A stretch of DNA of 64,000 bases from the NCBI GenBank assembly GCA_947474435.1, contig CANJII010000017.1, positions 2,580 to 66,579 on the forward strand. Direction: 5' to 3'. Under the pieces are notes generated by a model. The model saw only the letters and a list, made by a program, of their open reading frames with translations, had not been told where the DNA came from and ran no database searches. The position numbers and the translations under genes are program-made. The first letter of the stretch is position 1; each line of letters begins with the position of its first letter. This DNA is from Chitinophagaceae bacterium (GTDB taxonomy: Bacteria > Bacteroidota > Bacteroidia > Chitinophagales > UBA10324). This document shows, in pieces, positions 1-64,000 of this stretch.

Positions 1-311
1 AGAGAAAGCATATATAGCAAGGAGAGAAGTCTGTTTGGCTCTGCCGTTGTTAGTCGCCTTACAGTGGCTTGGTATTTTTTTCTATCCACAGGCTTGGGTT
101 GATTCTATTTGTTAATCGATTAAAAAAGTGTTGCACCCTGACAGCTGACATAAAAAAATTTGATTCCTGTTGTTCTCGATTTATTCAAAAGACTTTTTTG
201 TTTTCATTTGACTTACTCATAAGACCTTATTTTTTTATTTTACTTTGTTATATGCTTCGTAGTTCATGATGTACTTCGTAGTTGCATTCGAGATCCAATA
301 AGAAATAGGAT

Positions 312-638
312 TTATTCAAATGACTTTTTTGTTTCTTTTGACTTCATGAACTTACGTTTATAATCTGCTGTAAAAGCAAAATATATTTTTCCTTCCATGT
401 TAATGCTCCAAACCACCAACTTGGTATTGTATGCAACTGTTCTGTATGAGTTCATTATATTTTTTACAGAATAAAAAAGTGTAACACCAACGATTACAAA
501 ATTCACAACAACAAACAATGAACAGAACTCATACCCGATTCTCTTGATTGGCAATGAAGTGCCATTTAATAATTTTGATTCTTCCGACTCGGTGCCTTGT
601 GCTAACAAACCAAACCTGCAAATCTGAATAAAGAACAA
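312..638 (-). CDS. hypothetical small membrane protein (weak call)
   Basis: 108-codon ORF that starts on TTG (first in-frame ATG is about 60 codons in). One hydrophobic segment, FCSLFVVVNFVIVGVTLFYSV. No family recognised. Lies directly downstream of ribD on the same strand. Confidence 0.2.
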   Translation of the reverse strand: MFFIQICRFGLLAQGTESEESKLLNGTSLPIKRIGYEFCSLFVVVNFVIVGVTLFYSVKNIMNSYRTVAYNTKLVVWSINMEGKIYFAFTADYKRKFMKSKETKKSFE

Positions 639-671
639 GTCTTTTTTATCTCACATTGAGATTAGACCGAA

Positions 672-1715
672 TTAAGAAAAATTATTTATAATCTTCAACT
701 CATCCTCACCAACAAAAAGATTTTCAATATTAAAATTATCAATTGAAAGAACCGGTGCTTTAATTCCATAGACTAATTTTTTCGGAGCAGTAAAAATTCT
801 TGCTTCGTCCCATAAATTTTCGTCAATGAATTTTTGCAGTGTGGCGGTTCCACCTTCTATAATAATGGATTGAATATTTTTTGAATGCAAGTGGGAGAGT
901 AGTTGATTCAGAATAGAAGTTTTAAAATTTAATTTTACGAACGAAATATTATTCTGCTCTTCAGTTTTTATTGAATTAAAAATGATGGTTTGAATTTCAT
1001 GATTGAATAAATTCAAAATTTCGGGAAGCAAAAGTTTTGAATCAATAACAATTCTGATCGGGTTTTTCCCACTCCAAAATCGCACATTCAATTGCGGATT
1101 ATCAGTCAGCGCTGTTTCCGTTCCAACCAATACAGATTGCTCTTCACTTCGCCACTTATGAACCAGTTCTTGTGATTGCACTCCCGAAATCTGAAATCGC
1201 TCCTTCGTAACAGGGGCAATAAATCCATCTGGAGTTTGCGCCCACTTTAAAATTATGAATGGTCTTTTTTGTTCATGAAAAGTAAAAAACCGTTTGTTTA
1301 ATTTTCTACCTTCTTCAGATAAAATATCAGTAACTACTTCAATACCGGCCGCTCTTAATTTTTCAATTCCTTTTCCGGCAACCAATGGATTGGTATCGTA
1401 ATTGGAAATAAAAACTTTTCTTATTCCTCTCTGAATAATCAAATCAGCACAAGGCGGATTTTTTCCATAATGAGAACACGGTTCGAGGTTGACATATAAT
1501 TCTGACGAAGAAATTTTTTCAGGATAATTTTTTTCAGCATCATTTATCGCATTCACTTCAGCATGGGCTTTTCCGAATTCATGATGAAATCCTTCGCCAA
1601 TAATTTTTTTATCATGCACCAGCAATGCACCCACCATTGGATTGGGTGCAACCATTCCCAATCCTGATTTAGCCAGGTCGAAACAACGATGCATAAAATT
1701 TTCTGAAGAAATCAT
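672..1715 (-). CDS. ribD: bifunctional riboflavin biosynthesis protein RibD (pyrimidine deaminase / uracil reductase)
   Basis: CMP/dCMP-type zinc deaminase motifs HAEVNAI and PCSHYGKNPPCADLI, followed by a reductase half (ILKWAQTPDGFIA ... IEGG). Start trimmed to the ATG at 1715 (MISSENFMHRCFDLA). The track ORF extends to 1769. Confidence 0.9.
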   Translation of the reverse strand: MISSENFMHRCFDLAKSGLGMVAPNPMVGALLVHDKKIIGEGFHHEFGKAHAEVNAINDAEKNYPEKISSSELYVNLEPCSHYGKNPPCADLIIQRGIRKVFISNYDTNPLVAGKGIEKLRAAGIEVVTDILSEEGRKLNKRFFTFHEQKRPFIILKWAQTPDGFIAPVTKERFQISGVQSQELVHKWRSEEQSVLVGTETALTDNPQLNVRFWSGKNPIRIVIDSKLLLPEILNLFNHEIQTIIFNSIKTEEQNNISFVKLNFKTSILNQLLSHLHSKNIQSIIIEGGTATLQKFIDENLWDEARIFTAPKKLVYGIKAPVLSIDNFNIENLFVGEDELKIINNFS

Positions 1716-2049
1716 TTTTAAAAACACAAAGTTAAAATGAATGCGATGGCTGAAGCAATAAAATGCCATTGAAATTTTTTTTAAAAAATGTATCAGAAAA
1801 AATATTTACGGTAGAAATTAATTGTAAATCTTTTTTCAGTTTCGGGAGTATAAGTGCAACGAACGGTTTTTTTTAGATTCTGACTAAGCAATTTACCTGT
1901 TCAGCCTGTTTTATTTCTCGCTGATATATAGCTCTTCTACATTAGTGGAACTTAATTTAAACCATTCGTAAAACACACTACAATGTGTGGTCGCCGTGTT
2001 GAAATGAAAAGAGATTTTACAGAACAAGTTCATCTTAAATTTAAGTCTC

Positions 2050-5000
2050 ATGAATAGACTTTACAATGAAGGAATACTTGTTGGAATTAAAATTTTATTA
2101 TTCACAGGTTTTATTTTTATACTGAATTGTTTTCAAGCAGCAGGTCAATCAACAAATTGCACCAATTCAAATTTTGAACAAGGAGATTTTTCAAACTGGC
2201 AGGGAGGTACCGGAACTCCAAATGGAAATTCTGGAAACAATCCAGGCGGTTGTTGTCCCATTGTAATTAATAATCTTTTAAATTCAGGTGGGTTGCTTCC
2301 TCCTCGGCATGTAATAACAACTCCCATTACTGATCCGAATACTTTTAATAATTTAATAGAAGTTGCGCCAGGTGGAAATTTTTCAGCACGGTTAGGTGCT
2401 TTTCAAAATTCATTTTATGCACAGAATAATCCCGGACCATTTCCGGGTTCAAAATCAGAAATGCTCCGGTTTACTTTTACAGTAACACCTGCATCCGAGT
2501 TATTTGTTTACCAATATGCAGTGGTATTGGAAGATCCGAATTATAATGTAACGCAACACACCCACGGTGAAAAGCCTCGATTTGAAATTAGTGTGCTTGA
2601 TCAGGCCGGTAATTATGTACCAAACGCATTGTGCGGTCACTACCTTGTTGTAGCAGATTCAAACAACGCAGGATTTTTACCAGGAATAGTTACATCAGCG
2701 TCACAGGTTCATTATAAAAACTGGACCACTGTTGGAATAAATTTAACTGCCTATATGAATCAGGTTATCACCATTGAATTCCAGGTTGGTGATTGTGCAT
2801 TGGGCGGTCATTTCGGTTACGCATACATTGATGCTTATTGTGCACCATTGGAAGTACTCACACAGTATTGTGTCGGTCAAAATCAAGTGGTATTAACAGC
2901 TCCACCTGGATTTAATTATTTATGGATGCCCGGTGGATTCACCACTCAAACTATTACTGTAAATAATCCGCAGATCGGTGCAGTTTATACCTGTGATTTA
3001 ACTTCTGTCACTGGTTGTGTGGCTACAATTTCCGCCATTGTTCAGCCAACTTTAATACTTCCTGATTTTGGATACCAGGTTGATTGTAATTTGAATACAG
3101 TTTTGTTTTTTGATTCAACAATAGTTCAAAATGGTACTGCATCAAACTGGTCGTGGAATTTCGGAGATAATTCTCCAATAATGAATAGTGTAACAAATCC
3201 AGTTCATACATATCCCGGACCGGGAACCTATAATGTAACGCTAACAGTTACATCGGTTGCCGGATGTGCCGCTACAGTTACAATTCCTATTACAATTCCG
3301 TTGGTAAGTGTTGATGCACCATCAAGTACAATTTGTGCAACAACTTTTGTTACGATTAATGCAAGCGGAGCAAGTACTTATTCATGGAGCCCGTCAACAG
3401 GTTTAAATGTTACTACTGGTTCATCAGTGCAAGCCTCACCAACAGTTAGTACCACCTATACCGTAACAGGTTATAATGTAAATGGATGTTCAGGTACAAC
3501 CACCGCATTTGTTCATATAGCACCAAACCTTGTTGTAAATGTTTCAGCAATTAATGATAGCGTTTGCTTTGGTCATTCAACTATTTTGAATGCTATTGGC
3601 GGAACAAATTATACTTGGAGTCCTTCCACTTATTTGAATGCAACAACAGGCACTTCAGTAACATCTTCACCTCTTGCAAATATTACATACACTGTTTCAG
3701 TAACTGATGCGAGCGGTTGCAGCGGGCAGGCGAGCATTCCTATAGTATCGCTCCTCAATCCTGTAATTGTTTTAAACAACACTTCAGTTTGTTTGGGACA
3801 AACTGCTACACTTAATGCAACCGGAGCACAGACTTATCAATGGTCTAATGGTTCAACCGGCAGTTCAATTTCTGTGAGCCCGGTTATCAATACAAATTAT
3901 ACTGTTATAGGTTCTGTTGGCTTTTGTACTGATACGACAAGTGCACTTGTAACAATAAATCCATTACCAATTGTTAATGCAGTACCCAATGGAAATATTT
4001 GTTTAGGTGGAAGTATTCAACTGAATGCAATCGGGGCAGCAACCTATATCTGGGCTCCATCAACAGGATTAAATTTTTCAACCGGAGCAACTGTGACATC
4101 AACACCAGTAACTTCAACAACTTATACTGTAACAGGCACTGATTTGAATGGGTGCAGTGCGTTGGCTCCTGTTACAATAATTGTAAATAATCCACCTGTA
4201 ATTTCAGTAGTTGCCACTGATTACATTTTATGTATTGGTTCAAACGCAACCATAACAGCAAGTGGCGCCTCAACCTATTCCTGGAGTCCCTCAACCGGAT
4301 TATCTGCTACATCCGGAAGTTCTGTATTAGCTAATCCAACCTTAACAACTATATATACTATTGTTGGTGTAAATGCTACAGGTTGTGCTGATACAACAAC
4401 CATAAATATAGTAGTATCTCCCGGACCTCCGATTACATTAACAAGTACCAATCCTGTTATTTGTGTCGGGAACAGTACCACTTTAACAGCAACAGGGGCA
4501 AGTACTTATTCATGGAGTCCTTCTCAAAATCTGAATACTTCAACTGGTTCAGTAGTTATTGCATCACCAACAGTTACCACTACTTATCAGGTGGCGGCAT
4601 TAGATGCTTTTGGCTGTGCGGCAAATGCTGTTTCGATTGTAACTGTTAATCCATTGCCTATAATTAATTCATCATCATCCGGTACTATTTGCTCAAGCGG
4701 TACCGTTCAATTAAATGCTGTAGGCGCAGCTGCTTATCAGTGGAGTCCTTCAATCGGTTTATCATCCACAAACGGTAATTCTGTTAACGCCACAATTTCA
4801 ATTACAACAACCTATACCGTTTCTGGATTTGATGTAAATGGTTGCAGTGCCGGTTCATCTGTAGTTGTAAGTGTGTTTCCCAACCCCATAATTTCAGCTA
4901 CAGCATCTTCTTCTATTTTATGTACTTCGTCAAGCGCAATGCTTACTGCAATTGGCGCCCTTAACTATACATGGAGTCCATCAAATGGTTTATCTAATAC

Positions 5001-8000
5001 AACAGGAAGTGTTGTGCAAACAACTCCGAATAATTCAGTAACCTACACTGTAATTGGAATTGATATAAATGGTTGTGCTGATACGACTTCATTGAATATT
5101 ATTGTTTCGCCTGCACCACCAATAACCATTGCAAGTACAAATCCTGTTATTTGTAATGGAGAGAATACAACACTTTCTGCAACGGGAGCAAACACATTTT
5201 CATGGAGCCCGGCAACAGGATTAAGTACTACATCCGGTTCATCTGTAACTGCTTCTCCAACTGTTACGACCACCTATTCTGTTGTTGCAATTGATACTAC
5301 GGGTTGTGTGGCCAATGCTGTTTCAACTGTTGTTGTACATCCAATTCCAATTATAGGTGTAACACCAATCAGTCCCACATTGTGTTTTGGCGAAGCAACA
5401 TCACTTACAGCAAACGGTGCATCAACTTATACCTGGTCACCATCAACCGGATTGAGTGTAACTGTTGGAACATATGTTACAGCTTATCCTTCTGTAACAA
5501 CAACTTATACTGTTATAGGAAGTACTGTATTCGGGTGTACTGCGATGAATTCGGTGATTGTAAATGTTTCTCCAAATCCTGTTTTAAGTGTGCTTGCAAA
5601 TAATCCGATAATTTGTTTTGGACAAAGTGCCATTTTAACTGCATCGGGAGCACAGTCCTACATCTGGTCACCGGCAAATACTTTAAGCAGTTCAACCGGA
5701 AGCAGTGTTAACGCAACACCAAATTCAACAACCATTTATACTGTTATCGGAACAGATGCAAATGGATGTTCGTCGGCATCTAACACGCCTTTGATTGTTA
5801 ATCCAAATCCAACAGTAAATGCACTTTCGAATACTTCATTTGTTTGTTTAGGCTCGAGTGCAACACTTGGAGCTACAGGAGCAAATTTTTATTCATGGAG
5901 TCCTTCAACAGGATTATCAAGTACAACAGGAAACAGTATTCAGGCAACACCTAATACCGCTATTACTTACACTGTTACCGGAACAAATTTGTATGGATGC
6001 ACAGATACTGCAATGAAAAGTGTGTATGTGAATCCATTGCCGGTGGCAAACATTACCAGTACTAATCCGGTTTTGTGTATTGGAGGAAGTACCACACTTA
6101 GCGCAACTGGAGCGAACACTTATTCATGGTCGCCAACAACATTTTTAAATACAGCAACAGGAGCAAGTGTAATTGCAACTCCTGATTCTACTATTACATA
6201 CACAGTTTCAGCAACAGATTCAAACGGGTGTATTGGAATTAATACTTCTTTGATAACTATTAATCCGCTTCCGCTGATTACTACATCCGGAGCAGATTCT
6301 TTTTGTATTAATCAATCAATTATTATTTCAGCTGGCGGAGCAACAATTTACAACTGGAGTCCATCCACCGGATTGAGTGCAACAACAGGAAGTATAATAA
6401 CAGCCTCACCAATAATTTCAACTACTTATACGGTTTCCGGAACCGATGTGAATGGATGTTCGGCATTAAACAACATTCCGGTTGCAGTAAATCAATTACC
6501 AATTGTAATTGCATCAACAGCCACACCCACATTGTGTTTAAATACAAGTGCGGTATTAAATGCAAGTGGTGCATTAACTTATAACTGGAGTCCTGCAATA
6601 AGTTTATCCGCAGCAACCGGCAGTACAGTAACAGCCACACCAATTTCTTCAACCACCTATTCTGTTACCGGAACAGATTTGAACGGATGTACTGCCACCT
6701 CTGGGCAAAGTGTTTTAGTAAATACACTTCCAACTATTGCTGGTTCAGATACCTCCATCTGTTTTGGTTTATCGACACCATTGACAGCAACAGGTGCGAG
6801 TACTTATGCATGGAGTCCGGCAACAAATTTAAGTTCAACTAATGGCGCAACAGTAATAGCTAATCCTACATCAACAATCACTTACACCATAACCGGAACT
6901 GATATAAATGGATGCACCGGAATTTCAACATCGGTTGTAACCATAAATCCATTGCCAATAATAAATGTGACTGCAGTTGATTCAACATTCTGTATTGGAC
7001 AATCAACCACATTGAATTCAAGCGGAGCAACAATTTACAACTGGAGTCCATCAACTGGATTGAGTACAACAACAGGAAGTATTGTTGCAGCAAATCCTCT
7101 TTCTAACATTACTTATACTGTTACCGGATTCAGTTCATTCGGATGTTTTTCTACCAATGAGATACCTGTTGTAATTTATCCATTACCGGTTTTAACTATT
7201 ACACCAAACGCACCATCAATTTGCCCAGGAGATTTTGCAATCCTCATAGCTGCAGGAGCAACAAATTATCATTGGTCAACAAATGCGTTAGGAAATACCA
7301 TTGCTGTAAATCCAATTGTTAATACATCTTATTCCGTAACAGGAACAGACATAAACGGCTGCACTGCTAGTGATACAACAATGGTTTTAATAAATCCCGT
7401 TCCGGTTGTTTCTGCAGTTGCACAACAACAAATGTTTTGTATCGGTCAATCAACTACAATAACTGCAAGTGGAGCTTTAACATATACATGGACCCCATCA
7501 ACCGGTTTAAGTGCAACCATTGGAACTGTTGTAACTGCGAATCCTCAAACATCTATTACCTATACCATCATTGGAACAAACGCAACCGGTTGTAAGGACA
7601 CCACTACTGTTTCGTTAATTATAAATTCGCTGCCAACGGCTGCAGCCGGACCTGATGAAAATATTTGTGAAGGAAGTTCAGTGCAATTAAACGCAAGTGG
7701 AGGTGCAATTTATCAATGGAGTCCAGCCACCGGATTAAGTAATTCGGCTATTTCAAATCCTGTTGCATCACCAACTTCAACAATTTCATATGTGGTGTTG
7801 GTTGGAAATCAATTTGGATGCAATGCAAGTGATACAATACAAGTTTTAGTTCACCCATATCCGAATGTTGATGCAGGACCTTCACACATTGTTTGTTATC
7901 CGAATGCAACACAATTACAAGGCACCGGTGCAGTAACCTATAACTGGGTTCCTATACTTTATCTTAACAATACACAAATACCAAATCCTGCTTGTGTGCC

Positions 8001-8829
8001 GCTATCCAATATTACTTATACTTTAACCGGTACCGATAATTTTGGTTGTATGGCTACTGATACTGTGTCGGTAAAACTGATGATGCCATTTACAATACTT
8101 GCATCACCTGATGCCATGATTTGTAACAGTGAAATGATGCAATTGAATGCAACCGGTGGAAACAATTATCAATGGTCTCCACCAACCGGATTGGATAATA
8201 CAGGTATTGCCAATCCAACGGCTTCACCTGTTATAACAACAACCTACATTGTAACTTCAACTGATGGTGTTTGTTTTACCTCCACGGATTCAGTTATTAT
8301 AACTGTAAATCAGATTCCAGAAATTTTTGCAGGAGCTGATGCTGAAATGCTTTATGGTCAAACCTATCAGCTGAATGCATATACAAATGGTGGAAATATT
8401 TTGTGGGAGCCTTCTACATTTTTAGATTGCAATACCTGTGAGGATCCGATTGCATCTCATGTAAATATTCCGATAACTTATAAATTAACCGTTACCGATT
8501 CGTTTGGATGCAAGGCTGAAGATTATGTAAAAATTAATCTGGCCTGTGCTGAAGATGTATTGTACATTCCAAATACTTTCACGCCGAATGGCGATGGCAA
8601 GAATGATGTTTTCAGAATCAGAACTTTTGGATTGAGTTATGTATCGGCCTTCAGAGTATTTAACCGTTGGGGCGAAATGGTATTTGAAACACATGATGTA
8701 AGCGAAGGATGGGATGGAACCTGGCAGGGAAAACTTTGCCATCCTGCTGTATATGTTTGGTACATACAAGGCACTTGCGCCAATGGCGTAGAGTTATTAA
8801 AGAAAGGAAATGTTACCTTGATTCGATAA
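2050..8829 (+). CDS. giant cell-surface repeat protein (adhesin-like) with a T9SS type-B (gliding-motility-associated) C-terminal domain
   Basis: 2259 aa. Contains an N-terminal signal/anchor and a ~270-aa N-terminal domain ending GDCALGGHFGYAYIDAYC. One PKD-like domain (WSWNFGDNSP...HTYPGPGTYNVTLTV) is followed by ~23 tandem ~77-aa repeats. The C-terminus has YIPNTFTPNGDGKNDVFRIR...GWDGTWQGK...VYVWYIQG, typical of CHU_C/TIGR04131-type sorting domains. Confidence 0.9.
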   Translation: MNRLYNEGILVGIKILLFTGFIFILNCFQAAGQSTNCTNSNFEQGDFSNWQGGTGTPNGNSGNNPGGCCPIVINNLLNSGGLLPPRHVITTPITDPNTFNNLIEVAPGGNFSARLGAFQNSFYAQNNPGPFPGSKSEMLRFTFTVTPASELFVYQYAVVLEDPNYNVTQHTHGEKPRFEISVLDQAGNYVPNALCGHYLVVADSNNAGFLPGIVTSASQVHYKNWTTVGINLTAYMNQVITIEFQVGDCALGGHFGYAYIDAYCAPLEVLTQYCVGQNQVVLTAPPGFNYLWMPGGFTTQTITVNNPQIGAVYTCDLTSVTGCVATISAIVQPTLILPDFGYQVDCNLNTVLFFDSTIVQNGTASNWSWNFGDNSPIMNSVTNPVHTYPGPGTYNVTLTVTSVAGCAATVTIPITIPLVSVDAPSSTICATTFVTINASGASTYSWSPSTGLNVTTGSSVQASPTVSTTYTVTGYNVNGCSGTTTAFVHIAPNLVVNVSAINDSVCFGHSTILNAIGGTNYTWSPSTYLNATTGTSVTSSPLANITYTVSVTDASGCSGQASIPIVSLLNPVIVLNNTSVCLGQTATLNATGAQTYQWSNGSTGSSISVSPVINTNYTVIGSVGFCTDTTSALVTINPLPIVNAVPNGNICLGGSIQLNAIGAATYIWAPSTGLNFSTGATVTSTPVTSTTYTVTGTDLNGCSALAPVTIIVNNPPVISVVATDYILCIGSNATITASGASTYSWSPSTGLSATSGSSVLANPTLTTIYTIVGVNATGCADTTTINIVVSPGPPITLTSTNPVICVGNSTTLTATGASTYSWSPSQNLNTSTGSVVIASPTVTTTYQVAALDAFGCAANAVSIVTVNPLPIINSSSSGTICSSGTVQLNAVGAAAYQWSPSIGLSSTNGNSVNATISITTTYTVSGFDVNGCSAGSSVVVSVFPNPIISATASSSILCTSSSAMLTAIGALNYTWSPSNGLSNTTGSVVQTTPNNSVTYTVIGIDINGCADTTSLNIIVSPAPPITIASTNPVICNGENTTLSATGANTFSWSPATGLSTTSGSSVTASPTVTTTYSVVAIDTTGCVANAVSTVVVHPIPIIGVTPISPTLCFGEATSLTANGASTYTWSPSTGLSVTVGTYVTAYPSVTTTYTVIGSTVFGCTAMNSVIVNVSPNPVLSVLANNPIICFGQSAILTASGAQSYIWSPANTLSSSTGSSVNATPNSTTIYTVIGTDANGCSSASNTPLIVNPNPTVNALSNTSFVCLGSSATLGATGANFYSWSPSTGLSSTTGNSIQATPNTAITYTVTGTNLYGCTDTAMKSVYVNPLPVANITSTNPVLCIGGSTTLSATGANTYSWSPTTFLNTATGASVIATPDSTITYTVSATDSNGCIGINTSLITINPLPLITTSGADSFCINQSIIISAGGATIYNWSPSTGLSATTGSIITASPIISTTYTVSGTDVNGCSALNNIPVAVNQLPIVIASTATPTLCLNTSAVLNASGALTYNWSPAISLSAATGSTVTATPISSTTYSVTGTDLNGCTATSGQSVLVNTLPTIAGSDTSICFGLSTPLTATGASTYAWSPATNLSSTNGATVIANPTSTITYTITGTDINGCTGISTSVVTINPLPIINVTAVDSTFCIGQSTTLNSSGATIYNWSPSTGLSTTTGSIVAANPLSNITYTVTGFSSFGCFSTNEIPVVIYPLPVLTITPNAPSICPGDFAILIAAGATNYHWSTNALGNTIAVNPIVNTSYSVTGTDINGCTASDTTMVLINPVPVVSAVAQQQMFCIGQSTTITASGALTYTWTPSTGLSATIGTVVTANPQTSITYTIIGTNATGCKDTTTVSLIINSLPTAAAGPDENICEGSSVQLNASGGAIYQWSPATGLSNSAISNPVASPTSTISYVVLVGNQFGCNASDTIQVLVHPYPNVDAGPSHIVCYPNATQLQGTGAVTYNWVPILYLNNTQIPNPACVPLSNITYTLTGTDNFGCMATDTVSVKLMMPFTILASPDAMICNSEMMQLNATGGNNYQWSPPTGLDNTGIANPTASPVITTTYIVTSTDGVCFTSTDSVIITVNQIPEIFAGADAEMLYGQTYQLNAYTNGGNILWEPSTFLDCNTCEDPIASHVNIPITYKLTVTDSFGCKAEDYVKINLACAEDVLYIPNTFTPNGDGKNDVFRIRTFGLSYVSAFRVFNRWGEMVFETHDVSEGWDGTWQGKLCHPAVYVWYIQGTCANGVELLKKGNVTLIR
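3311..8540 (+). repeat. about 23 tandem coding repeats (~231 bp / ~77 aa) inside the giant surface protein
   Basis: Recurring pattern ...IC.G.S..L.A.GA..Y.WSPS.GL....G..V.A.P...T.YTV.G.D.NGC.......I.VNPLP... I counted 23 Y-x-W-S/T/A/E/V-P type cores. The last four copies are divergent (NPxASP variants). Confidence 0.85.
8542..8826 (+). other. T9SS type-B C-terminal sorting domain
   Basis: ACAEDVLYIPNTFTPNGDGKNDVFRIRTFGLSYVSAFRVFNRWGEMVFETHDVSEGWDGTWQGKLCHPAVYVWYIQGTCANG...VTLIR. Confidence 0.8.
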
Positions 8830-8916
8830 ATAAAGATTTATCAATGTTTAGTAACTTCCGATATTCATGACTTTTTTATTGGTAAACAATTACAGCGAAT
8901 AACAGAGTTGTTGAAA

Positions 8917-9804
8917 TCAATTTACCGAAGTCAGCGAAAATTTTTCTTTAATCGTTTCAGCAACATTTTCCATCAGCCACAATGGGGTAGAAGTGGCTCC
9001 ACAAATTCCAACCGATTCGCAATTTAAAAACCAATCGGTATTCAATTCATCTGATGACGAAATGAAAAAGGTGTTGGCATTTGCTTCTTTACACACCTGA
9101 AATAAAACTTTTCCATTCGAGCTTTTCTTACCACCAACAAATATGATCACATCATGCTTTGATGAAAATATTTTTAACTGCGGTTCACGATTACTTACCT
9201 GCCTGCAAATAGTATCGTTAGCCGATACATTTTGATTGCCATTTAATGCCGCACGCTCTTCAATCTGTTGTTTTATTTTATAAAATTTATCGGTGCTTTT
9301 TGTTGTTTGTGAAAATAATATAATTGGTTTTGTATAATCTATTTTATCCAGATCGGCTTCGGAGGTAATGATGATTGCATTCTTATCAGTTTGCCCCATC
9401 AATCCATTCACTTCAGCATGACCGGGGATTCCAAATATCACTATTTGTGATTTTGCTTCAGGCAATTTATCGTACGCGGTTTTTACTCTGTTCTGTAATT
9501 TCAATACAACAGGGCAACTTGCATCCAGCAAATTTATGTTGTTGTTTAAAGCAGTTAAATAAGTTTCAGGTGGTTCGCCATGCGCGCGAATTAAAACAGT
9601 ACAATCATGCAGATTTTGAAGGTCTTCGTGATTAATAATTTTTAATCCTTTATCGGTTAATCGTTTTACTTCAATGTCATTGTGTACTATATCACCAAGA
9701 CAGTAAAGTTGTTGGTTTTCTTCCAATTCATCTTCCGCCATTTGAATGGCATAAACCACTCCAAAACAAAACCCGCTGTTATCGTCAATTTTTACATTCA
9801 TCAT
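8917..9804 (-). CDS. ispH: 4-hydroxy-3-methylbut-2-enyl diphosphate reductase
   Basis: GFCFGVVYAI near the N-terminus, VHNDIEV, and three-Cys IspH/LytB architecture at ~295 aa. ATG start confirmed at 9804. Confidence 0.88.
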   Translation of the reverse strand: MMNVKIDDNSGFCFGVVYAIQMAEDELEENQQLYCLGDIVHNDIEVKRLTDKGLKIINHEDLQNLHDCTVLIRAHGEPPETYLTALNNNINLLDASCPVVLKLQNRVKTAYDKLPEAKSQIVIFGIPGHAEVNGLMGQTDKNAIIITSEADLDKIDYTKPIILFSQTTKSTDKFYKIKQQIEERAALNGNQNVSANDTICRQVSNREPQLKIFSSKHDVIIFVGGKKSSNGKVLFQVCKEANANTFFISSSDELNTDWFLNCESVGICGATSTPLWLMENVAETIKEKFSLTSVN

Positions 9805-9919
9805 TTTGCTTTAATCACTTTTTTCCAATTCATTTCCCCTCTGATATCATCAAGCATTGGCATTAAAATTCTCCACTCTTATTTTTAAAAACAATCTGAA
9901 TTTCATTATTCATTATTCA

Positions 9920-10624
9920 TTATTCACTAATGATCTTTTCTAATTCCGAAATCTTTTCATTTACAAGATTCAAAGCAAATTCCAATTGTTGTTCTTCGCT
10001 AAGATAGGTATTGTCTAATTCAATTGCATCGCCGGCTTTGAATAAAGGGCTCGCTACTCTATGGCTGTCTTCATAATCGCGCGATTCAAGGTTGTGAATT
10101 ACTTCTTCCAAAGTTGCATCAATTCCTTTTTTATGCAATTCAATAAATCTTCTTTCTGCTCTGATGGTTTCATTTGAAGTCAGAAATATTTTTAATTCTG
10201 CATGCGGAAAAACCACTGTTCCGATATCTCTTCCATCCATTGTTAATCCTTTGTGAATTCCCATTTGTTGTTGTTGCGCCACCAGAAATTCACGCACTTC
10301 TTTTATTGCACTCACCGGGCTTACTTCTGCAGAAATTTTCATGGAGCGTATTTCCTTTTCTACAATTTTGCCATTCAATAAAGTTTCCGGCATTTCGTTT
10401 TTTTCATTGTGTTGAAAACTGATATTGATATTTTTTAACGCGCTTAGCATTTGTCCTTTGTTTCGATAGTCAATTCCATTTTCCAAAAAATATAAGGTAA
10501 CCGCTCTATACATTGCCCCAGAGTCAACATAAATATACCCGAGTTTTGATGCCAACTGCCGTGCAAGTGTACTTTTTCCGCAAGAAGCATGGCCATCAAT
10601 TGCAATAATAATTTTCTGTTTCAT
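9920..10624 (-). CDS. cmk: cytidylate kinase
   Basis: IIIAIDGHASCGKSTLARQLASKLGYIYVDSGAMYRAVT (P-loop plus the cmk signature). The track start at 10633 is TTG, so I trimmed to the ATG at 10624 (MKQKIIIAIDG). Confidence 0.9.
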   Translation of the reverse strand: MKQKIIIAIDGHASCGKSTLARQLASKLGYIYVDSGAMYRAVTLYFLENGIDYRNKGQMLSALKNINISFQHNEKNEMPETLLNGKIVEKEIRSMKISAEVSPVSAIKEVREFLVAQQQQMGIHKGLTMDGRDIGTVVFPHAELKIFLTSNETIRAERRFIELHKKGIDATLEEVIHNLESRDYEDSHRVASPLFKAGDAIELDNTYLSEEQQLEFALNLVNEKISELEKIISE

Positions 10625-10742
10625 GGACCGCAAAACAAGCTAAAAGTAGGCATAGAACTAAATGTTTTCTGCTTATAAAATGAAAGTTTGCATTACTGCT
10701 TTGGTCGGCTATTTTCGGGGCTTCCAAAATCAAAACTCCATA

Positions 10743-13700
10743 ATGAAAAAAATCATTACAGTTGTTGTAATTTTTTTTGCAACAATTAATTCGCACGCAA
10801 AAGAAATTACAGGTGCAGCCGCTAACCAATTAATAAGTGGTACCAGTAAAATTAGTACGAACGATAAAACCGGTTTTCCTTCTTTTATTTATTTAAGCCC
10901 GGGTAAAGAAATTGAAATTCAATATTTCGAAAGATGGATTCGCAGTTCATTTAAAACTTCGAATGATTTCGGATTAAAAGAATTGCAGACTTCAGTTGAC
11001 AAACAGAATGTATCGCACATTCATTATCAGCAAACCTGGAATGGTGTGCCTGTTACGAATACAATGTGGATAGCACATGTAAAGAATGGGAAAGTGTTTG
11101 CCTGCAATGGTTGGTTTGTTCCCCAAATTGATGCGATTACTGATGTTACTTTAAATGAATCAACTGCCCTGAATTTTGCCATTGCAAATACAAATGCAAA
11201 AACATATCGCTGGCAAAGTCCGGTTTATCAGAATATGTCATTGGAGCAAAAGCAAAATATTTCGTCGGCACAAAATCCGAAAGGAGAACTTTTTTTTGCA
11301 TCAGTAAACGGCGACGATAAAAATTTTCGTTTGTGTTACCGTTTTGATGTGTATGCAATTATTCCACTGAGCCGCAATTATGTTTTTGTTGATGCGAATA
11401 CAGGAGTTATAGTTAACAAAATAAACCGCATAGAACATGTTGATGCAACGGGAACTGCTGTTACCGGTTATGTAGGAACACAAACAATTATCACGGATAG
11501 TTTTGCCGGAGGTTATCGTTTACGCGAAGCAAGTCGTGGTGATGGAGTTGAAACATATAATATGGAAACCGGACTTGATTATGCTTTAGCTGTTGATTTT
11601 ACTGATTCAGATAACATGTGGAATAATGTGAATGCAAATCTGGATCAATACGCAGGCGATGCTCACTTTGGTGCTGAAATGACTTATGATTATTACTGGC
11701 TTAATCATAATAGAAACAGTATTGATGATTTGGGAATGAAACTTATTAGTTATGTTCATTATGATGTTGGTTATTACAATGCATTTTGGGATGGACAGGA
11801 AATGACTTATGGTGATGGTAATGGAGGTCCGCTAACAGCATTGGATGTTTGTGGCCATGAAATTTCTCATGGAGTAACAGAGAATACATGTGGTTTAAAT
11901 TATCAGGATGAACCAGGTGGATTGAATGAAGGATATAGTGATTGCATTGGTACTGCGGTTGAATTTTATGCAGGAGGAGCAACTGCTGATTGGTTAATCG
12001 GTGAAGATTTTGGAACACCATTTCGCAGCATGAGCAATCCGCATTTATATGGCCAGCCTGATACATATTTGGGGCCTGACTGGGTTGCTGCAGGTGGACC
12101 GGATAACGGAGGTGTGCATACCAACAGTGGCGTATTAAATTATTGGTTTTATTTAATGTCAGTTGGTGGCAATGGCACAAATGACAATGGCGATGCTTAC
12201 AATATTGCAGGATTAACAATGGCCGATGCTGCCGATATTTTATACAAAGCCTGGACAGATTATATGTTTGCAAATGCACAGTATGCCGATGCGCGGCAAT
12301 CAACTTTAAATGCAGCTACCGATATTTTCGGCCCTTGCTCTCCTGAAGTTGAAATGGTTGCTGATGCCTGGTTTGCTGTTGGTGTTGGAAATGTTTTTGA
12401 TCCAACAGTGGTGGCGGATTTCAGTATTGATGTGAACACTGCATGTATAACACCTGCTGTATTTAACTTTCAGAATTTAAGTGCAAATGGCGGATCATAT
12501 ACTTGGTACTTTGGTGATGGTACTACTTCAAATCTTATCTCACCATCACATACTTATAATTCTTATGGAACTTATGATGTGAAGCTGGTTGTGAATGGTG
12601 GAATTTGCGGAATGGATTCAATCACTTATACTTCATTAATAAATGTTGATTCAACATTGATTTGCATTTATAATATGCCTGTGAATAACAATGCAACTTT
12701 AATCAGTTGTGATGGATTACTTTACGATAATGGCGGACCGTCAGGAAATTATACTGATAATCATGAAGACACAATTACCATTGCACCAACAAATGCAACA
12801 GGAGTCACCTTAACTTTTACTTCGTTCAACTATGAAAATAATTATGACTACTTGTACATTTATGATGGTCCGTCAACAGCAAGTCCGTTAATAGGTCAAT
12901 ATGATAATACTGCCTTGCCAAATGGAGGAACTATTATATCAACCGGAAATGCGTTAACCTTGGTCAGTACTTCAGATGGAGGCGTAACTGCTTCGGGCTT
13001 TGCAGCAAGCTGGATATGCGAAACCGCAATACCTAATGTGGATTTTATAACAACAGAAACAATCAGCTGCGATGGAACAATTGATTTTACTGATTTAACA
13101 ACTCAATCACCAACCACATGGGATTGGGATTTTGGTGACGGTGGAAGTTCAACTCAACAGAATCCAACTCACACTTATACAGCCAGCGGAACTTTTACAG
13201 TTACGCTTATTGCTGACAATGCAATAGGATCAGGCACTGAAATAAAAACTTCTTACATAACAATTAACCTTCCATCGCCACCATTAACAACTGATGATTC
13301 AAATTGCAACCCGACTTCATTTGTTTTAAACGCTACAGCACAAGGTGGAGGAACTTTAAATTGGTACGACGCGCCAACCGGCGGCAATCTTGTTAATACT
13401 GGTGCTGCTTTTACAACACCTGTTTTAAATAACACCACAATTTATTATGTAGAGGAAGAAGTTCAATCAATACCGGTATTTGCTGGTCCGGTTGATAACA
13501 GTTTTGGTGCAGGAAATAATTATAATAACAATACTGACCGTTACCAGATATTCGATGCGCTATCACCTTTTAAAATAATTTCATGCGATGTGGTTTCAAG
13601 TCAGGCCGGTAACCGAACTTTTGAATTGCAGGATGGTGCTGGAAATATTTTGCACGATACAATTATTAATGTTCCTTCAGGAAATCAAACCGTAACATTA

Positions 13701-14411
13701 AACTGGAATATTGCAATCGGAACAAATTATCAATTAGGAGTCTTAGGCCCTGCAAATTTTTATCGCAACAGCGATGGCGCAAACTACCCGTACACCATTC
13801 CTGGAGTTATTTCCATAACTGGAAATACAGCCAATGATCCGGTGCGCTGGTATTTCTTATACAACTGGCAAATTGAACAACCCGGTTGCACAAGCGCAAG
13901 GGTGCCGTTAACCGCTACAATTGAATTAGGTGCTGCATCATTTACCTATACCAATAGTATTGCTAATTATGATTTCACATCCACCACAACCGGAATTTCT
14001 TACAACTGGAATTTTGGCGATGGAACTACAGGAACCGGACAAACTGCAAATCATATTTATAATACAAATGGAAATTTCACAGTTACACTGATTGTATGTA
14101 ACAGCAATTGCTGCGACACTACCACACAAACATTAGATGTTTCGGTTGGTATCAATAATATAATCAATGCTGATGGTTGGATTGTTTTCCCAAATCCTAC
14201 AATGAATAATTTTAATTTGAGCTATTCAGGCTCGCAACAAATTGAATCGCTTTCGTTGTTTAATACTTTAGGTGAAATTGTCTGGACATCAATTTCTTCA
14301 GGCAAAAATCAATGGGTAATAAATGCGGAGGTTTTGTCGTCAGGTATTTATTTCTTATCAGTAAAATCTTCTTCCGGAATTAAAAATTTTAAACTGGAAA
14401 AACTGAATTAA
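10743..14411 (+). CDS. secreted multidomain thermolysin-like (M4) metalloprotease with PKD and CUB-like domains and a T9SS type-A C-terminal domain
   Basis: Signal peptide MKKIITVVVIFFATINSHA. M4 motifs are HEISHGVTE and GLNEGYSDCIG. Three PKD-like modules (WYFGDGTTS.., WDWDFGDGGSS.., WNFGDGTTG..). CUB-like module (DYLYIYDGPS). C-terminal FPNPTMNNFNL...GIYFLSVKSSSG..KLEKLN. Start trimmed from 10662 to the ATG at 10743. Confidence 0.9.
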   Translation: MKKIITVVVIFFATINSHAKEITGAAANQLISGTSKISTNDKTGFPSFIYLSPGKEIEIQYFERWIRSSFKTSNDFGLKELQTSVDKQNVSHIHYQQTWNGVPVTNTMWIAHVKNGKVFACNGWFVPQIDAITDVTLNESTALNFAIANTNAKTYRWQSPVYQNMSLEQKQNISSAQNPKGELFFASVNGDDKNFRLCYRFDVYAIIPLSRNYVFVDANTGVIVNKINRIEHVDATGTAVTGYVGTQTIITDSFAGGYRLREASRGDGVETYNMETGLDYALAVDFTDSDNMWNNVNANLDQYAGDAHFGAEMTYDYYWLNHNRNSIDDLGMKLISYVHYDVGYYNAFWDGQEMTYGDGNGGPLTALDVCGHEISHGVTENTCGLNYQDEPGGLNEGYSDCIGTAVEFYAGGATADWLIGEDFGTPFRSMSNPHLYGQPDTYLGPDWVAAGGPDNGGVHTNSGVLNYWFYLMSVGGNGTNDNGDAYNIAGLTMADAADILYKAWTDYMFANAQYADARQSTLNAATDIFGPCSPEVEMVADAWFAVGVGNVFDPTVVADFSIDVNTACITPAVFNFQNLSANGGSYTWYFGDGTTSNLISPSHTYNSYGTYDVKLVVNGGICGMDSITYTSLINVDSTLICIYNMPVNNNATLISCDGLLYDNGGPSGNYTDNHEDTITIAPTNATGVTLTFTSFNYENNYDYLYIYDGPSTASPLIGQYDNTALPNGGTIISTGNALTLVSTSDGGVTASGFAASWICETAIPNVDFITTETISCDGTIDFTDLTTQSPTTWDWDFGDGGSSTQQNPTHTYTASGTFTVTLIADNAIGSGTEIKTSYITINLPSPPLTTDDSNCNPTSFVLNATAQGGGTLNWYDAPTGGNLVNTGAAFTTPVLNNTTIYYVEEEVQSIPVFAGPVDNSFGAGNNYNNNTDRYQIFDALSPFKIISCDVVSSQAGNRTFELQDGAGNILHDTIINVPSGNQTVTLNWNIAIGTNYQLGVLGPANFYRNSDGANYPYTIPGVISITGNTANDPVRWYFLYNWQIEQPGCTSARVPLTATIELGAASFTYTNSIANYDFTSTTTGISYNWNFGDGTTGTGQTANHIYNTNGNFTVTLIVCNSNCCDTTTQTLDVSVGINNIINADGWIVFPNPTMNNFNLSYSGSQQIESLSLFNTLGEIVWTSISSGKNQWVINAEVLSSGIYFLSVKSSSGIKNFKLEKLN
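11856..11870 (+). other. HExxH zinc-binding active-site motif of the M4 protease
   Basis: The codons cat gaa att tct cat encode HEISH. The third-ligand motif NEGYSD lies about 20 codons downstream. Confidence 0.85.
12707..13020 (+). other. CUB-like domain inside the M4 protease
   Basis: CDGLLYDNGGPSGNYTDNHEDTITIAPTNATGVTLTFTSFNYENNYDYLYIYDGPSTASPLIGQYD...LTLVSTSDGGVTASGFAASWIC. This shows the Cys bracket, the aromatic/Asn core and the DYL.IYDG signature of CUB domains. Confidence 0.6.
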
Positions 14412-14436
14412 TAACAAGAGAAAATATTTTTCAAAA

Positions 14437-14469
14437 GCCATTGTAAATAAAATTTACTATGGCTTTTTT
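14437..14469 (+). terminator. rho-independent terminator after the M4 protease gene
   Basis: GCCATTGTAAAT-aaa-ATTTACTATGGC (12-bp stem with one mismatch) followed by TTTTTT. Confidence 0.7.
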
Positions 14470-14701
14470 ATTAAATGAAAATGGAAAACGGTAAATGAAT
14501 TTACCCCATTTGGGCTCTTCAATTGATATGAATCATTTTTAAATCCATTTAAGCATTTTATTTTTACAATCATTAATGCAAAAAATAAATCAACAACCGA
14601 TAGTAATTTTTTTACTAACAATTTGAAATATTTCGCAATCACTCAGTTTTTTTTGTCTAAAATCGTAGCTTCAATTTTAAACTAAATAAATAAACACACA
14701 C

Positions 14702-17080
14702 ATGTCTCTGAAAAGAGTTTTTCTGCTACTTGCTTTTGCAAGCGTTTCTTTCCAAATGAAAGCACAGGAAATAGATCCGATGAGTTACAGCAACGATGCC
14801 ATTGTTGAGCAATTGCTGGGAGGAATGAATGCAGTGCGATGGAAGTCAGGCGTTGACAGCATGATTACTAACGACATATTAACCAAATCGGCAATGGACC
14901 TGGCTGAACGATATGCAACAGCAAAAAAAATAACGATTGAAGAAGGATTTGCCGGCGACCTGAATAAAAAATACAAAGGCACTACCAAAGTAAAAGAAGT
15001 ATCTGTTGATATTCCGGGCGGAAAAGCAAAGGTTATGTACACATATACTCAGGTGGCAGCCGATGCGGTTGATAAAATGGCTAAGGGAAAAAAGTTTGAA
15101 GACATTCTTAAAAATCCAAAATACTATTACTGCGGTATCGGAAGTTTTTACAATGAAGAAAATAAAAAAGTGTACATCTCAGTAGTGTTTGGAGGTGTTG
15201 ATGCATTTAATAACGGAGTAAAATTCCGTAAGACTTTACCAATTCCTTATAGCAAAAGCCGCAGAGGCTTATATGTTTTTGATGAAAAGACATGCAAGAC
15301 CTGTGAGAAGTTTCCTGACATTGATGAGTTGTTAAAATCAGTTCGTGTTGAAGACGGAAAAGTTTACCTCGAATATCCCAACTTTAAAAAGTTTAAAAAA
15401 TATTTCCGCAATGCGAAAGATGGAATTGCCATTGATTTTGTTTTGAAAGAATCATATCCGTGTGCGAACGAAAATATTACCGACCACAATCTTTCATCAA
15501 AAGGATACATGCTTAAGCCGATGTACCAGGCTAAATTGTTTAAAATAAATGAGAACAATAAACTCGATCCGAAAAACAATACTTACAAAGGAGCCATTGC
15601 AAAAATTCCATCTAAGTATGTAAACACATTGAACACTGTTCCATACGAAATGAATATTATTTACATAGTGGATAAGGTGGCCTGCAAAACAATTACACGA
15701 AGTTACCTGGAAGATGGCGGAGCTGAAGGATTGATACCGCTCACTGTTTATCCCGATACGCTTACCATGTTGGATCCGAAAAGGTACCAGCCGAAAAGCG
15801 AAAATCAGGAATTGGAATTCATCATTTATTTTGAACAGGGAAAAGCAACTTACGATACAAAGGACATTGAAGGATTCTTAAAAGCACTGAATCAACCCGA
15901 TTTTATTGTGAGCGATATTACCATTGATGCACACTCTTCGTTAGAAGGAGATTCTTTATTGAATGCGAAGTTGCAGCAGTCACGCGCAAAAAGTATAGTG
16001 GATGCTTTAGGAAAATACCAGAAGAAAGAAGTGACTTATGTTATTACCACCAGCGACTCATGGGACATGTTTAAAGATTCAGTAAAAAAATCTGAATTTA
16101 AAAATTTGGCTGCCATGACCAAAGAAGAAGTAAAAGGATTATTGAAAGGCGAAATGCTTACTAAGTTAGAACCTGTATTATCTAAAGAAAGATTTGCTGC
16201 CATTACCATGAAAGTAACTTTTGATCTGAAAGGAAAGAACGAGCAGAAATATGTTTACAACAGTTATAAAAAAGCACTGGATAAAAAAGATGTTGAACAG
16301 GCAAAAAGAATTTCAAGATACATAGTGGAAAAAATTGTGGAAGGCAAGTATGATGCACAACCATTTCTGGATGTTGAATTAAAACAGGAACCGCCTTATG
16401 CCAATCTGAACATAAATAAAATGTATATTGATGCACGAGTGAATCACGAAGATTCTATTCACGCTGCATTGGTTACAAAACTTGAAGAGATGAATAAAAC
16501 AATGTCGGGTAATGATTATGTAAGCTGGAACAAAACCATGAGTTATGTAAAAACCGGAACCATTGTAAACAATAAGGAAATTACCACCACACAGGCAACC
16601 ATAAATGGTTTGTACAATGGCATGATAACTCAGAAAATGAACGATGCGTTAAATCTTGAATGGCAATTTAAAGTAATTGAAAAGGTAGATACACTTGATG
16701 CCGGAGTTTTAAATCCAACATTGCAGGCAAGCATGGATCGGATAAAAAAGATTTTTAATCTTGAAGAATCTAACTGGCAGAACTCATTAAAGCTGGCTTA
16801 CATTTTTATCAAGCACGATGATCTTGCTTACTCATTAAAATTGTTAGCACCATATGTAACCGACGAAAATCCTGATGAGCAATTGCTCTTTACATACATT
16901 AGTGTTGCTGCGCATTTTCCTGATCAGATATTTTCACGCAACTTCCGTTTAGCCATGTCGAGGGCAGCATCGAAAAACAAAACCCGTTACTGCGAATTGT
17001 TCGGATCGCCAAAACTTAGTTTCCAGATAATGGATAATCCATTAATCAAAAAACAATATTGCGAAACTTGTGGTCAGTAG
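14702..17080 (+). CDS. secreted hypothetical protein with an SCP/CAP-like N-terminal domain, a degenerate OmpA-like module and a helical C-terminal region
   Basis: Signal peptide MSLKRVFLLLAFASVSFQMKAQ. The N-terminal ~170 aa resemble CAP/SCP proteins (LLGGMNAVRW...LTKSAMDLAERYA...YYYCGIGSF...VYISVVFGG). The mid region IYFEQGKATYDTKDIEGFLKAL...ITIDAHSSLEGDSLLNAKLQQSRAKSIVDAL fits the OmpA C-terminal pattern. Confidence 0.6.
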   Translation: MSLKRVFLLLAFASVSFQMKAQEIDPMSYSNDAIVEQLLGGMNAVRWKSGVDSMITNDILTKSAMDLAERYATAKKITIEEGFAGDLNKKYKGTTKVKEVSVDIPGGKAKVMYTYTQVAADAVDKMAKGKKFEDILKNPKYYYCGIGSFYNEENKKVYISVVFGGVDAFNNGVKFRKTLPIPYSKSRRGLYVFDEKTCKTCEKFPDIDELLKSVRVEDGKVYLEYPNFKKFKKYFRNAKDGIAIDFVLKESYPCANENITDHNLSSKGYMLKPMYQAKLFKINENNKLDPKNNTYKGAIAKIPSKYVNTLNTVPYEMNIIYIVDKVACKTITRSYLEDGGAEGLIPLTVYPDTLTMLDPKRYQPKSENQELEFIIYFEQGKATYDTKDIEGFLKALNQPDFIVSDITIDAHSSLEGDSLLNAKLQQSRAKSIVDALGKYQKKEVTYVITTSDSWDMFKDSVKKSEFKNLAAMTKEEVKGLLKGEMLTKLEPVLSKERFAAITMKVTFDLKGKNEQKYVYNSYKKALDKKDVEQAKRISRYIVEKIVEGKYDAQPFLDVELKQEPPYANLNINKMYIDARVNHEDSIHAALVTKLEEMNKTMSGNDYVSWNKTMSYVKTGTIVNNKEITTTQATINGLYNGMITQKMNDALNLEWQFKVIEKVDTLDAGVLNPTLQASMDRIKKIFNLEESNWQNSLKLAYIFIKHDDLAYSLKLLAPYVTDENPDEQLLFTYISVAAHFPDQIFSRNFRLAMSRAASKNKTRYCELFGSPKLSFQIMDNPLIKKQYCETCGQ

Positions 17081-17140
17081 GAAGTAAGCAATACTACTAT
17101 TTCTGATAAAAAATAAAATCAGTAAATTAAAAAATTAAAA

Positions 17141-17174
17141 TCCCTTTTGCAGAAATGCAGAAGGGATTTTTTTT
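17141..17174 (+). terminator. rho-independent terminator
   Basis: TCCCTTTTGCA-gaaa-TGCAGAAGGGA (11 bp including one G-U pair) followed by TTTTTTTT. Confidence 0.7.
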
Positions 17175-17399
17175 AGTGATGTCTTGTCCTGAGAAAAGTT
17201 GATTCAAAAAAAGTCGATACAGATAAGCAATGAGGAATTGAGTAAATGAGTTTTTTGTTTTTAAAATTTTACTAAAGTTGTGAAGATTCGAAATATATAT
17301 TTATTCACACCTATGATTTTAATCAGAAATTATTTTTAACCTAAAATTGAAATTTGTAAAAAATTTATTTAACTTTCACTAATCAAAATTCATAAACCC

Positions 17400-17780
17400 A
17401 TGATAACATTAGATTCAATTCACACACACCATGAATACAAAACATGGTTAAACAAATTGGAATTTTTTAAAGACGAATTAAAAATTTTTAAAAACAGATT
17501 ATCAGAAGTCGCGACAAAAAATTCAAATCACGATGTGTTGGCGATGGTTGAACATTTTCAAAATCAGATTATCATTCAACAAAACGAAATGGATACACTG
17601 CGCCATAACATTAAGCAGTATGAAAACAAATTAGAATCGAGTATAAAAGAAAACATTACCGCAGCTGATCATAATCCTGATCCTGAATTCGGAGAACACA
17701 AAGCTGCCATCGACCGGTTTGAATATTTGTTTAACGAACTACGCGATGATTGTTTAAAGTTTTTCTCGAAAGTTTTGTAG
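17400..17780 (+). CDS. hypothetical coiled-coil protein
   Basis: 126-aa ORF with an ATG start and heptad-like charged composition. Has its own terminator. No family recognised. Confidence 0.45.
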   Translation: MITLDSIHTHHEYKTWLNKLEFFKDELKIFKNRLSEVATKNSNHDVLAMVEHFQNQIIIQQNEMDTLRHNIKQYENKLESSIKENITAADHNPDPEFGEHKAAIDRFEYLFNELRDDCLKFFSKVL

Positions 17781-17805
17781 TAAAACCAAACCAAAACCAA
17801 CAGAA

Positions 17806-17840
17806 GGGAGTTTCAGATTTTTCTGAAGCTCCTTTTTTTT
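17806..17840 (+). terminator. rho-independent terminator that abuts the stop of the convergent HhH gene
   Basis: GGGAGTTTCAGA-tttt-TCTGAAGCTCC(T) followed by TTTTTTTT. Confidence 0.65.
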
Positions 17841-18105
17841 AATCTTTCCAGTACCACCAATCCAGTTTTTTCTTATCGTGTTTTTTTGTTGTGGCATAAT
17901 ACACTGCGCAACGAAAAACATAAAGCAGGCAACGATCGTGTTGCGCACCGGTGAGTGTAGTCATCTGATCATACAACTGTTGTGGATTTTTATTTTTCAA
18001 ATCGCTTACACTTCTTATTCCGAGTAAGTAAAAATCACCGGCAATTGATTTTCCAACTCCGGGAATTAGTTGCAATGATTTTAAAATTTCTCTTTCAGAA
18101 TTCAA
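17839..18105 (-). CDS. helix-hairpin-helix domain protein (Cdd1 / pathogenicity-locus-like)
   Basis: LQLIPGVGKSIAGDFYLLGIRSVSDLKNKNPQQLY...DRCLLYVFRCAVYYA matches my recollection of the small HhH Cdd1 family. The only start option is TTG at 18105. Confidence 0.55.
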   Translation of the reverse strand: MNSEREILKSLQLIPGVGKSIAGDFYLLGIRSVSDLKNKNPQQLYDQMTTLTGAQHDRCLLYVFRCAVYYATTKKHDKKKLDWWYWKD

Positions 18106-18120
18106 TTTCTGAATTATAAA

Positions 18121-19746
18121 CTACTTGTTAAAATTTATAACTGTTCCGATATTTCCATTCGGTTCCTGAATGTTCAACAGATACGAAAGGGTAGGAGCAA
18201 TGTCGGTAATGTGATTGAGTGTTCCGGTTTCTCCGGTTTTTATTTTCCATCCATACCACAATAACGGAACATGAGTGTCGTAAGAAAAAATTGCTCCGTG
18301 TGTGGTTCCTTTCATTCTGCCGCCAAACCAGTATGGATCGTACAGAATCATTATATCGCCGCTGCGTTTTGGCAAATAACTGTTGTTCAAAATTGATTTT
18401 AAATGATCAGGCATTGTTGTCGCATTCAAATCTTCAATAACAAATGAATTGTAATATCCTTTTTGTCTGTTTAACAAGGGCTGAATCCAATTCAATACAC
18501 CTTCAATTGAAATGTTTTTATGATAGAGAATAGAATGATCCAGGTAGAGTTGTTGATTATCATAAGAAAGAATAATTCCTGTATCGCCAAAAGTGTTGTT
18601 CAATATTATCTTCATTGAATCGAGTAACGCAATTTCATTTATTACTCCAGCCGGAATTCGATAATCGTTTGCCAGTCCGGGAATTGGCGCCACACCATGA
18701 TCAGCAGTTAAAAACAGGAGGTAATTATTTTTTCCAATCCATGTATCTAAGAACGAAAAAAATTCAGCAAGGTCTTTATCCAATCTTAAATAAGTATCTT
18801 CCGATTCAATGGAGTTTGGTCCGAATAAATGACCAACATAGTCGGTTGCAGAAAAACTGACAGAGAGGAAATCGGTTGCAATTCCTTTTCCTAATTTTTC
18901 ATTTTTAATGGAATTAATTGCAAAATCTTTTAACATCGAGTTTCCAAAAGGAGTATACTTAACCAAATCATATTTCACCCAGGTAGAATCAGAAAGATGA
19001 TGTGGAAAAATTGGTTTTGTATCAGATGGCAATGATGATTCATATTGAATACTGTCCTTTGTGCTTTCAGTATATTGTTCAATGGGCAGCAGTGTATTCC
19101 ATTCCTGAGATAAATATTTTTTTGGTTGTTGCTCAGCATTAATATCACTCACCCATTTTGGTAAAGTGCTCATGTAAAATGAACTGGTAATCCAGTTCCC
19201 TGTTAATCCATCTAACCAGTAGGCGGCGTTACCAGTGTGACCTGTGGGAAGAATTGCTCCTCTGTCTTTCAGTGAAATTCCAATCACTTTCGATTGAAAA
19301 TTAGTGGATAATCGTAGTTGGTCAGTAATGGTAGTTGTGAGCATTCGTTGTGGCGACATGTTGCCCGATAAATTATCGGCACCAACGGTTTTATAATTTG
19401 CATCACTTGTTACATATACTGTTGAATTTGTTTCTCGTTCATACCAATCATTAGAAATAATTCCATTAATGGCAGGAACACTTCCTGTATAAATAGAGGC
19501 ATGCCCTGGTCCAGTATAGGTTGGAATGTAATTGAATTGGGTGTTTTTACAATTGTAACCCTGAGTTATTAATCTTTTAAAACCACCATCACCATACTTT
19601 GAATAGAAACGATATAAAAAATCATAGCGCATTTGATCAACCACAATTCCAACAATTAATTTCGGTTTATCAGGAATTGAAGATTGTTGGGCAGTAAGAT
19701 TCAGAGCAGAAGAAAAGAAAAGCAGAATTAAAAAGTTTTTGGCCAC
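18121..19746 (-). CDS. alkaline phosphatase / nucleotide pyrophosphatase family protein (PafA-like)
   Basis: Signal peptide, VDQMRYD, PTYTGPGHASIYTG (nucleophile Thr region), TADHG, and a ~540-aa size typical of Bacteroidota PafA. The start codon is GTG (19746). Confidence 0.8.
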   Translation of the reverse strand: MAKNFLILLFFSSALNLTAQQSSIPDKPKLIVGIVVDQMRYDFLYRFYSKYGDGGFKRLITQGYNCKNTQFNYIPTYTGPGHASIYTGSVPAINGIISNDWYERETNSTVYVTSDANYKTVGADNLSGNMSPQRMLTTTITDQLRLSTNFQSKVIGISLKDRGAILPTGHTGNAAYWLDGLTGNWITSSFYMSTLPKWVSDINAEQQPKKYLSQEWNTLLPIEQYTESTKDSIQYESSLPSDTKPIFPHHLSDSTWVKYDLVKYTPFGNSMLKDFAINSIKNEKLGKGIATDFLSVSFSATDYVGHLFGPNSIESEDTYLRLDKDLAEFFSFLDTWIGKNNYLLFLTADHGVAPIPGLANDYRIPAGVINEIALLDSMKIILNNTFGDTGIILSYDNQQLYLDHSILYHKNISIEGVLNWIQPLLNRQKGYYNSFVIEDLNATTMPDHLKSILNNSYLPKRSGDIMILYDPYWFGGRMKGTTHGAIFSYDTHVPLLWYGWKIKTGETGTLNHITDIAPTLSYLLNIQEPNGNIGTVINFNK

Positions 19747-19958
19747 GATAAATAAATTTTGTGCAAGATAGCCACTTGAATTAATTGCAGTAATTTATCG
19801 GAACATTTAACCTTAATTCACCAATGAAAATTTGAAATTCTGTTTCAAAGAATATCCACAGTTTTTAGTGCGAAGGTGTCAAATTATATTTTTAACCGTA
19901 AGGCTACATTGCAACGCAGGATTTTTTTTATCAAAAGAGTTTTAACGAATAATTAATA

Positions 19959-21833
19959 ATGGCTGAGAAAATTTTTAAGTACGACGAAGACAGCATCAAG
20001 TCGCTTGATTGGAAGGAGCACATTCGCCTTCGGCCCGGAATGTATATAGGTAAACTGGGTGACGGCAGTGCGATGGATGATGGTATTTATGTGTTGTTGA
20101 AAGAAACCATTGACAACTGCATTGATGAATACACAATGGGTTATGGAAAAAATATTGACATTGAATTAACTGATCACTCCGCAAAAGTCCGCGATTACGG
20201 AAGAGGAATTCCATTGGGAAAATTAGTAGAGTGTGTAAGTAAAATAAATACGGGAGGCAAGTACGATTCAAATGCATTTCAAAAAAGTGTTGGACTGAAT
20301 GGTGTTGGAACAAAAGCAGTGAACGCACTTTCATCATCGTTTAAAGTGCAGGCGTGGAGAGATGGCAAAACAAAAGTTGCTGAATTTCTCACCGGAGTGC
20401 TGAAGAATCAAACCAAGGAGGAAAAATCAGCGGAGCCAAACGGAACTTATGTTGAGTTTACTCCGGATGAAAAAGTTTTTCGAAACTATCGTTACATTCC
20501 TGAGTTTGTTGAAAATCAAATATGGAATTATTGTTTTCTGAATGCAGGACTAAATATAAATTTCAATGGAAAGAAATATTTATCGAAAGACGGATTGCTG
20601 GATTTGCTGAAAAGAAAATCAAATCCGGAAGAGATTCGTTACCCGATTATTCATTTGAAAGGCGATGACATTGAAGTTGCTTTCACGCACGACAATCAGT
20701 ATGGCGAAGAATATTATTCATTCGTAAACGGCCAGCACACCACGCAAGGCGGAACACATTTGCAGGCATTCAAGGAAGGTATGGTGAAAACACTTCGCGA
20801 TTTTTATAAAAAGGATTTCGACATAAATGACATCAGGCAATCAATCATTGCATCTGTTAGTGTGCGCGTGCAGGAACCGGTGTTTGAATCTCAGACAAAA
20901 ACAAAACTGGGTTCACAGTTTGTTTCAGAAGGTGGTGCATCCATGCGCAGTTTCGTAATTGATTTTCTCACAAAGGAGTTAGATAATTTTCTCCATAAAA
21001 ATCCTGCAACTGCTGATGCGTTGTTGCATCGCATTATGCAAAGCGAACGCGAACGCAAAGAACTTTCAGGCATTCGTAAACTCGCAAATGAGCGCGCGAA
21101 AAAAGCAAACCTTCACAATAAAAAATTGCGCGATTGCCGGTTGCACCTGAATGAAGATCAGAAAAAAGAAAATGTATTAAACACCACGCTATTCATAACT
21201 GAAGGAGATTCAGCAAGTGGTTCAATTACCAAATCAAGAGATGTGGAAACTCAAGCGGTATTCAGTTTGAGAGGGAAACCGCTCAACTGTTATGGCCTGA
21301 CAAAAAAAATTGTTTACGAAAACGAAGAATTTAATTTACTGCAACACGCTTTGAATATTGAAGAAGGTTTGGAAAATCTTCGATACAACAGAGTAGTAAT
21401 TTCAACTGATGCCGATGTGGATGGCATGCACATTCGATTGTTGTTGCTGACTTTCTTCTTACAGTTTTTTCCTGACCTGGTGAAGAACGGTCATGTTTAT
21501 ATTCTCGACACACCATTGTTTCGTGTTCGCGATAAAAAAGAAACTATTTATTGTTATTCAGAAGAGGAAAAGCAAAAGGCGATAAAAAAATTAACGGGCA
21601 AAGCCGAGATTACACGATTTAAAGGATTGGGTGAAATATCACCGGAAGAGTTCGCCAATTTTATTGGAGATGAAATAAAATTAGACCCCATCATTCTGAA
21701 ACCCGAAATGAGCATTCAGCATTTGCTTGAATATTATATGGGAAAAAATACACCTGCGCGTCAGGAATTTATTATTGGCAATTTGAAATTCGAAAAAGAT
21801 ATTATTGAAGAAGAAGAACCTTCGTTAGTGTAA
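19959..21833 (+). CDS. parE: DNA topoisomerase IV subunit B
   Basis: GHKL ATPase and Toprim architecture: [57 protein letters not shown]. At 624 aa and without the GyrB insertion or tail, it fits ParE better than GyrB. Confidence 0.82.
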
Positions 21834-21882
21834 TAAAAACTGAAATTATTTTTTATTCACGCGAGATTAAACACTTCAATAC

Positions 21883-22590
21883 TTAAAACTGATAACCAAT
21901 ACTGATGCGATTAAATGGAGAAGGTTCAACCGAAAATCGCTTTGAAGTAATGACCGTTGATGGAATAGTTGACAATAAGTAATTCCGATTCGATCGCTCA
22001 TTAATAATAAGAGCGGAAAATGCAGTTTCTATTGAGAGTTTTATTTTCTTGGTTATAATGAAACGGGTTCCAAGAAATAATTCACCACCCATACCATACG
22101 AGTTGATATTTTGTTGAAAATTCATTTCATCAAACATTGATTTACCCGACCCTGTGAATTTATGTTTTCGGTATTCGGCATCAATGCCGGTATAAAAAAC
22201 AAAATTGTTCTGATGATATAAGTTTTTTTCAAAGCCGATTTGAATAGATGAATTTTTCCAGCGACCATCTAAATTTATTGTATCCTTAATTTCATAATAC
22301 TGTTTTGCAATGTGATGAATTTTACCATTTGAAAAAATCACTGATAACCGAAATGCGCTGTTTATATTTTCTTTCCGGTAATAAATTCCTTTCTTTAATT
22401 GAAATTGAAATCCTTCTAAATAAAAATCAGGTGCAAACTGATCGTAAGTATAAGAGCCTGTTAGCAAACCAAATTCGCCTGTGAATTTCCAGGTGCTGTC
22501 GCTTGTTCGGGTAAAAAGTATTTGAGCGTTCGCTGAATTTGCAGTGGCTGCAAAAACAATGAGAATAAAGATTTTTTTAATTGAATTCAC
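21883..22590 (-). CDS. hypothetical outer-membrane beta-barrel protein
   Basis: Signal peptide (...AATANSANAQ), alternating hydrophobic beta-strand pattern, and a C-terminal aromatic residue (IGYQF). The start is GTG. Confidence 0.5.
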   Translation of the reverse strand: MNSIKKIFILIVFAATANSANAQILFTRTSDSTWKFTGEFGLLTGSYTYDQFAPDFYLEGFQFQLKKGIYYRKENINSAFRLSVIFSNGKIHHIAKQYYEIKDTINLDGRWKNSSIQIGFEKNLYHQNNFVFYTGIDAEYRKHKFTGSGKSMFDEMNFQQNINSYGMGGELFLGTRFIITKKIKLSIETAFSALIINERSNRNYLLSTIPSTVITSKRFSVEPSPFNRISIGYQF

Positions 22591-22673
22591 TTTTTGTTTT
22601 TTATAGGACCGCTAATGTAGGTTCTGTGTTGTTTTTGCAAAATGATATTGAAGTTTCTCAAATTCATGTTGAT

Positions 22674-22710
22674 AAAAAATGCGGCTCAATTCGTTTTGTA
22701 ATTGAGCCGC
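22674..22710 (-). terminator. rho-independent terminator after the EF-G paralog
   Basis: On the minus strand: GCGGCTCAATT-acaaaacg-AATTGAGCCGC, then A and TTTTTT. Confidence 0.75.
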
Positions 22711-22729
22711 AATAAATAAATCGTATTAC

Positions 22730-24868
22730 TTAATGTGCCATCTCATGATGATCAACCTTCTCATATTCTTCATGCAGTTTCTTTTGAATTTCGCCGGGCA
22801 CAATTGCATACTCAGCTAATTTAGATCGGAAACTTGCACGACCTTGTGAAAGCGAACGAAGGGTGGTTGAATATTTATCTAATTCAGATTGAGGCACTCT
22901 TGCTTTAATAATCTGAAAACTGTTTTGCGAATCCATACCAAGAATAATGGCGCGACGGGTTTGCAAATCTCCCATCACACTTCCCATATCATCTTCGGGA
23001 ACCAAAACTTCAAGGTCAAAAATGGGCTCCAGTAATTTTGGCTCTGCATTTTGAAAGGCCTCTTTGAATGCCATCATTCCTGCAATTTTAAATGCCATGT
23101 CATTTGAATCAACAGCATGCATTTTCCCATCATACACATAAACGGCAATGTCACGAACATAAGAACCTGTAATGGGACCGTTAGTCATTCTGTCCATCAC
23201 ACCTTTTAAAATAGAAGGCATAAAGCGCTGATCGATGGCACCACCAACAATGCAATTGTAGTAAACCAATTTACCACCCCAATCCAGATCAACAACTTCA
23301 GTTCCACGAATGTTAAATTCTTTGCGCGGAATGTATCCTTCAAACCACGGTTCAATGTGCATATACACTTCACCAAACTGACCGGAACCACCGCTTTGTT
23401 TTTTATGACGGTAATTTGATTTCGATTCTTTGCGAATGGTTTCGCGATATGGAATTTTTGTTTTCTCGAATTCAATTTCGAGTTTATAAATATTTTCCAG
23501 TCGCCACTTTGTTGCAGCTAAATGCAATTCGCCCTGCGCACCTAAAATAATTTGTCGCAGTTCTCTTGAATATTCAATGGTGAGTGTTGGATCTTCACGA
23601 TGAATTTCCTGTAACACTTCGCCTAACTTTTCATCGTCGTGTTTGTTGAGCGCAACAATGGCAACCTGAATTCTTGTTGAAGGAAATTCAATTGGTTTAA
23701 TTGCCACATCAAATCCTTTTGCATGCAATGTTTGATTGGTCTGCGTGTTTTTTAATTTCAATGTTGCTCCAATATCACCTGCTGATAGTTTGTTGATGGT
23801 GTTTCTGTTTTTACCATCCATAATAAACAGTTGATTGATTCGCTCCACCGTTCCGTTAGCTTCATTGTATAATTCTGTTCCAACTGATACTTCACCACTC
23901 ACTACTTTAAACAAAGTAAGATTTCCAAGATGAGGTTCAACCAATGATTTAAAAGTGAACAATGCAGTTGGTTTTGTTGCATCGCAAGGAACCGATTTCC
24001 CATCAGCAGTTTCTTCAGCTGGCATTTCAACAGCACATGGAACTACATTGTCAATAAAGCCCATCATACGACCACTACCCATATCATTCTTAGCCGATAA
24101 ACAAAATACAGGAAACAAATCGTGCTTCATCATTCCTTTCTTTATTCCCAGGCGCAATTCATCTTCATCTAATGTTCCTTTTTCAAAATACAGCTCCATT
24201 AATTTCTCATCATTCTCCGCAGCTTTTTCTACTAACACATTGTGAAGTTCGGTTGCTCTTTCTTTTTCTGCATCAGGTATCGGAAATTTTTCGGGTTTGC
24301 CACCTGTTGATGGAAATTTATACAGCACCATTTTCAGCAAATCAATAATTGAATCAAATTCTTTTCCGGTGTTTAACGGATACTGCATCAGTACCAGTTT
24401 TGAACCGAATCTTTTTTTTGCAGAGTCTATTGAGTCATCCCAGTTTGCTTTATCATGATCGAGTTGATTTACTGCAAACATCATAGGCTTATTAAATTCT
24501 TCAGCATAATTCCAAATCAGTTCGGTGCCAACTTCAACTCCATGTTGAGCGTTCAATAACATCACTCCTGTATCTGCAACACGCAGTGCAGATATTACTT
24601 CACCTATGAAATCATCTAATCCGGGTGTGTCAATGATATTTATTTTAAAATCGCGCCACTCGGTATGCATTAGAGTTGCGTACACTGAATTGCCTCTGGC
24701 AATTTCTATTTCATGATAATCTGAAACCGTTGTGCCTTCTTCCACCGACCCTCGGCGGTTAATTAATTTGGCTTCAAACATCATTGTTTCGGCAAGGGTG
24801 GTCTTACCGCTTTTCGTTGCACCCAAGAGCACTATGTTCTTGATGTGCTTGTCATCGTAAACTTTCAT
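22730..24868 (-). CDS. elongation factor G paralog (EF-G-like translational GTPase)
   Basis: G1 GATKSGKTT, G3 DTPG, five-domain EF-G length (~712 aa), and C-terminal domains IV/V (YRETI..., HAVDS, ...LLEPI...). G4 reads NQLD instead of NKxD. Start trimmed to the ATG at 24868 (MKVYDDKHIKNIVLLG). Confidence 0.85.
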   Translation of the reverse strand: MKVYDDKHIKNIVLLGATKSGKTTLAETMMFEAKLINRRGSVEEGTTVSDYHEIEIARGNSVYATLMHTEWRDFKINIIDTPGLDDFIGEVISALRVADTGVMLLNAQHGVEVGTELIWNYAEEFNKPMMFAVNQLDHDKANWDDSIDSAKKRFGSKLVLMQYPLNTGKEFDSIIDLLKMVLYKFPSTGGKPEKFPIPDAEKERATELHNVLVEKAAENDEKLMELYFEKGTLDEDELRLGIKKGMMKHDLFPVFCLSAKNDMGSGRMMGFIDNVVPCAVEMPAEETADGKSVPCDATKPTALFTFKSLVEPHLGNLTLFKVVSGEVSVGTELYNEANGTVERINQLFIMDGKNRNTINKLSAGDIGATLKLKNTQTNQTLHAKGFDVAIKPIEFPSTRIQVAIVALNKHDDEKLGEVLQEIHREDPTLTIEYSRELRQIILGAQGELHLAATKWRLENIYKLEIEFEKTKIPYRETIRKESKSNYRHKKQSGGSGQFGEVYMHIEPWFEGYIPRKEFNIRGTEVVDLDWGGKLVYYNCIVGGAIDQRFMPSILKGVMDRMTNGPITGSYVRDIAVYVYDGKMHAVDSNDMAFKIAGMMAFKEAFQNAEPKLLEPIFDLEVLVPEDDMGSVMGDLQTRRAIILGMDSQNSFQIIKARVPQSELDKYSTTLRSLSQGRASFRSKLAEYAIVPGEIQKKLHEEYEKVDHHEMAH

Positions 24869-25105
24869 AGGCGAAAAAATTTTAAAATGTGATTTTGGTT
24901 TTCTGAAAAGTAAGGGAAATATTTTTATACGCAAAGAGTTTATCTCATAAAATTTATGGAAAGAAGTTGAATCGAATTTGTAAATTTCAGAAAAGGAGGA
25001 ACTGTTCGAACAATAATTTACCCAGGAAAATTTTAGAAACCCCGTTGAAAAAAAAACTAATTAAATAGAAAGCTTATAATAAATAGAGGATGCGTTTGTA
25101 TTTTA

Positions 25106-25996
25106 CTATGAACAAATTCTTTCTAAAGCAAATAAAATTAATTTCTCAACTGCTTTATGTCCGTTCTTACTAAACTCTTTCAATACTCGGTTAGCAACAA
25201 TTGCATTGAGTGATAAAGCTTCATGCCCCATCAAACGCGCCATTCCATATATAGCAGATGTTTCCATTTCGAAATTGGTAATTCGCAATTTGTTAAAGTG
25301 AAAATTATTCAGATTATCAATCAGATTCGGATAGGCGAGTTTGTTGCGAACCACTCTGCCCTGCGGACCATAAAAGCCTGGACAGGTAACTGTAATTCCG
25401 GTTACGAGTTTCGGGATTTTAGTTTCGGTTTCTTTGAACAGTTTTAATAAATCATCACTTGCTGCAATTACTTTTGGATGAATTTTAGAATCAATATTTA
25501 AAACCTGCTTTGAAAATTCATTGGCAATATTTATTTCAATTTTCGAAAGTTTGGGTTGATAAAAGTGCAGCAGATTATCTAAGCTTAAACCATAGGACGA
25601 AGACACAAAACTATCTACCGGAATATCAGCGTGTAATGCGCCTGATGTTCCGATACGAATGATCTGTAACGATTTTTTTTCTTTCTTAATCAATCGTGCT
25701 TCTAAATCAACATTAACCAATGCATCCAATTCGGTTAAAACAATATCAATATTATCAGGGCCTATTCCGGTTGATATAACTGAAAGTCTTTTTTTGCCAA
25801 TGGTACCGGTATGAGTTACGAACTCGCGGTTTTGTTTTTTCACTTCAATTTTATCAAAGTGTTTTGAAACTTCTTTTACCCGCGACGGATCGCCAACTGT
25901 AATTATAGTATCGGCAATTTCATGTTCGCAAAGTTGTAAATGATAGACACTTCTGTCGGAATTTAAAATGAGTTCTGATTCGGCTATCGGCTTCAT
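25106..25996 (-). CDS. nucleoside phosphorylase family protein (PNP/UDP type)
   Basis: GDPSRV, RIGTSGAL and FEMETSAIY motifs typical of uridine/purine nucleoside phosphorylase family 1. Confidence 0.72.
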   Translation of the reverse strand: MKPIAESELILNSDRSVYHLQLCEHEIADTIITVGDPSRVKEVSKHFDKIEVKKQNREFVTHTGTIGKKRLSVISTGIGPDNIDIVLTELDALVNVDLEARLIKKEKKSLQIIRIGTSGALHADIPVDSFVSSSYGLSLDNLLHFYQPKLSKIEINIANEFSKQVLNIDSKIHPKVIAASDDLLKLFKETETKIPKLVTGITVTCPGFYGPQGRVVRNKLAYPNLIDNLNNFHFNKLRITNFEMETSAIYGMARLMGHEALSLNAIVANRVLKEFSKNGHKAVEKLILFALERICS

Positions 25997-26040
25997 TTGT
26001 TATGCATTATTTTCGCAGCCTCAAATAAAACCACTTTCAA

Positions 26041-26892
26041 ATGAAATTGCCATTAAAAAAATTATTAGTCCCTATAGATTTTTCTGAAATCTCACTTTAT
26101 GCTTTGGATTATGCAGCAGGTATTGCAAAAACCACCGGTGCTGAAATAACATTGCTTCATGTATATGATGCCCCTGAATTACCAAAAAATTCAGCGTTCA
26201 ATATTTCTGATTTAATGGAAAGAGGCATCAATGAAAAAATAAACGAGATTAAAGCAAAAGATAAAAACCTTTTGGGTGTAACTTTAAAATCAAAAGTTGT
26301 TTCCGGTAAAATTCATGAACGGATAGAAGAGGTTGCCGAAGAAATAAAGGCCGATATGATTGTAATGGGAACGCATGGCAGCAGCGGGATTCGTAAAATC
26401 GGGAAGTTTTTATTGGGTTCAACTGCTTATCGGGTGGTGAATAACGCGCCTTGTCCAATTATTACCATTAAAGAAATTAATAAGAAAATTAATTTTAAAA
26501 ATATCATTCTTCCAATTGATAACAGCAAGGAAACCATGGAAAAAGTTGGTCTTGCCATGGAGTGGGCCAAGGCCTTCGGAAGCAAAATTCACATTCTCGC
26601 TCTTACTGCATTTTTTGACGAGTTGGTTGTGCAGATTAAAGATTTAAAAGAGCAAGTTGACGAAATAGAAAAATTACTTGAAAAAAACGGAATTGATTAT
26701 GTGTCTAAAATGATTCGTCACCAGCGCATTTCTGAATCTGTTTTATCGTATTCTGAAAAAGTAAATGCTGATTTGATTTTTATTGTTACAGAACAGGAAA
26801 ACGCAATAGCTGAAATGATTGTTCACAGTGCCGCACGAAATATAGTAACTGAATCCACAGTGCCCGTGTTAAGTATTAATATTGGTAAATAA
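26041..26892 (+). CDS. universal stress protein (tandem UspA domains)
   Basis: Two Usp modules: KKLLVPIDFSEIS...MGTHGSSGIRK..LGSTAYRVVNNAPCPIITI, and a second ILPIDNSKE...VPVLSI. Confidence 0.85.
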   Translation: MKLPLKKLLVPIDFSEISLYALDYAAGIAKTTGAEITLLHVYDAPELPKNSAFNISDLMERGINEKINEIKAKDKNLLGVTLKSKVVSGKIHERIEEVAEEIKADMIVMGTHGSSGIRKIGKFLLGSTAYRVVNNAPCPIITIKEINKKINFKNIILPIDNSKETMEKVGLAMEWAKAFGSKIHILALTAFFDELVVQIKDLKEQVDEIEKLLEKNGIDYVSKMIRHQRISESVLSYSEKVNADLIFIVTEQENAIAEMIVHSAARNIVTESTVPVLSINIGK

Positions 26893-26910
26893 TAATTTTG
26901 AATAACTGAT

Positions 26911-26941
26911 GCGAGGGCTTTATAAGCCCTCGCTTTTTTTT
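26911..26941 (+). terminator. rho-independent terminator
   Basis: GCGAGGGCTT-tat-AAGCCCTCGC followed by TTTTTTTT. It overlaps the stop of the convergent gene. Confidence 0.8.
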
Positions 26942-27449
26942 ACCTGAGCTGTTTAAAAACTTTTTTTGCTCTTGCTCTGAATCCGGCACTCGCATTTTCC
27001 AATTGGTCTTCAATTACTAATTGCAATTCGTTTTTTAATTCGGGTTCATGTTTACAGATGTTGGCGGCAACTGTCATGGCAAAAACTTTTACTGCAATGG
27101 GTTCATCATCATCCATCAAAAAACGAAAACACAAATCGACAGTTTTACCAAATAACTTTTTTGGTAATTCAATAGACTGAAATATCCGCAGCGTATTTCG
27201 CTTCACTGCATCATGAACATTACCTGATAAATTATTGACCATCTTCGAAAGAAATGGCTCAATCAAAAACGGATTTCGTTCTGCACAAATACTGACTATC
27301 CAGGCGGCACGCTGTGTCACACGATAGGTATTTCCCAAAAATAAATGCATCAATTGAGCAAATCGTTTTTCATCATCGTCGATATAAGCAGCAATTTTTT
27401 CTGCTTGCTTGCGCGAATGTTCTTTTAATATTTCTACAAGGAGATTCAC
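26940..27449 (-). CDS. hypothetical all-helical (HEAT/ARM-like) protein
   Basis: 169-aa ORF with a helical repeat-like composition. GTG start. No confident family. Confidence 0.45.
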   Translation of the reverse strand: MNLLVEILKEHSRKQAEKIAAYIDDDEKRFAQLMHLFLGNTYRVTQRAAWIVSICAERNPFLIEPFLSKMVNNLSGNVHDAVKRNTLRIFQSIELPKKLFGKTVDLCFRFLMDDDEPIAVKVFAMTVAANICKHEPELKNELQLVIEDQLENASAGFRARAKKVFKQLR

Positions 27450-27525
27450 AGAGCTGAAAATATTTTATAATACTGATAGGATTCGTTGAAAATGCGAATA
27501 GCAAACCATACAATTTCAATTTTTG

Positions 27526-28260
27526 CTACTTCCCATAAGCATTTTTCTGCGATAAACTTTTCCATTTCATTTTCAATACACCAAGAATGGCTTCTTTGAA
27601 AATTCCTTTACTCATTTTAGATGCTCCTTCTACTCTGTCGGAGAAAGTGATTGGAATTTCTTTCATCTTAAAACCAAGTCGCCATGCAGCAAATTTCATT
27701 TCAATCTGAAATGCATATCCGATGAAAGTGATTTTATTGAAATCGAGTTTCTCTAAAAATTCTTTTCTGTAGCAAACAAAACCTGCGGTGGTATCTGTCA
27801 CTGGCATCCAGGTAATGATGCGCACATACACACTTGCGAAGTACGACATTAAGATCCTGCCCAATGGCCAGTTCTTTACTTTTCCGCCACGGCAATATCT
27901 TGAACCAATAACTACAGCAGTTCCTTTTAAAGCTTCTTCATGCAGGAGCAATAAATCTTTTGGTGGATGAGAGAAATCACAATCCATTTCAAAAATGAAC
28001 TGATAATTTTTTTCGAGCGCCCATTTAAAACCAAGAATATAAGCAGTGCCCAATCCTGACTTTCCGGTGCGCTCCACTAAAAATAATCTGTTGGGAAATT
28101 GTGTTTGTAAATCTTTAACAATCGAAGCAGTTCCATCAGGTGAGCCATCATCAATAATTAATAAATGCACATCGAGTGAAAGAGAAAATACTTCTTTCAC
28201 CATTCGTGAGATATTTTCTTTCTCGTTATAAGTCGGAATAATTACGAGACTGTCTTTCAA
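27526..28260 (-). CDS. GT2 polyprenol-phosphate mannosyl/glycosyl transferase (dolichyl-phosphate mannose synthase-like)
   Basis: VIIPTYNEKENI, IIDDGSPDGT and FEMDCDFSHPP (DxD-type) signatures. The only start that includes the motif is TTG at 28260. Confidence 0.82.
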   Translation of the reverse strand: MKDSLVIIPTYNEKENISRMVKEVFSLSLDVHLLIIDDGSPDGTASIVKDLQTQFPNRLFLVERTGKSGLGTAYILGFKWALEKNYQFIFEMDCDFSHPPKDLLLLHEEALKGTAVVIGSRYCRGGKVKNWPLGRILMSYFASVYVRIITWMPVTDTTAGFVCYRKEFLEKLDFNKITFIGYAFQIEMKFAAWRLGFKMKEIPITFSDRVEGASKMSKGIFKEAILGVLKMKWKSLSQKNAYGK

Positions 28261-28299
28261 TTTAAATTATTGTTTTGATTTCCTTATTTGGTGGTGAAT

Positions 28300-29058
28300 T
28301 TAAATACGCTCTTTGATCGCTTTTATTTTTTCTTTAAAGTCGAGGGGGAAATCGCTCTTCATTATCCAGTCATAATAGTTCGGTTCCTTTTTAAAAACAT
28401 CTTTCACCGGCACACCTTTATGCTTTCCGAAATTGAAAGTCTCTATGCCTTTGTTGAAATACATTTTCCGGCCCATGTCAACGAAATCGCCGTCCTTAGT
28501 GAACTTGTGTAAGAAGTCAATATCGTTTTTTATTTTATCACTGTAACGGTCAAGTTGCGATTCAAGTATTTGAAAAGTTGCTCGTGTATCAGCCAAAGCG
28601 CTGTGTGCATTATCTAAATTCTTTTCACAATAATATTTGTATGCCGCACTCAAATTTCGTGGCTCCATCAAATGAAATATTCGTTGCACATCCACCATTC
28701 TGCGTGCTGAGTTATCAAACATAAACCCAGCGCGTCCAAACTCTTCGGTCATAAACGGAAAGTCAAACCGACTGCTGTTGTATCCGCTCCAATCACTGTC
28801 GTTTATTATATCGAAATATTTCTGAGCAACCTGAGCAAACGAAGGACAATCTTTCACAGCTTCATTGGTAATTCCGTGTATGGCTACCACTTCTGCCGGT
28901 ATAGGTATAAGCGGATTAATGCGCTCGCAATATTCAAGTACTTCACCTGAAGGCATCACTTTCACAACAGCAATTTCAACAATGCGGTCTTTTGAAAAAT
29001 CCATGCCGGTAGTTTCCAGATCAATAAAGGCGAGGGGCTTTGTAAGATTAAGATTCAT
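28300..29058 (-). CDS. 3'-5' exonuclease (DnaQ / DNA polymerase III epsilon-like)
   Basis: ExoI FIDLETTG, ExoII (GYNSSRFDFPF) and ExoIII (HSALADT), plus a ~70-aa C-terminal extension. Confidence 0.82.
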   Translation of the reverse strand: MNLNLTKPLAFIDLETTGMDFSKDRIVEIAVVKVMPSGEVLEYCERINPLIPIPAEVVAIHGITNEAVKDCPSFAQVAQKYFDIINDSDWSGYNSSRFDFPFMTEEFGRAGFMFDNSARRMVDVQRIFHLMEPRNLSAAYKYYCEKNLDNAHSALADTRATFQILESQLDRYSDKIKNDIDFLHKFTKDGDFVDMGRKMYFNKGIETFNFGKHKGVPVKDVFKKEPNYYDWIMKSDFPLDFKEKIKAIKERI

Positions 29059-29144
29059 AATTTTTTTAGTGGCGCAAACCTAAACGAATTTGTGTTACCC
29101 GTAAGGGGTTAAATAAATATTCAACTTGAATGTTGAAAGAAGAA

Positions 29145-30512
29145 TTACGCAGTCTGTTTTAATACAAACTGAATCATATCAGGCAAATTCATTCCATTAA
29201 AATTTCCACTGCTCATCAGCAACAAAACTGAATTCACAAAAGTCTGCTGATGAAGAAAATTTTCAATCTCCTCTTTTTTATTCATCACTACTAAATCATC
29301 GTGACCAAATAATTTTTTCACTTCGTCATTGCTGATTGCTTCTAATCTTTTGAGTTCAATGGTGTGCGGATTGAAGAAAACAACTTTCACATCAGCGCCA
29401 TCCATGCAGTTTTTATATTCAGCTATGAATTCTTTATTTAAGCTGCTGTAGGTATGCAACTCCATACAGGCAATAATTTTTCTTCCGGCAAATTGTTCTT
29501 TCACTGCCGAAATTGTTGCTTTCAGTTTAGAAGGAGAGTGGGCGAAATCTTTAAAGATGGTCACCTGATTATTACTTGCAATTTTCTCCAAGCGATTAGC
29601 AGCTCCGTTAAAAGTTTTAATGGCAGAAAAGAATTCTGTTTCTGTTACACCCAACTGTTTGCATACTTCAAATGCACCAGCCATGTTCGATAAATTGTGT
29701 TTACCAAAGACCTGCAACGAAGTTTTAATGCCATTGTGTAAAAAATAAGTAGTTCCATTCTCAATAACATATTTCGGAGTGCGGTAAGGAGTTTTTTCAG
29801 AAGTAGCTGAAGTTTTATCAGCCACTTTTTTCACTTCAGCATCTTCAATATTGTAAATAATTTTTCCATCAGCCGGAACCATATCCAGAAAAAGTTGAAA
29901 CTGCTCGAAGTAATTTTCAAAAGTCGGGAACACATTAATATGGTCCCAGGCAATACCGCTGATAAATGCAATATTCGGTTTGTACAATAAAAATTTCGGG
30001 GTTTTGTTCAATGCTGAGTCCGGATATTCATCGCCTTCTAAAATGATAACAGGAGCGGAGGCAGTCAGTTTTACCATCAGTTCAAATCCTTCAAGTTTCG
30101 AACCCACCATGTAATCAAAATCTTTTCCGGTTGCTTTCAACACATGCATAATCATGGAAGTGATAGTTGTTTTCCCATGACTGCCACCAATTACTACTCT
30201 TAATTTATTCTTGCTCTGTTCGTAGATGTATTCAGGAAAGGAATAAATTTTTAATCCCAATTCTTTTGCTTTTGCCAATTCAGAATTGTCAGCATATGCA
30301 TGCATTCCTAAAATCACAGCATCCAATTCTTTATTAATTTTCTCCGGAAACCACCCGAATTTCTCAGGAATGATACCGGCATTTTTTAATCGCGTATAAG
30401 CCGGATCAATGATTTCATCATCGGAACCTGAAATTTTATGTCCTTGTGTGTGAAGTGCCAATGCTAAATTGTGCATTACTGCTCCTCCTATTGCAATAAA
30501 ATGTATGTACAT
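29145..30512 (-). CDS. mpl: Mur ligase family protein, UDP-N-acetylmuramate:L-Ala-D-Glu-mDAP ligase-like
   Basis: N-terminal MYIHFIAIGGAVMHNLALAL..GHKISGSD, P-loop-like GSHGKTTITSM, 455 aa. Confidence 0.78.
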   Translation of the reverse strand: MYIHFIAIGGAVMHNLALALHTQGHKISGSDDEIIDPAYTRLKNAGIIPEKFGWFPEKINKELDAVILGMHAYADNSELAKAKELGLKIYSFPEYIYEQSKNKLRVVIGGSHGKTTITSMIMHVLKATGKDFDYMVGSKLEGFELMVKLTASAPVIILEGDEYPDSALNKTPKFLLYKPNIAFISGIAWDHINVFPTFENYFEQFQLFLDMVPADGKIIYNIEDAEVKKVADKTSATSEKTPYRTPKYVIENGTTYFLHNGIKTSLQVFGKHNLSNMAGAFEVCKQLGVTETEFFSAIKTFNGAANRLEKIASNNQVTIFKDFAHSPSKLKATISAVKEQFAGRKIIACMELHTYSSLNKEFIAEYKNCMDGADVKVVFFNPHTIELKRLEAISNDEVKKLFGHDDLVVMNKKEEIENFLHQQTFVNSVLLLMSSGNFNGMNLPDMIQFVLKQTA

Positions 30513-30576
30513 TCGTTGAACCTTTAAAGAAATTTAATCGTAATAGACTTAGAATTATTTAAAAACACCAATTTTC

Positions 30577-30726
30577 ATGAAGCATCAAATCTTAAAAGTT
30601 AAAACTGTAATCATGTTAGTAGTTTTAACAATGGGAGTGTTGGCATTATCATCTTGTGGCCGTCGCAGTGGTTGCCCCGGATTGATTTCCAAAACACATC
30701 CTGTAGAACAAACAGTTCGTTCGTAA
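30577..30726 (+). CDS. 49-aa putative lipoprotein (below the ORF-track cutoff)
   Basis: My own translation: MKHQILKVKTVIMLVVLTMGVLALSSCGRRSGCPGLISKTHPVEQTVRS*. ATG start, hydrophobic core, lipobox-like LSSC, and a hairpin 35 nt downstream. Confidence 0.45.
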   Translation: MKHQILKVKTVIMLVVLTMGVLALSSCGRRSGCPGLISKTHPVEQTVRS

Positions 30727-30760
30727 CAGTAAGAAACAGTTTTTCAATACTAAACATAAT

Positions 30761-30793
30761 GAAGTCTCGGTTTGTAAATCAAATCGGGACTTC
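30761..30793 (+). terminator. possible weak terminator hairpin after the small lipoprotein ORF
   Basis: GAAGTCTCG-15 nt-CGGGACTTC (9 bp, one G-U), then TTCATTT, a poor U-tract. Confidence 0.3.
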
Positions 30794-30838
30794 TTCATTT
30801 AATTTTACTACACATTTATTTCAGATAAAAATTTACAA

Positions 30839-31402
30839 ATGCAATTTGATTTCAGAGCCATCGCAACCATCACAATGGTTTTGTTTGCAGTAATTGATGT
30901 GATTGGGTCGCTTCCCATCATTGTTGATTTAAGGAGCAAGGTCGGCGAGATTCATCCATTGCGCATTACCATTGTTTCGGGGTCAATCATGATTGTTTTT
31001 TTATTCCTAGGAAATTCGATTTTGGATTTAATTGGAATTGACATTGAATCATTCGCTATTGCAGGTTCATTTATACTTTTCATTCTTGCTTTCGAAATGA
31101 TTTTAGGATGGAAATTCAGTAAAGATGAATCGCCAAAAACTGCTTCGATTGTTCCAATTGCTTTTCCGTTAATTGCAGGAGCAGGAACACTAACAACTTT
31201 ACTTTCTCTCCGTGCTGAATACAAACATGTTGAAAATATTATTGTTGCTATTCTTATTAATCTGTTTTTTGTTTATGTGGTTCTTCGTAATGTTTATCGA
31301 TTGGAGAAAATCCTGGGACCAAGTGGGATTTCAATTTTAAGAAAAGTATTCGGTGTTATTTTATTGGCGCTCGCAGTTAAATTATTTAAGACGAATACCT
31401 GA
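30839..31402 (+). CDS. MarC family (UPF0056) integral membrane protein
   Basis: Six hydrophobic segments, N-terminal FAVIDVIGSLPIIVDL motif, ~187 aa. Confidence 0.75.
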   Translation: MQFDFRAIATITMVLFAVIDVIGSLPIIVDLRSKVGEIHPLRITIVSGSIMIVFLFLGNSILDLIGIDIESFAIAGSFILFILAFEMILGWKFSKDESPKTASIVPIAFPLIAGAGTLTTLLSLRAEYKHVENIIVAILINLFFVYVVLRNVYRLEKILGPSGISILRKVFGVILLALAVKLFKTNT

Positions 31403-31566
31403 TTTTTAGTTAAGCAAGCAAGGGTTTTGCCTTTAAAAAAATAAAGGAACTTTTGAAATATTGAATCGTATGACTTCTGCGATTCAGAATCTTAAACACC
31501 TTGCGCATGAGAAGAATTCGACTCCTCTTTCTAATAAAAACAAGACAATCACTCCGCCAAAGAACA

Positions 31567-33159
31567 ATGCGGGCGTTAATGGTTGGAACTTTCTGCCTTG
31601 CATTAATTGCAGGAATGGTCGTTTTTGTTTTTCAATTTTCCCGCTCACCGAACACCATTGCTTCCGGTAACGATGTAACTTTCAGATCTTATCAGGGATT
31701 AACTTTTCAAAAATTAGTCAGAACTCAGGATGGAAACATGGTGGTGTCTGATGGGAAAAATTTTATAAAATCTGATTCAGCCGGAAATATTATTTGGGCG
31801 AGAGGAATAGCACAAACAACTAATTTAATTATTTCAGGACTTTGCGAAACTTCAAATGGTGATATCGTTGCTGCTTGTCAGTCAACCGATACAACAGGAG
31901 GTGTGGCGCAAATTGCATTGATAAGAATGTCGGCTGATGGTTCGTTGGAATGGTTTAAGTTTTTGCATAAACAAGGTTCTGATTTTATTTATGGGTTAGC
32001 TGCTGACAATGACAACGGAGTAATATTAACAGGTGGTGGTTGCTCAACCAATCATTTAATATTGAAGGCCGATGCACAAGGAAATTTGTTGTGGATGAAA
32101 GATTATTCACTCAATGGTTCAACCGGTTCAGCCAATAAAATTATTGTGAATACTGATGGAAGCATGTTTGTTTCAGGGAGATTGAATGATGGAAGTTCAA
32201 ATTGTATTTCGTTATTCATGACTGACGCAAGCGGGAATATTCAGTGGGGAAAAAAATTCTCAGACCAACAACAACCGGTGATTAAAACATTTATAAAAAC
32301 ATCAGATAATAGTTTGATTATAGGAGGTACTTACATTGGAGGTGCTACTGCATCCAATAACCCGTTTTTATTAAAAACAGATTTGAACGGAAATCTTTTA
32401 TGGTTTAAAAGATATGGCACCAATGGAATTGAATCTATCAATGACATGGCGCCAACCAGTGATGGTGGTGCAATAGTTACCGGAAATATTTATCTGAATC
32501 AGGATGAAAATGTTAATGCATTGTTGTTTAGGGTTGATGCGAATGGTACATTGGTTTGGCAAAAGTCAACTGGCAATAATGAATTCAATGGTGCCGGTTA
32601 TGATGATGCATACGATATCTGCCACCTAACAGAACACACTTATGCAGTAACCGGAATGGCTTACTGGGCTTACCTCTGCACGATAGATGAAAACGGAAAT
32701 GGATTTTGTCATGAATCACCGGTGTCGTTAACTGTATCCACTGTTTCATCACAAACAATAAATACATCCTATACTTCTATGGTTTCAAATATGTTTGATG
32801 TTACAAATGGAATCGCAGCTTCATCCAATGTTTTTATCGGCACACCTCACACTTGTTCTTCGGTAAATGCAACAGGAATTGGTGATCAACCGGAAACGAA
32901 TTCTGGAAATTCTGAAATCAGTTTATTTCCAAATCCAAGCGATGGAAATTTCAACATCAATTATTTTTTTCCATATGAAGGAAGTGGCTGGCTGGAGTTA
33001 TATGATTTGGGCGGAAAGAAAATTTCGGCAATAGAGCTGCCTTCTTACAACCGTTCAGTTTCATTGCATTATTCTGATTTGCCTAGTGGTGTTTATCTGT
33101 ACCAGGTAATTGCTGGAGGGAAAATATTTAAGCGAGAAAAATTTGTGATTTCAAAATAA
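31567..33159 (+). CDS. secreted beta-propeller-like repeat protein with a T9SS type-A C-terminal domain
   Basis: About 7 repeats of ~45-50 aa of the form T.DG..IV.G......L.K.D..GN.LW.K.Y. C-terminal LFPNPSDGNFNINYFF...GVYLYQVIAGGKIFKREKFVISK. Start chosen at the ATG at 31567 (MRALMVGTFCLALIAGMVVFVF); an ATG at 31507 is also possible. Confidence 0.75.
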   Translation: MRALMVGTFCLALIAGMVVFVFQFSRSPNTIASGNDVTFRSYQGLTFQKLVRTQDGNMVVSDGKNFIKSDSAGNIIWARGIAQTTNLIISGLCETSNGDIVAACQSTDTTGGVAQIALIRMSADGSLEWFKFLHKQGSDFIYGLAADNDNGVILTGGGCSTNHLILKADAQGNLLWMKDYSLNGSTGSANKIIVNTDGSMFVSGRLNDGSSNCISLFMTDASGNIQWGKKFSDQQQPVIKTFIKTSDNSLIIGGTYIGGATASNNPFLLKTDLNGNLLWFKRYGTNGIESINDMAPTSDGGAIVTGNIYLNQDENVNALLFRVDANGTLVWQKSTGNNEFNGAGYDDAYDICHLTEHTYAVTGMAYWAYLCTIDENGNGFCHESPVSLTVSTVSSQTINTSYTSMVSNMFDVTNGIAASSNVFIGTPHTCSSVNATGIGDQPETNSGNSEISLFPNPSDGNFNINYFFPYEGSGWLELYDLGGKKISAIELPSYNRSVSLHYSDLPSGVYLYQVIAGGKIFKREKFVISK

Positions 33160-33181
33160 ATTTAATCTAACCTGAATAATC

Positions 33182-33216
33182 AAAGTCATTTTCAGAAATG
33201 AAAGTGACTTTTTTTA
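33182..33216 (+). terminator. rho-independent terminator
   Basis: AAAGTCATTTTCA-gaaa-TGAAAGTGACTTT (13 bp, one G-U) running into TTTTTTT. Confidence 0.75.
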
Positions 33217-33235
33217 TTTTTATAATTATCTGAAA

Positions 33236-33694
33236 TTATTTTCCTGACTGATAACCTGTATCAATTTGTAATTCATATCCGTCAGCTGCCTCAGTTGCCA
33301 ATACATCGCATCGTTCGTTTTCAGGATGCTCATTGTGACCTTTTATCCAATGAAATTTTACTTTGTGTTTTGCATAGATAGTTAAAAACCGTTTCCATAA
33401 ATCAGGGTTTTTCTTTCCGGCAAATCCTTTTTTAACCCAACCGAAAACCCATTTTTTTTCAATTGATTCAACCACATATTTTGAATCTGAATAAATATCA
33501 ATAACACAATCAGCATTTTTTATTGCTTCCAATCCAATTATCACAGCCATTAATTCCATTCTGTTATTAGTTGTTAAACGGAAACCTTGCGATAATTCTT
33601 TTCGATGATTACCTGAAATCATAATGACTCCGTAACCACCTGGCCCCGGATTGCCTCTGGAAGAACCATCGGTAAAAATTTTTATGTGATGCAT
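33236..33694 (-). CDS. rnhA: ribonuclease HI
   Basis: IFTDGSSRGNPGPGGYGVI, NNRMELMAVI, SDSKYV and HNEHPENERCDVLA are the classic RNase H catalytic DEDD context. Confidence 0.9.
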   Translation of the reverse strand: MHHIKIFTDGSSRGNPGPGGYGVIMISGNHRKELSQGFRLTTNNRMELMAVIIGLEAIKNADCVIDIYSDSKYVVESIEKKWVFGWVKKGFAGKKNPDLWKRFLTIYAKHKVKFHWIKGHNEHPENERCDVLATEAADGYELQIDTGYQSGK

Positions 33695-33793
33695 TTAGCT
33701 GTTTAAAAAAGTAAATATGAAAAATATTAAAGCAATCAACTGAATAAATAAATTATTCTGCAATTTGCATTCGCAAATTTTTAAATTCAAACG

Positions 33794-34573
33794 ATGCACA
33801 TTTCACTGCAAACTAAAAGCACTAAAGTTTTCATGGTGCTCAGTTCATTCTTTGTTGCCAACGCTTTGATTGCCGAATGCATCGGAGTAAAAATATTTTC
33901 TCTTGAAAAAACTTTGGGGCTGAATCAACTCAATGCTTCAATTTTTGGCGAACATGGAATTTCATTCAATCTTACTTGCGGAGTTTTATTGTGGCCCCTG
34001 GAATTTATTATGACAGATATTATCAATGAATATTTCGGCCCGAAAGGAGTGAGGAGGGTTTCCTATATCGCTGTCAGTTTAATTTTGTATGCATTCATTA
34101 TGTTTTATTTCGCCATGCAGCTTTCGCCTGCTGATTTCTGGACCGGTGTTAATGCAGGTAAAGGTGTTCCGGATATGACTGCTGCCTTCAATTCAATATT
34201 CGGACAAGGGATGTGGATTATTTTCGGTTCGCTTACTGCATTTTTAGTTAGTCAGGTGGTTGATGTAACTGTTTTTCATTGGGTAAAAAGAAAAACAGGA
34301 GAAAAGAAAATGTGGCTTCGTGCAACAGGCAGCACTTTAGTTTCACAACTTGTTGATAGCTTTATTGTACTCTTCATTGCGTTTTATGTCGGGCAGGGTT
34401 GGAGCATGAGTTTAGTGTTAGCAATTTGTTTATTCAATTACACTTACAAGTTTTTTGCTGCTATTGTGTTAACTCCGGTTATGTACCTCGTTCATAATTT
34501 TATTGATAATTACCTGGGTGCTGAGTTGGCAAATGAAATGAAACTTGCCGCAATGAAACGAACGAATGAGTAA
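33794..34573 (+). CDS. queuosine-precursor transporter family protein (YhhQ / DUF165-like)
   Basis: Multi-TM protein with TDIINEYFG, VSQVVDVTVFHWVK, WLRATGSTLVSQLVDSFIVLFIAFY. It aligns by eye with E. coli YhhQ. Confidence 0.75.
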   Translation: MHISLQTKSTKVFMVLSSFFVANALIAECIGVKIFSLEKTLGLNQLNASIFGEHGISFNLTCGVLLWPLEFIMTDIINEYFGPKGVRRVSYIAVSLILYAFIMFYFAMQLSPADFWTGVNAGKGVPDMTAAFNSIFGQGMWIIFGSLTAFLVSQVVDVTVFHWVKRKTGEKKMWLRATGSTLVSQLVDSFIVLFIAFYVGQGWSMSLVLAICLFNYTYKFFAAIVLTPVMYLVHNFIDNYLGAELANEMKLAAMKRTNE

Positions 34574-34629
34574 TTGATTTGTGAATATCTATTCATCTTT
34601 ATTTTTTGAATGCTGATAATTGTCAAGAG

Positions 34630-34815
34630 TTTGCCGATTACATTCGCACCCGTTGTGGTTTCCTGAATGAAGTAAGGAATGAAAAAGGGAATGAGGTGAA
34701 ATGCCTCAACAGTCTCCGCTGCTGTAAGTCTTGAAATTGCAAATCAATAATGCCACTGAATAAAACCGGGAAGGCGGTTTGCAAAACAGATGAGTCAGAA
34801 GACCTGCCAAAACAA
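34630..34815 (+). promoter_or_regulatory. cobalamin (B12) riboswitch
   Basis: Ordered conserved blocks: GGTTTCC, AAAAAGGGAA, GGTGAAATGCC, CAGTCTCCGCTGCTGTAAG, GCCACTG, CCGGGAAGGC, and the B12 box GAGTCAGAAGACCTGCC (34792-34808, matching rAGYCMGgAgaCCkGCc). It lies in the 5' leader of the 34961 gene. The outer boundaries are approximate. Confidence 0.85.
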
Positions 34816-34960
34816 AATTGAATGTTGGTTTTAACACCCGCAAAAAAGCTTTCGGAAGAAAAGCTGCTCAAAAGTCAGTGGAAATTTATTTCTCTGATGA
34901 CTGTTGCAACTATTTTTCCAACAACAGAAAAAAATAAATAAAACATAAATCAATACAAAT

Positions 34961-36256
34961 ATGAAAAAAAACTTAGTACTTGCAACCATCCTTTTTTGCA
35001 GTGTTATTGCCAATGCTCAGCAAACACTTAATCAGGTTATCGTTTTAAACGAAGGCCGGTATGATTACATTCTTCAACAAATAGATAAACCTGTGACCGT
35101 CGGAGCTTATAATCCGCAAACAAATGTGTATTCGGTTTTTGATACAATTGACAATGCCCGCTTTGCATCGGATGTAGTGGTTGATGATGCAAATATTTAT
35201 GTGTCGGCAGATAATACTTTGCTCAAGTATGATTTGAATACACATCAATTGCTTTCAACTCAAACGGTAAATGGCATTCGTAAACTGGCTTTGTGGAACG
35301 ATAAAATTTTATTGACTCGTGGAGAATATTTAACTACCTACGATTCTTACTTTCAGGTTTATAATAAATCTGATTTGAGTTTTGTTTATCAGTTAGATAC
35401 TTTGAATGGACCACATTATGCATCGGATGGAATTGTGATAAAAAATAACATTGCCTACATAGCCATTAACAATGGTTTCGTATGGGGTGGCGCTGTTGGA
35501 ATTGTTGGCCGGGTTGATTTAACTAACCAGAATTACATGCCTGAAATTTCTTTAGGAGCTGATGGAATAAATCCTGAAAATATTTTGAACGACAACAACA
35601 AAGTTTACACAGTGAACAACCGTGATTATTCTTTTGCGTCAATAAGCAGCATTGACCTTTCAAATTCAAATGTGGTGACTACTAATCTGAATAATGCAGG
35701 AGGTTGTCAGGGTTCTGCTTTTATCAATTCAAAAATTGCTTACCAGACTTATAACGAAAATTTTATTGGGCGATTTGATGTGAATGCACAAAGCATTAGC
35801 GATTCTCTTTTTATCAATCGTTCCATTTATGCTATGGCAACTGATGAGCTGAATCAAAATTTATATGCTTCCGAAACAGATTTCAGTTCGTATGGGTTGG
35901 TGTTGATTTATAATGAGAATGGAAATTTATTGAATGCATTTGTTGCCGGAGTTACTCCCGGAAAATTTGCCTTTGATTATCGCAATGCAAGTGGAATTAG
36001 CAATGCAACAATTAATTCACAAGTATTGGTTTTTCCAAATCCATCAACAGATCAATTAACCATTGCCTGTACAAATGCTGATGAAAAATCCACTATCACA
36101 ATTACTTCTATAGATGGAAAAATTCTTTACCAAAATAATGTGAGTGGAAAAAACTTTGTTCATCACATTGATATTTCAAAATATGCAGCAGGAACTTACC
36201 TGCTTTCTCTTCAATCGGAAAATAAAACTTCAGTACAGAAGGTTGTTAAATATTAA
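34961..36256 (+). CDS. secreted YncE/DUF5074-like beta-propeller protein with a T9SS type-A C-terminal domain, B12-riboswitch controlled
   Basis: Signal peptide MKKNLVLATILFCSVIANAQ. N-terminal VIVLNEGRYDY motif and strand-rich repeats. C-terminal VLVFPNPSTDQLTIACTN...AGTYLLSLQSENKTSVQKVVKY. Confidence 0.8.
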   Translation: MKKNLVLATILFCSVIANAQQTLNQVIVLNEGRYDYILQQIDKPVTVGAYNPQTNVYSVFDTIDNARFASDVVVDDANIYVSADNTLLKYDLNTHQLLSTQTVNGIRKLALWNDKILLTRGEYLTTYDSYFQVYNKSDLSFVYQLDTLNGPHYASDGIVIKNNIAYIAINNGFVWGGAVGIVGRVDLTNQNYMPEISLGADGINPENILNDNNKVYTVNNRDYSFASISSIDLSNSNVVTTNLNNAGGCQGSAFINSKIAYQTYNENFIGRFDVNAQSISDSLFINRSIYAMATDELNQNLYASETDFSSYGLVLIYNENGNLLNAFVAGVTPGKFAFDYRNASGISNATINSQVLVFPNPSTDQLTIACTNADEKSTITITSIDGKILYQNNVSGKNFVHHIDISKYAAGTYLLSLQSENKTSVQKVVKY

Positions 36257-36273
36257 TTGATACTACACTTATT

Positions 36274-36310
36274 AAAATGCCGCTTCAAAAATTTTGAAGC
36301 GGCATTTTTT
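36274..36310. terminator. bidirectional rho-independent terminator between convergent genes
   Basis: Perfect palindrome AAAATGCCGCTTCAAAA-a-TTTTGAAGCGGCATTTT with a T-run on both strands. Confidence 0.85.
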
Positions 36311-36336
36311 ATTTTATAAAATCTATTTAAAGAGAA

Positions 36337-37242
36337 TTAAATTTTTTCAAACACCAATCTATAGTGATCCATAATTTCCTGTTCAAAACAAACACGGTTC
36401 GGACTCACTCTGAAAACTGCAACCTGATGACGGAATTCTTTATTAAAAATATATTTCGGAACCAACGACATGTACAGAAAATATTTTTTCAGATTGAACT
36501 GACGGAATTTTTTTCTCCATTGTCCGATTGTTTCAATGTAATCCAATCGTCCACTGCTTTTTGAAATCAGTTTGAAATGCGGCTCTGCATTTCTGATCAC
36601 CATCTCAGGGCCATAAGGCAACCATGAATTCGGAAATTCTTTTTCCATCAAGGCACAGATGTAAGCAGTAGAATTTTTATCAGCATTGATATCAAACTCC
36701 GAATACGGAATCATGTTTTTACTGAAGGTCATTGTCTGCATATAATAACGACCACCAACAGGTAACAAGTCGTAAATTTTCTTGAAAAAATCTTTATAAA
36801 TTTCTTCCTGCTTTCCCGCTTTCCAGTCTTCCGCTGAAACAAAATGTTCCAATCCTCCGATGCAGGTAACCGCATCAAAAGTTCCGAAATCGTTTGGTGT
36901 AATGTATCTGCAATCTTTCACCATCACATTCAAACCATTTGCATTGCATGCATCCGCCTGACCTTGTGATAATGTTAAGCCAAGGCTTTTTGCACCACGG
37001 TCTTTAGTAATGTAATTAGAAAATGGTCCCCAGCCGCAAGCCATGTCAAGCACCTTGCTTCCATTGGAAATATTTAAACTGTCGGCAATGAATTTATGTT
37101 TTGCTTTTTGCGCTGCTTCCAGTGTCATGGAAAAATCGCCATCGTATTTTGCACCTGAGTAATCACCGGTTTCGCCCATGCTCAAGCGAAATATTTTATC
37201 AATGGTGGTATAGGTAAAATCTAAGTCTTTGTTGTCAGCCAT
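36337..37242 (-). CDS. SAM-dependent methyltransferase (cyclopropane-fatty-acyl-phospholipid synthase-like family)
   Basis: SAM motif I VLDMACGWGPF, then IGGLEHF. The ~300-aa CMAS-like layout includes a C-terminal FRVSPNRVCF...YRLVFEK region. Confidence 0.75.
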   Translation of the reverse strand: MADNKDLDFTYTTIDKIFRLSMGETGDYSGAKYDGDFSMTLEAAQKAKHKFIADSLNISNGSKVLDMACGWGPFSNYITKDRGAKSLGLTLSQGQADACNANGLNVMVKDCRYITPNDFGTFDAVTCIGGLEHFVSAEDWKAGKQEEIYKDFFKKIYDLLPVGGRYYMQTMTFSKNMIPYSEFDINADKNSTAYICALMEKEFPNSWLPYGPEMVIRNAEPHFKLISKSSGRLDYIETIGQWRKKFRQFNLKKYFLYMSLVPKYIFNKEFRHQVAVFRVSPNRVCFEQEIMDHYRLVFEKI

Positions 37243-37438
37243 TTTATTTTCGGGGGTTGGCGGCGAATGTAAAATTTAAAACCCGAAAATTGCATCAATG
37301 GAAAAAGATGGAAATATTGCAGCAACAATTATTCGTGCAAGTTTAAACAAATTACTCCCGATTGGGTTGGTTATATTTGTTGAGAGATGAAATTATGGAA
37401 CAACAACAAGAGCGAAAACTTTAAACTGACAAACTAAA

Positions 37439-37810
37439 ATGGAGAATACAGACTTGCTGAATTGCATTAAAATAATTGGCGACTTTCCAACCATCTATCG
37501 GACAGAGAATCAAACTCCACTTGGAGTTATGATGCAAAGCGGATATTCAAACCTATTTTCTTTGGTGACAATTGAAAACATTTCTGATTACCTAATACAA
37601 AAACCAAAACTTATTGAAGATTGGATTAACTATTCAGAAGATATTCGGCACAGTCCGGCTTGGGGTTTTGGTCAAGATGGAAATGGCTCATGGACAGTAG
37701 CATATTCAGATGATGGTAAGTTTATAGATAAGTACAACTACAATGATAAATTTGTTGCCTGTGCTAAAATGGTTAAGGTGACTTTTGAAGAAATTAGAAA
37801 ACACATTTAA
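37439..37810 (+). CDS. hypothetical protein
   Basis: 123-aa ATG ORF with no signal peptide and no recognised family. It sits next to a decayed ORF in a ~1-kb stretch with little coding capacity. Confidence 0.45.
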   Translation: MENTDLLNCIKIIGDFPTIYRTENQTPLGVMMQSGYSNLFSLVTIENISDYLIQKPKLIEDWINYSEDIRHSPAWGFGQDGNGSWTVAYSDDGKFIDKYNYNDKFVACAKMVKVTFEEIRKHI

Positions 37811-37823
37811 GTTCAGAGTAAAC

Positions 37824-38117
37824 ATGAATTTCAGAACTACTATTTTATTCTCATTATTCCTCTTATTATTTTCTTGTAAGAACTAATACAATGAGATGAT
37901 TAATTGGTCAAGTAGTATTCCCAAATGGACATGCATTGATACAGTTAAACAAATTCAACCTGACTTTATTGAGATTGACTGAAAAAATCCTATAAAGAGT
38001 GACAGTGAAGCAAGATACATCAACACGAAAATTAAAAACAGTAACGACCTATTACAAATGGAAAACTATTTATCTTTCGCGGACAATAAATATCAAGGAC
38101 GATTTGCTAACAAATGA
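37824..38117 (+). pseudogene. decayed small lipoprotein gene (one frame, two internal stops)
   Basis: ATG at 37824 gives MNFRTTILFSLFLLLFSCKN, then TAA (37884-37886). The same frame continues YNEMINWSSSIPKWTCIDTVKQIQPDFIEID, then TGA (37980-37982), then KNPIKSDSEARYINTKIKNSNDLLQMENYLSFADNKYQGRFANK, then TGA (38115-38117). Confidence 0.4.
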
Positions 38118-38278
38118 AACCACAAACAAACATGACTGCAAACATTGAACGACAAAATTTCGTGACGAGAGTAGCACGAACGCATAATAAGGATTAACTC
38201 AAACAAATTCTTTTACATTAACACCAATAATAAATGGGATTAGCGAAACTTGTTTTTTTTCTAAGATTGAAAAATAAA

Positions 38279-39637
38279 TTACCTATTAAATTCCAATCTC
38301 TTCCCGAAATTATTTTCATTGAAAAGTCCGTGATGATAAACCAGATGACCATTCACAAATGTGTGAGTGATTCTGCTTTTGAATTTAAAACCTTCCAATG
38401 GCGACCAACCACATTTATAATAAATATTATCAGAATGAACTTCCCATTCTTTTTCCGGATTCACTAAAACCAAATCAGCAAAATATCCTTCGCGAATAAA
38501 TCCTCTTTCTTTTACACCAAAACAAATGGCAGGGTTATGCGCGGCTTTCTCTGCAATGTCAATCAGTCGCAATTGTTTGTTGTGCCAGAACTCCAATAAC
38601 ATATTTAACGAATGCTGAACAAGCGGTAAACCACTCGGAGCTTTAAAATAATTTATACTTCCATCGGGAGTGCGTATCATTTTTTCCTGCATGGTGTGTG
38701 GCGCATGGTCTGTTGCAAGAACATCAATGAAACCATCTTTCAATGCCTGCAATAATTTTGGTTTATGCTCCGGGCCCTTGATGGCAGGATTACATTTTAT
38801 CAATGTACCAAGGGTTGCATAATCATTACTATCGAACCACAGGTGATGAACACAAACTTCAGCAGTAATTCTTTTTTCCGCTAATGGAGTTATGTTTTCC
38901 AGCAATGCAATTTCATCCAGAGTTGAAAGATGAAAAATGTGTAAACGGCTGTTGTGTTTTTTAGCTAATTCAACGGCATACTTCGATGAATCATAACAGG
39001 CTTTCTCATCGCGGATAATTGGATGAAAGCGCATTGGAATGGCATCGCCATAATGCATGCGAAGCGGAATGGTGTTTTCTTTTATTCGCAAATCATCTTC
39101 GCAATGTGTGGCAATCAGAGTAGGAGAGTGCTTGAAAATATTTTCCAATGAATTGGGATTATCAACCACTAAATCTCCGGTTGATGAACCCATGAATATT
39201 TTTATTCCACAAACTTTTGATGGGTCAGTTTTTTTTATTTCCTCTAAATTGGAATTGGAAGTTCCGAGATAAAAAGAATAATTTGCCAGTGAATGAGTAC
39301 TTGCAATTTCATATTTCTGCTCTAACAATTCATGAGTGGTTGCCGGAGGAATGGTGTTCGGCATTTCCATAAATGAAGTTACACCACCTGCCACTGCAGC
39401 TTTTGCTTCAGTATAAATGTTTGCTTTTTGTGTCATTCCCGGTTCACGGAAATGAACCTGGTCGTCAATCAATCCGGGAAATAAATAATTTCCTTCCGCA
39501 TCAATTTCACGATGTAATGATTTGATGGAAATGTTTTCATCGATCTTTTCAATTCGTTCGCCATTAATTAAAAGGTCCTGCGTTTTTATTTCTCCTTCAT
39601 TAACAATCTGCGCATTGCGGATAATGGTGTAGCTCAT
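38279..39637 (-). CDS. pyrC: dihydroorotase (cyclic amidohydrolase family)
   Basis: GLIDDQVHFREPG (HxH metal site), ATDHAPH, 452 aa. Class-I dihydroorotase/allantoinase-like; exact substrate not provable from sequence. Confidence 0.78.
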   Translation of the reverse strand: MSYTIIRNAQIVNEGEIKTQDLLINGERIEKIDENISIKSLHREIDAEGNYLFPGLIDDQVHFREPGMTQKANIYTEAKAAVAGGVTSFMEMPNTIPPATTHELLEQKYEIASTHSLANYSFYLGTSNSNLEEIKKTDPSKVCGIKIFMGSSTGDLVVDNPNSLENIFKHSPTLIATHCEDDLRIKENTIPLRMHYGDAIPMRFHPIIRDEKACYDSSKYAVELAKKHNSRLHIFHLSTLDEIALLENITPLAEKRITAEVCVHHLWFDSNDYATLGTLIKCNPAIKGPEHKPKLLQALKDGFIDVLATDHAPHTMQEKMIRTPDGSINYFKAPSGLPLVQHSLNMLLEFWHNKQLRLIDIAEKAAHNPAICFGVKERGFIREGYFADLVLVNPEKEWEVHSDNIYYKCGWSPLEGFKFKSRITHTFVNGHLVYHHGLFNENNFGKRLEFNR

Positions 39638-39640
39638 AAT

Positions 39641-40627
39641 TTAGGTAGCAAGAATTTCCTGAATTCGTAAAAGATTTAAATTGATATCAAGGTTGTGCTT
39701 GGTGGCTTTTTCAAATGGGGTGAATTCAATTTCACGATGTATTACACCAACCATTTCATTTTCTTTCCCTTCAATTAATGCTTCAACTGCAGCAACACCT
39801 AATCTGCTGGCGAGCACTCTGTCCATGCAGGTTGGATTTCCACCACGCTGCATGTGACCGAGAATGGAAACGCGTGTGTCATAATAATCAAAATGTTCTT
39901 TTACCTGCTTTGCAATATCATATGCACCTCCTGATTCATCGCCTTCAGCAACCACCACAATGCAACTCGATTTATTTCTGTTCCAACCTTTTTCCAGAAT
40001 TGAAATCAGGTGCGGAATATCCGTTTTCGTTTCAGGAACCAGAATGGCTTCAGCGCCTCCGCCGATTCCGCTTCGCAATGCAATAAATCCGGCATCTCGT
40101 CCCATCACTTCAATAAAAAATAATCGGTTGTGCGAATCTGCCGTGTCGCGGATTTTATCAATTGCCTCCATGGCAGTATTGATTGCAGTATCGTATCCAA
40201 TGGTAAAATCGGTTCCGAATAAATCATTGTCAATGGTGCAGGGAACTCCGATGCTTGAAATGTTATGTCGCATACTGAATTCGAAACAACCACGAAATGT
40301 TCCATCACCACCGAGCGCCACCAATCCTTCAATATTGTGCTTCTTTAAATTTTCAGCTGCGAGATTCATTCCTTCTTCGGTTAGAAATCTTTTGCTGCGC
40401 GCAGTTTTTAAAATGGTTCCGCCACGCTGAATAATGTTGCTGACTGATTGCGAATTCATCTCAATCATATCGCCGTCAATCATTCCTTCAAATCCTCTTT
40501 TGATTCCGACTACCTCGAGGTTGTTAAAAATTGCTGTTCGTACCACAGCGCGAATGGCGGCATTCATACCCGGAGAATCGCCACCTGAAGTAAACACACC
40601 TATCCTCTTATTTTTTGTCATTCCCAT
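39641..40627 (-). CDS. pfkA: ATP-dependent 6-phosphofructokinase
   Basis: RIGVFTSGGDSPGMNAAIRAVV, GGDGTFRG, PCTIDNDL, MGRDAGFIAL, LGHMQRGG. The track start at 40642 is TTG; ATG options are 40627 and 40621. Confidence 0.9.
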   Translation of the reverse strand: MGMTKNKRIGVFTSGGDSPGMNAAIRAVVRTAIFNNLEVVGIKRGFEGMIDGDMIEMNSQSVSNIIQRGGTILKTARSKRFLTEEGMNLAAENLKKHNIEGLVALGGDGTFRGCFEFSMRHNISSIGVPCTIDNDLFGTDFTIGYDTAINTAMEAIDKIRDTADSHNRLFFIEVMGRDAGFIALRSGIGGGAEAILVPETKTDIPHLISILEKGWNRNKSSCIVVVAEGDESGGAYDIAKQVKEHFDYYDTRVSILGHMQRGGNPTCMDRVLASRLGVAAVEALIEGKENEMVGVIHREIEFTPFEKATKHNLDINLNLLRIQEILAT

Positions 40628-40703
40628 TTTTATTGGCGGCAAAGATTCAACTTCTGTTGTTAACTAAAAATGATTTTGATAACAATGATTTTAAAAAACA
40701 GAA

Positions 40704-41117
40704 TTATTGTTTCGCTTTTTCATATTGATACTTGGTGTGAATTAAATCAGCAGTTTGAAAATCCAGAACCAATTTTCCGTTCAACGAAGATTTGATGGTG
40801 AACATTTTTGTTTTCTTAGTTGCGTTCGCTGAAAAATAAATTTGTTTGTAAGCTTCAACTAATTTGTAAGCTCCAGTTTCTTCTTTTCCATTTACTACCA
40901 TCATATAATTTCCATCAGCAGTAATTTCCACACAATCATTTTTCTGAGTGGAATCGGCAGGCGTTAGAACTGCAAATTCTTCGGTTCCCTTGTACATCCA
41001 CTTGCCAACTATTCTGTCTTTTAACGGTGGAGTGGTTGATTGTGTTGGAGTTTCAGTTTGTGCAATTGCGTTCAAAGAAATAAAAATTATGGAAAGAAAA
41101 ACGATTTGCTGTTTCAT
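40704..41117 (-). CDS. secreted lipocalin-like hypothetical protein
   Basis: Signal peptide MKQQIVFLSIIFISLNAIAQ, a GKW motif and beta-rich composition, 137 aa. Confidence 0.5.
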   Translation of the reverse strand: MKQQIVFLSIIFISLNAIAQTETPTQSTTPPLKDRIVGKWMYKGTEEFAVLTPADSTQKNDCVEITADGNYMMVVNGKEETGAYKLVEAYKQIYFSANATKKTKMFTIKSSLNGKLVLDFQTADLIHTKYQYEKAKQ

Positions 41118-41204
41118 GGTGAAAGTGTTTGTTCAAATGTAAAAATGCAAATTGAAAAAGTATTTAACCGAAAGAAATTTTTTATTTGCGCAATCAATTA
41201 TTCA

Positions 41205-42050
41205 ATGACCATCAATTTTGCTTTTCAAAACTTACTCGATTCCATTTATGATTCTTATGAAAGAGATGAAGCGGAAATGATTGCACGAATTGTTTTTGAA
41301 GATGTGTTTGATTTGAAACCATCCAACATTGTGATTGATGCGGATAAAGAATTTTCATTGGAGAAAAATAAAAAGTTGAATCAGATAATCGTACGATTAA
41401 AAAATCATGAACCTGTCCAGTATGTAACCGGCAAAGCTTTTTTCTATGGAAATGAATATGAAGTAAACGCATCAGTTTTAATACCAAGACCAGAAACAGA
41501 AGAGCTTGTTCAATGGATTGTAGAATCAACTTCCAATAAAAAACAAAACATATTGGATATTGGAACAGGGAGTGGATGTATTGCAATTTCAATCAAAGAA
41601 AATTTTCCCGATGCAGATGTGTTAGCAACCGATATTAGTTCCAGTGCTTTGAAAATTGCAAAGAGAAATTCTGAATTATTAAAACAGCAAATTCATTTCG
41701 CTCAATCAGATATTCTAAGTTTAGAAAATCCATTCAATAGTCAATTTGATATTATAGTCAGTAATCCACCATACATTAGTGAAACTGAAAAATCATCTCT
41801 TGATAAAAATGTAATTGCTTTTGAGCCACATAAAGCATTGTTTGCTATTGGAGATGATGCATTAATTTTTTACAGAAGGATTATTGAGTTCGCAAAAAAA
41901 TTCCTCAATGATGGAGGTCAATTATTTTTTGAAGTGAATCAGCAATATGGAAATGATGTAGTAAAACTTCTGAAAGAAAATAATTTCAAAAATGGAGAAT
42001 TGAAAAAAGATATAAATAGAAATGACAGAATGGTTAGAGCGGTGAAATAG
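41205..42050 (+). CDS. prmC: peptide chain release factor N5-glutamine methyltransferase
   Basis: VLIPRPETEELV, LDIGTGSGCIAI, IVSNPPYI (NPPY). Start trimmed to the ATG at 41205, because the track ORF start (41040) overlaps the opposite-strand gene. Confidence 0.85.
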   Translation: MTINFAFQNLLDSIYDSYERDEAEMIARIVFEDVFDLKPSNIVIDADKEFSLEKNKKLNQIIVRLKNHEPVQYVTGKAFFYGNEYEVNASVLIPRPETEELVQWIVESTSNKKQNILDIGTGSGCIAISIKENFPDADVLATDISSSALKIAKRNSELLKQQIHFAQSDILSLENPFNSQFDIIVSNPPYISETEKSSLDKNVIAFEPHKALFAIGDDALIFYRRIIEFAKKFLNDGGQLFFEVNQQYGNDVVKLLKENNFKNGELKKDINRNDRMVRAVK

Positions 42051-42140
42051 TGTTTAACAATTAGTTATTAATAAATATAGAAGAGGAAAACTTTCGACCG
42101 AAATGAACTGGTTTCAGTTTTCCAATTACCGTATAATGAC

Positions 42141-42416
42141 TCAAGCTTCCACCGAAGTCATCAAATCAATTTCTTCGAGCACGGCACTTATAAATAAACA
42201 ATCTTCCATGGTACCGGAATAAACTTTTGCTTTTCCGTGGGTATGAATTTCTATGGCAATTGCTTCGGCGCGCTGAGTGGAACAATGAATGGCTCGTTTC
42301 AACTGGCGGATAACTTCTTCAAAAGTGTGCCAGTCATCATTATGAACAATCACGCTCGAACCATCAACATCAATATTGTAATCTTCTATCAGTTCTAATT
42401 CCTGTGTCTTTGTCAT
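42141..42416 (-). CDS. clpS: ATP-dependent Clp protease adaptor ClpS
   Basis: VIVHNDDWHTFEEVIRQLKRAIHCSTQRAEAIAIEIHTHGKAKVYSG, in a ~92-aa protein from the ATG at 42416. The longer track ORF is an upstream extension. Confidence 0.8.
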   Translation of the reverse strand: MTKTQELELIEDYNIDVDGSSVIVHNDDWHTFEEVIRQLKRAIHCSTQRAEAIAIEIHTHGKAKVYSGTMEDCLFISAVLEEIDLMTSVEA

Positions 42417-42508
42417 AATCGTTTCAGGTTTTTTCCAAATATATGTTGTGAAATATTTATGCAGCAATTTTTTTCGACTAACTGATTTACTACATGAAAA
42501 TTCACCTT

Positions 42509-42538
42509 TTGGATATGAGGTGATGAAAGTTATTTTTG
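42509..42538 (+). promoter_or_regulatory. putative Bacteroidota sigma-A promoter (-33 TTG / -7 TAnnTTTG)
   Basis: TTG at 42509-42511, then 19 nt, then TATTTTTG at 42531-42538, which is 22 nt upstream of the hppA ATG. Confidence 0.4.
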
Positions 42539-42559
42539 CCGACCAAAAAAATTTAAAGA

Positions 42560-45028
42560 ATGAGTCCATTTTTTTACCTGATACCATGTTTCGGAATTGT
42601 TGCATTGCTGTTTACTGCCTGGAAATCGGCATGGGTTACAAAACAAGATGCGGGCAACGAACGCATGAAAGAAATTTCGAACTACATAGCCGAAGGTGCT
42701 ATGGCGTTTTTAAAAGCTGAATGGAAGGTGCTCGGCTACTTTGTAGTAATCGCCTCTATACTGCTTGCTGTTCTTGGTTATTCAAATCCTGATTCAAGTC
42801 CGCTGATTGCTGTTGCGTTTATAATCGGAGCTGTGTTTTCAGCAACCGCAGGATACATTGGTATGCGCATAGCAACTAAGGCAAATGTTCGTACTGCTCA
42901 TGCAGCGCGCACGAGTTTAGCAAAAGCATTGAATGTATCATTCACCGGAGGTTCAGTAATGGGAATGGGAGTTACCGGAATGGCGGTTCTTGGTTTGGGT
43001 GGTTTGTTCATTGGGTTATATTATATGTTCGCTGATGGCAACGGTGCTGAAGGTTTGCAGCGCGCTCTCGAAGTACTGACAGGTTTTTCATTGGGTGCCG
43101 AAAGCATTGCGCTTTTTGCCCGTGTAGGTGGAGGAATTTATACAAAAGCCGCCGATGTTGGCGCTGATTTGGTTGGAAAAGTAGAAGCAGGAATACCTGA
43201 AGATGATCCGCGCAATCCTGCAACCATTGCTGATAATGTGGGTGATAATGTTGGAGATGTTGCCGGTATGGGTGCCGATTTATTCGGTTCATTCGTTGCC
43301 ACCATTTTAGCAACTATGGTTTTAGGAAGAGAAATAACAGTTACCGATAATTTCGGTGGCTTATCTCCAATCCTTCTTCCAATGATGCTTTGCGGAATGG
43401 GAATTATTTTTTCTATGGTTTCAACTTTCTTCGTGAAAATAAAAGACACTGCTGAAGCAACAACTTCAGTGGTTCAAGGAGCATTGAATAAGGGAAACTG
43501 GGGAGCCATTATTCTCACAGCTATATCAAGTTATTTTTTAATCAACTGGCTAATGCCTGATACTTTAAATCTTCGCGGACATGAGTTTACCAAGATGGGA
43601 GTTTTCGGTGCTGTGATTCTTGGTTTGGTGGTTGGAACATTAATGAGTTTGATTACTGAATATTATACTTCAATGGGAAAGCGCCCTGTGAATTCTATTA
43701 TTCGTCAATCGTCAACAGGGCATGCTACAAATATTATTGCAGGTTTATCAGTGGGAATGGAATCGACTGTTGCGCCTATTATTGTTTTAGCTGCCGGAAT
43801 TTATGGTTCATTTATGTTCGCAGGATTGTATGGTGTAGCAATAGCCGCTGCCGGTATGATGGCAACTACTGCAATGCAATTAGCCATTGATGCTTTCGGA
43901 CCAATTGCTGATAATGCAGGAGGTATAGCAGAGATGAGTGAGTTGGAAAAAGAAGTTCGTGAAAAAACAGATATACTTGATGCTGTTGGTAATACAACCG
44001 CCGCAACCGGAAAAGGTTTTGCGATTGCGAGTGCCGCTTTAACATCGTTGGCTTTGTTCGCTGCGTTTGTAGGAATTGCCGGCATCAATAAAATTGATAT
44101 TTACCAGGCAGATGTATTAGCAGGGTTATTTATTGGTGCAATGATTCCGTTTATCTTTTCATCACTTGCTATTTCTGCAGTTGGTCAGGCTGCAATGGCA
44201 ATGGTGGAAGAAGTTCGTCGTCAGTTTCGCGAGATTCCCGGAATTATGGAAGGAACCGGAAAACCTGAGTATGATAAGTGCGTTGCTATTTCAACTCAGG
44301 CTTCATTGAGGAAAATGATGGCGCCGGGTGCAATAGCCATTACAGTTCCAATTATTGTGGGATTCACTTTTGGTGCTGAAGTGTTGGGTGGCATGTTAGC
44401 CGGTGTTACAGTATCAGGTGTGTTGATGGGAATGTTTCAATCAAATGCAGGTGGTGCATGGGACAATGCAAAAAAGAGTTTTGAAAAAGGCGCGGTGATT
44501 AACGGAGAAACTTTTTATAAAAAATCAGAACCACATAAAGCATCTGTTACCGGTGATACAGTTGGCGATCCATTCAAAGATACTTCAGGTCCATCCATGA
44601 ATATATTAATTAAGTTGATGTCAATTGTGAGTTTGGTTATTGCTCCATCAATAGGTCATCCGTTTATTAATTCAAGTGTGGGTAATGGAGGTGAAGATGC
44701 ATGCATGCACAAAATGGAATGTTGCGAACATGGAATGATGAGTGGCGAATGTGACAGTATGAAAATGAATTGCGAAGGTCACATGGGTATGAGAGGTTGC
44801 AAGGATGGAATGGATTCAACTCATTGTAAAGGTGAAATGGGAAATTGTGATGGAAAAGAGAAAATGGATTGCTGCAAGAATGGCGGTGAAATGAACAGCG
44901 GCTTGTGTTGCGCCGAATGTAAAGACAAATGCAAAACTGATTGTGCGAATGATGGCAAATGCCGTGAAGAAGGAAATAAAGGTTGTTGTAAAGAGGGTAA
45001 AAAAGAATGCTGCTCTAAAGAGAAATAG
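42560..45028 (+). CDS. hppA: membrane-bound (K+-dependent type) pyrophosphatase with a Cys/Met/His-rich C-terminal extension
   Basis: M-PPase motifs: [55 protein letters not shown] (Ala in GNTTAA indicates the K+-dependent class), [23 protein letters not shown]. About 16 hydrophobic segments, plus a 123-aa non-hydrophobic tail. Confidence 0.9.
44657..45025 (+). other. 123-aa Cys/Met/His-rich tail fused to the pyrophosphatase
   Basis: [123 protein letters not shown]. By my count it has 20 Cys, 12 Met and 5 His. Confidence 0.85.
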
Positions 45029-45058
45029 CAATCTGATTAATAAATTAAAAAATGAGAG

Positions 45059-45093
45059 CCGCTCTGAATTATTTTTTTCAGAGCGGTTTTTTT
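45059..45093 (+). terminator. rho-independent terminator after hppA (overlaps the 3' end of convergent tilS)
   Basis: CCGCTCTGAA-ttattttt-TTCAGAGCGG followed by TTTTTTT. Confidence 0.7.
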
Positions 45094-46406
45094 ATTACAG
45101 TCAAATATTGTTTGGTTGAATTTGAATGAGAAAATCGTTCGTCGGTTCGTAAACCAACAACACAAATAATTTTATCAGCAGTATCCTGAATCACCAATTG
45201 TTTTTCTTTTTCATGCAGAGGAATTTTTAAGTCAACAAAAAAATTACTCAGCTTTTTCTTTTTCATTTTCATTCCGGAAGGGTAGAAGTAGTCGCCAGGT
45301 TTCCAGGTGCGAAGTATGAGAGGGAATGAAATTTTATCAGCATCCAGTTCCAGTAAGCCATTTCGGTTGCGCGACGATGATTCCTTTATTTTTATTTCAA
45401 TTTCAAACTCTCCAATAGAAATATTTTGCGCTTTCTTTTTTTCAATCAGATAAACCGATGAGTCAGATATTATATTTTCGACAATAAAAAGTTTTTTCCG
45501 GTCTTTAATTATTCTATAAGTTAATGAAAGAAATTCTTTTCCGCTTTCACTTTTCAGAGAATCAAAAATCTGCTTCATAATTTTTTCTTCAAATCCATAA
45601 TCCTTCAACAGTTCAAATAAGATAGTTGCAGGTGCAGGCGAATGGAGCAATGCCGGAATATCAATTGACCATGTATTTTTATCCTGCTTCAATAATTTGT
45701 TCCCGAATTTATTAATACCGAAATCATATACTGCTTCAGCATCTTTGAAATGTTGAATGCTTGCGTCAAAGGATTCCTTAAATGAAGGATTAATTTCTTC
45801 GAGCAACGGAATCACTTTATGCCGAATCAGGTTTCGCTGGTAATCTGTTTTTTTATTCGAACTGTCTTCTCTGAATGCTATTTTATTTTTTCCAGCATAT
45901 TTTTTTATTTCATCTTTCCCTGTAAATAATAACGGACGAATAATTTTCCCTTGCTTCGACAAAATTCCATGCAATCCTTTTATTCCTGTTCCTTTTATTA
46001 AGTTCATTAAAACAGTTTCAACCGAATCATCTCGGTGATGAGCAGTCGCAATAAAATGATAACCATTTTTTTTTCTGATGTCTTCCAGCCAATCATACCG
46101 GAGTTTTCTTGCAGCCATTTGAATGGAAATATTTTCGGCCCGTGCAACTTCTTTTATGTCAAACCGCTCTGTAAAACATTCAACATTAAAAGTTGATGCC
46201 AGTTCTTTTACAAATTGTTCATCAGCATTTGATTCATCACCTCTTAATTGAAAATTGCAATGAGCAATGGCAAATGGTTGGTTCATGAGGGAAAATAAAT
46301 TAACCAGAACCATTGAATCAACTCCTCCGCTTACACCTGCTAAAACAGGAATCCCCTCAGAAAACAATTGATTTGATTGAATAAAATTTTTAAACTGATT
46401 AATCAT
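45078..46406 (-). CDS. tilS: tRNA(Ile)-lysidine synthase
   Basis: PP-loop VSGGVDSMVL, IATAHHRDDSVETVLMNL, 442 aa including a C-terminal TilS domain. Confidence 0.88.
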   Translation of the reverse strand: MINQFKNFIQSNQLFSEGIPVLAGVSGGVDSMVLVNLFSLMNQPFAIAHCNFQLRGDESNADEQFVKELASTFNVECFTERFDIKEVARAENISIQMAARKLRYDWLEDIRKKNGYHFIATAHHRDDSVETVLMNLIKGTGIKGLHGILSKQGKIIRPLLFTGKDEIKKYAGKNKIAFREDSSNKKTDYQRNLIRHKVIPLLEEINPSFKESFDASIQHFKDAEAVYDFGINKFGNKLLKQDKNTWSIDIPALLHSPAPATILFELLKDYGFEEKIMKQIFDSLKSESGKEFLSLTYRIIKDRKKLFIVENIISDSSVYLIEKKKAQNISIGEFEIEIKIKESSSRNRNGLLELDADKISFPLILRTWKPGDYFYPSGMKMKKKKLSNFFVDLKIPLHEKEKQLVIQDTADKIICVVGLRTDERFSHSNSTKQYLTVIKKPL

Positions 46407-46461
46407 TAGAACGAAGGTAAAACAGATGTGAGTAAAGTTTTAATTAAGATTTTACAAAAAG

Positions 46462-46491
46462 TTGATTGGTTCAAATGAAAAAATATCTTTG
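46462..46491 (+). promoter_or_regulatory. putative Bacteroidota sigma-A promoter (-33 TTG / -7 TAnnTTTG)
   Basis: TTG at 46462-46464, then 19 nt, then TATCTTTG at 46484-46491, which is 37 nt upstream of the ATG at 46528. Confidence 0.45.
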
Positions 46492-46527
46492 CAGCTTAAA
46501 TTCTAAACAAAAACAAATAAATAAAAA

Positions 46528-47034
46528 ATGAAAAAACTAAGCATTTTAACAGCCGGCATCTTAATGGTGTTTTCATTGGCTATCGTAACTTTTTACACAT
46601 CTTGTACTGACCCTTGTAAAGATGTAACTTGTTTAAACGCCGGAACATGCGTTGAAGGTACTTGTAATTGTGCTTCTGGTTATGAAGGAACTGATTGCAG
46701 TACTGAAAACAGAGCTAAATTTAAAGGTGCATGGACTGCACAAGATGGTTGCAGCCTTTCAGGTTCTGCTTCTTATGGTGTAAGTGTAACTTCAGGATCT
46801 GGTATTTTTGATGTTAAAATCACTAATGTTTGGAATAGCTTCGTAAATGTTGTTAATGCAACTATCAGCGGAACAACCATTACAATTCCAACTCAAGAGC
46901 CTGATAATGATGGTTTCAGAGTTAGCGGAACTGGTACTATCAGCACTGATGGACATACTATTACCTGGAGCTATACAGTAACTGATACTGGTTCTGGTCT
47001 TTCTGATGTTTGCACATCAACCTGGACAAACTAA
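46528..47034 (+). CDS. lipoprotein with an EGF-like domain
   Basis: Signal peptide with a lipobox-like YTSC. CKDVTCLNAGTCVEGTCNCASGYEGTDC shows six-Cys EGF spacing. A beta-rich ~110-aa domain follows. Confidence 0.65.
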   Translation: MKKLSILTAGILMVFSLAIVTFYTSCTDPCKDVTCLNAGTCVEGTCNCASGYEGTDCSTENRAKFKGAWTAQDGCSLSGSASYGVSVTSGSGIFDVKITNVWNSFVNVVNATISGTTITIPTQEPDNDGFRVSGTGTISTDGHTITWSYTVTDTGSGLSDVCTSTWTN

Positions 47035-47053
47035 GATTTTTAATTAAGCTAAA

Positions 47054-47087
47054 TAAAAAAACCCGTTCAAACTGAACGGGTTTTTTT
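47054..47087. terminator. bidirectional rho-independent terminator
   Basis: AAAAAAA-ACCCGTTCA-aac-TGAACGGGT-TTTTTT between convergent genes. Confidence 0.8.
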
Positions 47088-47108
47088 ATTGGAATTTTTT
47101 TTGAAGTA

Positions 47109-47519
47109 TTATTTAGGCTTACCCATTTTATCCTTCTTAGCGTCGGTATTCGTTTGCTGTGTTCCCCCCATTTTATCTTTCTTGACATCTGTATTTGTAT
47201 TGCTTCCACCCATTTTATCTTTTTTAGGATCAACCGGAGGAGGAGGAGTTACAACAGTTGTAGTTTTTGGTTTGCTTCCACCTTTACCACCTTTCTTTGA
47301 TGCATTCACCATTGAATCTCCCATTGCCATTCCTTTAGCAGTTGCAGCCATCAGGCATTCCATATTTAAAGAATCAGAAAATGCAGTTGCTTTCAAGTTA
47401 GAAACACTGTCAATTGTTGCCCAGTCCTTAGCGGCTTGAGCACCATCATCGCCCTTCTGGCACGATTGGAAACCAAGTGCAAGTGCAATGGCTCCGGTAA
47501 GTATGATTGATTTTTTCAT
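47109..47519 (-). CDS. lipoprotein with a C-terminal KKDKMGG tandem repeat
   Basis: MKKSIILTGAIALALGFQSC lipobox, a Pro/Thr linker, and three repeats KKDKMGG(S/T)..NT.TD. Its N-terminal half is paralogous to the neighbouring 79-aa ORF. Confidence 0.6.
   Translation of the reverse strand: MKKSIILTGAIALALGFQSCQKGDDGAQAAKDWATIDSVSNLKATAFSDSLNMECLMAATAKGMAMGDSMVNASKKGGKGGSKPKTTTVVTPPPPVDPKKDKMGGSNTNTDVKKDKMGGTQQTNTDAKKDKMGKPK
47122..47238 (-). repeat. three tandem 42-45-bp coding repeats
   Basis: On the plus strand, CCCATTTTATC(C/T)TTCTT..(C/T)(G/C)T(C/A)..GTATT.GT units start at 47122, 47167 and 47209. Confidence 0.7.
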
Positions 47520-47553
47520 TGTTGTTTCGTTTTTCAGTTTGTGATTAATGGGT

Positions 47554-47793
47554 TTACATTTTTACTCCGTTAGCATTACAGATAGAATCGCAAACAGCTT
47601 TTGTTTTCGCAGCACTGGCAGTCATGCAGGCATTATTTGCCGCATCAACAAGGCCTTGTTTTTTTGAATTGAAAACTGAATCAGCTTTAGCAGTAATTGC
47701 CGCTGCATCCATTGGTTTAGGTGCTTGATTGCAACTTGCAACTGCGAGCGAAATGAGCCCGGCACCACACAGAATCAGGAATGTTTTTTTCAT
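47554..47793 (-). CDS. small lipoprotein (paralog of the N-terminal half of the 47109-47519 product)
   Basis: MKKTFLILCGAGLISLAVASC lipobox. ADSVFNSKKQGLVDAANNACMTASAAKTKAVCDS parallels IDSVSNLKATAFSDSLNMECLMAATAKGMAMGDS. Confidence 0.55.
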   Translation of the reverse strand: MKKTFLILCGAGLISLAVASCNQAPKPMDAAAITAKADSVFNSKKQGLVDAANNACMTASAAKTKAVCDSICNANGVKM

Positions 47794-47995
47794 AAATGTT
47801 TTTTGAGAATTTTTTTGTGCGCCAAAGTTATAGGTTTTCGTTTATCCTTTGCAACAATTATTTAACACAAGTTTTTAACACTGATTTTATTCGAGTGGTA
47901 AAAAGACAGTATGTTCCTTTGTGTTTTTATTCAATATTAATTTATTTGAGCTTCTTCTCTCAAATTTCTGAAAATTCGTACTGATATTTACACCG

Positions 47996-48970
47996 ATGAA
48001 ATCAATTGGTGAATTACAGGAAATATTCAATCGGTATTTAGCAATACAATCTTTTGAAAAACAACCGAAGGAATTATACGAACCATTTCAATACATACTT
48101 TCATTAGGAGGCAAGCGCATGCGGCCAACAATGGTTTTACTCGGCTGCGAAATGTTCAGTCACGATGCTGAGAAAGCTTTGCCGCAGGCAATGGCTGTGG
48201 AGCTGTTTCATAATTTCTCTTTGATACATGATGACATTATGGATAATGCTCCGAAGCGAAGAGGCCAGCCAACAGTTCACGAAAAATATAATTACAACAG
48301 TGCTATTCTTTCAGGTGATAGTATGCTGGTGTTTGCTTATGAATATTTAATAAAAAACTCCGGTGCTTCTATAGAAGAATTAATTCAGCTGTTCAATAAA
48401 ACTGCTATTGAAGTTTGCGAAGGCCAGCAGTGGGATATGAATTATGAAAATGAAAACAATGTAAGTGTTGCTGAGTATTTGAAAATGATAGAACTGAAAA
48501 CTGCCGTGTTGTTAGGTTGTGCAATGAAGATGGGAGCGATAGTAGGAGAGGCGAATGAAGAAGATGCACAACGATTATATGAAGTCGGAAAAAAATTAGG
48601 AATTGCATTTCAGTTACAAGATGATATTCTCGATTCGTTTGGCGATGAAAAAAAATTCGGGAAACAAGCTGGTGGAGATATTATTCAAAATAAAAAAACA
48701 TTGTTGCTAATTGAAGCATTTGAGAAAGCAAATCCATCTCAGCGAATTCAACTAAGAACATGGCTGGAGAAAAAAATTTTCGACCCGAAAGAAAAAGTAA
48801 AAGGCATTATGGATTTGTATTATGAACTCAACATTCGCGATTTAGCCGAACAGGAAATGTTAAAATATTATGAAGACGCGATGTTGACTTTAGATGAAAT
48901 TGATATTCCGGAAATAAGTAAAACCGGATTGCGGAATTTTGCAAAATCGTTGTTGGTAAGGGAGAGTTAA
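47996..48970 (+). CDS. polyprenyl diphosphate synthase (trans-isoprenyl diphosphate synthase family)
   Basis: First and second Asp-rich motifs LIHDDIMD and QLQDDILD, plus GKRMRP, 324 aa. Chain length cannot be determined from sequence. Confidence 0.88.
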   Translation: MKSIGELQEIFNRYLAIQSFEKQPKELYEPFQYILSLGGKRMRPTMVLLGCEMFSHDAEKALPQAMAVELFHNFSLIHDDIMDNAPKRRGQPTVHEKYNYNSAILSGDSMLVFAYEYLIKNSGASIEELIQLFNKTAIEVCEGQQWDMNYENENNVSVAEYLKMIELKTAVLLGCAMKMGAIVGEANEEDAQRLYEVGKKLGIAFQLQDDILDSFGDEKKFGKQAGGDIIQNKKTLLLIEAFEKANPSQRIQLRTWLEKKIFDPKEKVKGIMDLYYELNIRDLAEQEMLKYYEDAMLTLDEIDIPEISKTGLRNFAKSLLVRES

Positions 48971-48983
48971 TTTTTTATTCTAT

Positions 48984-49022
48984 AAAAAAGAAATTCCACT
49001 TTTCCCTTTAAAGTGGAATTTC
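48984..49022 (-). terminator. rho-independent terminator oriented for minus-strand transcription
   Basis: GAAATTCCACTTT-7 nt-AAAGTGGAATTTC (13 bp). The T-run is present only on the minus strand (CTTTTTTATA), downstream of the small minus-strand lipoprotein ORF. Confidence 0.6.
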
Positions 49023-49139
49023 TAAATCAGCAACATTTATTTCATGGATGGATTTCTTAATATCGCCCGATGATACAACCTTCATTATTCAAATGTTCAA
49101 TTATTCAATTGTAAATTTTTCATTGGAAGAAAACAAAAA

Positions 49140-49292
49140 TTATAACCAAACACCATTAGCCAGCCGATGCTTGGTGTGCCCCTTGCAATCTTTTTTAGTT
49201 GTGGCACAAGATGAAAAAACTGAACTCAGAAATATTCCGAGTATTAAAACAGAAATAATTTTTTGTATTGAATTAATGATTTGAGTTTTCAT
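49140..49292 (-). CDS. 50-aa putative lipoprotein (below the ORF-track cutoff)
   Basis: My own reverse-complement translation: MKTQIINSIQKIISVLILGIFLSSVFSSCATTKKDCKGHTKHRLANGVWL*. ATG start, hydrophobic core, lipobox-like FSSC, and a minus-strand terminator ~120 nt downstream. Confidence 0.45.
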   Translation of the reverse strand: MKTQIINSIQKIISVLILGIFLSSVFSSCATTKKDCKGHTKHRLANGVWL

Positions 49293-49519
49293 CTATTGTA
49301 AACTTATATCTTTCAAACGACCGAGTAGTGGCTTTGTTGTTTCAATTTACCAACGGAGAAAATTAGATTTCCGATTGTCATAAAAATTTTACAATTCAAA
49401 TTGTAATAAAGCAGACAGCTTGATCGTATTACACGGATTCAATTTTAAACTTCAAAAATTTTCGAAGTCGAATAAAACTAAAACGCTTAGATCAACACTT
49501 GTTAAATAACAATTTGAAA

Positions 49520-49840
49520 ATGTTTAATAAATATTATTACCTTACTCGGGCAATGGAAGTAAATGGACAATTAATCCGACGGGTTTGGGAGAAAGCTTCT
49601 CCTATTTATGGTCAGGATGCTGAGCTGTTTCGACTCGATATGCAGGGTTGCTGGATTCGCAAGAAGGATTTCAATAACATTGATTCCATCTATGGTTGGA
49701 CCATCTATCCTGTAAACTCGCCTGCCAACGACTTTAGCGATTTGGGCAAATTAATTCCGGTTCACACACACGAAAATCAAATTCCTCTGGCAGGAATTCA
49801 GTCACCAACAGAGATGGTGTTCAGAGAAAATTATATCTGA
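49520..49840 (+). CDS. hypothetical protein resembling small stand-alone HNH nucleases but without the catalytic His motif
   Basis: RRVWEKASPIYGQDAELFRLDMQGCWIRKKDFNNIDSIYGWTIYPVNSPANDFSDLGKLIPVHTHENQ parallels the VW.KG..V.G.DP...RKD.CGAWI....YG......GWEIDHI.P.S.GG.D..SNLQPL...NN pattern that I recall. Start uncertain: TTG 49499, ATG 49520 or ATG 49553. Confidence 0.4.
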   Translation: MFNKYYYLTRAMEVNGQLIRRVWEKASPIYGQDAELFRLDMQGCWIRKKDFNNIDSIYGWTIYPVNSPANDFSDLGKLIPVHTHENQIPLAGIQSPTEMVFRENYI

Positions 49841-49846
49841 AAAAGC

Positions 49847-52800
49847 TTATTGCTTTAGCATCTTTCGAACTTCTCTCAGGTTCTGACCTATGATTACCAG
49901 ACTGTATAATCCCTGCGGGAAATCCTGTAGTTGGATGAGCAATTCCGTTTGCCCTTTTTCCATCGATTCAATTTTCATTTCTCTTCCGGCCATATCATAA
50001 ATGCGGATGTCATAAGTTTCTTCACCCGGATTGGAGAGTTCCAGATGAATAATATCAGATGTAGGATTTGGAAAAAGACCAAAGTCTAAATTATTTTCAT
50101 TTTCCATAACTTCCATTCTCGCAGCCGCTGATGTTGTGAAATTATAAGAAGCAGAAAATGCAGAAAGATTAGTTCCGGCTGCATCACATTGTGTTTGAAT
50201 TTGAATTTCATATTGTGTAGTTGGCATTAATCCGCTAACGGTTGCAGCTGTATTATTTCCATTGGTTGATTGCAAAGTCCAAAGCGTTGAACCAACGGGT
50301 CTGGTTCTTAAATTATATTTGTAAGCACCTGTCACACTTCCCCACATGGCAATTGTACTTGTTGAATTTGTATTCATAAAACTTGCTGTAGAAGTTACAT
50401 TGCAGTTTGAACTTGTATTCGTAAGAATTACACTTTGTGTTTTAATGCAGCCACCTGAAGAAGTTACCGTAATCGTAAATGTTCCAGCTGCAACAGTAGT
50501 AAGGTCTTCAGTTGTAGCACCATTACTCCACAGATAAGTATATGGAGTTTGTCCGCCACTTACTGTAATATTTATTGCTCCGTTTGATTGCCCGCTTGTT
50601 GGATTGGTAGAAGTATATGTTATAGAAGGCAATGCATTTACAGTAATTATTTTGGTAGAAGTTTTTGCACAACCATTCGCAGCTGTACCTGTAATTGAAT
50701 AAGTGATAGCAGAAACCGGATTTGCAACTACACTTGAACCTGAAGTTAAATTTAATCCGGTTGATGGTGACCATGAGTATGTTGATGCACCGCTTGCTGT
50801 TAAATTCGTACTTGTTCCGGAACATGTTGTTGAATTACCACTTACTGAAATTGTTGGAGATGCATTTACAAAAAGCGCGACGGTTTTTGATGCGTTGCAT
50901 GCTCCTGAAGTTCCGGATATTGTGTAAGTGATATTTGAAATTGGAGTGGAAGAAACTGTTGCACCCATTGTTGTATTCAATGATGTGGATGGCGACCAAG
51001 TATAAGTTGAAGCACCAGTAACTGTTAGTGAGGTTGAACTGCCTGAACATATTGAAGATGCACCGCTCACACTTAAAACCAAACCCGATGAAACGGTAAC
51101 TGCAATAGTTTTTGTATTAGTGCAACCATTCGATGTTCCAATTACAGTGTATGTAGTTGATGAAACAGGATTTGCATTTACACTTGAACCGGTAGTAATA
51201 TTTAATCCGGTTGATGGTGACCATGAATATGTAGTTGCTCCACTTCCGGTTAATGTTGTTGAAGAACCAGTACACATTGCAATATTGCCAGATGTTGAAA
51301 CAATTGGCGATGCGTTAACGGTTATAGTTTTGGCAAAAGATTTTGTGCATCCGTTCGCAGCCGTTCCTGTAATTGAATAAGTGATAGTAGAAATTGGAGT
51401 AGCTGAAACCATAGTTCCTGTTGTAACCGAAAGACCTGTTGATGGTGACCATGTGTATGTGATTGCTCCGCTCGCAGTTAAATTAACACTGCTTCCTGAA
51501 CAGGTAGAATTATTTCCGCTTACAGAAACTGTTGGTAAAGCATTCACAGAAACCGAAACTGTTTTGGTTGAAGTGCATCCATTGCTCCCTGTAATTGTGT
51601 AAGTGATGTTGGATGTTGGATTTGCCATAACACTTGAACCAGTTGTAACATTTAAAGCTGTTGAGGGTGACCATGTGTAAGTAGTTGCACCACCTGCTGT
51701 TAGTGTGGTTGATGTGCCTGAACAAATGGTTGTATTGACTGATGATGTAATTGTTGGAATTGAATTGACAGCCAAAGTAAAATTTTGAATTTTAGTACAA
51801 CCATTTGCAGTTCCTGAAATTGCATAAGTGAGTGATGAAGTTGGATTAGCTATAACTGTTGTGCCTGAAGTTAAATTTAAACCTGTTGCAGGCGACCATG
51901 AATAAGTTGTTGCTCCGTTTACAGTTAATGTTGTTGATGAGCCATTGCAAATTGCATTGCTTCCTGAAATAGTTAATGTTGGTAATGTTATTACAATAAC
52001 GCTTTTTGTAGAAGAACTACTACAGCCATTTGTAGTTCCTGTTATGGTGTAAGTAATACTTGAAGTTGGCGAAGCCGTTGCACTTACTGCAGTGGTTGAA
52101 TTCAAAGCTGTTGAAGGCGACCATGAATAGGTTGTTGCTCCGCTTGCAGTAATTGTGGTTGAAGTTCCTGAACAAATACTTGTACTCGTTGGAGAAACTG
52201 TAACTACAGGCAATGCTTTCACCTGAATGGTTTGCGAAGCTGATTGAGAATTATAAGTATAGTTAATTGTAAAAGTTCCAGCTCCTGCAATTGCCGGATT
52301 AAATATTCCGGCACTCACACCTGTTCCTGAATAAGTTCCTCCGGTAGGCGAACCGCCTGTCAATGTAAATGAAGATGCATTCACACAAACAGGATTGAAA
52401 GTTGAAAGTGTAACTGTTGTGGTTCCGCTTTTATATATAGTCCATGAAACAGAATTAGTTGGAACTAATTTTTTTACCAATGAAGTTGTGTCCCAAACAT
52501 TGAAAGTAAGCGTGTGAATTCCTGTAATTAAATTATTTCCGATAGAAGTGTAGGATAGAATATTTGTACCGACAACAACTCCATCTAATAGCCATTGTGA
52601 TTTTATTGTGTTTGGAATTGTTTGAATAATGGTTGAAGAAAAGTTTTGTGAACCTCCGCTCGCAATATTTATTGTTGAAGTATTTACCGGTGAATAACTA
52701 TTCACCAGATTAGTCATGTTCAGAAATGACACAATCAATTCTTCCTTACAAATACTGCAGAAAGATTGACCAAGAGCTAACATTTTACAATTACACATCG

Positions 52801-53566
52801 GGCGATACCAAGTGCTAGGACAATAATTCGAACCAAGATATAATCCAACTGAAGTGCAATTTGTAGCAGCCGGAGTTGGTATTGGCATGCCACCCGGAAT
52901 CCATGCTTTCCATTTTATCAGAGTTGGATTTGTTTCCATTGTGCAGTTTGGTTTTTCAATGGTACCGCAACCGCCGGAAGTATATTCATCAGTGAGGTTT
53001 GCAATGGAATGACCGAGTTCATGAATAATAATTTCAGAACTTGCATTGTTGATTGTGCAACATGGATAAGTTCCGCCTGAACCTCCATAATAAGTTGAGT
53101 TGGCAACCACAATTGCTTTATTGTAAGCAGGGAAATTTGCAAGCAAAACATTTTGTATAGCTGTTGTATTTGTGGCAACTACTAACCGATGAATATTTCC
53201 ATAATCGAATTTGCTTCCGAAATAAGATACAGTACCTGAAGATGGAACATTTGGATTTGCCGATGCACAATCAGTAGCAGTTACCTGATGCATGATTCCT
53301 GATGTTGATGAGTTTACCTGAATGGCATAAACATTAAATAGATTTTTATATGAATTGTATGGCGAGGTGCTAAATATTGTTGTCGTAATTGTATTCACCT
53401 GTGTAATAAAATTTGTTTGTTCTGCCGAAGTGAAGCCATCAGCTAAAAAAACCAAATCAAAGTGATTGCTTGAAGGACCGTTATAAAGTATTGTTGTAAC
53501 AGGAAATGTTTGCGCAGAAATTTTTCCGGAAATAAAAATCAGCAACAGAAGAATAAGTTTTTTCAT
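49847..53566 (-). CDS. multidomain M64-like (IgA-peptidase family) metallopeptidase fused to adhesin repeats, an SprB-like repeat, FN3 and a T9SS type-A C-terminal domain
   Basis: Signal peptide MKKLILLLLIFISGKISAQ. M64-type catalytic region: FDLVFLADGFTSAEQ, STYYGGSGG, IIHELGHSIANLTDEY. Seven ~77-aa repeats of the 2050-8829 type. GAINITVSGGQTPYTYLWSNG is SprB-like. The FN3-like module contains YKYNLRTRPVGS...TQYEIQIQTQC. C-terminal LFPNPTSDIIHLELS...GLYSLVIIG. The track start at 53572 is GTG; the ATG is at 53566. Confidence 0.85.
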   Translation of the reverse strand: MKKLILLLLIFISGKISAQTFPVTTILYNGPSSNHFDLVFLADGFTSAEQTNFITQVNTITTTIFSTSPYNSYKNLFNVYAIQVNSSTSGIMHQVTATDCASANPNVPSSGTVSYFGSKFDYGNIHRLVVATNTTAIQNVLLANFPAYNKAIVVANSTYYGGSGGTYPCCTINNASSEIIIHELGHSIANLTDEYTSGGCGTIEKPNCTMETNPTLIKWKAWIPGGMPIPTPAATNCTSVGLYLGSNYCPSTWYRPMCNCKMLALGQSFCSICKEELIVSFLNMTNLVNSYSPVNTSTINIASGGSQNFSSTIIQTIPNTIKSQWLLDGVVVGTNILSYTSIGNNLITGIHTLTFNVWDTTSLVKKLVPTNSVSWTIYKSGTTTVTLSTFNPVCVNASSFTLTGGSPTGGTYSGTGVSAGIFNPAIAGAGTFTINYTYNSQSASQTIQVKALPVVTVSPTSTSICSGTSTTITASGATTYSWSPSTALNSTTAVSATASPTSSITYTITGTTNGCSSSSTKSVIVITLPTLTISGSNAICNGSSTTLTVNGATTYSWSPATGLNLTSGTTVIANPTSSLTYAISGTANGCTKIQNFTLAVNSIPTITSSVNTTICSGTSTTLTAGGATTYTWSPSTALNVTTGSSVMANPTSNITYTITGSNGCTSTKTVSVSVNALPTVSVSGNNSTCSGSSVNLTASGAITYTWSPSTGLSVTTGTMVSATPISTITYSITGTAANGCTKSFAKTITVNASPIVSTSGNIAMCTGSSTTLTGSGATTYSWSPSTGLNITTGSSVNANPVSSTTYTVIGTSNGCTNTKTIAVTVSSGLVLSVSGASSICSGSSTSLTVTGASTYTWSPSTSLNTTMGATVSSTPISNITYTISGTSGACNASKTVALFVNASPTISVSGNSTTCSGTSTNLTASGASTYSWSPSTGLNLTSGSSVVANPVSAITYSITGTAANGCAKTSTKIITVNALPSITYTSTNPTSGQSNGAINITVSGGQTPYTYLWSNGATTEDLTTVAAGTFTITVTSSGGCIKTQSVILTNTSSNCNVTSTASFMNTNSTSTIAMWGSVTGAYKYNLRTRPVGSTLWTLQSTNGNNTAATVSGLMPTTQYEIQIQTQCDAAGTNLSAFSASYNFTTSAAARMEVMENENNLDFGLFPNPTSDIIHLELSNPGEETYDIRIYDMAGREMKIESMEKGQTELLIQLQDFPQGLYSLVIIGQNLREVRKMLKQ
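50630..52220 (-). repeat. seven tandem ~77-aa coding repeats of the same family as the 3311-8540 array
   Basis: ICSGTSTTLTA.GATTY(S/T)WSPST(G/A)LN.T.G..V.A.P.S.ITY.I.GT..NGC. appears seven times. Nucleotide-level similarity is visible, for example TTTAATCCGGTTGATGGTGACCATGA at both ~50753 and ~51203. Confidence 0.85.
53009..53023 (-). other. HExxH motif of the M64-like peptidase
   Basis: The plus-strand sequence atgaccgagttcatg is the reverse complement of the codons for HELGH. Confidence 0.8.
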
Positions 53567-54036
53567 TTCCACAAATTGTTTTGAAAGGTGAATAATGAAA
53601 TCAGAATCTGTTTCCCGTCAGCATCAATTTGATAAACCTTAATCGAAGCAGCATTTTTCAAAACTGGAAATTTCACCAGCAAAGTTGCCTGGGGTTCAAT
53701 GTTTTTATAGTGACCGAGTTCACCTTTTTCATTTGAATATTCATAATTTATAAAAGATGGATTATCCTGTTTAACAGAATAAATAATTTTTCCATCAGCA
53801 TCTGTAATATCAAATTGAATAATTCCTTCATCGTTTAATGGATGTGTATCAGCAGAAATTTTCTCATTAATAATTTTTGATTGAAGTACTTGACTGCTTT
53901 CCATTTTTTTGGAAGAAGTATTTGTTAAAACACTGAACTGAATAATTTCAGTTTGTTCTGAATCAATTCTGCTTTGTGCATTCACTTCAAAAAAAAGTGG
54001 AAGCATGAACAGAAGGAGCACAATTATTTTATTCAT
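53563..54036 (-). CDS. small secreted protein, translationally coupled to the M64-like peptidase gene
   Basis: From the ATG at 54036: MNKIIVLLLFMLPLFFEVNAQ signal peptide, ~157 aa, beta-rich. Its TGA stop overlaps the downstream ATG as ATGA (53563-53566). Confidence 0.6.
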   Translation of the reverse strand: MNKIIVLLLFMLPLFFEVNAQSRIDSEQTEIIQFSVLTNTSSKKMESSQVLQSKIINEKISADTHPLNDEGIIQFDITDADGKIIYSVKQDNPSFINYEYSNEKGELGHYKNIEPQATLLVKFPVLKNAASIKVYQIDADGKQILISLFTFQNNLWK

Positions 54037-54267
54037 AAAAAAATTTTTTTTAAAACAATTTTTTGATTCGGGAATCCAGCCTTCACAATTAATAAAATTG
54101 CTGCTGAGTGATGTAAATTTTAAAAACGAACAAATGCTTTTATCCACCACTTTATTATCGGCGCTATACAAAACTTAATTGGTTTGTTAATTAACTTCAT
54201 TTCTATACAATGAAAAAAAGTAAACCATGATGCAGTTTTAACCGTATAAACTTTTAAACCATCGGTC

Positions 54268-54987
54268 ATGAAAAATCTAAGCCCAAATTGGATTACAGAA
54301 GGTTGGATTGATTTCGAGTATAAAAAATATTTACTGCTCGATTATCTGCAGGAAGTAAGTAAGCAGTTTGATGAAAAAAAATTGTATCCGACCTTGTCTG
54401 ATATTATTTCACATCATCATTATCTGCAACAGTTGAAAGAGAATAAAGAAATTGTGGCAAGCGCGTTTCCAAAACAAATTTCGAAAATTGATTTTGAAAA
54501 TTTCAAACTGCAATACGAAAAACTGATGATTGAAAATAAATGCATTGAAGAGTTGGAAACCATTCTGGAATTTGCCATTCCACAATTGCAAACAACTATG
54601 AATGATGGCCGAGAATTATATGCTTCAGTTGAAAATGATTTACAGATTTTTCCAATCGGATTGGTTCCGGTTAATCCTGAATTCGGATATTTATTTTTAG
54701 CTCGAACAGGAAGTCGCCAAACAAAAGTTTACGAATATCAAATTGCACTTTTTGAAAACAGCACAGAAATGTATCGTGGAATAAAGGTGGAATACATCTG
54801 CACCTACACTAAAAGCATTGCGAACACTTATGAGAATATGAAGTCAACAATTATAAAAACCGAAAAGAAAATATTTTCTCCTGGTACATTCGTGATTGAA
54901 AGCCACGAAAAATTTCCGCTAATGGAAACATTTTTACCCGTGGCAAAACGAACCTTGGTTCGTTACCTCTATAATTTAGGGAAGTAA
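54268..54987 (+). CDS. hypothetical cytoplasmic protein
   Basis: 239-aa ATG ORF with no signal peptide and no recognised family. Confidence 0.55.
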   Translation: MKNLSPNWITEGWIDFEYKKYLLLDYLQEVSKQFDEKKLYPTLSDIISHHHYLQQLKENKEIVASAFPKQISKIDFENFKLQYEKLMIENKCIEELETILEFAIPQLQTTMNDGRELYASVENDLQIFPIGLVPVNPEFGYLFLARTGSRQTKVYEYQIALFENSTEMYRGIKVEYICTYTKSIANTYENMKSTIIKTEKKIFSPGTFVIESHEKFPLMETFLPVAKRTLVRYLYNLGK

Positions 54988-54990
54988 AAA

Positions 54991-55350
54991 TTATTTGGTT
55001 GAATCAACAGGCAACGGAGAAACATTTTGATTTGCTGCCGGTTGTTGCTGCTGTTGTTGATTTAGCGGAGTAGAAGTTGGTGCTAAATCTTTCAATGGGT
55101 TTTCAGTAGTCGCGGTTGTTGAACTGCGATTGATAAAGAAAATAGTTGCCAAACTAAGTATAGCAATTCCACCTATTAATGACCAGGTTGTTTTTTCTAA
55201 AAAGTCGGTTGTGCGTTTTACACCCATCATTTGGTTTGAGAATCCGCCGAATGACTGACTCAATCCTCCACCTTTCGGGTTTTGAATTAATACGGCTAAA
55301 ATTAACAGTACGCAGGCAATGATGATGATGATGATAATGGCTTCTAACAT
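54991..55350 (-). CDS. secG: preprotein translocase subunit SecG
   Basis: MLEAIIIIIIIACVLLILAVLIQNPKGGGLSQSFGG is the canonical SecG N-terminus. A second TM follows, then a Q/P-rich tail. Confidence 0.85.
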   Translation of the reverse strand: MLEAIIIIIIIACVLLILAVLIQNPKGGGLSQSFGGFSNQMMGVKRTTDFLEKTTWSLIGGIAILSLATIFFINRSSTTATTENPLKDLAPTSTPLNQQQQQQPAANQNVSPLPVDSTK

Positions 55351-55352
55351 GA

Positions 55353-56738
55353 TTACAATTTGTTTTTCAATTCTTTTATGAGGGCGGCAAAGTAATGTGA
55401 TTTGTGTGGTAATTTCAAACTCAACTTTTCGTACATCGAAATGGCACTTTGATACTTATTCTGGGCAGTTAAAATTCGCGCCAGGGTCTCCGTTACAATC
55501 TCATCAGAATTTATCAAACTCCTCTCTGCCCGTTCTATAACCGAAGATTGTTTGGGCTCGGCTTTTTTCTCTTTTATGGAATGAACGAAGTTATCAATCA
55601 CCCTTAAATCTTCCTCGTTATTTGTTGATAATAAATCTGGAGTGAAATCTATCAGGGCTTCTTCTGTTGCTTCCTGTTCGGCAGAAATTGCTTCTGAAGA
55701 AATGGGAGCAGAAACAACTTCAATATTTTTTTGTGGTTCAACAATTTCATTCGAGCCGGAAAGTTTTTTCAACCAATCGAGGAAAGAATGTTCTTCGTTA
55801 ATTTCTGATGAAATGGTAACCGACAATTTTTCTTTAACAATAATTTCAGTTGCGTTTTGTGCTTCCAAAACTTTTAATGATTCCAGTTCTGAATCTATAT
55901 TTTCTTCCGCACTTCCTTCTTCTTCATTTTCAAATTCTTCATTCTTGTGAGAATACTCTGAGATAGAAAGCAGTTCGACTTCAGCATCTTTTAATTCTTC
56001 TTCGGCCTCGCTATTTTCAATTTCTTCATCTAAATATTTTGTTGAGGCAAGTTCAACTTCGTTCTTATCTATTTCCGGTTCATCAGCTTCTTCATCAATT
56101 TCCATTGCAACAAACTCAACCAGATTTCCAGACTGACTCACCGCTACAAATTCTTCCAAATAATTTTCTTCCTTTTCATTTCGCGCAGCATTTTCAACTG
56201 CCATAATTCCTTCTTCTTCATGGTCACCTGCAACAATTACTTCATCGGTATCAGTATCTTCAATCTGAAAATTGGATTCAACTTCGGACGCAATAATTAC
56301 TTCATAAAAAATTTCTTTGCTCTGTTTTTCTTCTTCTGATTTTTCTTTAGCTATAATTTTTTCAAGTAATTCTTCCGTCTGCGTAATTTCTATTTCTGCT
56401 TCTGTTACAATAATTGTTTCGGAAATGGTTTGGGCAATTAATTCTCCATTGCTCTTTGATTTTATTTCCGGAATTTCAAAATCGTTGCGCAGTATTTTTT
56501 CAGGCGACGATGGATAAATCAATTCAAACAAAGCGATTCTGTTATTTGCATAAACTGCTGCAGTAGATAGTATGCTTTCAAATTCAGAATGATTTTGCAA
56601 TTGTGCCTGCTTGGCTTTTAATAAATGTGCAGATGCAAACCAGGGATGCTGGTTAATTAATTCATTCAGTTTCTCTTTCGGAATTTCCGAAACTGAAGAC
56701 GGGGTTTTTATTAAGTTGTAAAATTCTTTTTTTTCCAC
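55353..56738 (-). CDS. hypothetical protein with a long acidic low-complexity core and a TPR-like C-terminus
   Basis: 461 aa. Conserved-looking N-terminus (HPWFASAHLLKAKQ), a ~230-aa Glu-rich region, and C-terminal ...YQSAISMYEKLSLKLPHKSHYFAALIKELK. GTG start one nt after the upstream stop. Confidence 0.6.
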   Translation of the reverse strand: MEKKEFYNLIKTPSSVSEIPKEKLNELINQHPWFASAHLLKAKQAQLQNHSEFESILSTAAVYANNRIALFELIYPSSPEKILRNDFEIPEIKSKSNGELIAQTISETIIVTEAEIEITQTEELLEKIIAKEKSEEEKQSKEIFYEVIIASEVESNFQIEDTDTDEVIVAGDHEEEGIMAVENAARNEKEENYLEEFVAVSQSGNLVEFVAMEIDEEADEPEIDKNEVELASTKYLDEEIENSEAEEELKDAEVELLSISEYSHKNEEFENEEEGSAEENIDSELESLKVLEAQNATEIIVKEKLSVTISSEINEEHSFLDWLKKLSGSNEIVEPQKNIEVVSAPISSEAISAEQEATEEALIDFTPDLLSTNNEEDLRVIDNFVHSIKEKKAEPKQSSVIERAERSLINSDEIVTETLARILTAQNKYQSAISMYEKLSLKLPHKSHYFAALIKELKNKL

Positions 56739-56739
56739 G

Positions 56740-57246
56740 CTACCAATTTACCAAAGCTTTATTAAAAATATCTTCCACTAACTGGTCGGCAATTTCTTCC
56801 ACCAATTTTGATTCAACACTACTCAAATCCTGCGAACTATTAAAATCGGCATACCTTGAAAAACTCTGAGTCCAGGTTTGTTTATCGTCTTTCTTATTGG
56901 TGCATTCAATATTAATGATAATAGTTAAGCGATTCAATGCAGCTGTTTCATTGGCAGAAGCTGCAACCGGATTTGTTTGATAGGAAGTGATGGTTCCTGA
57001 AAAATCTATTTCGCCGTTTTGCTCCACCACTGCAATGGGACTGTTTGTGATGATTTTGTTTTTTAATTTTTCGGTCAGCACTCCACTCAATCCCGTGTTT
57101 ACAACAGCTGCTTGATTGGTTATTAAATGAACGGTTGCAGTTTTTACTGTGGTGTTTACTCCTGTGAAACTGTATATCCCGCATGAAGCAAGTAGGCAGT
57201 AGGCAGTAAACAGTAGGCAGTACGCCGTTCGCAAATAATTTTTCAC
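56740..57246 (-). CDS. LptE-like lipoprotein (LPS assembly)
   Basis: Lipobox LLASCG, ~168 aa, in the conserved position between the sigma-54 activator and secG, as in many Bacteroidota. GTG start. The assignment rests on context and size, not on a strong motif. Confidence 0.55.
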   Translation of the reverse strand: MKNYLRTAYCLLFTAYCLLASCGIYSFTGVNTTVKTATVHLITNQAAVVNTGLSGVLTEKLKNKIITNSPIAVVEQNGEIDFSGTITSYQTNPVAASANETAALNRLTIIINIECTNKKDDKQTWTQSFSRYADFNSSQDLSSVESKLVEEIADQLVEDIFNKALVNW

Positions 57247-57266
57247 TTTTAGTTTTTCACTTTTAA

Positions 57267-58466
57267 CTATTCTGCAATATTGTATTCTTTAATTTTTCGA
57301 TAAAGAGTTCTTTCGGAAATTCCTAAATCGCGGGCTGCATCTTTTCTGCGGCTTCGGTGTTTCTTCAACGCTTTAATAATCATTTCTTTTTCTTTCTCCA
57401 TCAACGACAATGATTCTTCCACTTGAATTTCGTGAACATTATTGTTTGTATCAATCACAATCGGTTTTGCCATTTCGTGAGTTTGCATTGGAGAAAAACC
57501 TTGCTGCACCTTGTAATCCGAAACTCCTTTCATTGAATCGCCTCCGGGAACTGCGGTGTAAACAATTTTTTTCAATTCATTCAAATCGCCCTTCATTTCA
57601 AAAAGCATTTTGTAAAGAATTTCCCGTTCCGACATGAAATTCTGATTATCGGAATGAGACATTGGTACCGGTAAATTATTTTGGCGGGTATCGGGAATGA
57701 ACTGCCGAAACTCTTCGGCACTTACAATTTTATTTTTTGAAAGAACAGAAACCTGCTCTGCAATATTCTTTAATTCACGAATATTTCCGGGGAAAGTATA
57801 ATTCGTCAATAACTGTTTTGCATTATCATCTAATTGAATCGGGTCGGTGTGATATTTCTCAGCGAAGTCAATACAAAACCTACGGAACAAAGTTGGAATA
57901 TCTTCCTTCCGGTCGCGCAGCGATGGAACCAGAATCGGAACGGTATTTAAACGATAATATAAATCTTCGCGAAATCGTCCGGCAGAAATTTTATCTAACA
58001 AATTAATATTTGTTGCAGCCACAACACGCACATCTGTTTTCAAAACTTTTGACGAACCCACTCTGATGTATTCCTGCGATTCCAATACACGAAGCAATCT
58101 TGCTTGTGTTCCTATTGGTAATTCTCCCACTTCATCTAAAAAAATTGTTCCGCTGTTTACGGTTTCAAAATATCCTTTGCGTGCTTCGTGCGCACCCGTG
58201 AACGAACCTTTCTCGTGACCGAATAATTCGGAATCAATGGTGCCTTCAGGAATTGCTCCACAGTTTACAGCGATAAACGGATTATGCTTGCGCTTACTTA
58301 GTTGATGAATGATGTGAGAAAAACTTTCTTTGCCCACACCACTTTCACCATTGATTAAAACTGTTAAATCAGTTGGTGCTACCTGTATGGCAGTTTGCAA
58401 TGCATGATTCAAAGCAGGGCTGTTGCCTATAATTCCAAATCGGTTTTTTAATGATTGTAATTCCAC
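57267..58466 (-). CDS. sigma-54-dependent transcriptional activator (AAA+ plus Fis-type HTH, no receiver domain)
   Basis: Walker A GESGVGKE, ESELFGHEKGSFTGA (GAFTGA-like loop), Walker B FLDEVGEL, RVVAATN, and C-terminal HTH AARDLGISERTLYRKIKEY. GTG start. Confidence 0.85.
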   Translation of the reverse strand: MELQSLKNRFGIIGNSPALNHALQTAIQVAPTDLTVLINGESGVGKESFSHIIHQLSKRKHNPFIAVNCGAIPEGTIDSELFGHEKGSFTGAHEARKGYFETVNSGTIFLDEVGELPIGTQARLLRVLESQEYIRVGSSKVLKTDVRVVAATNINLLDKISAGRFREDLYYRLNTVPILVPSLRDRKEDIPTLFRRFCIDFAEKYHTDPIQLDDNAKQLLTNYTFPGNIRELKNIAEQVSVLSKNKIVSAEEFRQFIPDTRQNNLPVPMSHSDNQNFMSEREILYKMLFEMKGDLNELKKIVYTAVPGGDSMKGVSDYKVQQGFSPMQTHEMAKPIVIDTNNNVHEIQVEESLSLMEKEKEMIIKALKKHRSRRKDAARDLGISERTLYRKIKEYNIAE

Positions 58467-58519
58467 TTTTCTTTTTCCTTTTATTAAAAAATCAAATCAC
58501 TATTAAAAATATTCCTGAC

Positions 58520-59950
58520 TTAAATTACTTCACCAATCAGAGTTGCGGAAGTTGCACTAATCACTTTCACATTTGCGTAGTCTCCCGGTTTTAAATTTCC
58601 TTTTGGAAAAATTAAAACTTTGTTCTGAGAATTTCTTCCGAACAATTGTTCTTTCGATCGTTTGCTGGTTCCTTCCACTAAAACTTCATAAACTTTTCCT
58701 GGCTCTGATTTATTGTCTTCTGCCTGATGCACATGTTGTAAATCAACTATCTCCTGCAAGCGACGACTCTTTATTAATTCCGGCACATCATCTTTCAATG
58801 TTCGCGCAGCAAGTGTTCCGGGGCGTTCGCTGTATGTAAACATGTAGGCCATAGAATAGCGCACATAATCCATCATGCTCAGTGTTTCCAAATGGTCTTC
58901 TTCAGTTTCTGTACAAAATCCTGAAATAATATCGGCACTGATGGTGCAATCAGGAAGAATTTTTCTGATAGAATCTACCTTGCTTTTATACCATTCGCGA
59001 TTGTAAGTTCTGTTCATTAATTCCAAAACTCTGGAGCTGCCCGATTGAACTGGCAAATGAATGTACTTGCAAATGTTGTGATACTTTTTTATGGTGTACA
59101 AAACATCATCGGTAATATCTTTCGGATGAGAAGTGCTGAACCGAACACGCAACAACGGATTCACTTTAGCAACCATCTCTAATAAATTTGCAAAAGAAAT
59201 TGTTTCGTTCGAGTCTTCGTTTTCCCATTTATAACTGTCAACATTTTGTCCGAGCAAAGTCACTTCACGATAACCATTGTTAAATAAATCTTCAGCTTCG
59301 CGAACAATACTTTCTGCATCGCGACTGCGCTCACGACCACGAGTGAACGGCACCACACAAAACGAACACATGTTATCGCATCCACGCATAATGGAAATGA
59401 AAGCAACAATTCCATTGCTGTTCAATCGAACCGGATTTATATCGGCATAAGTTTCTTCACGACTCAGTAAAACATTTATCGCCTTGGTTCCATCTTCAGC
59501 ACTTTTCACAAGGGAGGGTAATTCACGGTATGCATCAGGACCAACAACGAGGTCAACCATTTTTTCTTCATCGAGCAATTGAGTTTTCAAGCGCTCAGCC
59601 ATGCAACCCATTATGCCAATGAGCGCTCCTGGTTTTTTCTTCTTTACAGATTTTAATTCACTGATGCGTAATCTGATTTTGTCTTCCGCTTTTTCGCGAA
59701 TGGAACAAGTGTTAATCAATAACACATCGGCTTCGTTGTGATTTTTTGTAACTGAAAAACCTTCAGCAACCATAATAGAAGCAATGATTTCGCTGTCGCT
59801 GAAATTCATGGCGCAACCATAACTTTCAACATACAGGAATTTGCCTGTTGATTTTTTGGTTGCGGGTTGTGCAATTGAAAGTGCTTCGCCCTGCCGACTT
59901 TCGTCGTGAGTTTTATCAATAGTTTCTAAGCCGGGATAAATTTCTGCCAT
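58520..59950 (-). CDS. miaB: tRNA-2-methylthio-N6-dimethylallyladenosine synthase
   Basis: UPF0004 domain FLYVESYGCAMNFSDSE, radical-SAM CDNMCSFCVVP, and a TRAM C-terminus. Start trimmed to the ATG at 59950 (MAEIYPG). The upstream part of the track ORF reads through an intergenic hairpin. Confidence 0.88.
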   Translation of the reverse strand: MAEIYPGLETIDKTHDESRQGEALSIAQPATKKSTGKFLYVESYGCAMNFSDSEIIASIMVAEGFSVTKNHNEADVLLINTCSIREKAEDKIRLRISELKSVKKKKPGALIGIMGCMAERLKTQLLDEEKMVDLVVGPDAYRELPSLVKSAEDGTKAINVLLSREETYADINPVRLNSNGIVAFISIMRGCDNMCSFCVVPFTRGRERSRDAESIVREAEDLFNNGYREVTLLGQNVDSYKWENEDSNETISFANLLEMVAKVNPLLRVRFSTSHPKDITDDVLYTIKKYHNICKYIHLPVQSGSSRVLELMNRTYNREWYKSKVDSIRKILPDCTISADIISGFCTETEEDHLETLSMMDYVRYSMAYMFTYSERPGTLAARTLKDDVPELIKSRRLQEIVDLQHVHQAEDNKSEPGKVYEVLVEGTSKRSKEQLFGRNSQNKVLIFPKGNLKPGDYANVKVISATSATLIGEVI

Positions 59951-60056
59951 TGTAATTTTTGGGAGCGCTAAAATAAGCAATGAAAGGAGAGAATCATGAC
60001 CATGATTTGGTGAAAATATTATTGGACTTCTTTGGAAAATTATTCTTCCGTAAAAC

Positions 60057-60088
60057 CTCACCCCTAACCCCTCTCTCAAGGAGAGGGG
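60057..60088 (-). terminator. G/C hairpin element, possibly a terminator for the upstream gene or a REP-like element
   Basis: The plus strand reads CCTCACCCCTAA-CCCCTCTC-tcaag-GAGAGGGG. On the minus strand the hairpin is followed by TTAGGGGTGAGGTTTTAC, which is only a short U-tract. Confidence 0.35.
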
Positions 60089-60156
60089 AACAGTCACGAT
60101 AATTTATTTACAGTTTTAATTTAGACTGAAATTTTCTGAAATATTTTTCAAGAATA

Positions 60157-61347
60157 TCAGACCGGTTTAAACGGATGTCTTTCAACCACTTTTGATTCGG
60201 TGTTTTTTAGAAAAGCTTTTTGTAAAATGTTAAAGAGCCTTCGGGCAATAGGGTTATAGAAATAAAAATATCCGTTAATTTTTCTGGGAATTGCTCCGAG
60301 AATTGATTTAGCTTCTATGGCAGTTCGACCCATTTCCATACAAGCACATTTATTTAAAATGGCTTGTTCAATTCCATGAAAAAGAATATTGAAGTAGATC
60401 GAATGTTTTTGATTTTCTTCTTTATCAAACCCAACAAAATGAATTTCATATTCTTTTGATTCTTCATGCAACCGGTGAATGACAAAAGCAATTAACTCCT
60501 GCTTTTTAAAGAAGCTGAATATTTTCACAGCATCGCCATACACTTTTTTTAATTCAGAAAAATAATTTGAATGCACTCTGCCTAAACGGATGGTTTGTTT
60601 CTCCACTATGTTTTCAAATAATGAAAACAGTTTTTGCTGATGAAGCATTATTTCTGATTCATCAAATTCTGCAATTGAAATTCCAATTAGTTTTTTCCGG
60701 ATGGAACGAAACCGCTGAGCGTACTTGTGCTTGAGCGAATGCTCGTAATCAACAATGGAATTCCAGTTTTCAGGAATAAACAATTGCATGGTTTTATCGC
60801 CTTCGTATTTACTTAATCCTAGTGACGACAAAACATCAACATCGTAATCCGGAATATCTTTTATCAATAAAGATGATGCGCGAACTTTTTTTGCTAAAAT
60901 TTTTATGGCTGAATTTAATTGTTGAGCAAGTTCATTGGTTAAATCAGATTTGAAACAATATCCTGCGCCTTCAATACTGAAAAAACTTCCACAAACAAGA
61001 ATGCTGAACCGGTTGTCAATGATTTTTCTTTCCATCCAATTCAAAACAGAATTTTCTTTAAAGAAATTTTTATAATGACGATGGTCGAAACTCAATAATT
61101 GAAAATATGCTGCACCAATATTCTCACCTTTTTCATTGCTGAAAATGATGAAGTAAAAATTCATATCGTTGCCGGTGGTTTTCCGGATGGCATTGAGATG
61201 TGATGAATGTAAATGCGGATGATTCGCCACTAAAGAATTCCATGTGAGTTCTATTTCTGAAAATTCTTTTTCAGAATAAATGCGGGATGCTTCGCTTGAT
61301 GATGAAAGCGGAACAGCACGATTAGCAAAAGTGATCAGGCAACTCAA
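60157..61347 (-). CDS. hypothetical protein, possibly a FemAB/BioF2-like GNAT-fold acyltransferase
   Basis: 396-aa ORF. The layout and size recall Acetyltransf_6-type proteins, but I see no decisive motif. The only start option before residue 62 is TTG at 61347. Confidence 0.45.
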   Translation of the reverse strand: MSCLITFANRAVPLSSSSEASRIYSEKEFSEIELTWNSLVANHPHLHSSHLNAIRKTTGNDMNFYFIIFSNEKGENIGAAYFQLLSFDHRHYKNFFKENSVLNWMERKIIDNRFSILVCGSFFSIEGAGYCFKSDLTNELAQQLNSAIKILAKKVRASSLLIKDIPDYDVDVLSSLGLSKYEGDKTMQLFIPENWNSIVDYEHSLKHKYAQRFRSIRKKLIGISIAEFDESEIMLHQQKLFSLFENIVEKQTIRLGRVHSNYFSELKKVYGDAVKIFSFFKKQELIAFVIHRLHEESKEYEIHFVGFDKEENQKHSIYFNILFHGIEQAILNKCACMEMGRTAIEAKSILGAIPRKINGYFYFYNPIARRLFNILQKAFLKNTESKVVERHPFKPV

Positions 61348-61378
61348 AATATAAAATATGATTGTTAAGTCGAACGAC

Positions 61379-62401
61379 TCAGAGTTTTATTTTGGAAATA
61401 ATTTCAGAAAATTTATTGAGCATTTCATCAGTGAAATCCAAGTGAGTAACCATGCGGATTGAATTTCCTCCAATGGCAAAACAGAAAATGTTGTTCTCCT
61501 TTAATTTCTCCACTAATAGTTCTGCTTTGAATTCCGGTTTCAGTTTGAAAATTAAAATGTTGGTGTCAACGGCCATTAACGATTCAATCCAACCGGTTTT
61601 ATTTAAAATTTCCGCTAATGATTTTGCTCTTTTATGGTCTTCTTTTAATCGCTGAATATTATTTTGTAAAGCATAAATTCCGGCAGCAGCTAAAAATCCT
61701 GCCTGTCGCATTCCTCCCCCGAAAACTTTGCGGTATTTTCTGGCACTTGCAATAAAACTTTTATCTCCTAACAACACCGAACCAACGGGGCAACCCAATC
61801 CTTTCGATAAACAAACACTCACACTATCGAACATTGGTCCTATTTCTTTTGGCGAAACATTTATCTCAACTAAGCAATTAAAAACTCTTGCTCCATCTAA
61901 ATGGATTTTGAGATTGTTATTGTGAGCAGTTTCACTCAACGCTTTCATTTCATTCAACTGATAATAACTTCCGCCTCCGCGATTGGCGGTATTTTCAATC
62001 ACCACCAATCTTGTTTTCGGGTGATGAATATTATCGGGATTAATGTTTTCAGAAATATCTGAGGGCTTAATTCTTCCCCTGTCGCCGTTGATTAACCGAA
62101 CGGAGGAGAGAGAGTGATAAGCAATTCCGCCTGACTCATAAAAATAAACATGATTGCTTTTCTCCACTATCACTTCATCCATTGGTTGGGTGTGAGTCTT
62201 TATCGCAATCTGATTGGTCATTGTTCCTGTAGGGCAATAGATAGCAGCTTCTTTTCCAAACATGTTCGCAGCTAAATCCTCTAATTCATTTATGCTTGGG
62301 TCTTCACCGAATACATCGTCGCCAACTTTAGCATTCATCATTGCCTGCATCATGGCAGGAGTTGGTTTTGTTACTGTGTCGCTTCGTAAATCGATTATCA
62401 T
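61379..62401 (-). CDS. ltaE: low-specificity L-threonine aldolase
   Basis: IDLRSDTVTKPT, GTMTNQIAI, LHLDGARVFN, CLSKGLGCPVGS (PLP Lys), 340 aa. Confidence 0.85.
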   Translation of the reverse strand: MIIDLRSDTVTKPTPAMMQAMMNAKVGDDVFGEDPSINELEDLAANMFGKEAAIYCPTGTMTNQIAIKTHTQPMDEVIVEKSNHVYFYESGGIAYHSLSSVRLINGDRGRIKPSDISENINPDNIHHPKTRLVVIENTANRGGGSYYQLNEMKALSETAHNNNLKIHLDGARVFNCLVEINVSPKEIGPMFDSVSVCLSKGLGCPVGSVLLGDKSFIASARKYRKVFGGGMRQAGFLAAAGIYALQNNIQRLKEDHKRAKSLAEILNKTGWIESLMAVDTNILIFKLKPEFKAELLVEKLKENNIFCFAIGGNSIRMVTHLDFTDEMLNKFSEIISKIKL

Positions 62402-63012
62402 AAGTGAAGTGCAAATTTTACTTTGTCAATAAAATCTAAAAACAATTCGGGTTTCAATAAAACAGGAAATAAAAATCCGAAGAGAGCGCCATAAAAATGC
62501 GCATCATGATTAATTCTGTCACCACCGCGCTTTGCCATGTACCATGAATAGCCGAGATAAATGACTCCCATTAAAACACCCGGCATCGGAATAAAAAAAA
62601 CTAAAACCTGCGACATTGGATTTATTAAAATGAAAGCAAACAATACCGCACTCACAGCACCGGAAGCTCCAAGTGAACGGTAAGAAGGTGACTCGTGATA
62701 TTTAATGTAAGATGAAAGGTCAGAAACTATGATTGCTCCGATGTACAAAACCAGAAAATAGTAAATTGATAACCCTTCAAAAAAATAATCGAAGTATTGA
62801 ATCAATACTAATCCAAAAGAATACAACACAAACATGTTGAAAAACAGGTGCATGAAGTCGGCGTGCAAAAAACCGGATGAAATAAACCGCCACCATTCCT
62901 TATTGTGCTTTACAGCATAAGGATACATAATGAAGCGATTCATAAGATTGACATCCTGCAATGCAAGAAACGAAAACAGCGAAGTGAAAATGATGATGAT
63001 GTAAACGATCAT
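62398..63012 (-). CDS. rhomboid family intramembrane serine protease
   Basis: WRFISSGFLHADFMHLFFNM, GASGAVSAVLFAF (GxSG) and HDAHFYGALFG (catalytic His), with six TM segments. The stop overlaps the ltaE ATG as ATGA. Confidence 0.8.
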   Translation of the reverse strand: MIVYIIIIFTSLFSFLALQDVNLMNRFIMYPYAVKHNKEWWRFISSGFLHADFMHLFFNMFVLYSFGLVLIQYFDYFFEGLSIYYFLVLYIGAIIVSDLSSYIKYHESPSYRSLGASGAVSAVLFAFILINPMSQVLVFFIPMPGVLMGVIYLGYSWYMAKRGGDRINHDAHFYGALFGFLFPVLLKPELFLDFIDKVKFALHL

Positions 63013-63123
63013 GAGCGCAAAATACTAATGGGATTGGTGAATTGTCAAATTTGAGAGGTGATTGAAATTGTTTTCTTTCTATTAAAACGAAATTCAAAAA
63101 TCTTAAATCAAAAGTCTAAAATA

Positions 63124-63588
63124 TTACTGATGATGATATTTTTCTCCTTTCAATATGGTGAATGCACGATACAATTGTTCGCAGAAAATAAGTTTTGCCA
63201 ACTGGTGCGGAAAAGTGAGTGATGAAAGCGATATTAAATCACTTGATTTCTTTTTTACATCATCAGAAAAACCAAAGGCTCCACCAATGACAAAAATCAG
63301 GTTCTTTTTTCCGGTATTCATTTTTGATTGAAGGAAATCTGAAAATTTTTTGGAGGTGAATTGTTTTCCATTTTCATCGAGCAACACAACAATTGTATCT
63401 GAAGTAAAATACTGTTCCAGCAATTTTGCTTCTGCTTTTAATTGTTCAGTTGCATTTGATTCGGCTTTGGCTTTTATAGTTTTTGTTTCGAACGAATTGT
63501 ATTTTTTAATCCGCTTTTCAAATTCAGCTACACCTTCAACAATGTATTTTTCTTCAGATCGGGTGAAGGATAGGAGGAGAATTTTCAT
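63124..63588 (-). CDS. rlmH: 23S rRNA (pseudouridine1915-N3)-methyltransferase
   Basis: SPOUT fold, 154 aa. LIFVIGGAFGFSDDV...LSSLTFPHQLAKLIFCEQLYRAFTILKGEKYH is the RlmH signature. Confidence 0.85.
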   Translation of the reverse strand: MKILLLSFTRSEEKYIVEGVAEFEKRIKKYNSFETKTIKAKAESNATEQLKAEAKLLEQYFTSDTIVVLLDENGKQFTSKKFSDFLQSKMNTGKKNLIFVIGGAFGFSDDVKKKSSDLISLSSLTFPHQLAKLIFCEQLYRAFTILKGEKYHHQ

Positions 63589-63594
63589 TTCAAT

Positions 63595-64000
63595 TTATTT
63601 CAAAACAGAAATCGTATTCTCTTTATCCAACTTCAATTGTTCCTTCAGTTCATCAATGGAAGAAAACTTTTTCTCTTCTCTCAATCGTTTTACAAAATGA
63701 ATTTTCAGTTCCTCATTGTATAAATCTTTATTGAAATCAAGCAGGTGAACTTCGAGTTTATGATGCATGCCATCTACTGTTGGCCGGTATCCAATATTCA
63801 TCATTCCTTTCAGTTTTGCAGTTTTATAATTTACATAAACTGCATATACACCATCTGCAGGAGTTAATTTGAGTGAATCTTTAACAGCAATGTTTGCAGT
63901 TGGAAAACCTATTTTATTTCCGAGTTGCTGACCATGAACGACTGTTCCGGCAATTGAGTACGAGTGGCCAAGTAAATGTGTTGCCAGTTCAATATCACCC
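63595..64000 (-). CDS. ribF: bifunctional riboflavin kinase / FAD synthetase, C-terminal (riboflavin kinase) part, 5'-truncated by the window edge
   Basis: My own translation of the frame up to the window edge: GDIELATHLLGHSYSIAGTVVHGQQLGNKIGFPTANIAV...GVYAVYV...GMMNIGYRPTVDG..LEVHLLDFNKDLYNEELKIHFVKRLREEKKFSSIDELKEQL. Confidence 0.85.
   Translation of the reverse strand, partial: GDIELATHLLGHSYSIAGTVVHGQQLGNKIGFPTANIAVKDSLKLTPADGVYAVYVNYKTAKLKGMMNIGYRPTVDGMHHKLEVHLLDFNKDLYNEELKIHFVKRLREEKKFSSIDELKEQLKLDKENTISVLK

What the first reader, a model, noticed from the sequence alone, without database searches (positions are those of the whole stretch)
34630..36310. Cobalamin riboswitch controlling a monocistronic T9SS-exported beta-propeller: candidate extracellular corrinoid-capture protein
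Seen in the sequence: the plus strand at 34630-34815 carries the hallmark cobalamin-riboswitch blocks in canonical order. These are GGTTTCC, AAAAAGGGAA, GGTGAAATGCC, CAGTCTCCGCTGCTGTAAG, GCCACTG, CCGGGAAGGC, and the B12 box GAGTCAGAAGACCTGCC at 34792-34808. About 150 nt downstream starts a 431-aa ORF. It has a signal peptide (MKKNLVLATILFCSVIANAQ), an N-terminal VLNEG motif, strand-rich repeats that I associate with YncE/DUF5074-type propellers, and a type-A T9SS sorting domain. A perfect palindromic terminator (36274-36310) closes the unit. No TonB-dependent receptor, btuFCD or B12-dependent/independent isozyme gene is adjacent. Established knowledge: in Bacteroidota these riboswitches mostly gate btuB loci that include surface-exposed B12-binding lipoproteins, and BtuG is a beta-propeller. 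Inference: here the B12-responsive product is a T9SS cargo uncoupled from any transporter gene. That suggests a secreted or surface-attached corrinoid scavenger delivered by a different export route than the described lipoprotein systems.
Basis: partly seen in the sequence, partly recalled or inferred. Interest (0 to 1): 0.75.

Follow-up and report, generated by a model that had tools for sequence, protein, structure and literature searches.

The report
B12-switched, T9SS-exported BtuG-like propeller
A vitamin-B12-sensing RNA switch controls a single gene for an exported protein shaped like BtuG, the B12-capturing protein of gut Bacteroides, but sent out by the type IX secretion system instead of a lipid anchor; this looks like an undescribed B12-scavenging variant common in freshwater Bacteroidota.

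Summary
Window 34639-34825 (+) is a full-length cobalamin riboswitch (RF00174, 102 bits). It precedes a 431-aa ORF (34961-36256) with a Sec signal peptide, a seven-bladed beta-propeller and a type-A T9SS sorting domain. A 16-bp terminator closes the unit, and no btuB was found among the window ORFs scanned.

The AlphaFold model (pLDDT 89) matches B12-bound BtuG structures best (Foldseek E 7e-17, TM 0.82), and profile comparison gives distant homology (hhalign 83%). Several BtuG2 ligand contacts are kept, and the propeller is acidic like BtuG2.

It is not a canonical BtuG: no DUF5074 match, no lipobox, no adjacent btuB. It belongs to a family of about 960 clusters at 50% identity. 82 of 103 representatives carry the T9SS domain. 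68 of 75 informative genomic loci have the riboswitch directly upstream.

Some relatives add btuF/btuC-like or DUF6580 genes downstream. Two divergent relatives sit right after a true btuB, one beside a canonical lipoprotein BtuG.

Best reading: a B12-repressed, T9SS-delivered corrinoid binder. Binding, final location and receptor are untested. I found no paper linking BtuG-like proteins to T9SS. It is a new variant of a known kind.

The parts
34639..34825 (+). Cobalamin riboswitch aptamer (RF00174), full length, with the B12 box at 34792-34808
   Evidence: 102 bits, E 2e-24, model positions 1-189 of 189. Homologous aptamers lie upstream of relatives.
34826..34960 (+). Leader or expression platform. 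It holds two conserved hairpins (about 34850-34925), then an A-rich stretch before the ATG. There is no U-tract terminator.
   Evidence: RNAalifold on 6 Chitinophagaceae-clade leaders gives 23 pairs, 7 of them with compensatory changes; no terminator-like hairpin, and 68% A in positions -25 to -1; the single-sequence fold is not exceptional (z = -0.9).
34961..35020 (+). Sec signal peptide (residues 1-20, MKKNLVLATILFCSVIANAQ). Cleavage by signal peptidase I is predicted before a Gln.
   Evidence: Read from the sequence. 35 of 38 family N-termini have [AGS]-Q near the predicted cleavage site, and none matches a lipobox pattern.
35021..35989 (+). Seven-bladed BtuG-like beta-propeller (residues about 21-343). 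It is acidic (pI 4.4, net charge -14).
   Evidence: AF2 pLDDT 89, pTM 0.84; top Foldseek hits are BtuG-cobalamin structures (E 7e-17, TM 0.82); sequence and profile homology to BtuG; charge.
35990..36019 (+). Flexible linker (residues about 344-353)
   Evidence: mean pLDDT is 59 for residues 341-350.
36020..36256 (+). Type A T9SS C-terminal sorting domain (residues about 354-431) and stop codon
   Evidence: PF18962 54.5 bits and TIGR04183 45.6 bits; matches to solved T9SS CTDs (8glk_D, 8glj_D).
36274..36308 (+). Intrinsic terminator: 16-bp perfect stem, 3-nt loop, T-run. It is shared with the convergent gene at 36337-37242.
   Evidence: with sequence.

Best explanation
This is a single-gene, B12-repressed unit encoding an exported corrinoid-binding protein. 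When intracellular adenosylcobalamin is low, the riboswitch leaves the gene on. The product crosses the inner membrane by Sec, with signal peptidase I cleaving before Gln21. Its type-A C-terminal domain is then recognised by the type IX secretion system, which carries it across the outer membrane. The domain is removed, and the propeller is either attached to the cell surface or released. The acidic, seven-bladed BtuG-like propeller binds cobalamin or other corrinoids in its central pocket and hands them to a BtuB-type TonB-dependent transporter encoded elsewhere. When B12 is replete, the aptamer binds the coenzyme and expression is shut off. Shown here: the riboswitch, the fold, the T9SS domain, the absence of a lipobox, and the family-wide linkage to the riboswitch and, in relatives, to btu genes. 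Inferred: ligand binding, the OFF logic, the final location and the receiving transporter.
For: Riboswitch: RF00174 at 102 bits. A homologous aptamer lies directly upstream of the gene in 68 of 75 informative loci across Chitinophagales, Crocinitomicaceae/Flavobacteriales and unclassified Bacteroidota MAGs.

Fold: the AF2 model has pLDDT 89. The best PDB matches are BtuG3-CNCbl (8okv, E 7e-17, TM 0.82, rmsd 2.8), BtuG2-AdoCbl (8bmz), BtuG2-CNCbl (8bai) and 3dsm.

Sequence homology: a propeller profile hits BtuG chains at E about 3e-5 over nearly the full length. hhalign gives 82.6% probability, E 1e-5, over 277 columns.

Ligand site: BtuG2 contacts are named in PMC10404256 and bioRxiv 10.1101/2024.02.16.580637. 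They map onto conserved family positions: the clamp loop NEGNFQY to NEGRYDY (Glu55 to E31, Phe58 to Y34), Trp194 to F173 (aromatic in 101 of 103 representatives), Tyr239 to Y223, Tyr316 to Y290 and Tyr335 to F308. The propeller has pI 4.4 and net charge -14, against pI 4.6 and -16 for BtuG2.

Export: the T9SS CTD scores above the curated cut-offs. 82 of 103 family representatives carry it. Three other CTD proteins in the window imply that the organism has a T9SS.

Linkage to B12 transport in relatives: Peripla_BP_2 plus FecCD genes (btuF/btuC-like) lie downstream in 5 loci and DUF6580 in 4 loci. In L088 and L087 the order is riboswitch, then a BtuB homologue (E 9e-59 to B. thetaiotaomicron BtuB2), then a T9SS-CTD propeller that matches this family at 99% hhalign probability.
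Against: No binding, expression or localisation data exist. Sequence identity to BtuG is only about 16-23%, and the hhalign probability is 83%, not 99%. Gln93 and Gln219 of BtuG2 align with Ser70 and Asp201, and Trp272 has no clear counterpart. No partner transporter was found among the window ORFs scanned, and I could not search the rest of the genome. The leader has no recognisable terminator or sequestering helix, so the switching mechanism is not seen. Seven relatives lack the riboswitch, including an 80%-identical orthologue with a decayed one, so B12 control is not obligatory. In L088 a canonical lipoprotein BtuG co-occurs in the same operon, so the T9SS propeller need not do the same job as BtuG.
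Confidence: 0.55

Rival explanations
1. It does the canonical BtuG job with a different anchor. The propeller is fixed to the cell surface through its processed C-terminus, as T9SS type-A cargo is linked to anionic LPS in Porphyromonas. There it caps a distally encoded BtuB as a lid and is not a free scavenger.
For: The top structural matches are BtuG lids. In L087 a T9SS-CTD propeller sits immediately after btuB with overlapping stop and start codons, and no DUF5074 gene was seen in the 11-kb locus. That is the position BtuG normally occupies.
Against: In BtuG the N-terminal lipid and linker form the hinge on BtuB (PMC10404256). Here the anchor would be C-terminal, behind a flexible linker. 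btuB is not adjacent in the window or in any of the 80 subfamily-A loci. In L088 a true lipoprotein BtuG is present as well, which argues for an accessory role.
Confidence: 0.2
2. It is a freely secreted 'corrinophore'. The propeller is released into the water, binds corrinoids at a distance, and is recaptured by an outer-membrane receptor, like a hemophore.
For: Many type-A CTD proteins of Flavobacterium are released in soluble form (reviewed in PMC10202324, listed; background knowledge). The gene is stand-alone. A TonB-dependent receptor of non-BtuB type ends just before the riboswitch in 7 Flavobacteriales loci, and a homologue lies about 1.7 kb upstream of it in L040. Purified BtuG2 added in trans can function extracellularly (PMC6143338).
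Against: A diffusible high-affinity binder is a costly public good for dilute planktonic freshwater cells. In Bacteroides, BtuG2 works mainly in cis. The neighbouring receptors are not under the riboswitch and resemble heme or generic receptors.
Confidence: 0.15
3. The propeller binds or acts on something other than corrinoids, for example another tetrapyrrole, a metal, or a polymer as an enzyme or adhesin. It would be B12-regulated for an indirect reason.
For: The propeller has no Pfam family. Beta-propellers are functionally diverse. Two polar BtuG2 contacts are not conserved. An invariant lone cysteine (C249) has no counterpart in BtuG.
Against: The riboswitch linkage holds across distant lineages (68 of 75 loci). 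Operon partners in relatives are btuB, btuF/btuC-like genes and a canonical BtuG. The clamp loop and the aromatic pocket residues are retained. Non-BtuG propellers score far worse in Foldseek.
Confidence: 0.1

Closest known systems
BtuG (BT1954/BtuG2, BT2095/BtuG3, BT1490/BtuG1) of Bacteroides thetaiotaomicron; Pfam DUF5074; PDB 3DSM, 8BMY/8BMZ, 8BAI, 8OKV
   Same: Both are seven-bladed acidic beta-propellers (TM 0.77-0.82, rmsd about 2.7-3.4 A). They share the N-terminal NEGxFxY clamp loop and the C-terminal Y-G...TDY...G...F-VG-PG motifs. Both have aromatic pocket residues, are restricted to Bacteroidota and are under cobalamin-riboswitch control.
   Different: This protein has no DUF5074 match. 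It has a signal peptidase I signal and no lipobox Cys or lipoprotein export signal. It carries a C-terminal T9SS sorting domain. It is not adjacent to btuB here. Gln93, Gln219 and Trp272 are not conserved. Its subfamily has an invariant single Cys. It comes from freshwater and environmental MAGs and not from gut Bacteroides.
Accessory surface B12 binders of Bacteroides (BtuH/DUF4465, BtuJ, BtuK, BtuL): the 'extracellular relay'
   Same: All are extra, riboswitch-controlled extracellular corrinoid binders that supplement the BtuB-BtuG core (PMC13616437, PMC8941943). In L088 the T9SS propeller co-occurs with BtuB and a canonical BtuG, as these accessories do.
   Different: The fold differs: this is a BtuG-like propeller and has no DUF4465 match. 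Those proteins are lipoproteins, whereas this one is T9SS cargo.
T9SS type-A cargo proteins (for example gingipains, F. johnsoniae ChiA; TIGR04183/PF18962 CTD)
   Same: The architecture is the same: Sec signal, functional domain, flexible linker, then a beta-sandwich CTD of about 75 aa that scores above the curated cut-offs.
   Different: In the literature I searched, no T9SS cargo is reported as a vitamin-binding protein or as riboswitch-regulated.
E. coli YncE (PDB 3VGZ)
   Same: It is also a seven-bladed propeller, and some PDB depositors label BtuG chains 'YncE family'.
   Different: The structural match is much weaker (Foldseek rank 47, TM 0.65, rmsd 4.8). It has no B12 link.

Membership tests
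Cobalamin riboswitch (Rfam RF00174) | Covariance-model score at or above the curated gathering score, over the full aptamer | tested here: met
   102 bits against 31.5, model positions 1-189 of 189, E 2e-24.
Cobalamin riboswitch (Rfam RF00174) | Ligand-dependent control of the downstream gene | not testable with these tools
   There is only indirect support. The aptamer is conserved upstream in 68 of 75 informative loci. The expression platform is not resolved.
BtuG (surface B12-binding lipoprotein of Bacteroidota) | Seven-bladed beta-propeller fold superimposable on BtuG2 | tested here: met
   pLDDT 89. The 12 best PDB hits are BtuG1/2/3, with E down to 7e-17 and TM 0.77-0.82.
BtuG (surface B12-binding lipoprotein of Bacteroidota) | Sequence membership of Pfam DUF5074 (PF16819) | tested here: not met
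   BtuG2 scores 69.7 bits, while the window propeller gives no hit at E <= 1. Only 1 of 103 family representatives gives a weak hit. Distant homology is seen only by profile methods.
BtuG (surface B12-binding lipoprotein of Bacteroidota) | Lipobox cysteine plus lipoprotein export signal (PMC6143338) | tested here: not met
   the signal is of SPI type and ends ...ANAQQ. No lipobox pattern is found in 38 family N-termini. For contrast, the canonical BtuG of L088 has LLMSC.
BtuG (surface B12-binding lipoprotein of Bacteroidota) | Gene adjacent to btuB in a riboswitch-controlled operon | tested here: not met
   No TonB-dependent receptor was found among the window ORFs scanned. None is co-transcribed in the 80 subfamily-A loci. 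The feature is met only by the divergent subfamily-B relatives L087 and L088.
BtuG (surface B12-binding lipoprotein of Bacteroidota) | Conserved corrinoid-contact residues | tested here: inconclusive
   Kept: Glu55, Phe58, Trp194, Tyr239, Tyr316 and Tyr335 equivalents. Changed or unclear: Gln93 to Ser, Gln219 to Asp, and Trp272. The alignment has low confidence in blade 5.
BtuG (surface B12-binding lipoprotein of Bacteroidota) | High-affinity corrinoid binding | not testable with these tools
   This needs recombinant protein.
T9SS type-A cargo | C-terminal sorting domain matching TIGR04183/PF18962 above the curated cut-off | tested here: met
   54.5 bits (cut-off 27) and 45.6 bits (cut-off 23), at residues 357-430, the extreme C-terminus. 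The model shows a beta-sandwich there.
T9SS type-A cargo | N-terminal Sec signal peptide | tested here: met
   Read from the sequence. There was no dedicated predictor. The pattern holds across the family.
T9SS type-A cargo | T9SS machinery present in the same genome, and export dependent on it | not testable with these tools
   Support is indirect: three more CTD proteins lie in the window. No por/gld/spr genes were identified in the window.

The most novel reading that the evidence does not exclude
Freshwater and other environmental Bacteroidota secrete, through the T9SS, a diffusible BtuG-like 'corrinophore' that is made only under B12 starvation. It would ligate the cobalt through the invariant lone cysteine (C249) of subfamily A, a binding chemistry unlike BtuG and reminiscent of BtuM. 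It would then be recaptured by a dedicated outer-membrane receptor. That would be a vitamin counterpart of hemophores and a new functional class of T9SS cargo.
Probability: 0.15. Interest if true: 0.85.

Novelty: new variant of a known kind. Interest (0 to 1): 0.63.

Why it matters
BtuG has been defined from gut Bacteroides as a lipid-anchored lid that is always encoded next to btuB. Reviews up to 2026 describe the extracellular B12 relay only in terms of lipoproteins.

This locus represents a sizeable sister family: about 960 clusters at 50% identity, mostly from lake and other environmental Bacteroidota. In it the same fold is exported by the type IX secretion system, and the gene usually stands alone behind its own riboswitch.

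If the protein binds corrinoids, three things follow. B12 scavenging becomes a function of the T9SS. There would be a ready marker for B12 limitation in freshwater Bacteroidota, where B12 auxotrophy shapes communities. And a binder anchored at its C-terminus or released raises a mechanistic question: how is cargo handed to BtuB?

The same comparison flags DUF6580 as a candidate inner-membrane B12 transporter.

Tried and rejected
- **Pfam and NCBIfam on the ORF:** only the CTD is recognised. The weak OLF (olfactomedin) hit, at 20 bits, is below its cut-off and reflects generic propeller similarity.
- **YncE/DUF5074 membership:** rejected on sequence. YncE is a poor structural match.
- **Neighbouring TonB-dependent receptors in relatives as the missing BtuB** (818/806 aa in the L027 and L066 groups, 785 aa in L040): the L027 receptor gives no B. 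thetaiotaomicron or E. coli BtuB hit in the PDB, and its NCBIfam profile is heme or generic. L040 reaches only 110 bits against the 600-bit TonB-B12 cut-off. None has its own riboswitch. I did not accept them as partners.
- **Downstream genes in Crocinitomicaceae loci** (phosphoribosyltransferase, SIS, arginase) and in marine loci (Na/H exchanger, GcvT): unrelated to B12, so these units also look monocistronic.
- **Expression platform:** the single-sequence fold is unremarkable (z = -0.9) and there is no terminator-like hairpin. A conserved, covarying two-hairpin spacer exists, but I could not derive ON and OFF alternatives.
- **Sigma-70 promoter scan:** at background level and not suited to Bacteroidota promoters. 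An alignment of the upstream regions showed no conserved promoter block.
- **DUF6580 against PDB sequences:** no hit. Foldseek gives only non-significant E-values, with TM about 0.6 to ECF S-components.
- **Scans for subfamily B:** two alignment-based genome scans failed for lack of a conserved stretch. A single-protein scan found only two propeller loci.
- **Not possible here:** searching the rest of this genome for btuB or other RF00174 copies, and inspecting model coordinates to place C249.
Full report
**1. The observation**

Rfam cmscan of the whole 64-kb window returns a single family. It is the cobalamin riboswitch RF00174 at 34639-34825 on the + strand, at 102 bits against a gathering score of 31.5, E 2e-24, covering all 189 model positions.

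The ORF starts 135 nt after the aptamer. It spans 34961-36256 and encodes 431 aa beginning MKKNLVLATILFCSVIANAQQTLNQVIVLNEG. Its last 75 residues or so match the T9SS sorting domain above the curated cut-offs: PF18962 at 54.5 bits and TIGR04183 at 45.6 bits.

A perfect 16-bp hairpin with a T-run lies at 36274-36308, and the next gene (36337-37242, a CMAS-like methyltransferase) is convergent. The unit is therefore monocistronic. The upstream gene (33794-34573) is a Vut_1/queuosine-precursor transporter.

I scanned the ten ORFs at 29145-40642 and ten further large ORFs against Pfam. None is a TonB-dependent receptor, a btuFCD gene or an evident B12-dependent or B12-independent isozyme gene. Several ORFs of 250 aa or more were not scanned.

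**2. What the protein is**

The N-terminal 340 residues have no Pfam or NCBIfam family. An AlphaFold2 model built on 40 homologues is confident (pLDDT 89, pTM 0.84). It shows a seven-bladed propeller (about residues 21-342), a flexible linker and a beta-sandwich CTD.

Foldseek against the PDB puts B12-binding BtuG lipoproteins of Bacteroides first. BT2095 with cyanocobalamin (8okv) scores E 7e-17, TM 0.82 on the target, rmsd 2.8 A. Next come 3dsm, BT1954 with adenosylcobalamin (8bmz) and BtuG2 with CNCbl (8bai). Unrelated propellers follow with much worse rmsd, and E. coli YncE ranks 47th.

Sequence methods agree, but only at the profile level. A propeller-only profile hits nine BtuG chains at E 3e-5 to 1e-4, several over nearly the full length. 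hhalign against the BtuG2 sequence gives 82.6% probability, E 1e-5, over 277 columns. BtuG2 itself is a Pfam DUF5074 protein (69.7 bits), while the window propeller gives no DUF5074 hit at E <= 1. It is therefore a distant relative of BtuG and not a member of the described family.

**3. The ligand site**

Published BtuG2 structures name the contacts: a clamp loop Asn54-Thr64, then Glu55, Phe58, Gln93, Trp194, Gln219, Tyr239, Trp272 (Ala in BtuG3), Tyr316 and Tyr335 (PMC10404256; bioRxiv 10.1101/2024.02.16.580637).

In the HMMER and hhalign alignments these contacts map as follows.
- The clamp loop NEGNFQY aligns with NEGRYDY. E31 is invariant in the subfamily, and Y34 is F or Y in 88 of 103 representatives.
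- Trp194 aligns with F173, which is aromatic in 101 of 103.
- Tyr239 aligns with Y223, Tyr316 with Y290 and Tyr335 with F308 (Y, F or W in 99 of 103).
- Gln93 aligns with Ser70, which is Gln in the sister subfamily. Gln219 aligns with Asp201. Trp272 has no confident counterpart.

The propeller is acidic (pI 4.4, net charge -14; family median -18), like BtuG2 (pI 4.6, -16). That fits the electrostatic capture described for BtuG2. These mappings rest on sequence alignments, because I had no access to model coordinates.

**4. Not a lipoprotein but T9SS cargo**

BtuG was defined by a lipobox cysteine and a lipoprotein export signal (PMC6143338). Here the signal peptide ends ...ANA-QQ. 35 of 38 family members have [AGS]-Q near the predicted cleavage site, and none fits a lipobox pattern. 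An N-terminal Gln after signal peptidase I cleavage is typical of Bacteroidota exported proteins; that statement is background knowledge.

Three more CTD-bearing proteins lie in the window: an M4 peptidase at 10662-14411, an M64 peptidase at 49847-53572, and a propeller-like protein at 31501-33159. The organism evidently uses a T9SS.

**5. The family and its context**

The word-based search found 669 homologues. An exhaustive profile search of 1.84 billion cluster representatives found 959 at E <= 1e-3, 437 at E <= 1e-10 and 159 at E <= 1e-30. Most are 415-445 aa long. Of 103 near-full-length representatives, 82 carry the T9SS CTD.

Two subfamilies are visible. Subfamily A has the motifs NEG...RFAS...NNGFxWG...GC and includes the window protein. 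Subfamily B has NGG...SVQD and lacks the cysteine.

A genome scan returned 80 loci, all in Bacteroidota MAGs: Chitinophagales, Crocinitomicaceae and other Flavobacteriales, and Saprospiraceae. Many come from lake metagenomes.
- Rfam found RF00174 directly upstream in 9 of 11 distant loci, at 87-104 bits.
- An nhmmer profile found it in 68 of the 75 loci that hold enough upstream DNA.
- The seven exceptions were confirmed negative by Rfam. One is an 80%-identical syntenic orthologue whose riboswitch has decayed.

In most loci the flanking genes are unrelated to B12 and differ between lineages, so the riboswitch plus propeller travels as a self-contained unit. Three kinds of linkage to B12 transport do appear.
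- Five Chitinophagales loci continue downstream into Peripla_BP_2 and FecCD genes, which are btuF/btuC-like.
- Four loci continue into DUF6580, a 175-aa membrane protein that NCBI names a putative transporter. Its confident model (pLDDT 92) resembles ECF S-components with TM about 0.6, though the E-values are not significant.
- In two subfamily-B relatives the order is riboswitch, TonB-dependent transporter, T9SS-CTD propeller, with overlapping stop and start codons. The L088 transporter is a clear BtuB (E 9e-59 to B. thetaiotaomicron BtuB2, 8bmx_C). Its propeller matches the window family at 99% hhalign probability (E 7e-18). The same L088 operon also encodes a canonical DUF5074 BtuG with a lipobox (LLMSC) and the motif VLNEGNFQW.

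The T9SS propellers are thus a paralogous branch that belongs to B12-uptake loci. They can coexist with BtuG.

**6. How it most likely works**

Shown: the riboswitch, a Sec signal without lipobox, a BtuG-like acidic propeller with a partly conserved ligand site, a T9SS CTD, and family-wide riboswitch and btu linkage.

Inferred:
- The switch turns expression off when B12 is replete, as for other uptake genes.
- The protein is carried across the outer membrane by the T9SS, and its CTD is removed.
- It binds corrinoids outside the cell and passes them to a BtuB encoded elsewhere.

I put about 0.55 on this general mechanism without committing to surface versus released. The co-occurrence with a real BtuG in L088 favours an accessory scavenger, in the spirit of BtuH/BtuJ, over a lid.

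The rivals are a C-terminally anchored BtuB lid (0.2), a fully released corrinophore (0.15) and a non-corrinoid function (0.1).

The switching mechanism is not resolved. The leader has no U-tract terminator and its single-sequence fold is unremarkable. Six related leaders share a two-hairpin spacer with compensatory changes, followed by an A-rich stretch. Crocinitomicaceae relatives instead show a covarying short hairpin with a U-rich tail.

**7. Comparison with what is known, and novelty**

The papers I could search define BtuG as a surface lipoprotein encoded next to btuB (106 of 109 operons) and restricted to Bacteroidetes. A 2026 review of the B. thetaiotaomicron relay does not mention T9SS. 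Searches combining BtuG, B12 or cobalamin with T9SS or type IX secretion found no paper that connects them. DUF6580 appears in no paper.

The locus is therefore a new variant of a known kind. It has the BtuG fold and B12 regulon membership, but a different export and anchoring route, a different gene organisation and a divergent sequence family.

An unexplained feature is the invariant G248-C249 motif of subfamily A, usually the only cysteine of the mature propeller.

**8. Limits**

- There are no experimental data.
- The rest of the genome could not be searched for btuB or other riboswitches.
- Residue mapping relies on low-identity alignments.
- The loci examined are nearly all MAGs.
- The signal peptide was judged by eye.

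Noticed in passing
L020:7256-7783, L014:7308-7832, L017:7101-7679, L018:2713-3225: DUF6580 is a 175-aa helical membrane protein. It sits directly downstream of the T9SS propeller, which is riboswitch-controlled in three of these four loci (L018 has no riboswitch). Its AF2 model (pLDDT 92) best resembles ECF-transporter S-components (4huq_S, RibU, FolT, PanT; TM about 0.6, E not significant). It is a candidate solitary inner-membrane B12 transporter of the BtuM/CbrT kind. No paper mentions the family.
   Followed up: partly
L088:2856-9572 (also L087:2592-6533): This is a B12 operon of unusual content. In order it holds the riboswitch, BtuB, a T9SS-CTD propeller with a Big_9 domain, an FGE-sulfatase-like 494-aa protein, a 154-aa protein that is little more than a CTD, and a canonical lipoprotein BtuG (DUF5074).
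   Followed up: partly
L009:5709-6000: An 80%-identical, fully syntenic orthologue has lost the riboswitch. Only degraded remnants such as GCCAGTG remain, and Rfam finds nothing. B12 control has therefore been lost in one close lineage.
   Followed up: partly
window 35705-35707 (Cys249 of the ORF): The G248-C249 motif is invariant in subfamily A, and C249 is usually the only cysteine of the mature propeller. It lies in a beta-turn of the blade that aligns, with low confidence, to the BtuG2 Trp272 loop. It might be a cobalt ligand. I could not test this without model coordinates.
   Followed up: partly
P0074, P0098; L055:1032-2198, L059:5529-6695, L079:5953-7125: A 388-aa class from marine Flavobacteriales gives no Pfam CTD hit. 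It ends in a stub of about 40 aa (...FDLFGRKI...GIYIRPGKKIFRQ) that resembles only the last strands of a T9SS CTD. It still has the riboswitch about 60 nt upstream.
   Followed up: no
window 31501-33159 (+): A second T9SS-CTD protein of 552 aa, with weak SBBP/propeller-like hits, lies two genes upstream. It is syntenic in close relatives and has no riboswitch. Its function is unknown.
   Followed up: no
window 10662-14411 (+) and 49847-53572 (-): Two large T9SS cargo peptidases are present. One is M4 thermolysin-like with PKD, CUB and Ig_7 domains. The other is M64 IgA-peptidase-like with Ig_7. A 2259-aa ORF at 2050-8829 was not examined.
   Followed up: no
L043-L052, L069, L075 (about 30 nt after the aptamer); also L021, L022, L027, L039: In Crocinitomicaceae and other Flavobacteriales leaders, a 5-7 bp hairpin varies by compensatory changes (GGAUG...CAUCC, GGGUG...UACCC, GUGUAC...GUACAC) and is followed by UAGCUUUUC or CUUGUCCUU. 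It is probably an attenuator-like element of the expression platform and is absent from the window's clade.
   Followed up: partly
L022, L025, L027, L039, L047, L066, L067 (for example L027:3248-5704); L040:1692-4049: A TonB-dependent receptor of 806-818 aa, with a CarboxypepD_reg N-terminal domain, ends a few nucleotides before the riboswitch in two Flavobacteriales groups. A 34%-identical homologue lies about 1.7 kb upstream of it in a Chitinophagales locus. It is not BtuB-like by PDB or NCBIfam and has no riboswitch of its own. Whether it partners the propeller is unknown.
   Followed up: partly
L029:1688-1756, L048:4654-4721, L062:4033-4098; L015:12106-12188: S15-Flavobacteria ribosomal leader (RF03161) and Flavo-1 sRNA (RF01705) hits occur in flanking DNA of related loci. 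They are unrelated to the finding.
   Followed up: no

Follow-up and report, generated by a model that had tools for sequence, protein, structure and literature searches.

A putative periplasmic metal-binding tail rich in cysteine and methionine on a membrane pyrophosphatase of freshwater Chitinophagales

A membrane pyrophosphatase (M-PPase) gene of a freshwater Chitinophagales bacterium continues in frame past the last transmembrane helix of the pump for a further 123 residues (residues 700-822, nt 44657-45025), which form a tail rich in Cys and Met. This tail is one case of Chitinophagales M-PPases carrying interchangeable periplasmic C-terminal modules. From its sequence we tentatively propose, with a chance close to even of being right, that it is a putative membrane-tethered periplasmic binder of soft metals, probably Cu(I). 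The gene is located on contig CANJII010000017.1 of a Chitinophagaceae bacterium (GCA_947474435.1), and we use the term window for the whole stretch of 64,000 nt that was analysed. The features discussed below are collected in Table 1.

Table 1. Positions in the window of the M-PPase gene, its parts and the hairpin downstream
Feature	Position	Strand	Length	Basis
M-PPase ORF with tail	42560-45028	+	822 aa	
M-PPase core, residues 1-699	42560-44656	+		PF03030, NF001955, alignment to Vr and Tm enzymes
TM16, approximately residues 663-699	44546-44656	+		hydropathy, AF2 helix, gate residues
Tail, variable N-terminal half, residues 700-770	44657-44869	+		orthologue alignments
Tail, conserved C-terminal module, residues 771-822	44870-45025	+		invariant columns, dN/dS
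Stop codon TAG	45026-45028	+		sequence
Hairpin, shared bidirectional terminator of the M-PPase gene and tilS	45059-45095	.		sequence and terminator scan

The preliminary description of this locus recognized a complete M-PPase with an additional C-terminal tail, and both profile matches and alignments to solved enzymes agree with that view. The PF03030 (H_PPase) match covers profile positions 1-645 of 645 and scores 898 bits (curated cut-off 29.7 bits), and the core can be aligned with residues 74-754 of 766 in Vr 4a01 (E = 2e-172) and with residues 14-727 of 735 in Tm 4av3 (E = 1e-162). The canonical domain, which matches PF03030 from residue 13 to residue 694, is left behind as the reading frame runs on past residue 699; the solved canonical M-PPases terminate about 12 residues or fewer from the equivalent of residue 697. 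The catalytic motifs of the family are present in the core sequence, and the secondary structure of the low-confidence AF2 model of the full-length protein comprises sixteen long helices. In the established architecture there are 16 TM helices, the catalytic motifs face the cytoplasm and the gate residues are in TM16 (PMC5150537).

The protein also matches NCBIfam NF001955 (1244.6 bits, cut-off 1059), whose name, 'sodium-translocating', refers to a Na+-PPase or Na+,H+-PPase. This identity was rejected, as position 6.53 is occupied by G243 and not by Glu. In a gap-free alignment to Vr 4a01, E181 falls on S235 (5.43), G243 on G297 (6.53) and A247 on E301 (6.57), and the pump therefore carries Glu at 5.43 and at neither 6.53 nor 6.57, which is the pattern of the F. 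johnsoniae type. The presence of A481 at 12.46 and G484 at 12.49 places it in the K+-dependent subfamily, as first described. Belogurov and Lahti in 2002 reportedly distinguished K+-dependent enzymes, with Ala at 12.46 and Gly or Ala at 12.49 (GNTTAAxGK), from K+-independent enzymes with Lys and Thr. A semi-conserved Glu at 5.43 marks the F. johnsoniae-type H+-PPases (PMC10897367, PMC6882861), and a K+-dependent H+-PPase of this type is attributed to Luoto et al. 2011 and Tsai et al. 2014, as these are cited in the same two articles. The E5.43 signature is one of the F. johnsoniae type, and therefore the pump is, on the basis of these residues, probably a K+-dependent H+ pump. It shares with the F. 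johnsoniae enzyme a full-length PF03030 domain, 16 TM helices, A12.46/G12.49 and a host from the Bacteroidota, and it differs in having the 123-residue Cys/Met-rich tail, whereas the described enzymes stop soon after TM16. The name 'sodium-translocating pyrophosphatase' thus conceals both the E5.43 proton-pump signature and an extra module.

The tail begins right after the periplasmic end of TM16, which reads ...SLVIAPSIG (residue 699). TM16 extends over residues 676-700 as a hydropathy segment and over residues 663-706 as an AF2 helix, and it carries the gate residues N681 (16.46, nt 44600-44602) and K685 (16.50, nt 44612-44614), with 14 hydrophobic residues between K685 and the tail. The exit channel beyond the gate residues is periplasmic in M-PPases (PMC5150537). 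In the relatives P0042 and P0114, an OmpA_C domain (PF00691) is found after TM16, that is, in the same position as the window tail. OmpA_C is a peptidoglycan-binding domain of the periplasm. Because gate residues of TM16 directly precede the tail, and because OmpA_C occupies the same site in relatives, these sequence features indicate that the tail is very probably periplasmic, which is where the preliminary description had placed it. A cytoplasmic tail reached through a 17th helix was considered and rejected, as there is no hydrophobic segment after TM16; the maximum 19-residue Kyte-Doolittle hydropathy within the tail is -0.08, which indicates no membrane segment. A 17th helix is said to occur in the M-PPase of Streptomyces coelicolor.

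An artefact of assembly (a chimera or a frameshift), or else a neutral low-complexity read-through without function, might be suspected on the grounds that Logan unitigs break exactly at the junction. The short-read graph is ambiguous at this point because a 32-mer (44630-44661) is shared with co-occurring related strains. However, the unitig that carries the tail itself starts within TM16 and shows no indels or joints, and in three of four runs its depth resembles that of the unitig with the core. Furthermore, the tail is found in frame after TM16 in eight GTDB species genomes and two JGI contigs. The database protein P0001 is identical to the window ORF, tail included, and the other seven close orthologues (P0002-P0008), with lengths of 814-844 aa and identities of 81-93%, all have the tail. 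Species-level MAGs of freshwater Chitinophagales that carry the fusion number at least eight; they stem from different studies and were built with different assemblers, on contigs that reach 203 kb, with dS > 0.5 between MAGs. A search with the conserved stretch [DN]G[KN]C[RK]E... returned eight genomes and two metagenome loci, every one of them linked to an M-PPase, and 12 lake or freshwater metagenome runs from three studies contain 85-98% of the 31-mers. With independent assemblies keeping the tail in frame, and with the substitution rates given below, the artefact reading is effectively refuted, and we regard its probability as negligible.

The dN/dS ratio is 0.071 in the tail and 0.021 in the core. 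Within the tail, it is 0.086 against L001 in the N-terminal half and 0.052 in the C-terminal half, where synonymous sites are near saturation and the Cys pattern is retained. Judged from these ratios (0.05-0.09), the tail is under purifying selection, and its conservation in relatives means that it is not the low-complexity drift that the preliminary description had raised as a concern. All 13 invariant columns of the orthologue alignment A1 are located within tail residues 72-118, and seven of them are Cys (C72, C84, C92, C96, C102, C111 and C118, tail numbering). The C-terminal module taken by itself is near-invariant in Cys, and its Cys spacing is conserved. The N-terminal half is more fluid, as orthologues gain or lose whole units. 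Total Cys counts in P0001-P0008 are 20, 22, 21, 18, 16, 20, 17 and 19, such that the number is odd in three of these eight close orthologues (P0003, P0007 and P0008), as it is in 18 of 37 Cys-rich tails. In addition, one Cys of a CC pair is missing in P0003, P0005, P0006 and P0008.

There are 20 Cys residues in the tail (16.3%), along with 19 Gly, 17 Lys, 14 Glu, 12 Met, 9 Asp and 5 His; the numbers of Cys, Met and His reported initially, like the tail length and the lack of a hydrophobic segment, are exact. Phe, Ile, Val and Leu occur once each and Trp and Tyr are absent, such that there are no hydrophobic core residues and the sole aromatic residue is the one Phe, which is in the linker. Relative to about 17,300 residues of the other ORFs in the window (1.4% Cys, 2.1% Met and 1.8% His), the probability of at least 20 Cys in 123 residues is 1e-15 and that of at least 12 Met is 1e-5. 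For at least five His the value is 0.08, which is weak by itself and not significant. The N-terminal half opens with a 14-residue Gly/Ser/Asn linker, after which come Met/His/Cys-rich units of about 8-9 residues with the form C-x-G-x-M. These units are degenerate in the DNA, and no DNA-level tandem repeat was found in the tail. The C-terminal module has the pattern D-CC-x10-CC-x2-C-x3-C-x3-C-x5-C-x7-CC-x6-CC-SKEK, with 12 Cys in a matrix of Lys, Glu, Gly and Asn.

The window tail contains five CC pairs and three Cx3C spacings, which do not exceed composition-preserving shuffles (P = 0.16 and 0.61), no CxC and a single CxxC (C85-x2-C88, within the Cys ladder). Trends are clearer in the 37 Cys-rich tails taken together, where CxC is observed 4 times and expected 54 times, CxxC is observed 13 times and expected 53 times, and CC, Cx3C and [CM]x3[CM] are enriched some 1.4-1.5 fold. 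The Cys fraction is correlated with the content of Met (rho 0.53) and of His (rho 0.62) across 67 long tails, and mean Met is 7.2% in Cys-rich tails versus 3.1% in Cys-poor ones. Structure prediction offers weak evidence that the tail is intrinsically unstructured and has no predicted fold. AF2 gave the tail a pLDDT of 23-35 within a full-length model that is poor overall (mean 54.8, shallow alignments), and a mean of 38.4 with almost no helix when the tail was modelled alone from a shallow alignment.

There are no matches to the tail in Pfam and NCBIfam at E <= 1 or among PDB sequences at E <= 10, and the three other types of Cys-rich tail likewise have no match in Pfam or NCBIfam. A profile built from nine tails found no free-standing copy and no other carrier among 1.84 billion cluster representatives (0 matches at E <= 1e-3), a search of limited sensitivity given the biased composition and the probable merging of tail-bearing pumps into tail-less representatives at 50% identity. 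A word-indexed protein search with the tail alone also gave no match, but it is uninformative because it missed the identical P0001 too.

To our knowledge, M-PPases have been treated as self-contained 16-helix pumps without accessory domains. We found no paper on an M-PPase with a Cys/Met-rich module, and the sole appended M-PPase module that we found reported is an OmpA-like C-terminal domain of unknown role in Paucibacter sp. KCTC 42545 (PeerJ 2024 review, PMC11210485). The preliminary claim of an undescribed module consequently holds for the Cys-rich type, although a periplasmic C-terminal add-on as such was already known; what is new is the kind of module and not the possession of a C-terminal extension. 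Like the OmpA-tailed M-PPases, the window protein has a periplasmic module straight after TM16 of a canonical pump. Its module differs from theirs in not being an OmpA fold and in lacking a hydrophobic core, and Cys makes up 16% and Met 10% of the module. An OmpA_C identity for the tail was rejected, as there is no PF00691 match.

Cys/Met-rich tails are carried by about one-third of the 119 closest pumps, a set that is biased towards query-like tails, and the C-termini of the other relatives are short, a beta-domain or OmpA. The module kinds seen in Chitinophagales are several unrelated Cys/Met-rich tails, small beta-rich domains and OmpA_C. A C-terminal OmpA-like domain is present in P0042 (PF00691, 70 bits), P0075, P0085, P0093, P0106, P0110 and P0114 (PF00691, 52 bits). 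Sister pumps with different modules or none are still 70-80% identical in the core. When the window clade was compared by hhalign with seven further groups of Cys-rich tails, the results were no better than reversed-sequence controls, the exceptions being P0010, which is clear (72% versus 5%), and P0011/12, which is marginal (17% versus 0.6%). Common ancestry of all the Cys-rich tails is thus unsupported. That tails of sister clades are both rich in Cys and Met and not detectably homologous suggests, as far as sequence comparison can tell, that selection has acted on composition rather than on fold. In P0114, a Cys-rich stretch lies between TM16 and the OmpA domain; this arrangement also fits a mere linker or stalk, and in that respect it counts against metal binding.

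We propose that TM16 of a normal, probably H+-pumping and K+-dependent M-PPase would run on into an unstructured tail with many thiol, thioether and imidazole groups. The pump, a homodimer, would provide an abundant anchor in the inner membrane, and from each dimer two tails with a total of 40 Cys, 24 Met and 10 His would project on the outer side of that membrane, adjoining the mouths of the ion exit channels. The tails would bind soft or borderline metals, Cu(I) being the leading candidate with Zn(II) and Cd(II) as possible alternatives, by means of CC and Cx3C thiolates helped by nearby Met and His, and their role would be that of a metal buffer or sink tethered in the periplasm. Metal binding, the identity of the metal and any feedback on pumping are what we infer here. 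CC in Cox17, Cx3C in Sco and the Cys-lined helices of Csp are motifs known from Cu sites in oxidising compartments. We are not aware of any functional connection of PPi-driven H+ pumping with metals.

Several known systems resemble parts of this proposal. The C-terminal extension of plant HMA4 has di-Cys motifs that bind Zn with nanomolar affinity and are required for function (PMC6255694). The extensions of HMA4/HMA2, which have a His stretch besides the di-Cys motifs, and the window tail are alike in that a primary pump bears a long, unstructured C-terminal part in which CC pairs occur several times. However, they share no sequence homology. The tail of HMA4 lies in the cytosol and takes up the very metal that is transported, whereas the window tail is periplasmic and its pump moves H+ (or Na+), not a metal. 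Met-rich periplasmic copper binders include CusF, CopC, PcoE and the octapeptide repeats of P. syringae CopA/CopB. Periplasmic copper storage proteins that use Cys thiolates (Csp1-type) also exist (PMC12510493, PMC9484137). Such proteins, which bind Cu(I) by thiolates (Csp1) or by Met/His ligands, are like the tail in being extracytoplasmic, in Cx3C spacing and in the MxGM- or HxxM-like units of its N-terminal half, but the tail is tethered to a pump and not soluble, and it mixes Cys with Met. A Csp identity was rejected because the tail matches no Csp or Cop/Cus profile, has no predicted counterpart of the Cys-lined four-helix bundle of Csp and shares only the Cx3C spacing.

The term metallothionein-like, used in the preliminary description, suits the composition of the tail but not its spacing. 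Metallothioneins are small proteins with 15-30% Cys and no aromatic residues. The tail resembles them (SmtA/BmtA PF02069, MymT and eukaryotic MTs) in its high Cys content, its Lys/Gly/Glu-rich matrix and its few or no aromatics, and they have no fold without metal, which resembles the predicted foldless tail. In contrast to them, it is high in Met, periplasmic and a 123-residue part of an 822-aa membrane protein, where a metallothionein is small and free. A classical metallothionein was rejected for lack of clustered CxC/CxxC and of any match to a metallothionein family profile; the near absence of these classical spacings is also a point against the metal reading. The term redox-active gained no specific support, since there is neither a thioredoxin-like CxxC context nor a predicted fold. 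A thioredoxin-like module was rejected, given that the one CxxC is part of the Cys ladder, that there is no predicted fold and that no profile matches.

The oxidising nature of the periplasm in an aerobic lake bacterium means that the 20 Cys may be largely disulfide-bonded, which argues against the metal reading and invites another one. The tail could be a disulfide-cross-linked periplasmic stalk or mini-domain, oxidised by Dsb into a compact, metal-free knot, with roles such as dimer stabilisation, shielding or shaping of the exit-channel mouth, a rigid spacer or envelope attachment like that of OmpA_C. The compartment, the strongly kept Cys pattern across the C-terminal 52 residues, the even number of Cys in the window tail and the use by P0114 of a Cys-rich segment as a linker ahead of OmpA_C are all in keeping with this. 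So is the depletion of CxC/CxxC with enrichment of Cx3C, which fits helix-hairpin disulfide motifs; twin-Cx3C and Cx9C motifs of this sort occur in the mitochondrial intermembrane space. However, orthologues as close as 81-93% have anything between 16 and 22 Cys, often an odd number, and this speaks against a fixed disulfide scaffold; a disulfide-rich domain with even, invariant Cys was rejected on these counts. Single Cys of CC pairs are lost without compensating loss, repeat units of the N-terminal half come and go, AF2 gives no confident fold, and the co-enrichment of Met and His is left unexplained. We consider a disulfide stalk rather unlikely overall, and the near-invariant C-terminal module may nevertheless contain a partly disulfide-bonded core.

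Two further readings make more of the position and the chemistry of the tail. A regulatory sensor, in which oxidation or metal loading of the tail alters opening of the exit channel through TM16 such that the pump tracks the state of the periplasm, draws on the start of the tail 14 residues past K685 on an inner-ring helix, on purifying selection and on the regulatory Cys/His-rich C-terminal extensions of other pumps, for example HMA4 (PMC6255694). Against this, sister pumps tolerate no module, OmpA or a beta-domain at the same site, which argues for a permissive display point and not for a tuned regulatory interface. The first 14 residues of the tail are linker, and redox-type CxxC is absent. 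We regard a sensor as distinctly unlikely, and its more specific form, a metal- or redox-responsive gate on the exit-channel helix in which Cu(I) or Zn loading or thiol oxidation switches PPi-driven H+ pumping, as improbable. Alternatively, the tail could be a sacrificial thiol/thioether antioxidant or electrophile sink that guards the outer membrane face against peroxide, hypochlorite or photochemical oxidants in lake water. The high Cys and Met content, the exposed compartment and the origin of the sequences in lake-water metagenomes and MAGs suit such a role, whereas a bulk scavenger would have no need of the Cys spacing that the C-terminal module conserves, the window has no linked repair genes of the Msr or Dsb kind, and several source MAG names appear to mean deep water ('hypo' in LBMAG_Bacteroidetes_hypo.bin2, for example, we take to be hypolimnion). 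We give very little credence to this role.

The genes near the M-PPase gene in the window encode PFK, an amidohydrolase, PrmC, ClpS, TilS and a polyprenyl synthase, and gene neighbourhoods differ between the window and three relatives. No metal-resistance or metal-homeostasis gene is linked to the M-PPase gene in the window or in these relatives, and this, like the non-significant His content, is an observation against the metal reading. No RNA-seq runs containing the stretch were found. The terminator that had been noted after the stop codon is present as a hairpin with a T-run: the stem CCGCTCTGAA/TTCAGAGCGG at 45059-45086 has 10 bp, of which 6 are G-C pairs, and is followed by TTTTTTT, with T-runs on both strands. 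The terminator scan assigns the hairpin to the minus strand; there it would act for tilS, a convergent minus-strand gene (45078-46406) that was recognised by PF01171 and PF11734.

These observations indicate that the periplasmic C-terminus of Chitinophagales M-PPases is a hot spot for gaining modules, and that purifying selection has maintained a tail of the window type in no fewer than eight lineages from lakes and groundwater. The tail is a simple experimental handle, as it can be deleted or swapped. If it binds copper or zinc, it would be a tethered metal buffer of a new type in the periplasm of abundant freshwater bacteria, and a natural case of a metal-binding peptide displayed on a pump. 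If its role is instead to regulate the pump, no other control element or regulatory domain outside the cytoplasm would be known for any membrane pyrophosphatase before it, and, were the gate reading true, the unrelated Cys/Met-rich tails of Chitinophagales would be instances of the same control having been invented repeatedly.

There are 20 Cys, 12 Met and 5 His residues in the 123-residue tail that follows transmembrane helix 16 (TM16) of the M-PPase, and no hydrophobic segment, exactly as the preliminary description had counted them. The tail also contains 19 Gly, 17 Lys and 14 Glu residues and only four aliphatic or aromatic residues, and in a hydropathy scan no window along it approaches the hydropathy of a membrane helix. 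With the remaining window ORFs as reference, the tail is significantly rich in Cys (P ~1e-15) and Met (P ~1e-5) but not in His (P = 0.08).

Window coordinates of the M-PPase gene, its tail and nearby features
Feature	Coordinates	Strand	Description
Por_Secre_tail protein	34961-36256	+	
Genes upstream of pump	38279-42416		Amidohydrolase (dihydroorotase-like), phosphofructokinase, PrmC, ClpS
M-PPase ORF	42560-45028	+	822 residues
E181	43100-43102		Selectivity residue
G243	43286-43288		Selectivity residue
A247	43298-43300		Selectivity residue
Tail	44657-45025	+	In frame after ...SLVIAPSIG (residue 699)
Hairpin	45059-45095		Between M-PPase gene and convergent tilS; 10-bp G+C-rich stem, flanking T-runs
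Small ORF	46528-47034	+	168 aa; hydrophobic N-terminus then Cys (...FYTSCTDPC...)
Por_Secre_tail protein	49847-53572	-	

The ORF had been described as a complete M-PPase, and residues 13-694 indeed cover Pfam profile PF03030 (H_PPase) from position 1 to 645 of 645 (898 bits). The solved Vigna radiata and Thermotoga maritima enzymes are alignable to residue 697 and end no more than ~12 residues from there. The earlier K+-dependent assignment also stands, as the pump carries A12.46 and G12.49, the K+-dependent signature. In gap-free alignment with the V. radiata structure 4a01, E181 pairs with S235 (5.43) and A247 with E301 (6.57), and G243 occupies position 6.53. E181 and G243 form invariant columns, kept in 38/38 aligned Chitinophagales relatives (alignment A2). 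The unusual K+-dependent H+-PPase of Flavobacterium johnsoniae is marked by a Glu at 5.43 and by the lack of one at both 6.53 and 6.57 (PMC10897367, PMC6882861). The core belongs to the M-PPase family, the K+-dependent class and the F. johnsoniae signature type, and this rare selectivity signature predicts H+ pumping. The NCBIfam equivalog name 'sodium-translocating pyrophosphatase' is probably wrong on ion specificity.

The gene order upstream of the pump recurs in L004 (1136-5856), the locus of a 90% identical relative in GCA_038326325.1, and is not found with the relatives P0002 or P0008. If the phosphofructokinase is PPi-dependent, this would provide a functional tie to PPi metabolism. The small ORF downstream has a weak EGF-like/teneurin-EGF match (E = 5e-6, under the gathering score) and may encode a lipoprotein bearing a disulfide domain of EGF-like type, an uncommon feature in bacteria. 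The region is flanked by two Por_Secre_tail proteins, one of them a 1241-aa, M64 peptidase-like protein. This sorting domain marks type IX secretion cargo, and its presence fits the Bacteroidota origin of the window.

In the database there is an identical protein (P0001) and there are seven clusters at 81-93% identity, all of 814-844 aa and all with a homologous tail. A genome search with the back-translated, most conserved stretch of the tail retrieved eight species-representative genomes, all metagenome-assembled Chitinophagales or Chitinophagaceae, as well as two JGI metagenome contigs. Wherever the contig extends far enough, the ORF is a full-length M-PPase and the match begins in its TM16. 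One genome is from Lake Biwa (LBMAG), another is taken from its name (nzgw) to be from groundwater, and the names RH-, TrH- and MaH- of the others suggest lakes or reservoirs in Europe. The contigs come from separate studies, reach up to 203 kb and have differing gene neighbourhoods. The 'Chitinophaga pinensis' labels of loci L007 and L009, from TrH-/MaH- MAGs of apparently lake samples, look wrong, as does 'uncultured Bifidobacteriaceae bacterium' for L012 (CAYRJA010000009.1), the contig of the Chitinophagales-type pump P0010.

Among the 31-mers of 44300-45150, 85-98% are present in twelve freshwater/lake metagenome runs from three studies. Read support at the junction was judged from Logan unitigs, which in four lake metagenome runs break at the 32-mer 44630-44661 (the end of TM16), and the tail-carrying unitig starts eight codons inside this helix. 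The 32-mer is deeper than its flanks (95 vs 35-43 in run X1), presumably because it is common to several co-occurring related Chitinophagales populations in the same samples, and it is a likely site of chimeric joins in short-read assemblies. Tail and core unitigs have similar depth in three runs (34.6 vs 42.8, 19.8 vs 21.7 and 8.8 vs 8.3), whereas in the fourth, X7, the tail unitig is shallower (9.2 vs 22.2). No indels or joints occur in the tail-carrying unitigs of the four runs and the tail is in frame in independent assemblies, which answers the earlier concern about a frameshift or assembly fusion.

The nine-tail alignment (A1) has two parts. The last ~52 residues are near-invariant, with the pattern D-CC-x10-CC-x2-C-x3-C-x3-C-x5-C-x7-CC-x6-CC, and in the more variable first ~70 residues whole C-x-G-x-M units, each of ~8-9 residues, have been gained or lost between tails. 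Cys counts in the window clade range from 16 to 22, and several orthologues have lost one Cys of a CC pair. Relative to the 93% identical orthologue, dN/dS by the Nei-Gojobori method is 0.021 for the core and 0.071 for the tail (N-terminal half 0.086, C-terminal half 0.052). In more distant pairs, the Cys pattern is kept despite saturation of the synonymous sites of the tail. Random low-complexity drift, named at the outset as a possible refutation, is therefore not what is observed, and we give hardly any credence to an artefact or a neutral extension.

The AF2 model of the full-length protein has 16 long helices in its secondary structure, and TM16 carries N681 at gate position 16.46 and K685 at 16.50. 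Solved M-PPases have their hydrolytic centre on the cytoplasmic side and their gate and exit channel towards the periplasm or lumen (PMC5150537). The chain therefore runs outwards over the 14 residues that follow K685, and TM16, an inner-ring helix, passes into the tail at its exit-channel end. An OmpA family domain (PF00691) follows TM16 in 7/119 closest relatives, scoring 70 bits in P0042 and 52 bits in P0114. Because such domains bind peptidoglycan in the periplasm, they offer independent support, and the periplasmic placement predicted in the preliminary description is well supported by these sequence features.

Tails were classified for the 119 closest pumps (core identity 70-100%). There are 50 short, Cys-free tails (22-45 aa), 37 Cys-rich tails (at least 5 Cys, 56-145 aa), one Cys-rich tail followed by OmpA, six OmpA tails, eight with a ~100-aa Cys-free domain (GNLSVELKNGELSINGKKQ), four with another domain (LKRDGL...) and 13 others; the Cys-rich third is an upper estimate because the set is biased to query-like tails. 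In a neighbour-joining tree of cores, Cys-rich and short-tailed clades are intermixed. Several Cys-rich groups have no homology with the window tail detectable by hhalign, and composition is alike across the groups (K 13%, C 12%, E 11%, G 9%, M 7.5%, H 4%). Among 67 long tails, Met (rho 0.53) and His (rho 0.62) both rise with the Cys fraction. Relative to composition-preserving shuffles, the 37 Cys-rich tails are depleted in CxC (4 observed, 54 expected) and CxxC (13, 53) and enriched in CC (79, 55), Cx3C (78, 53) and [CM]x3[CM] (200, 142). Their Cys number is odd in 18 of 37.

The ~100-aa domain (P0041, P0044, P0055, P0064, P0076, P0082, P0083, P0108) has markers ...DDNGNLSVELKNGELSINGKKQ...DLNFSIKIEDK and the second domain (P0047, P0074, P0087, P0088) has ...LKRDGLL...INGTKQAE...DFDITIK. 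Both are Cys-free and neither reaches a Pfam cut-off, and they look like small beta-rich periplasmic domains. A sister clade (P0013, P0017, P0019, P0022, P0024, P0048, P0049, P0052) has tails of ~75-83 aa that start with GLHK/GLHD and are otherwise Cys-poor, with one CC pair each (ACCAKP, ACCVAP, ACCVKP, ACCTDG, GCCING, SCCMMP, ECCSDP). This lone pair suggests that what is selected is the di-Cys unit itself. In P0114 (941 aa), a Cys-rich stretch of ~100 residues after TM16 is placed as a linker between the membrane and the peptidoglycan-binding domain.

A search with the tail alone had been recommended, and among 1.84 billion cluster representatives none matched the nine-tail profile at E <= 1e-3, with neither a free-standing copy nor another carrier detected there. 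Pfam and NCBIfam likewise give no family match at E <= 1, and the PDB no sequence at E <= 10. The sole detectable distant relative is the tail of P0010 (hhalign 72% vs 5% for the reversed control). Judged by these searches, the sequence family is limited to one small freshwater Chitinophagales clade. AF2 yields no fold (pLDDT 23-35 in the full-length model, mean 38 for the tail alone), which is weak evidence because both alignments were shallow. The tail belongs to none of the metallothionein, Csp, thioredoxin-like and OmpA families, as it lacks defining features of each. Of the original label of a metallothionein-like or redox-active module, only the Cys-rich composition has support: CxC and CxxC are depleted, and thioredoxin-like features are missing.

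We tentatively favour the possibility that the tail is a membrane-tethered periplasmic soft-metal binder, most likely for Cu(I) and possibly for Zn or Cd. Cys, Met and His are soft-metal ligands, and their joint enrichment, weaker for His, points this way. Copper sites of oxidising compartments (Cox17, Sco, Csp, Cus/Cop/Pco) also provide precedents for the CC and Cx3C spacings and the Met-rich units. A hydrophobic core and a predicted apo fold are absent, and the composition is kept across tails of unrelated sequence, both consistent with metal binding. Periplasmic Csp proteins are treated elsewhere (PMC12510493, PMC9484137). The case against a metal binder is also considerable: the compartment is oxidising, classical metallothionein motifs are missing, and there are no linked metal genes in the window or in the relatives' neighbourhoods. 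In addition, we know of no link between PPi-driven pumping and metals.

One alternative, favoured by the P0114 architecture and by the conservation of the C-terminal module, is a disulfide-cross-linked stalk or spacer. However, a variable, often odd Cys count ill suits a fixed disulfide network and is easier to accommodate in a metal binder, and we consider a stalk rather unlikely. Perhaps the tail is a redox or metal sensor acting through TM16 on the exit channel, which seems improbable, while a sacrificial antioxidant would be more doubtful still.

The plant Zn pump HMA4 has the closest functional analogue on a pump, a C-terminal extension with di-Cys motifs (PMC6255694). Unlike the window tail, that extension is cytosolic and binds the metal that its pump transports. 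The sole reported C-terminal addition to an M-PPase is an OmpA-like domain in Paucibacter and relatives, with a role 'to be elucidated' (PMC11210485), and the searchable literature yielded no account of an M-PPase with a Cys-rich module. Tail-bearing proteins are already in public databases, labelled only as (sodium-translocating) pyrophosphatases. The tail is real, conserved and undescribed, and we infer for its function that it may work like a metal-thiolate binder despite belonging to no such family.
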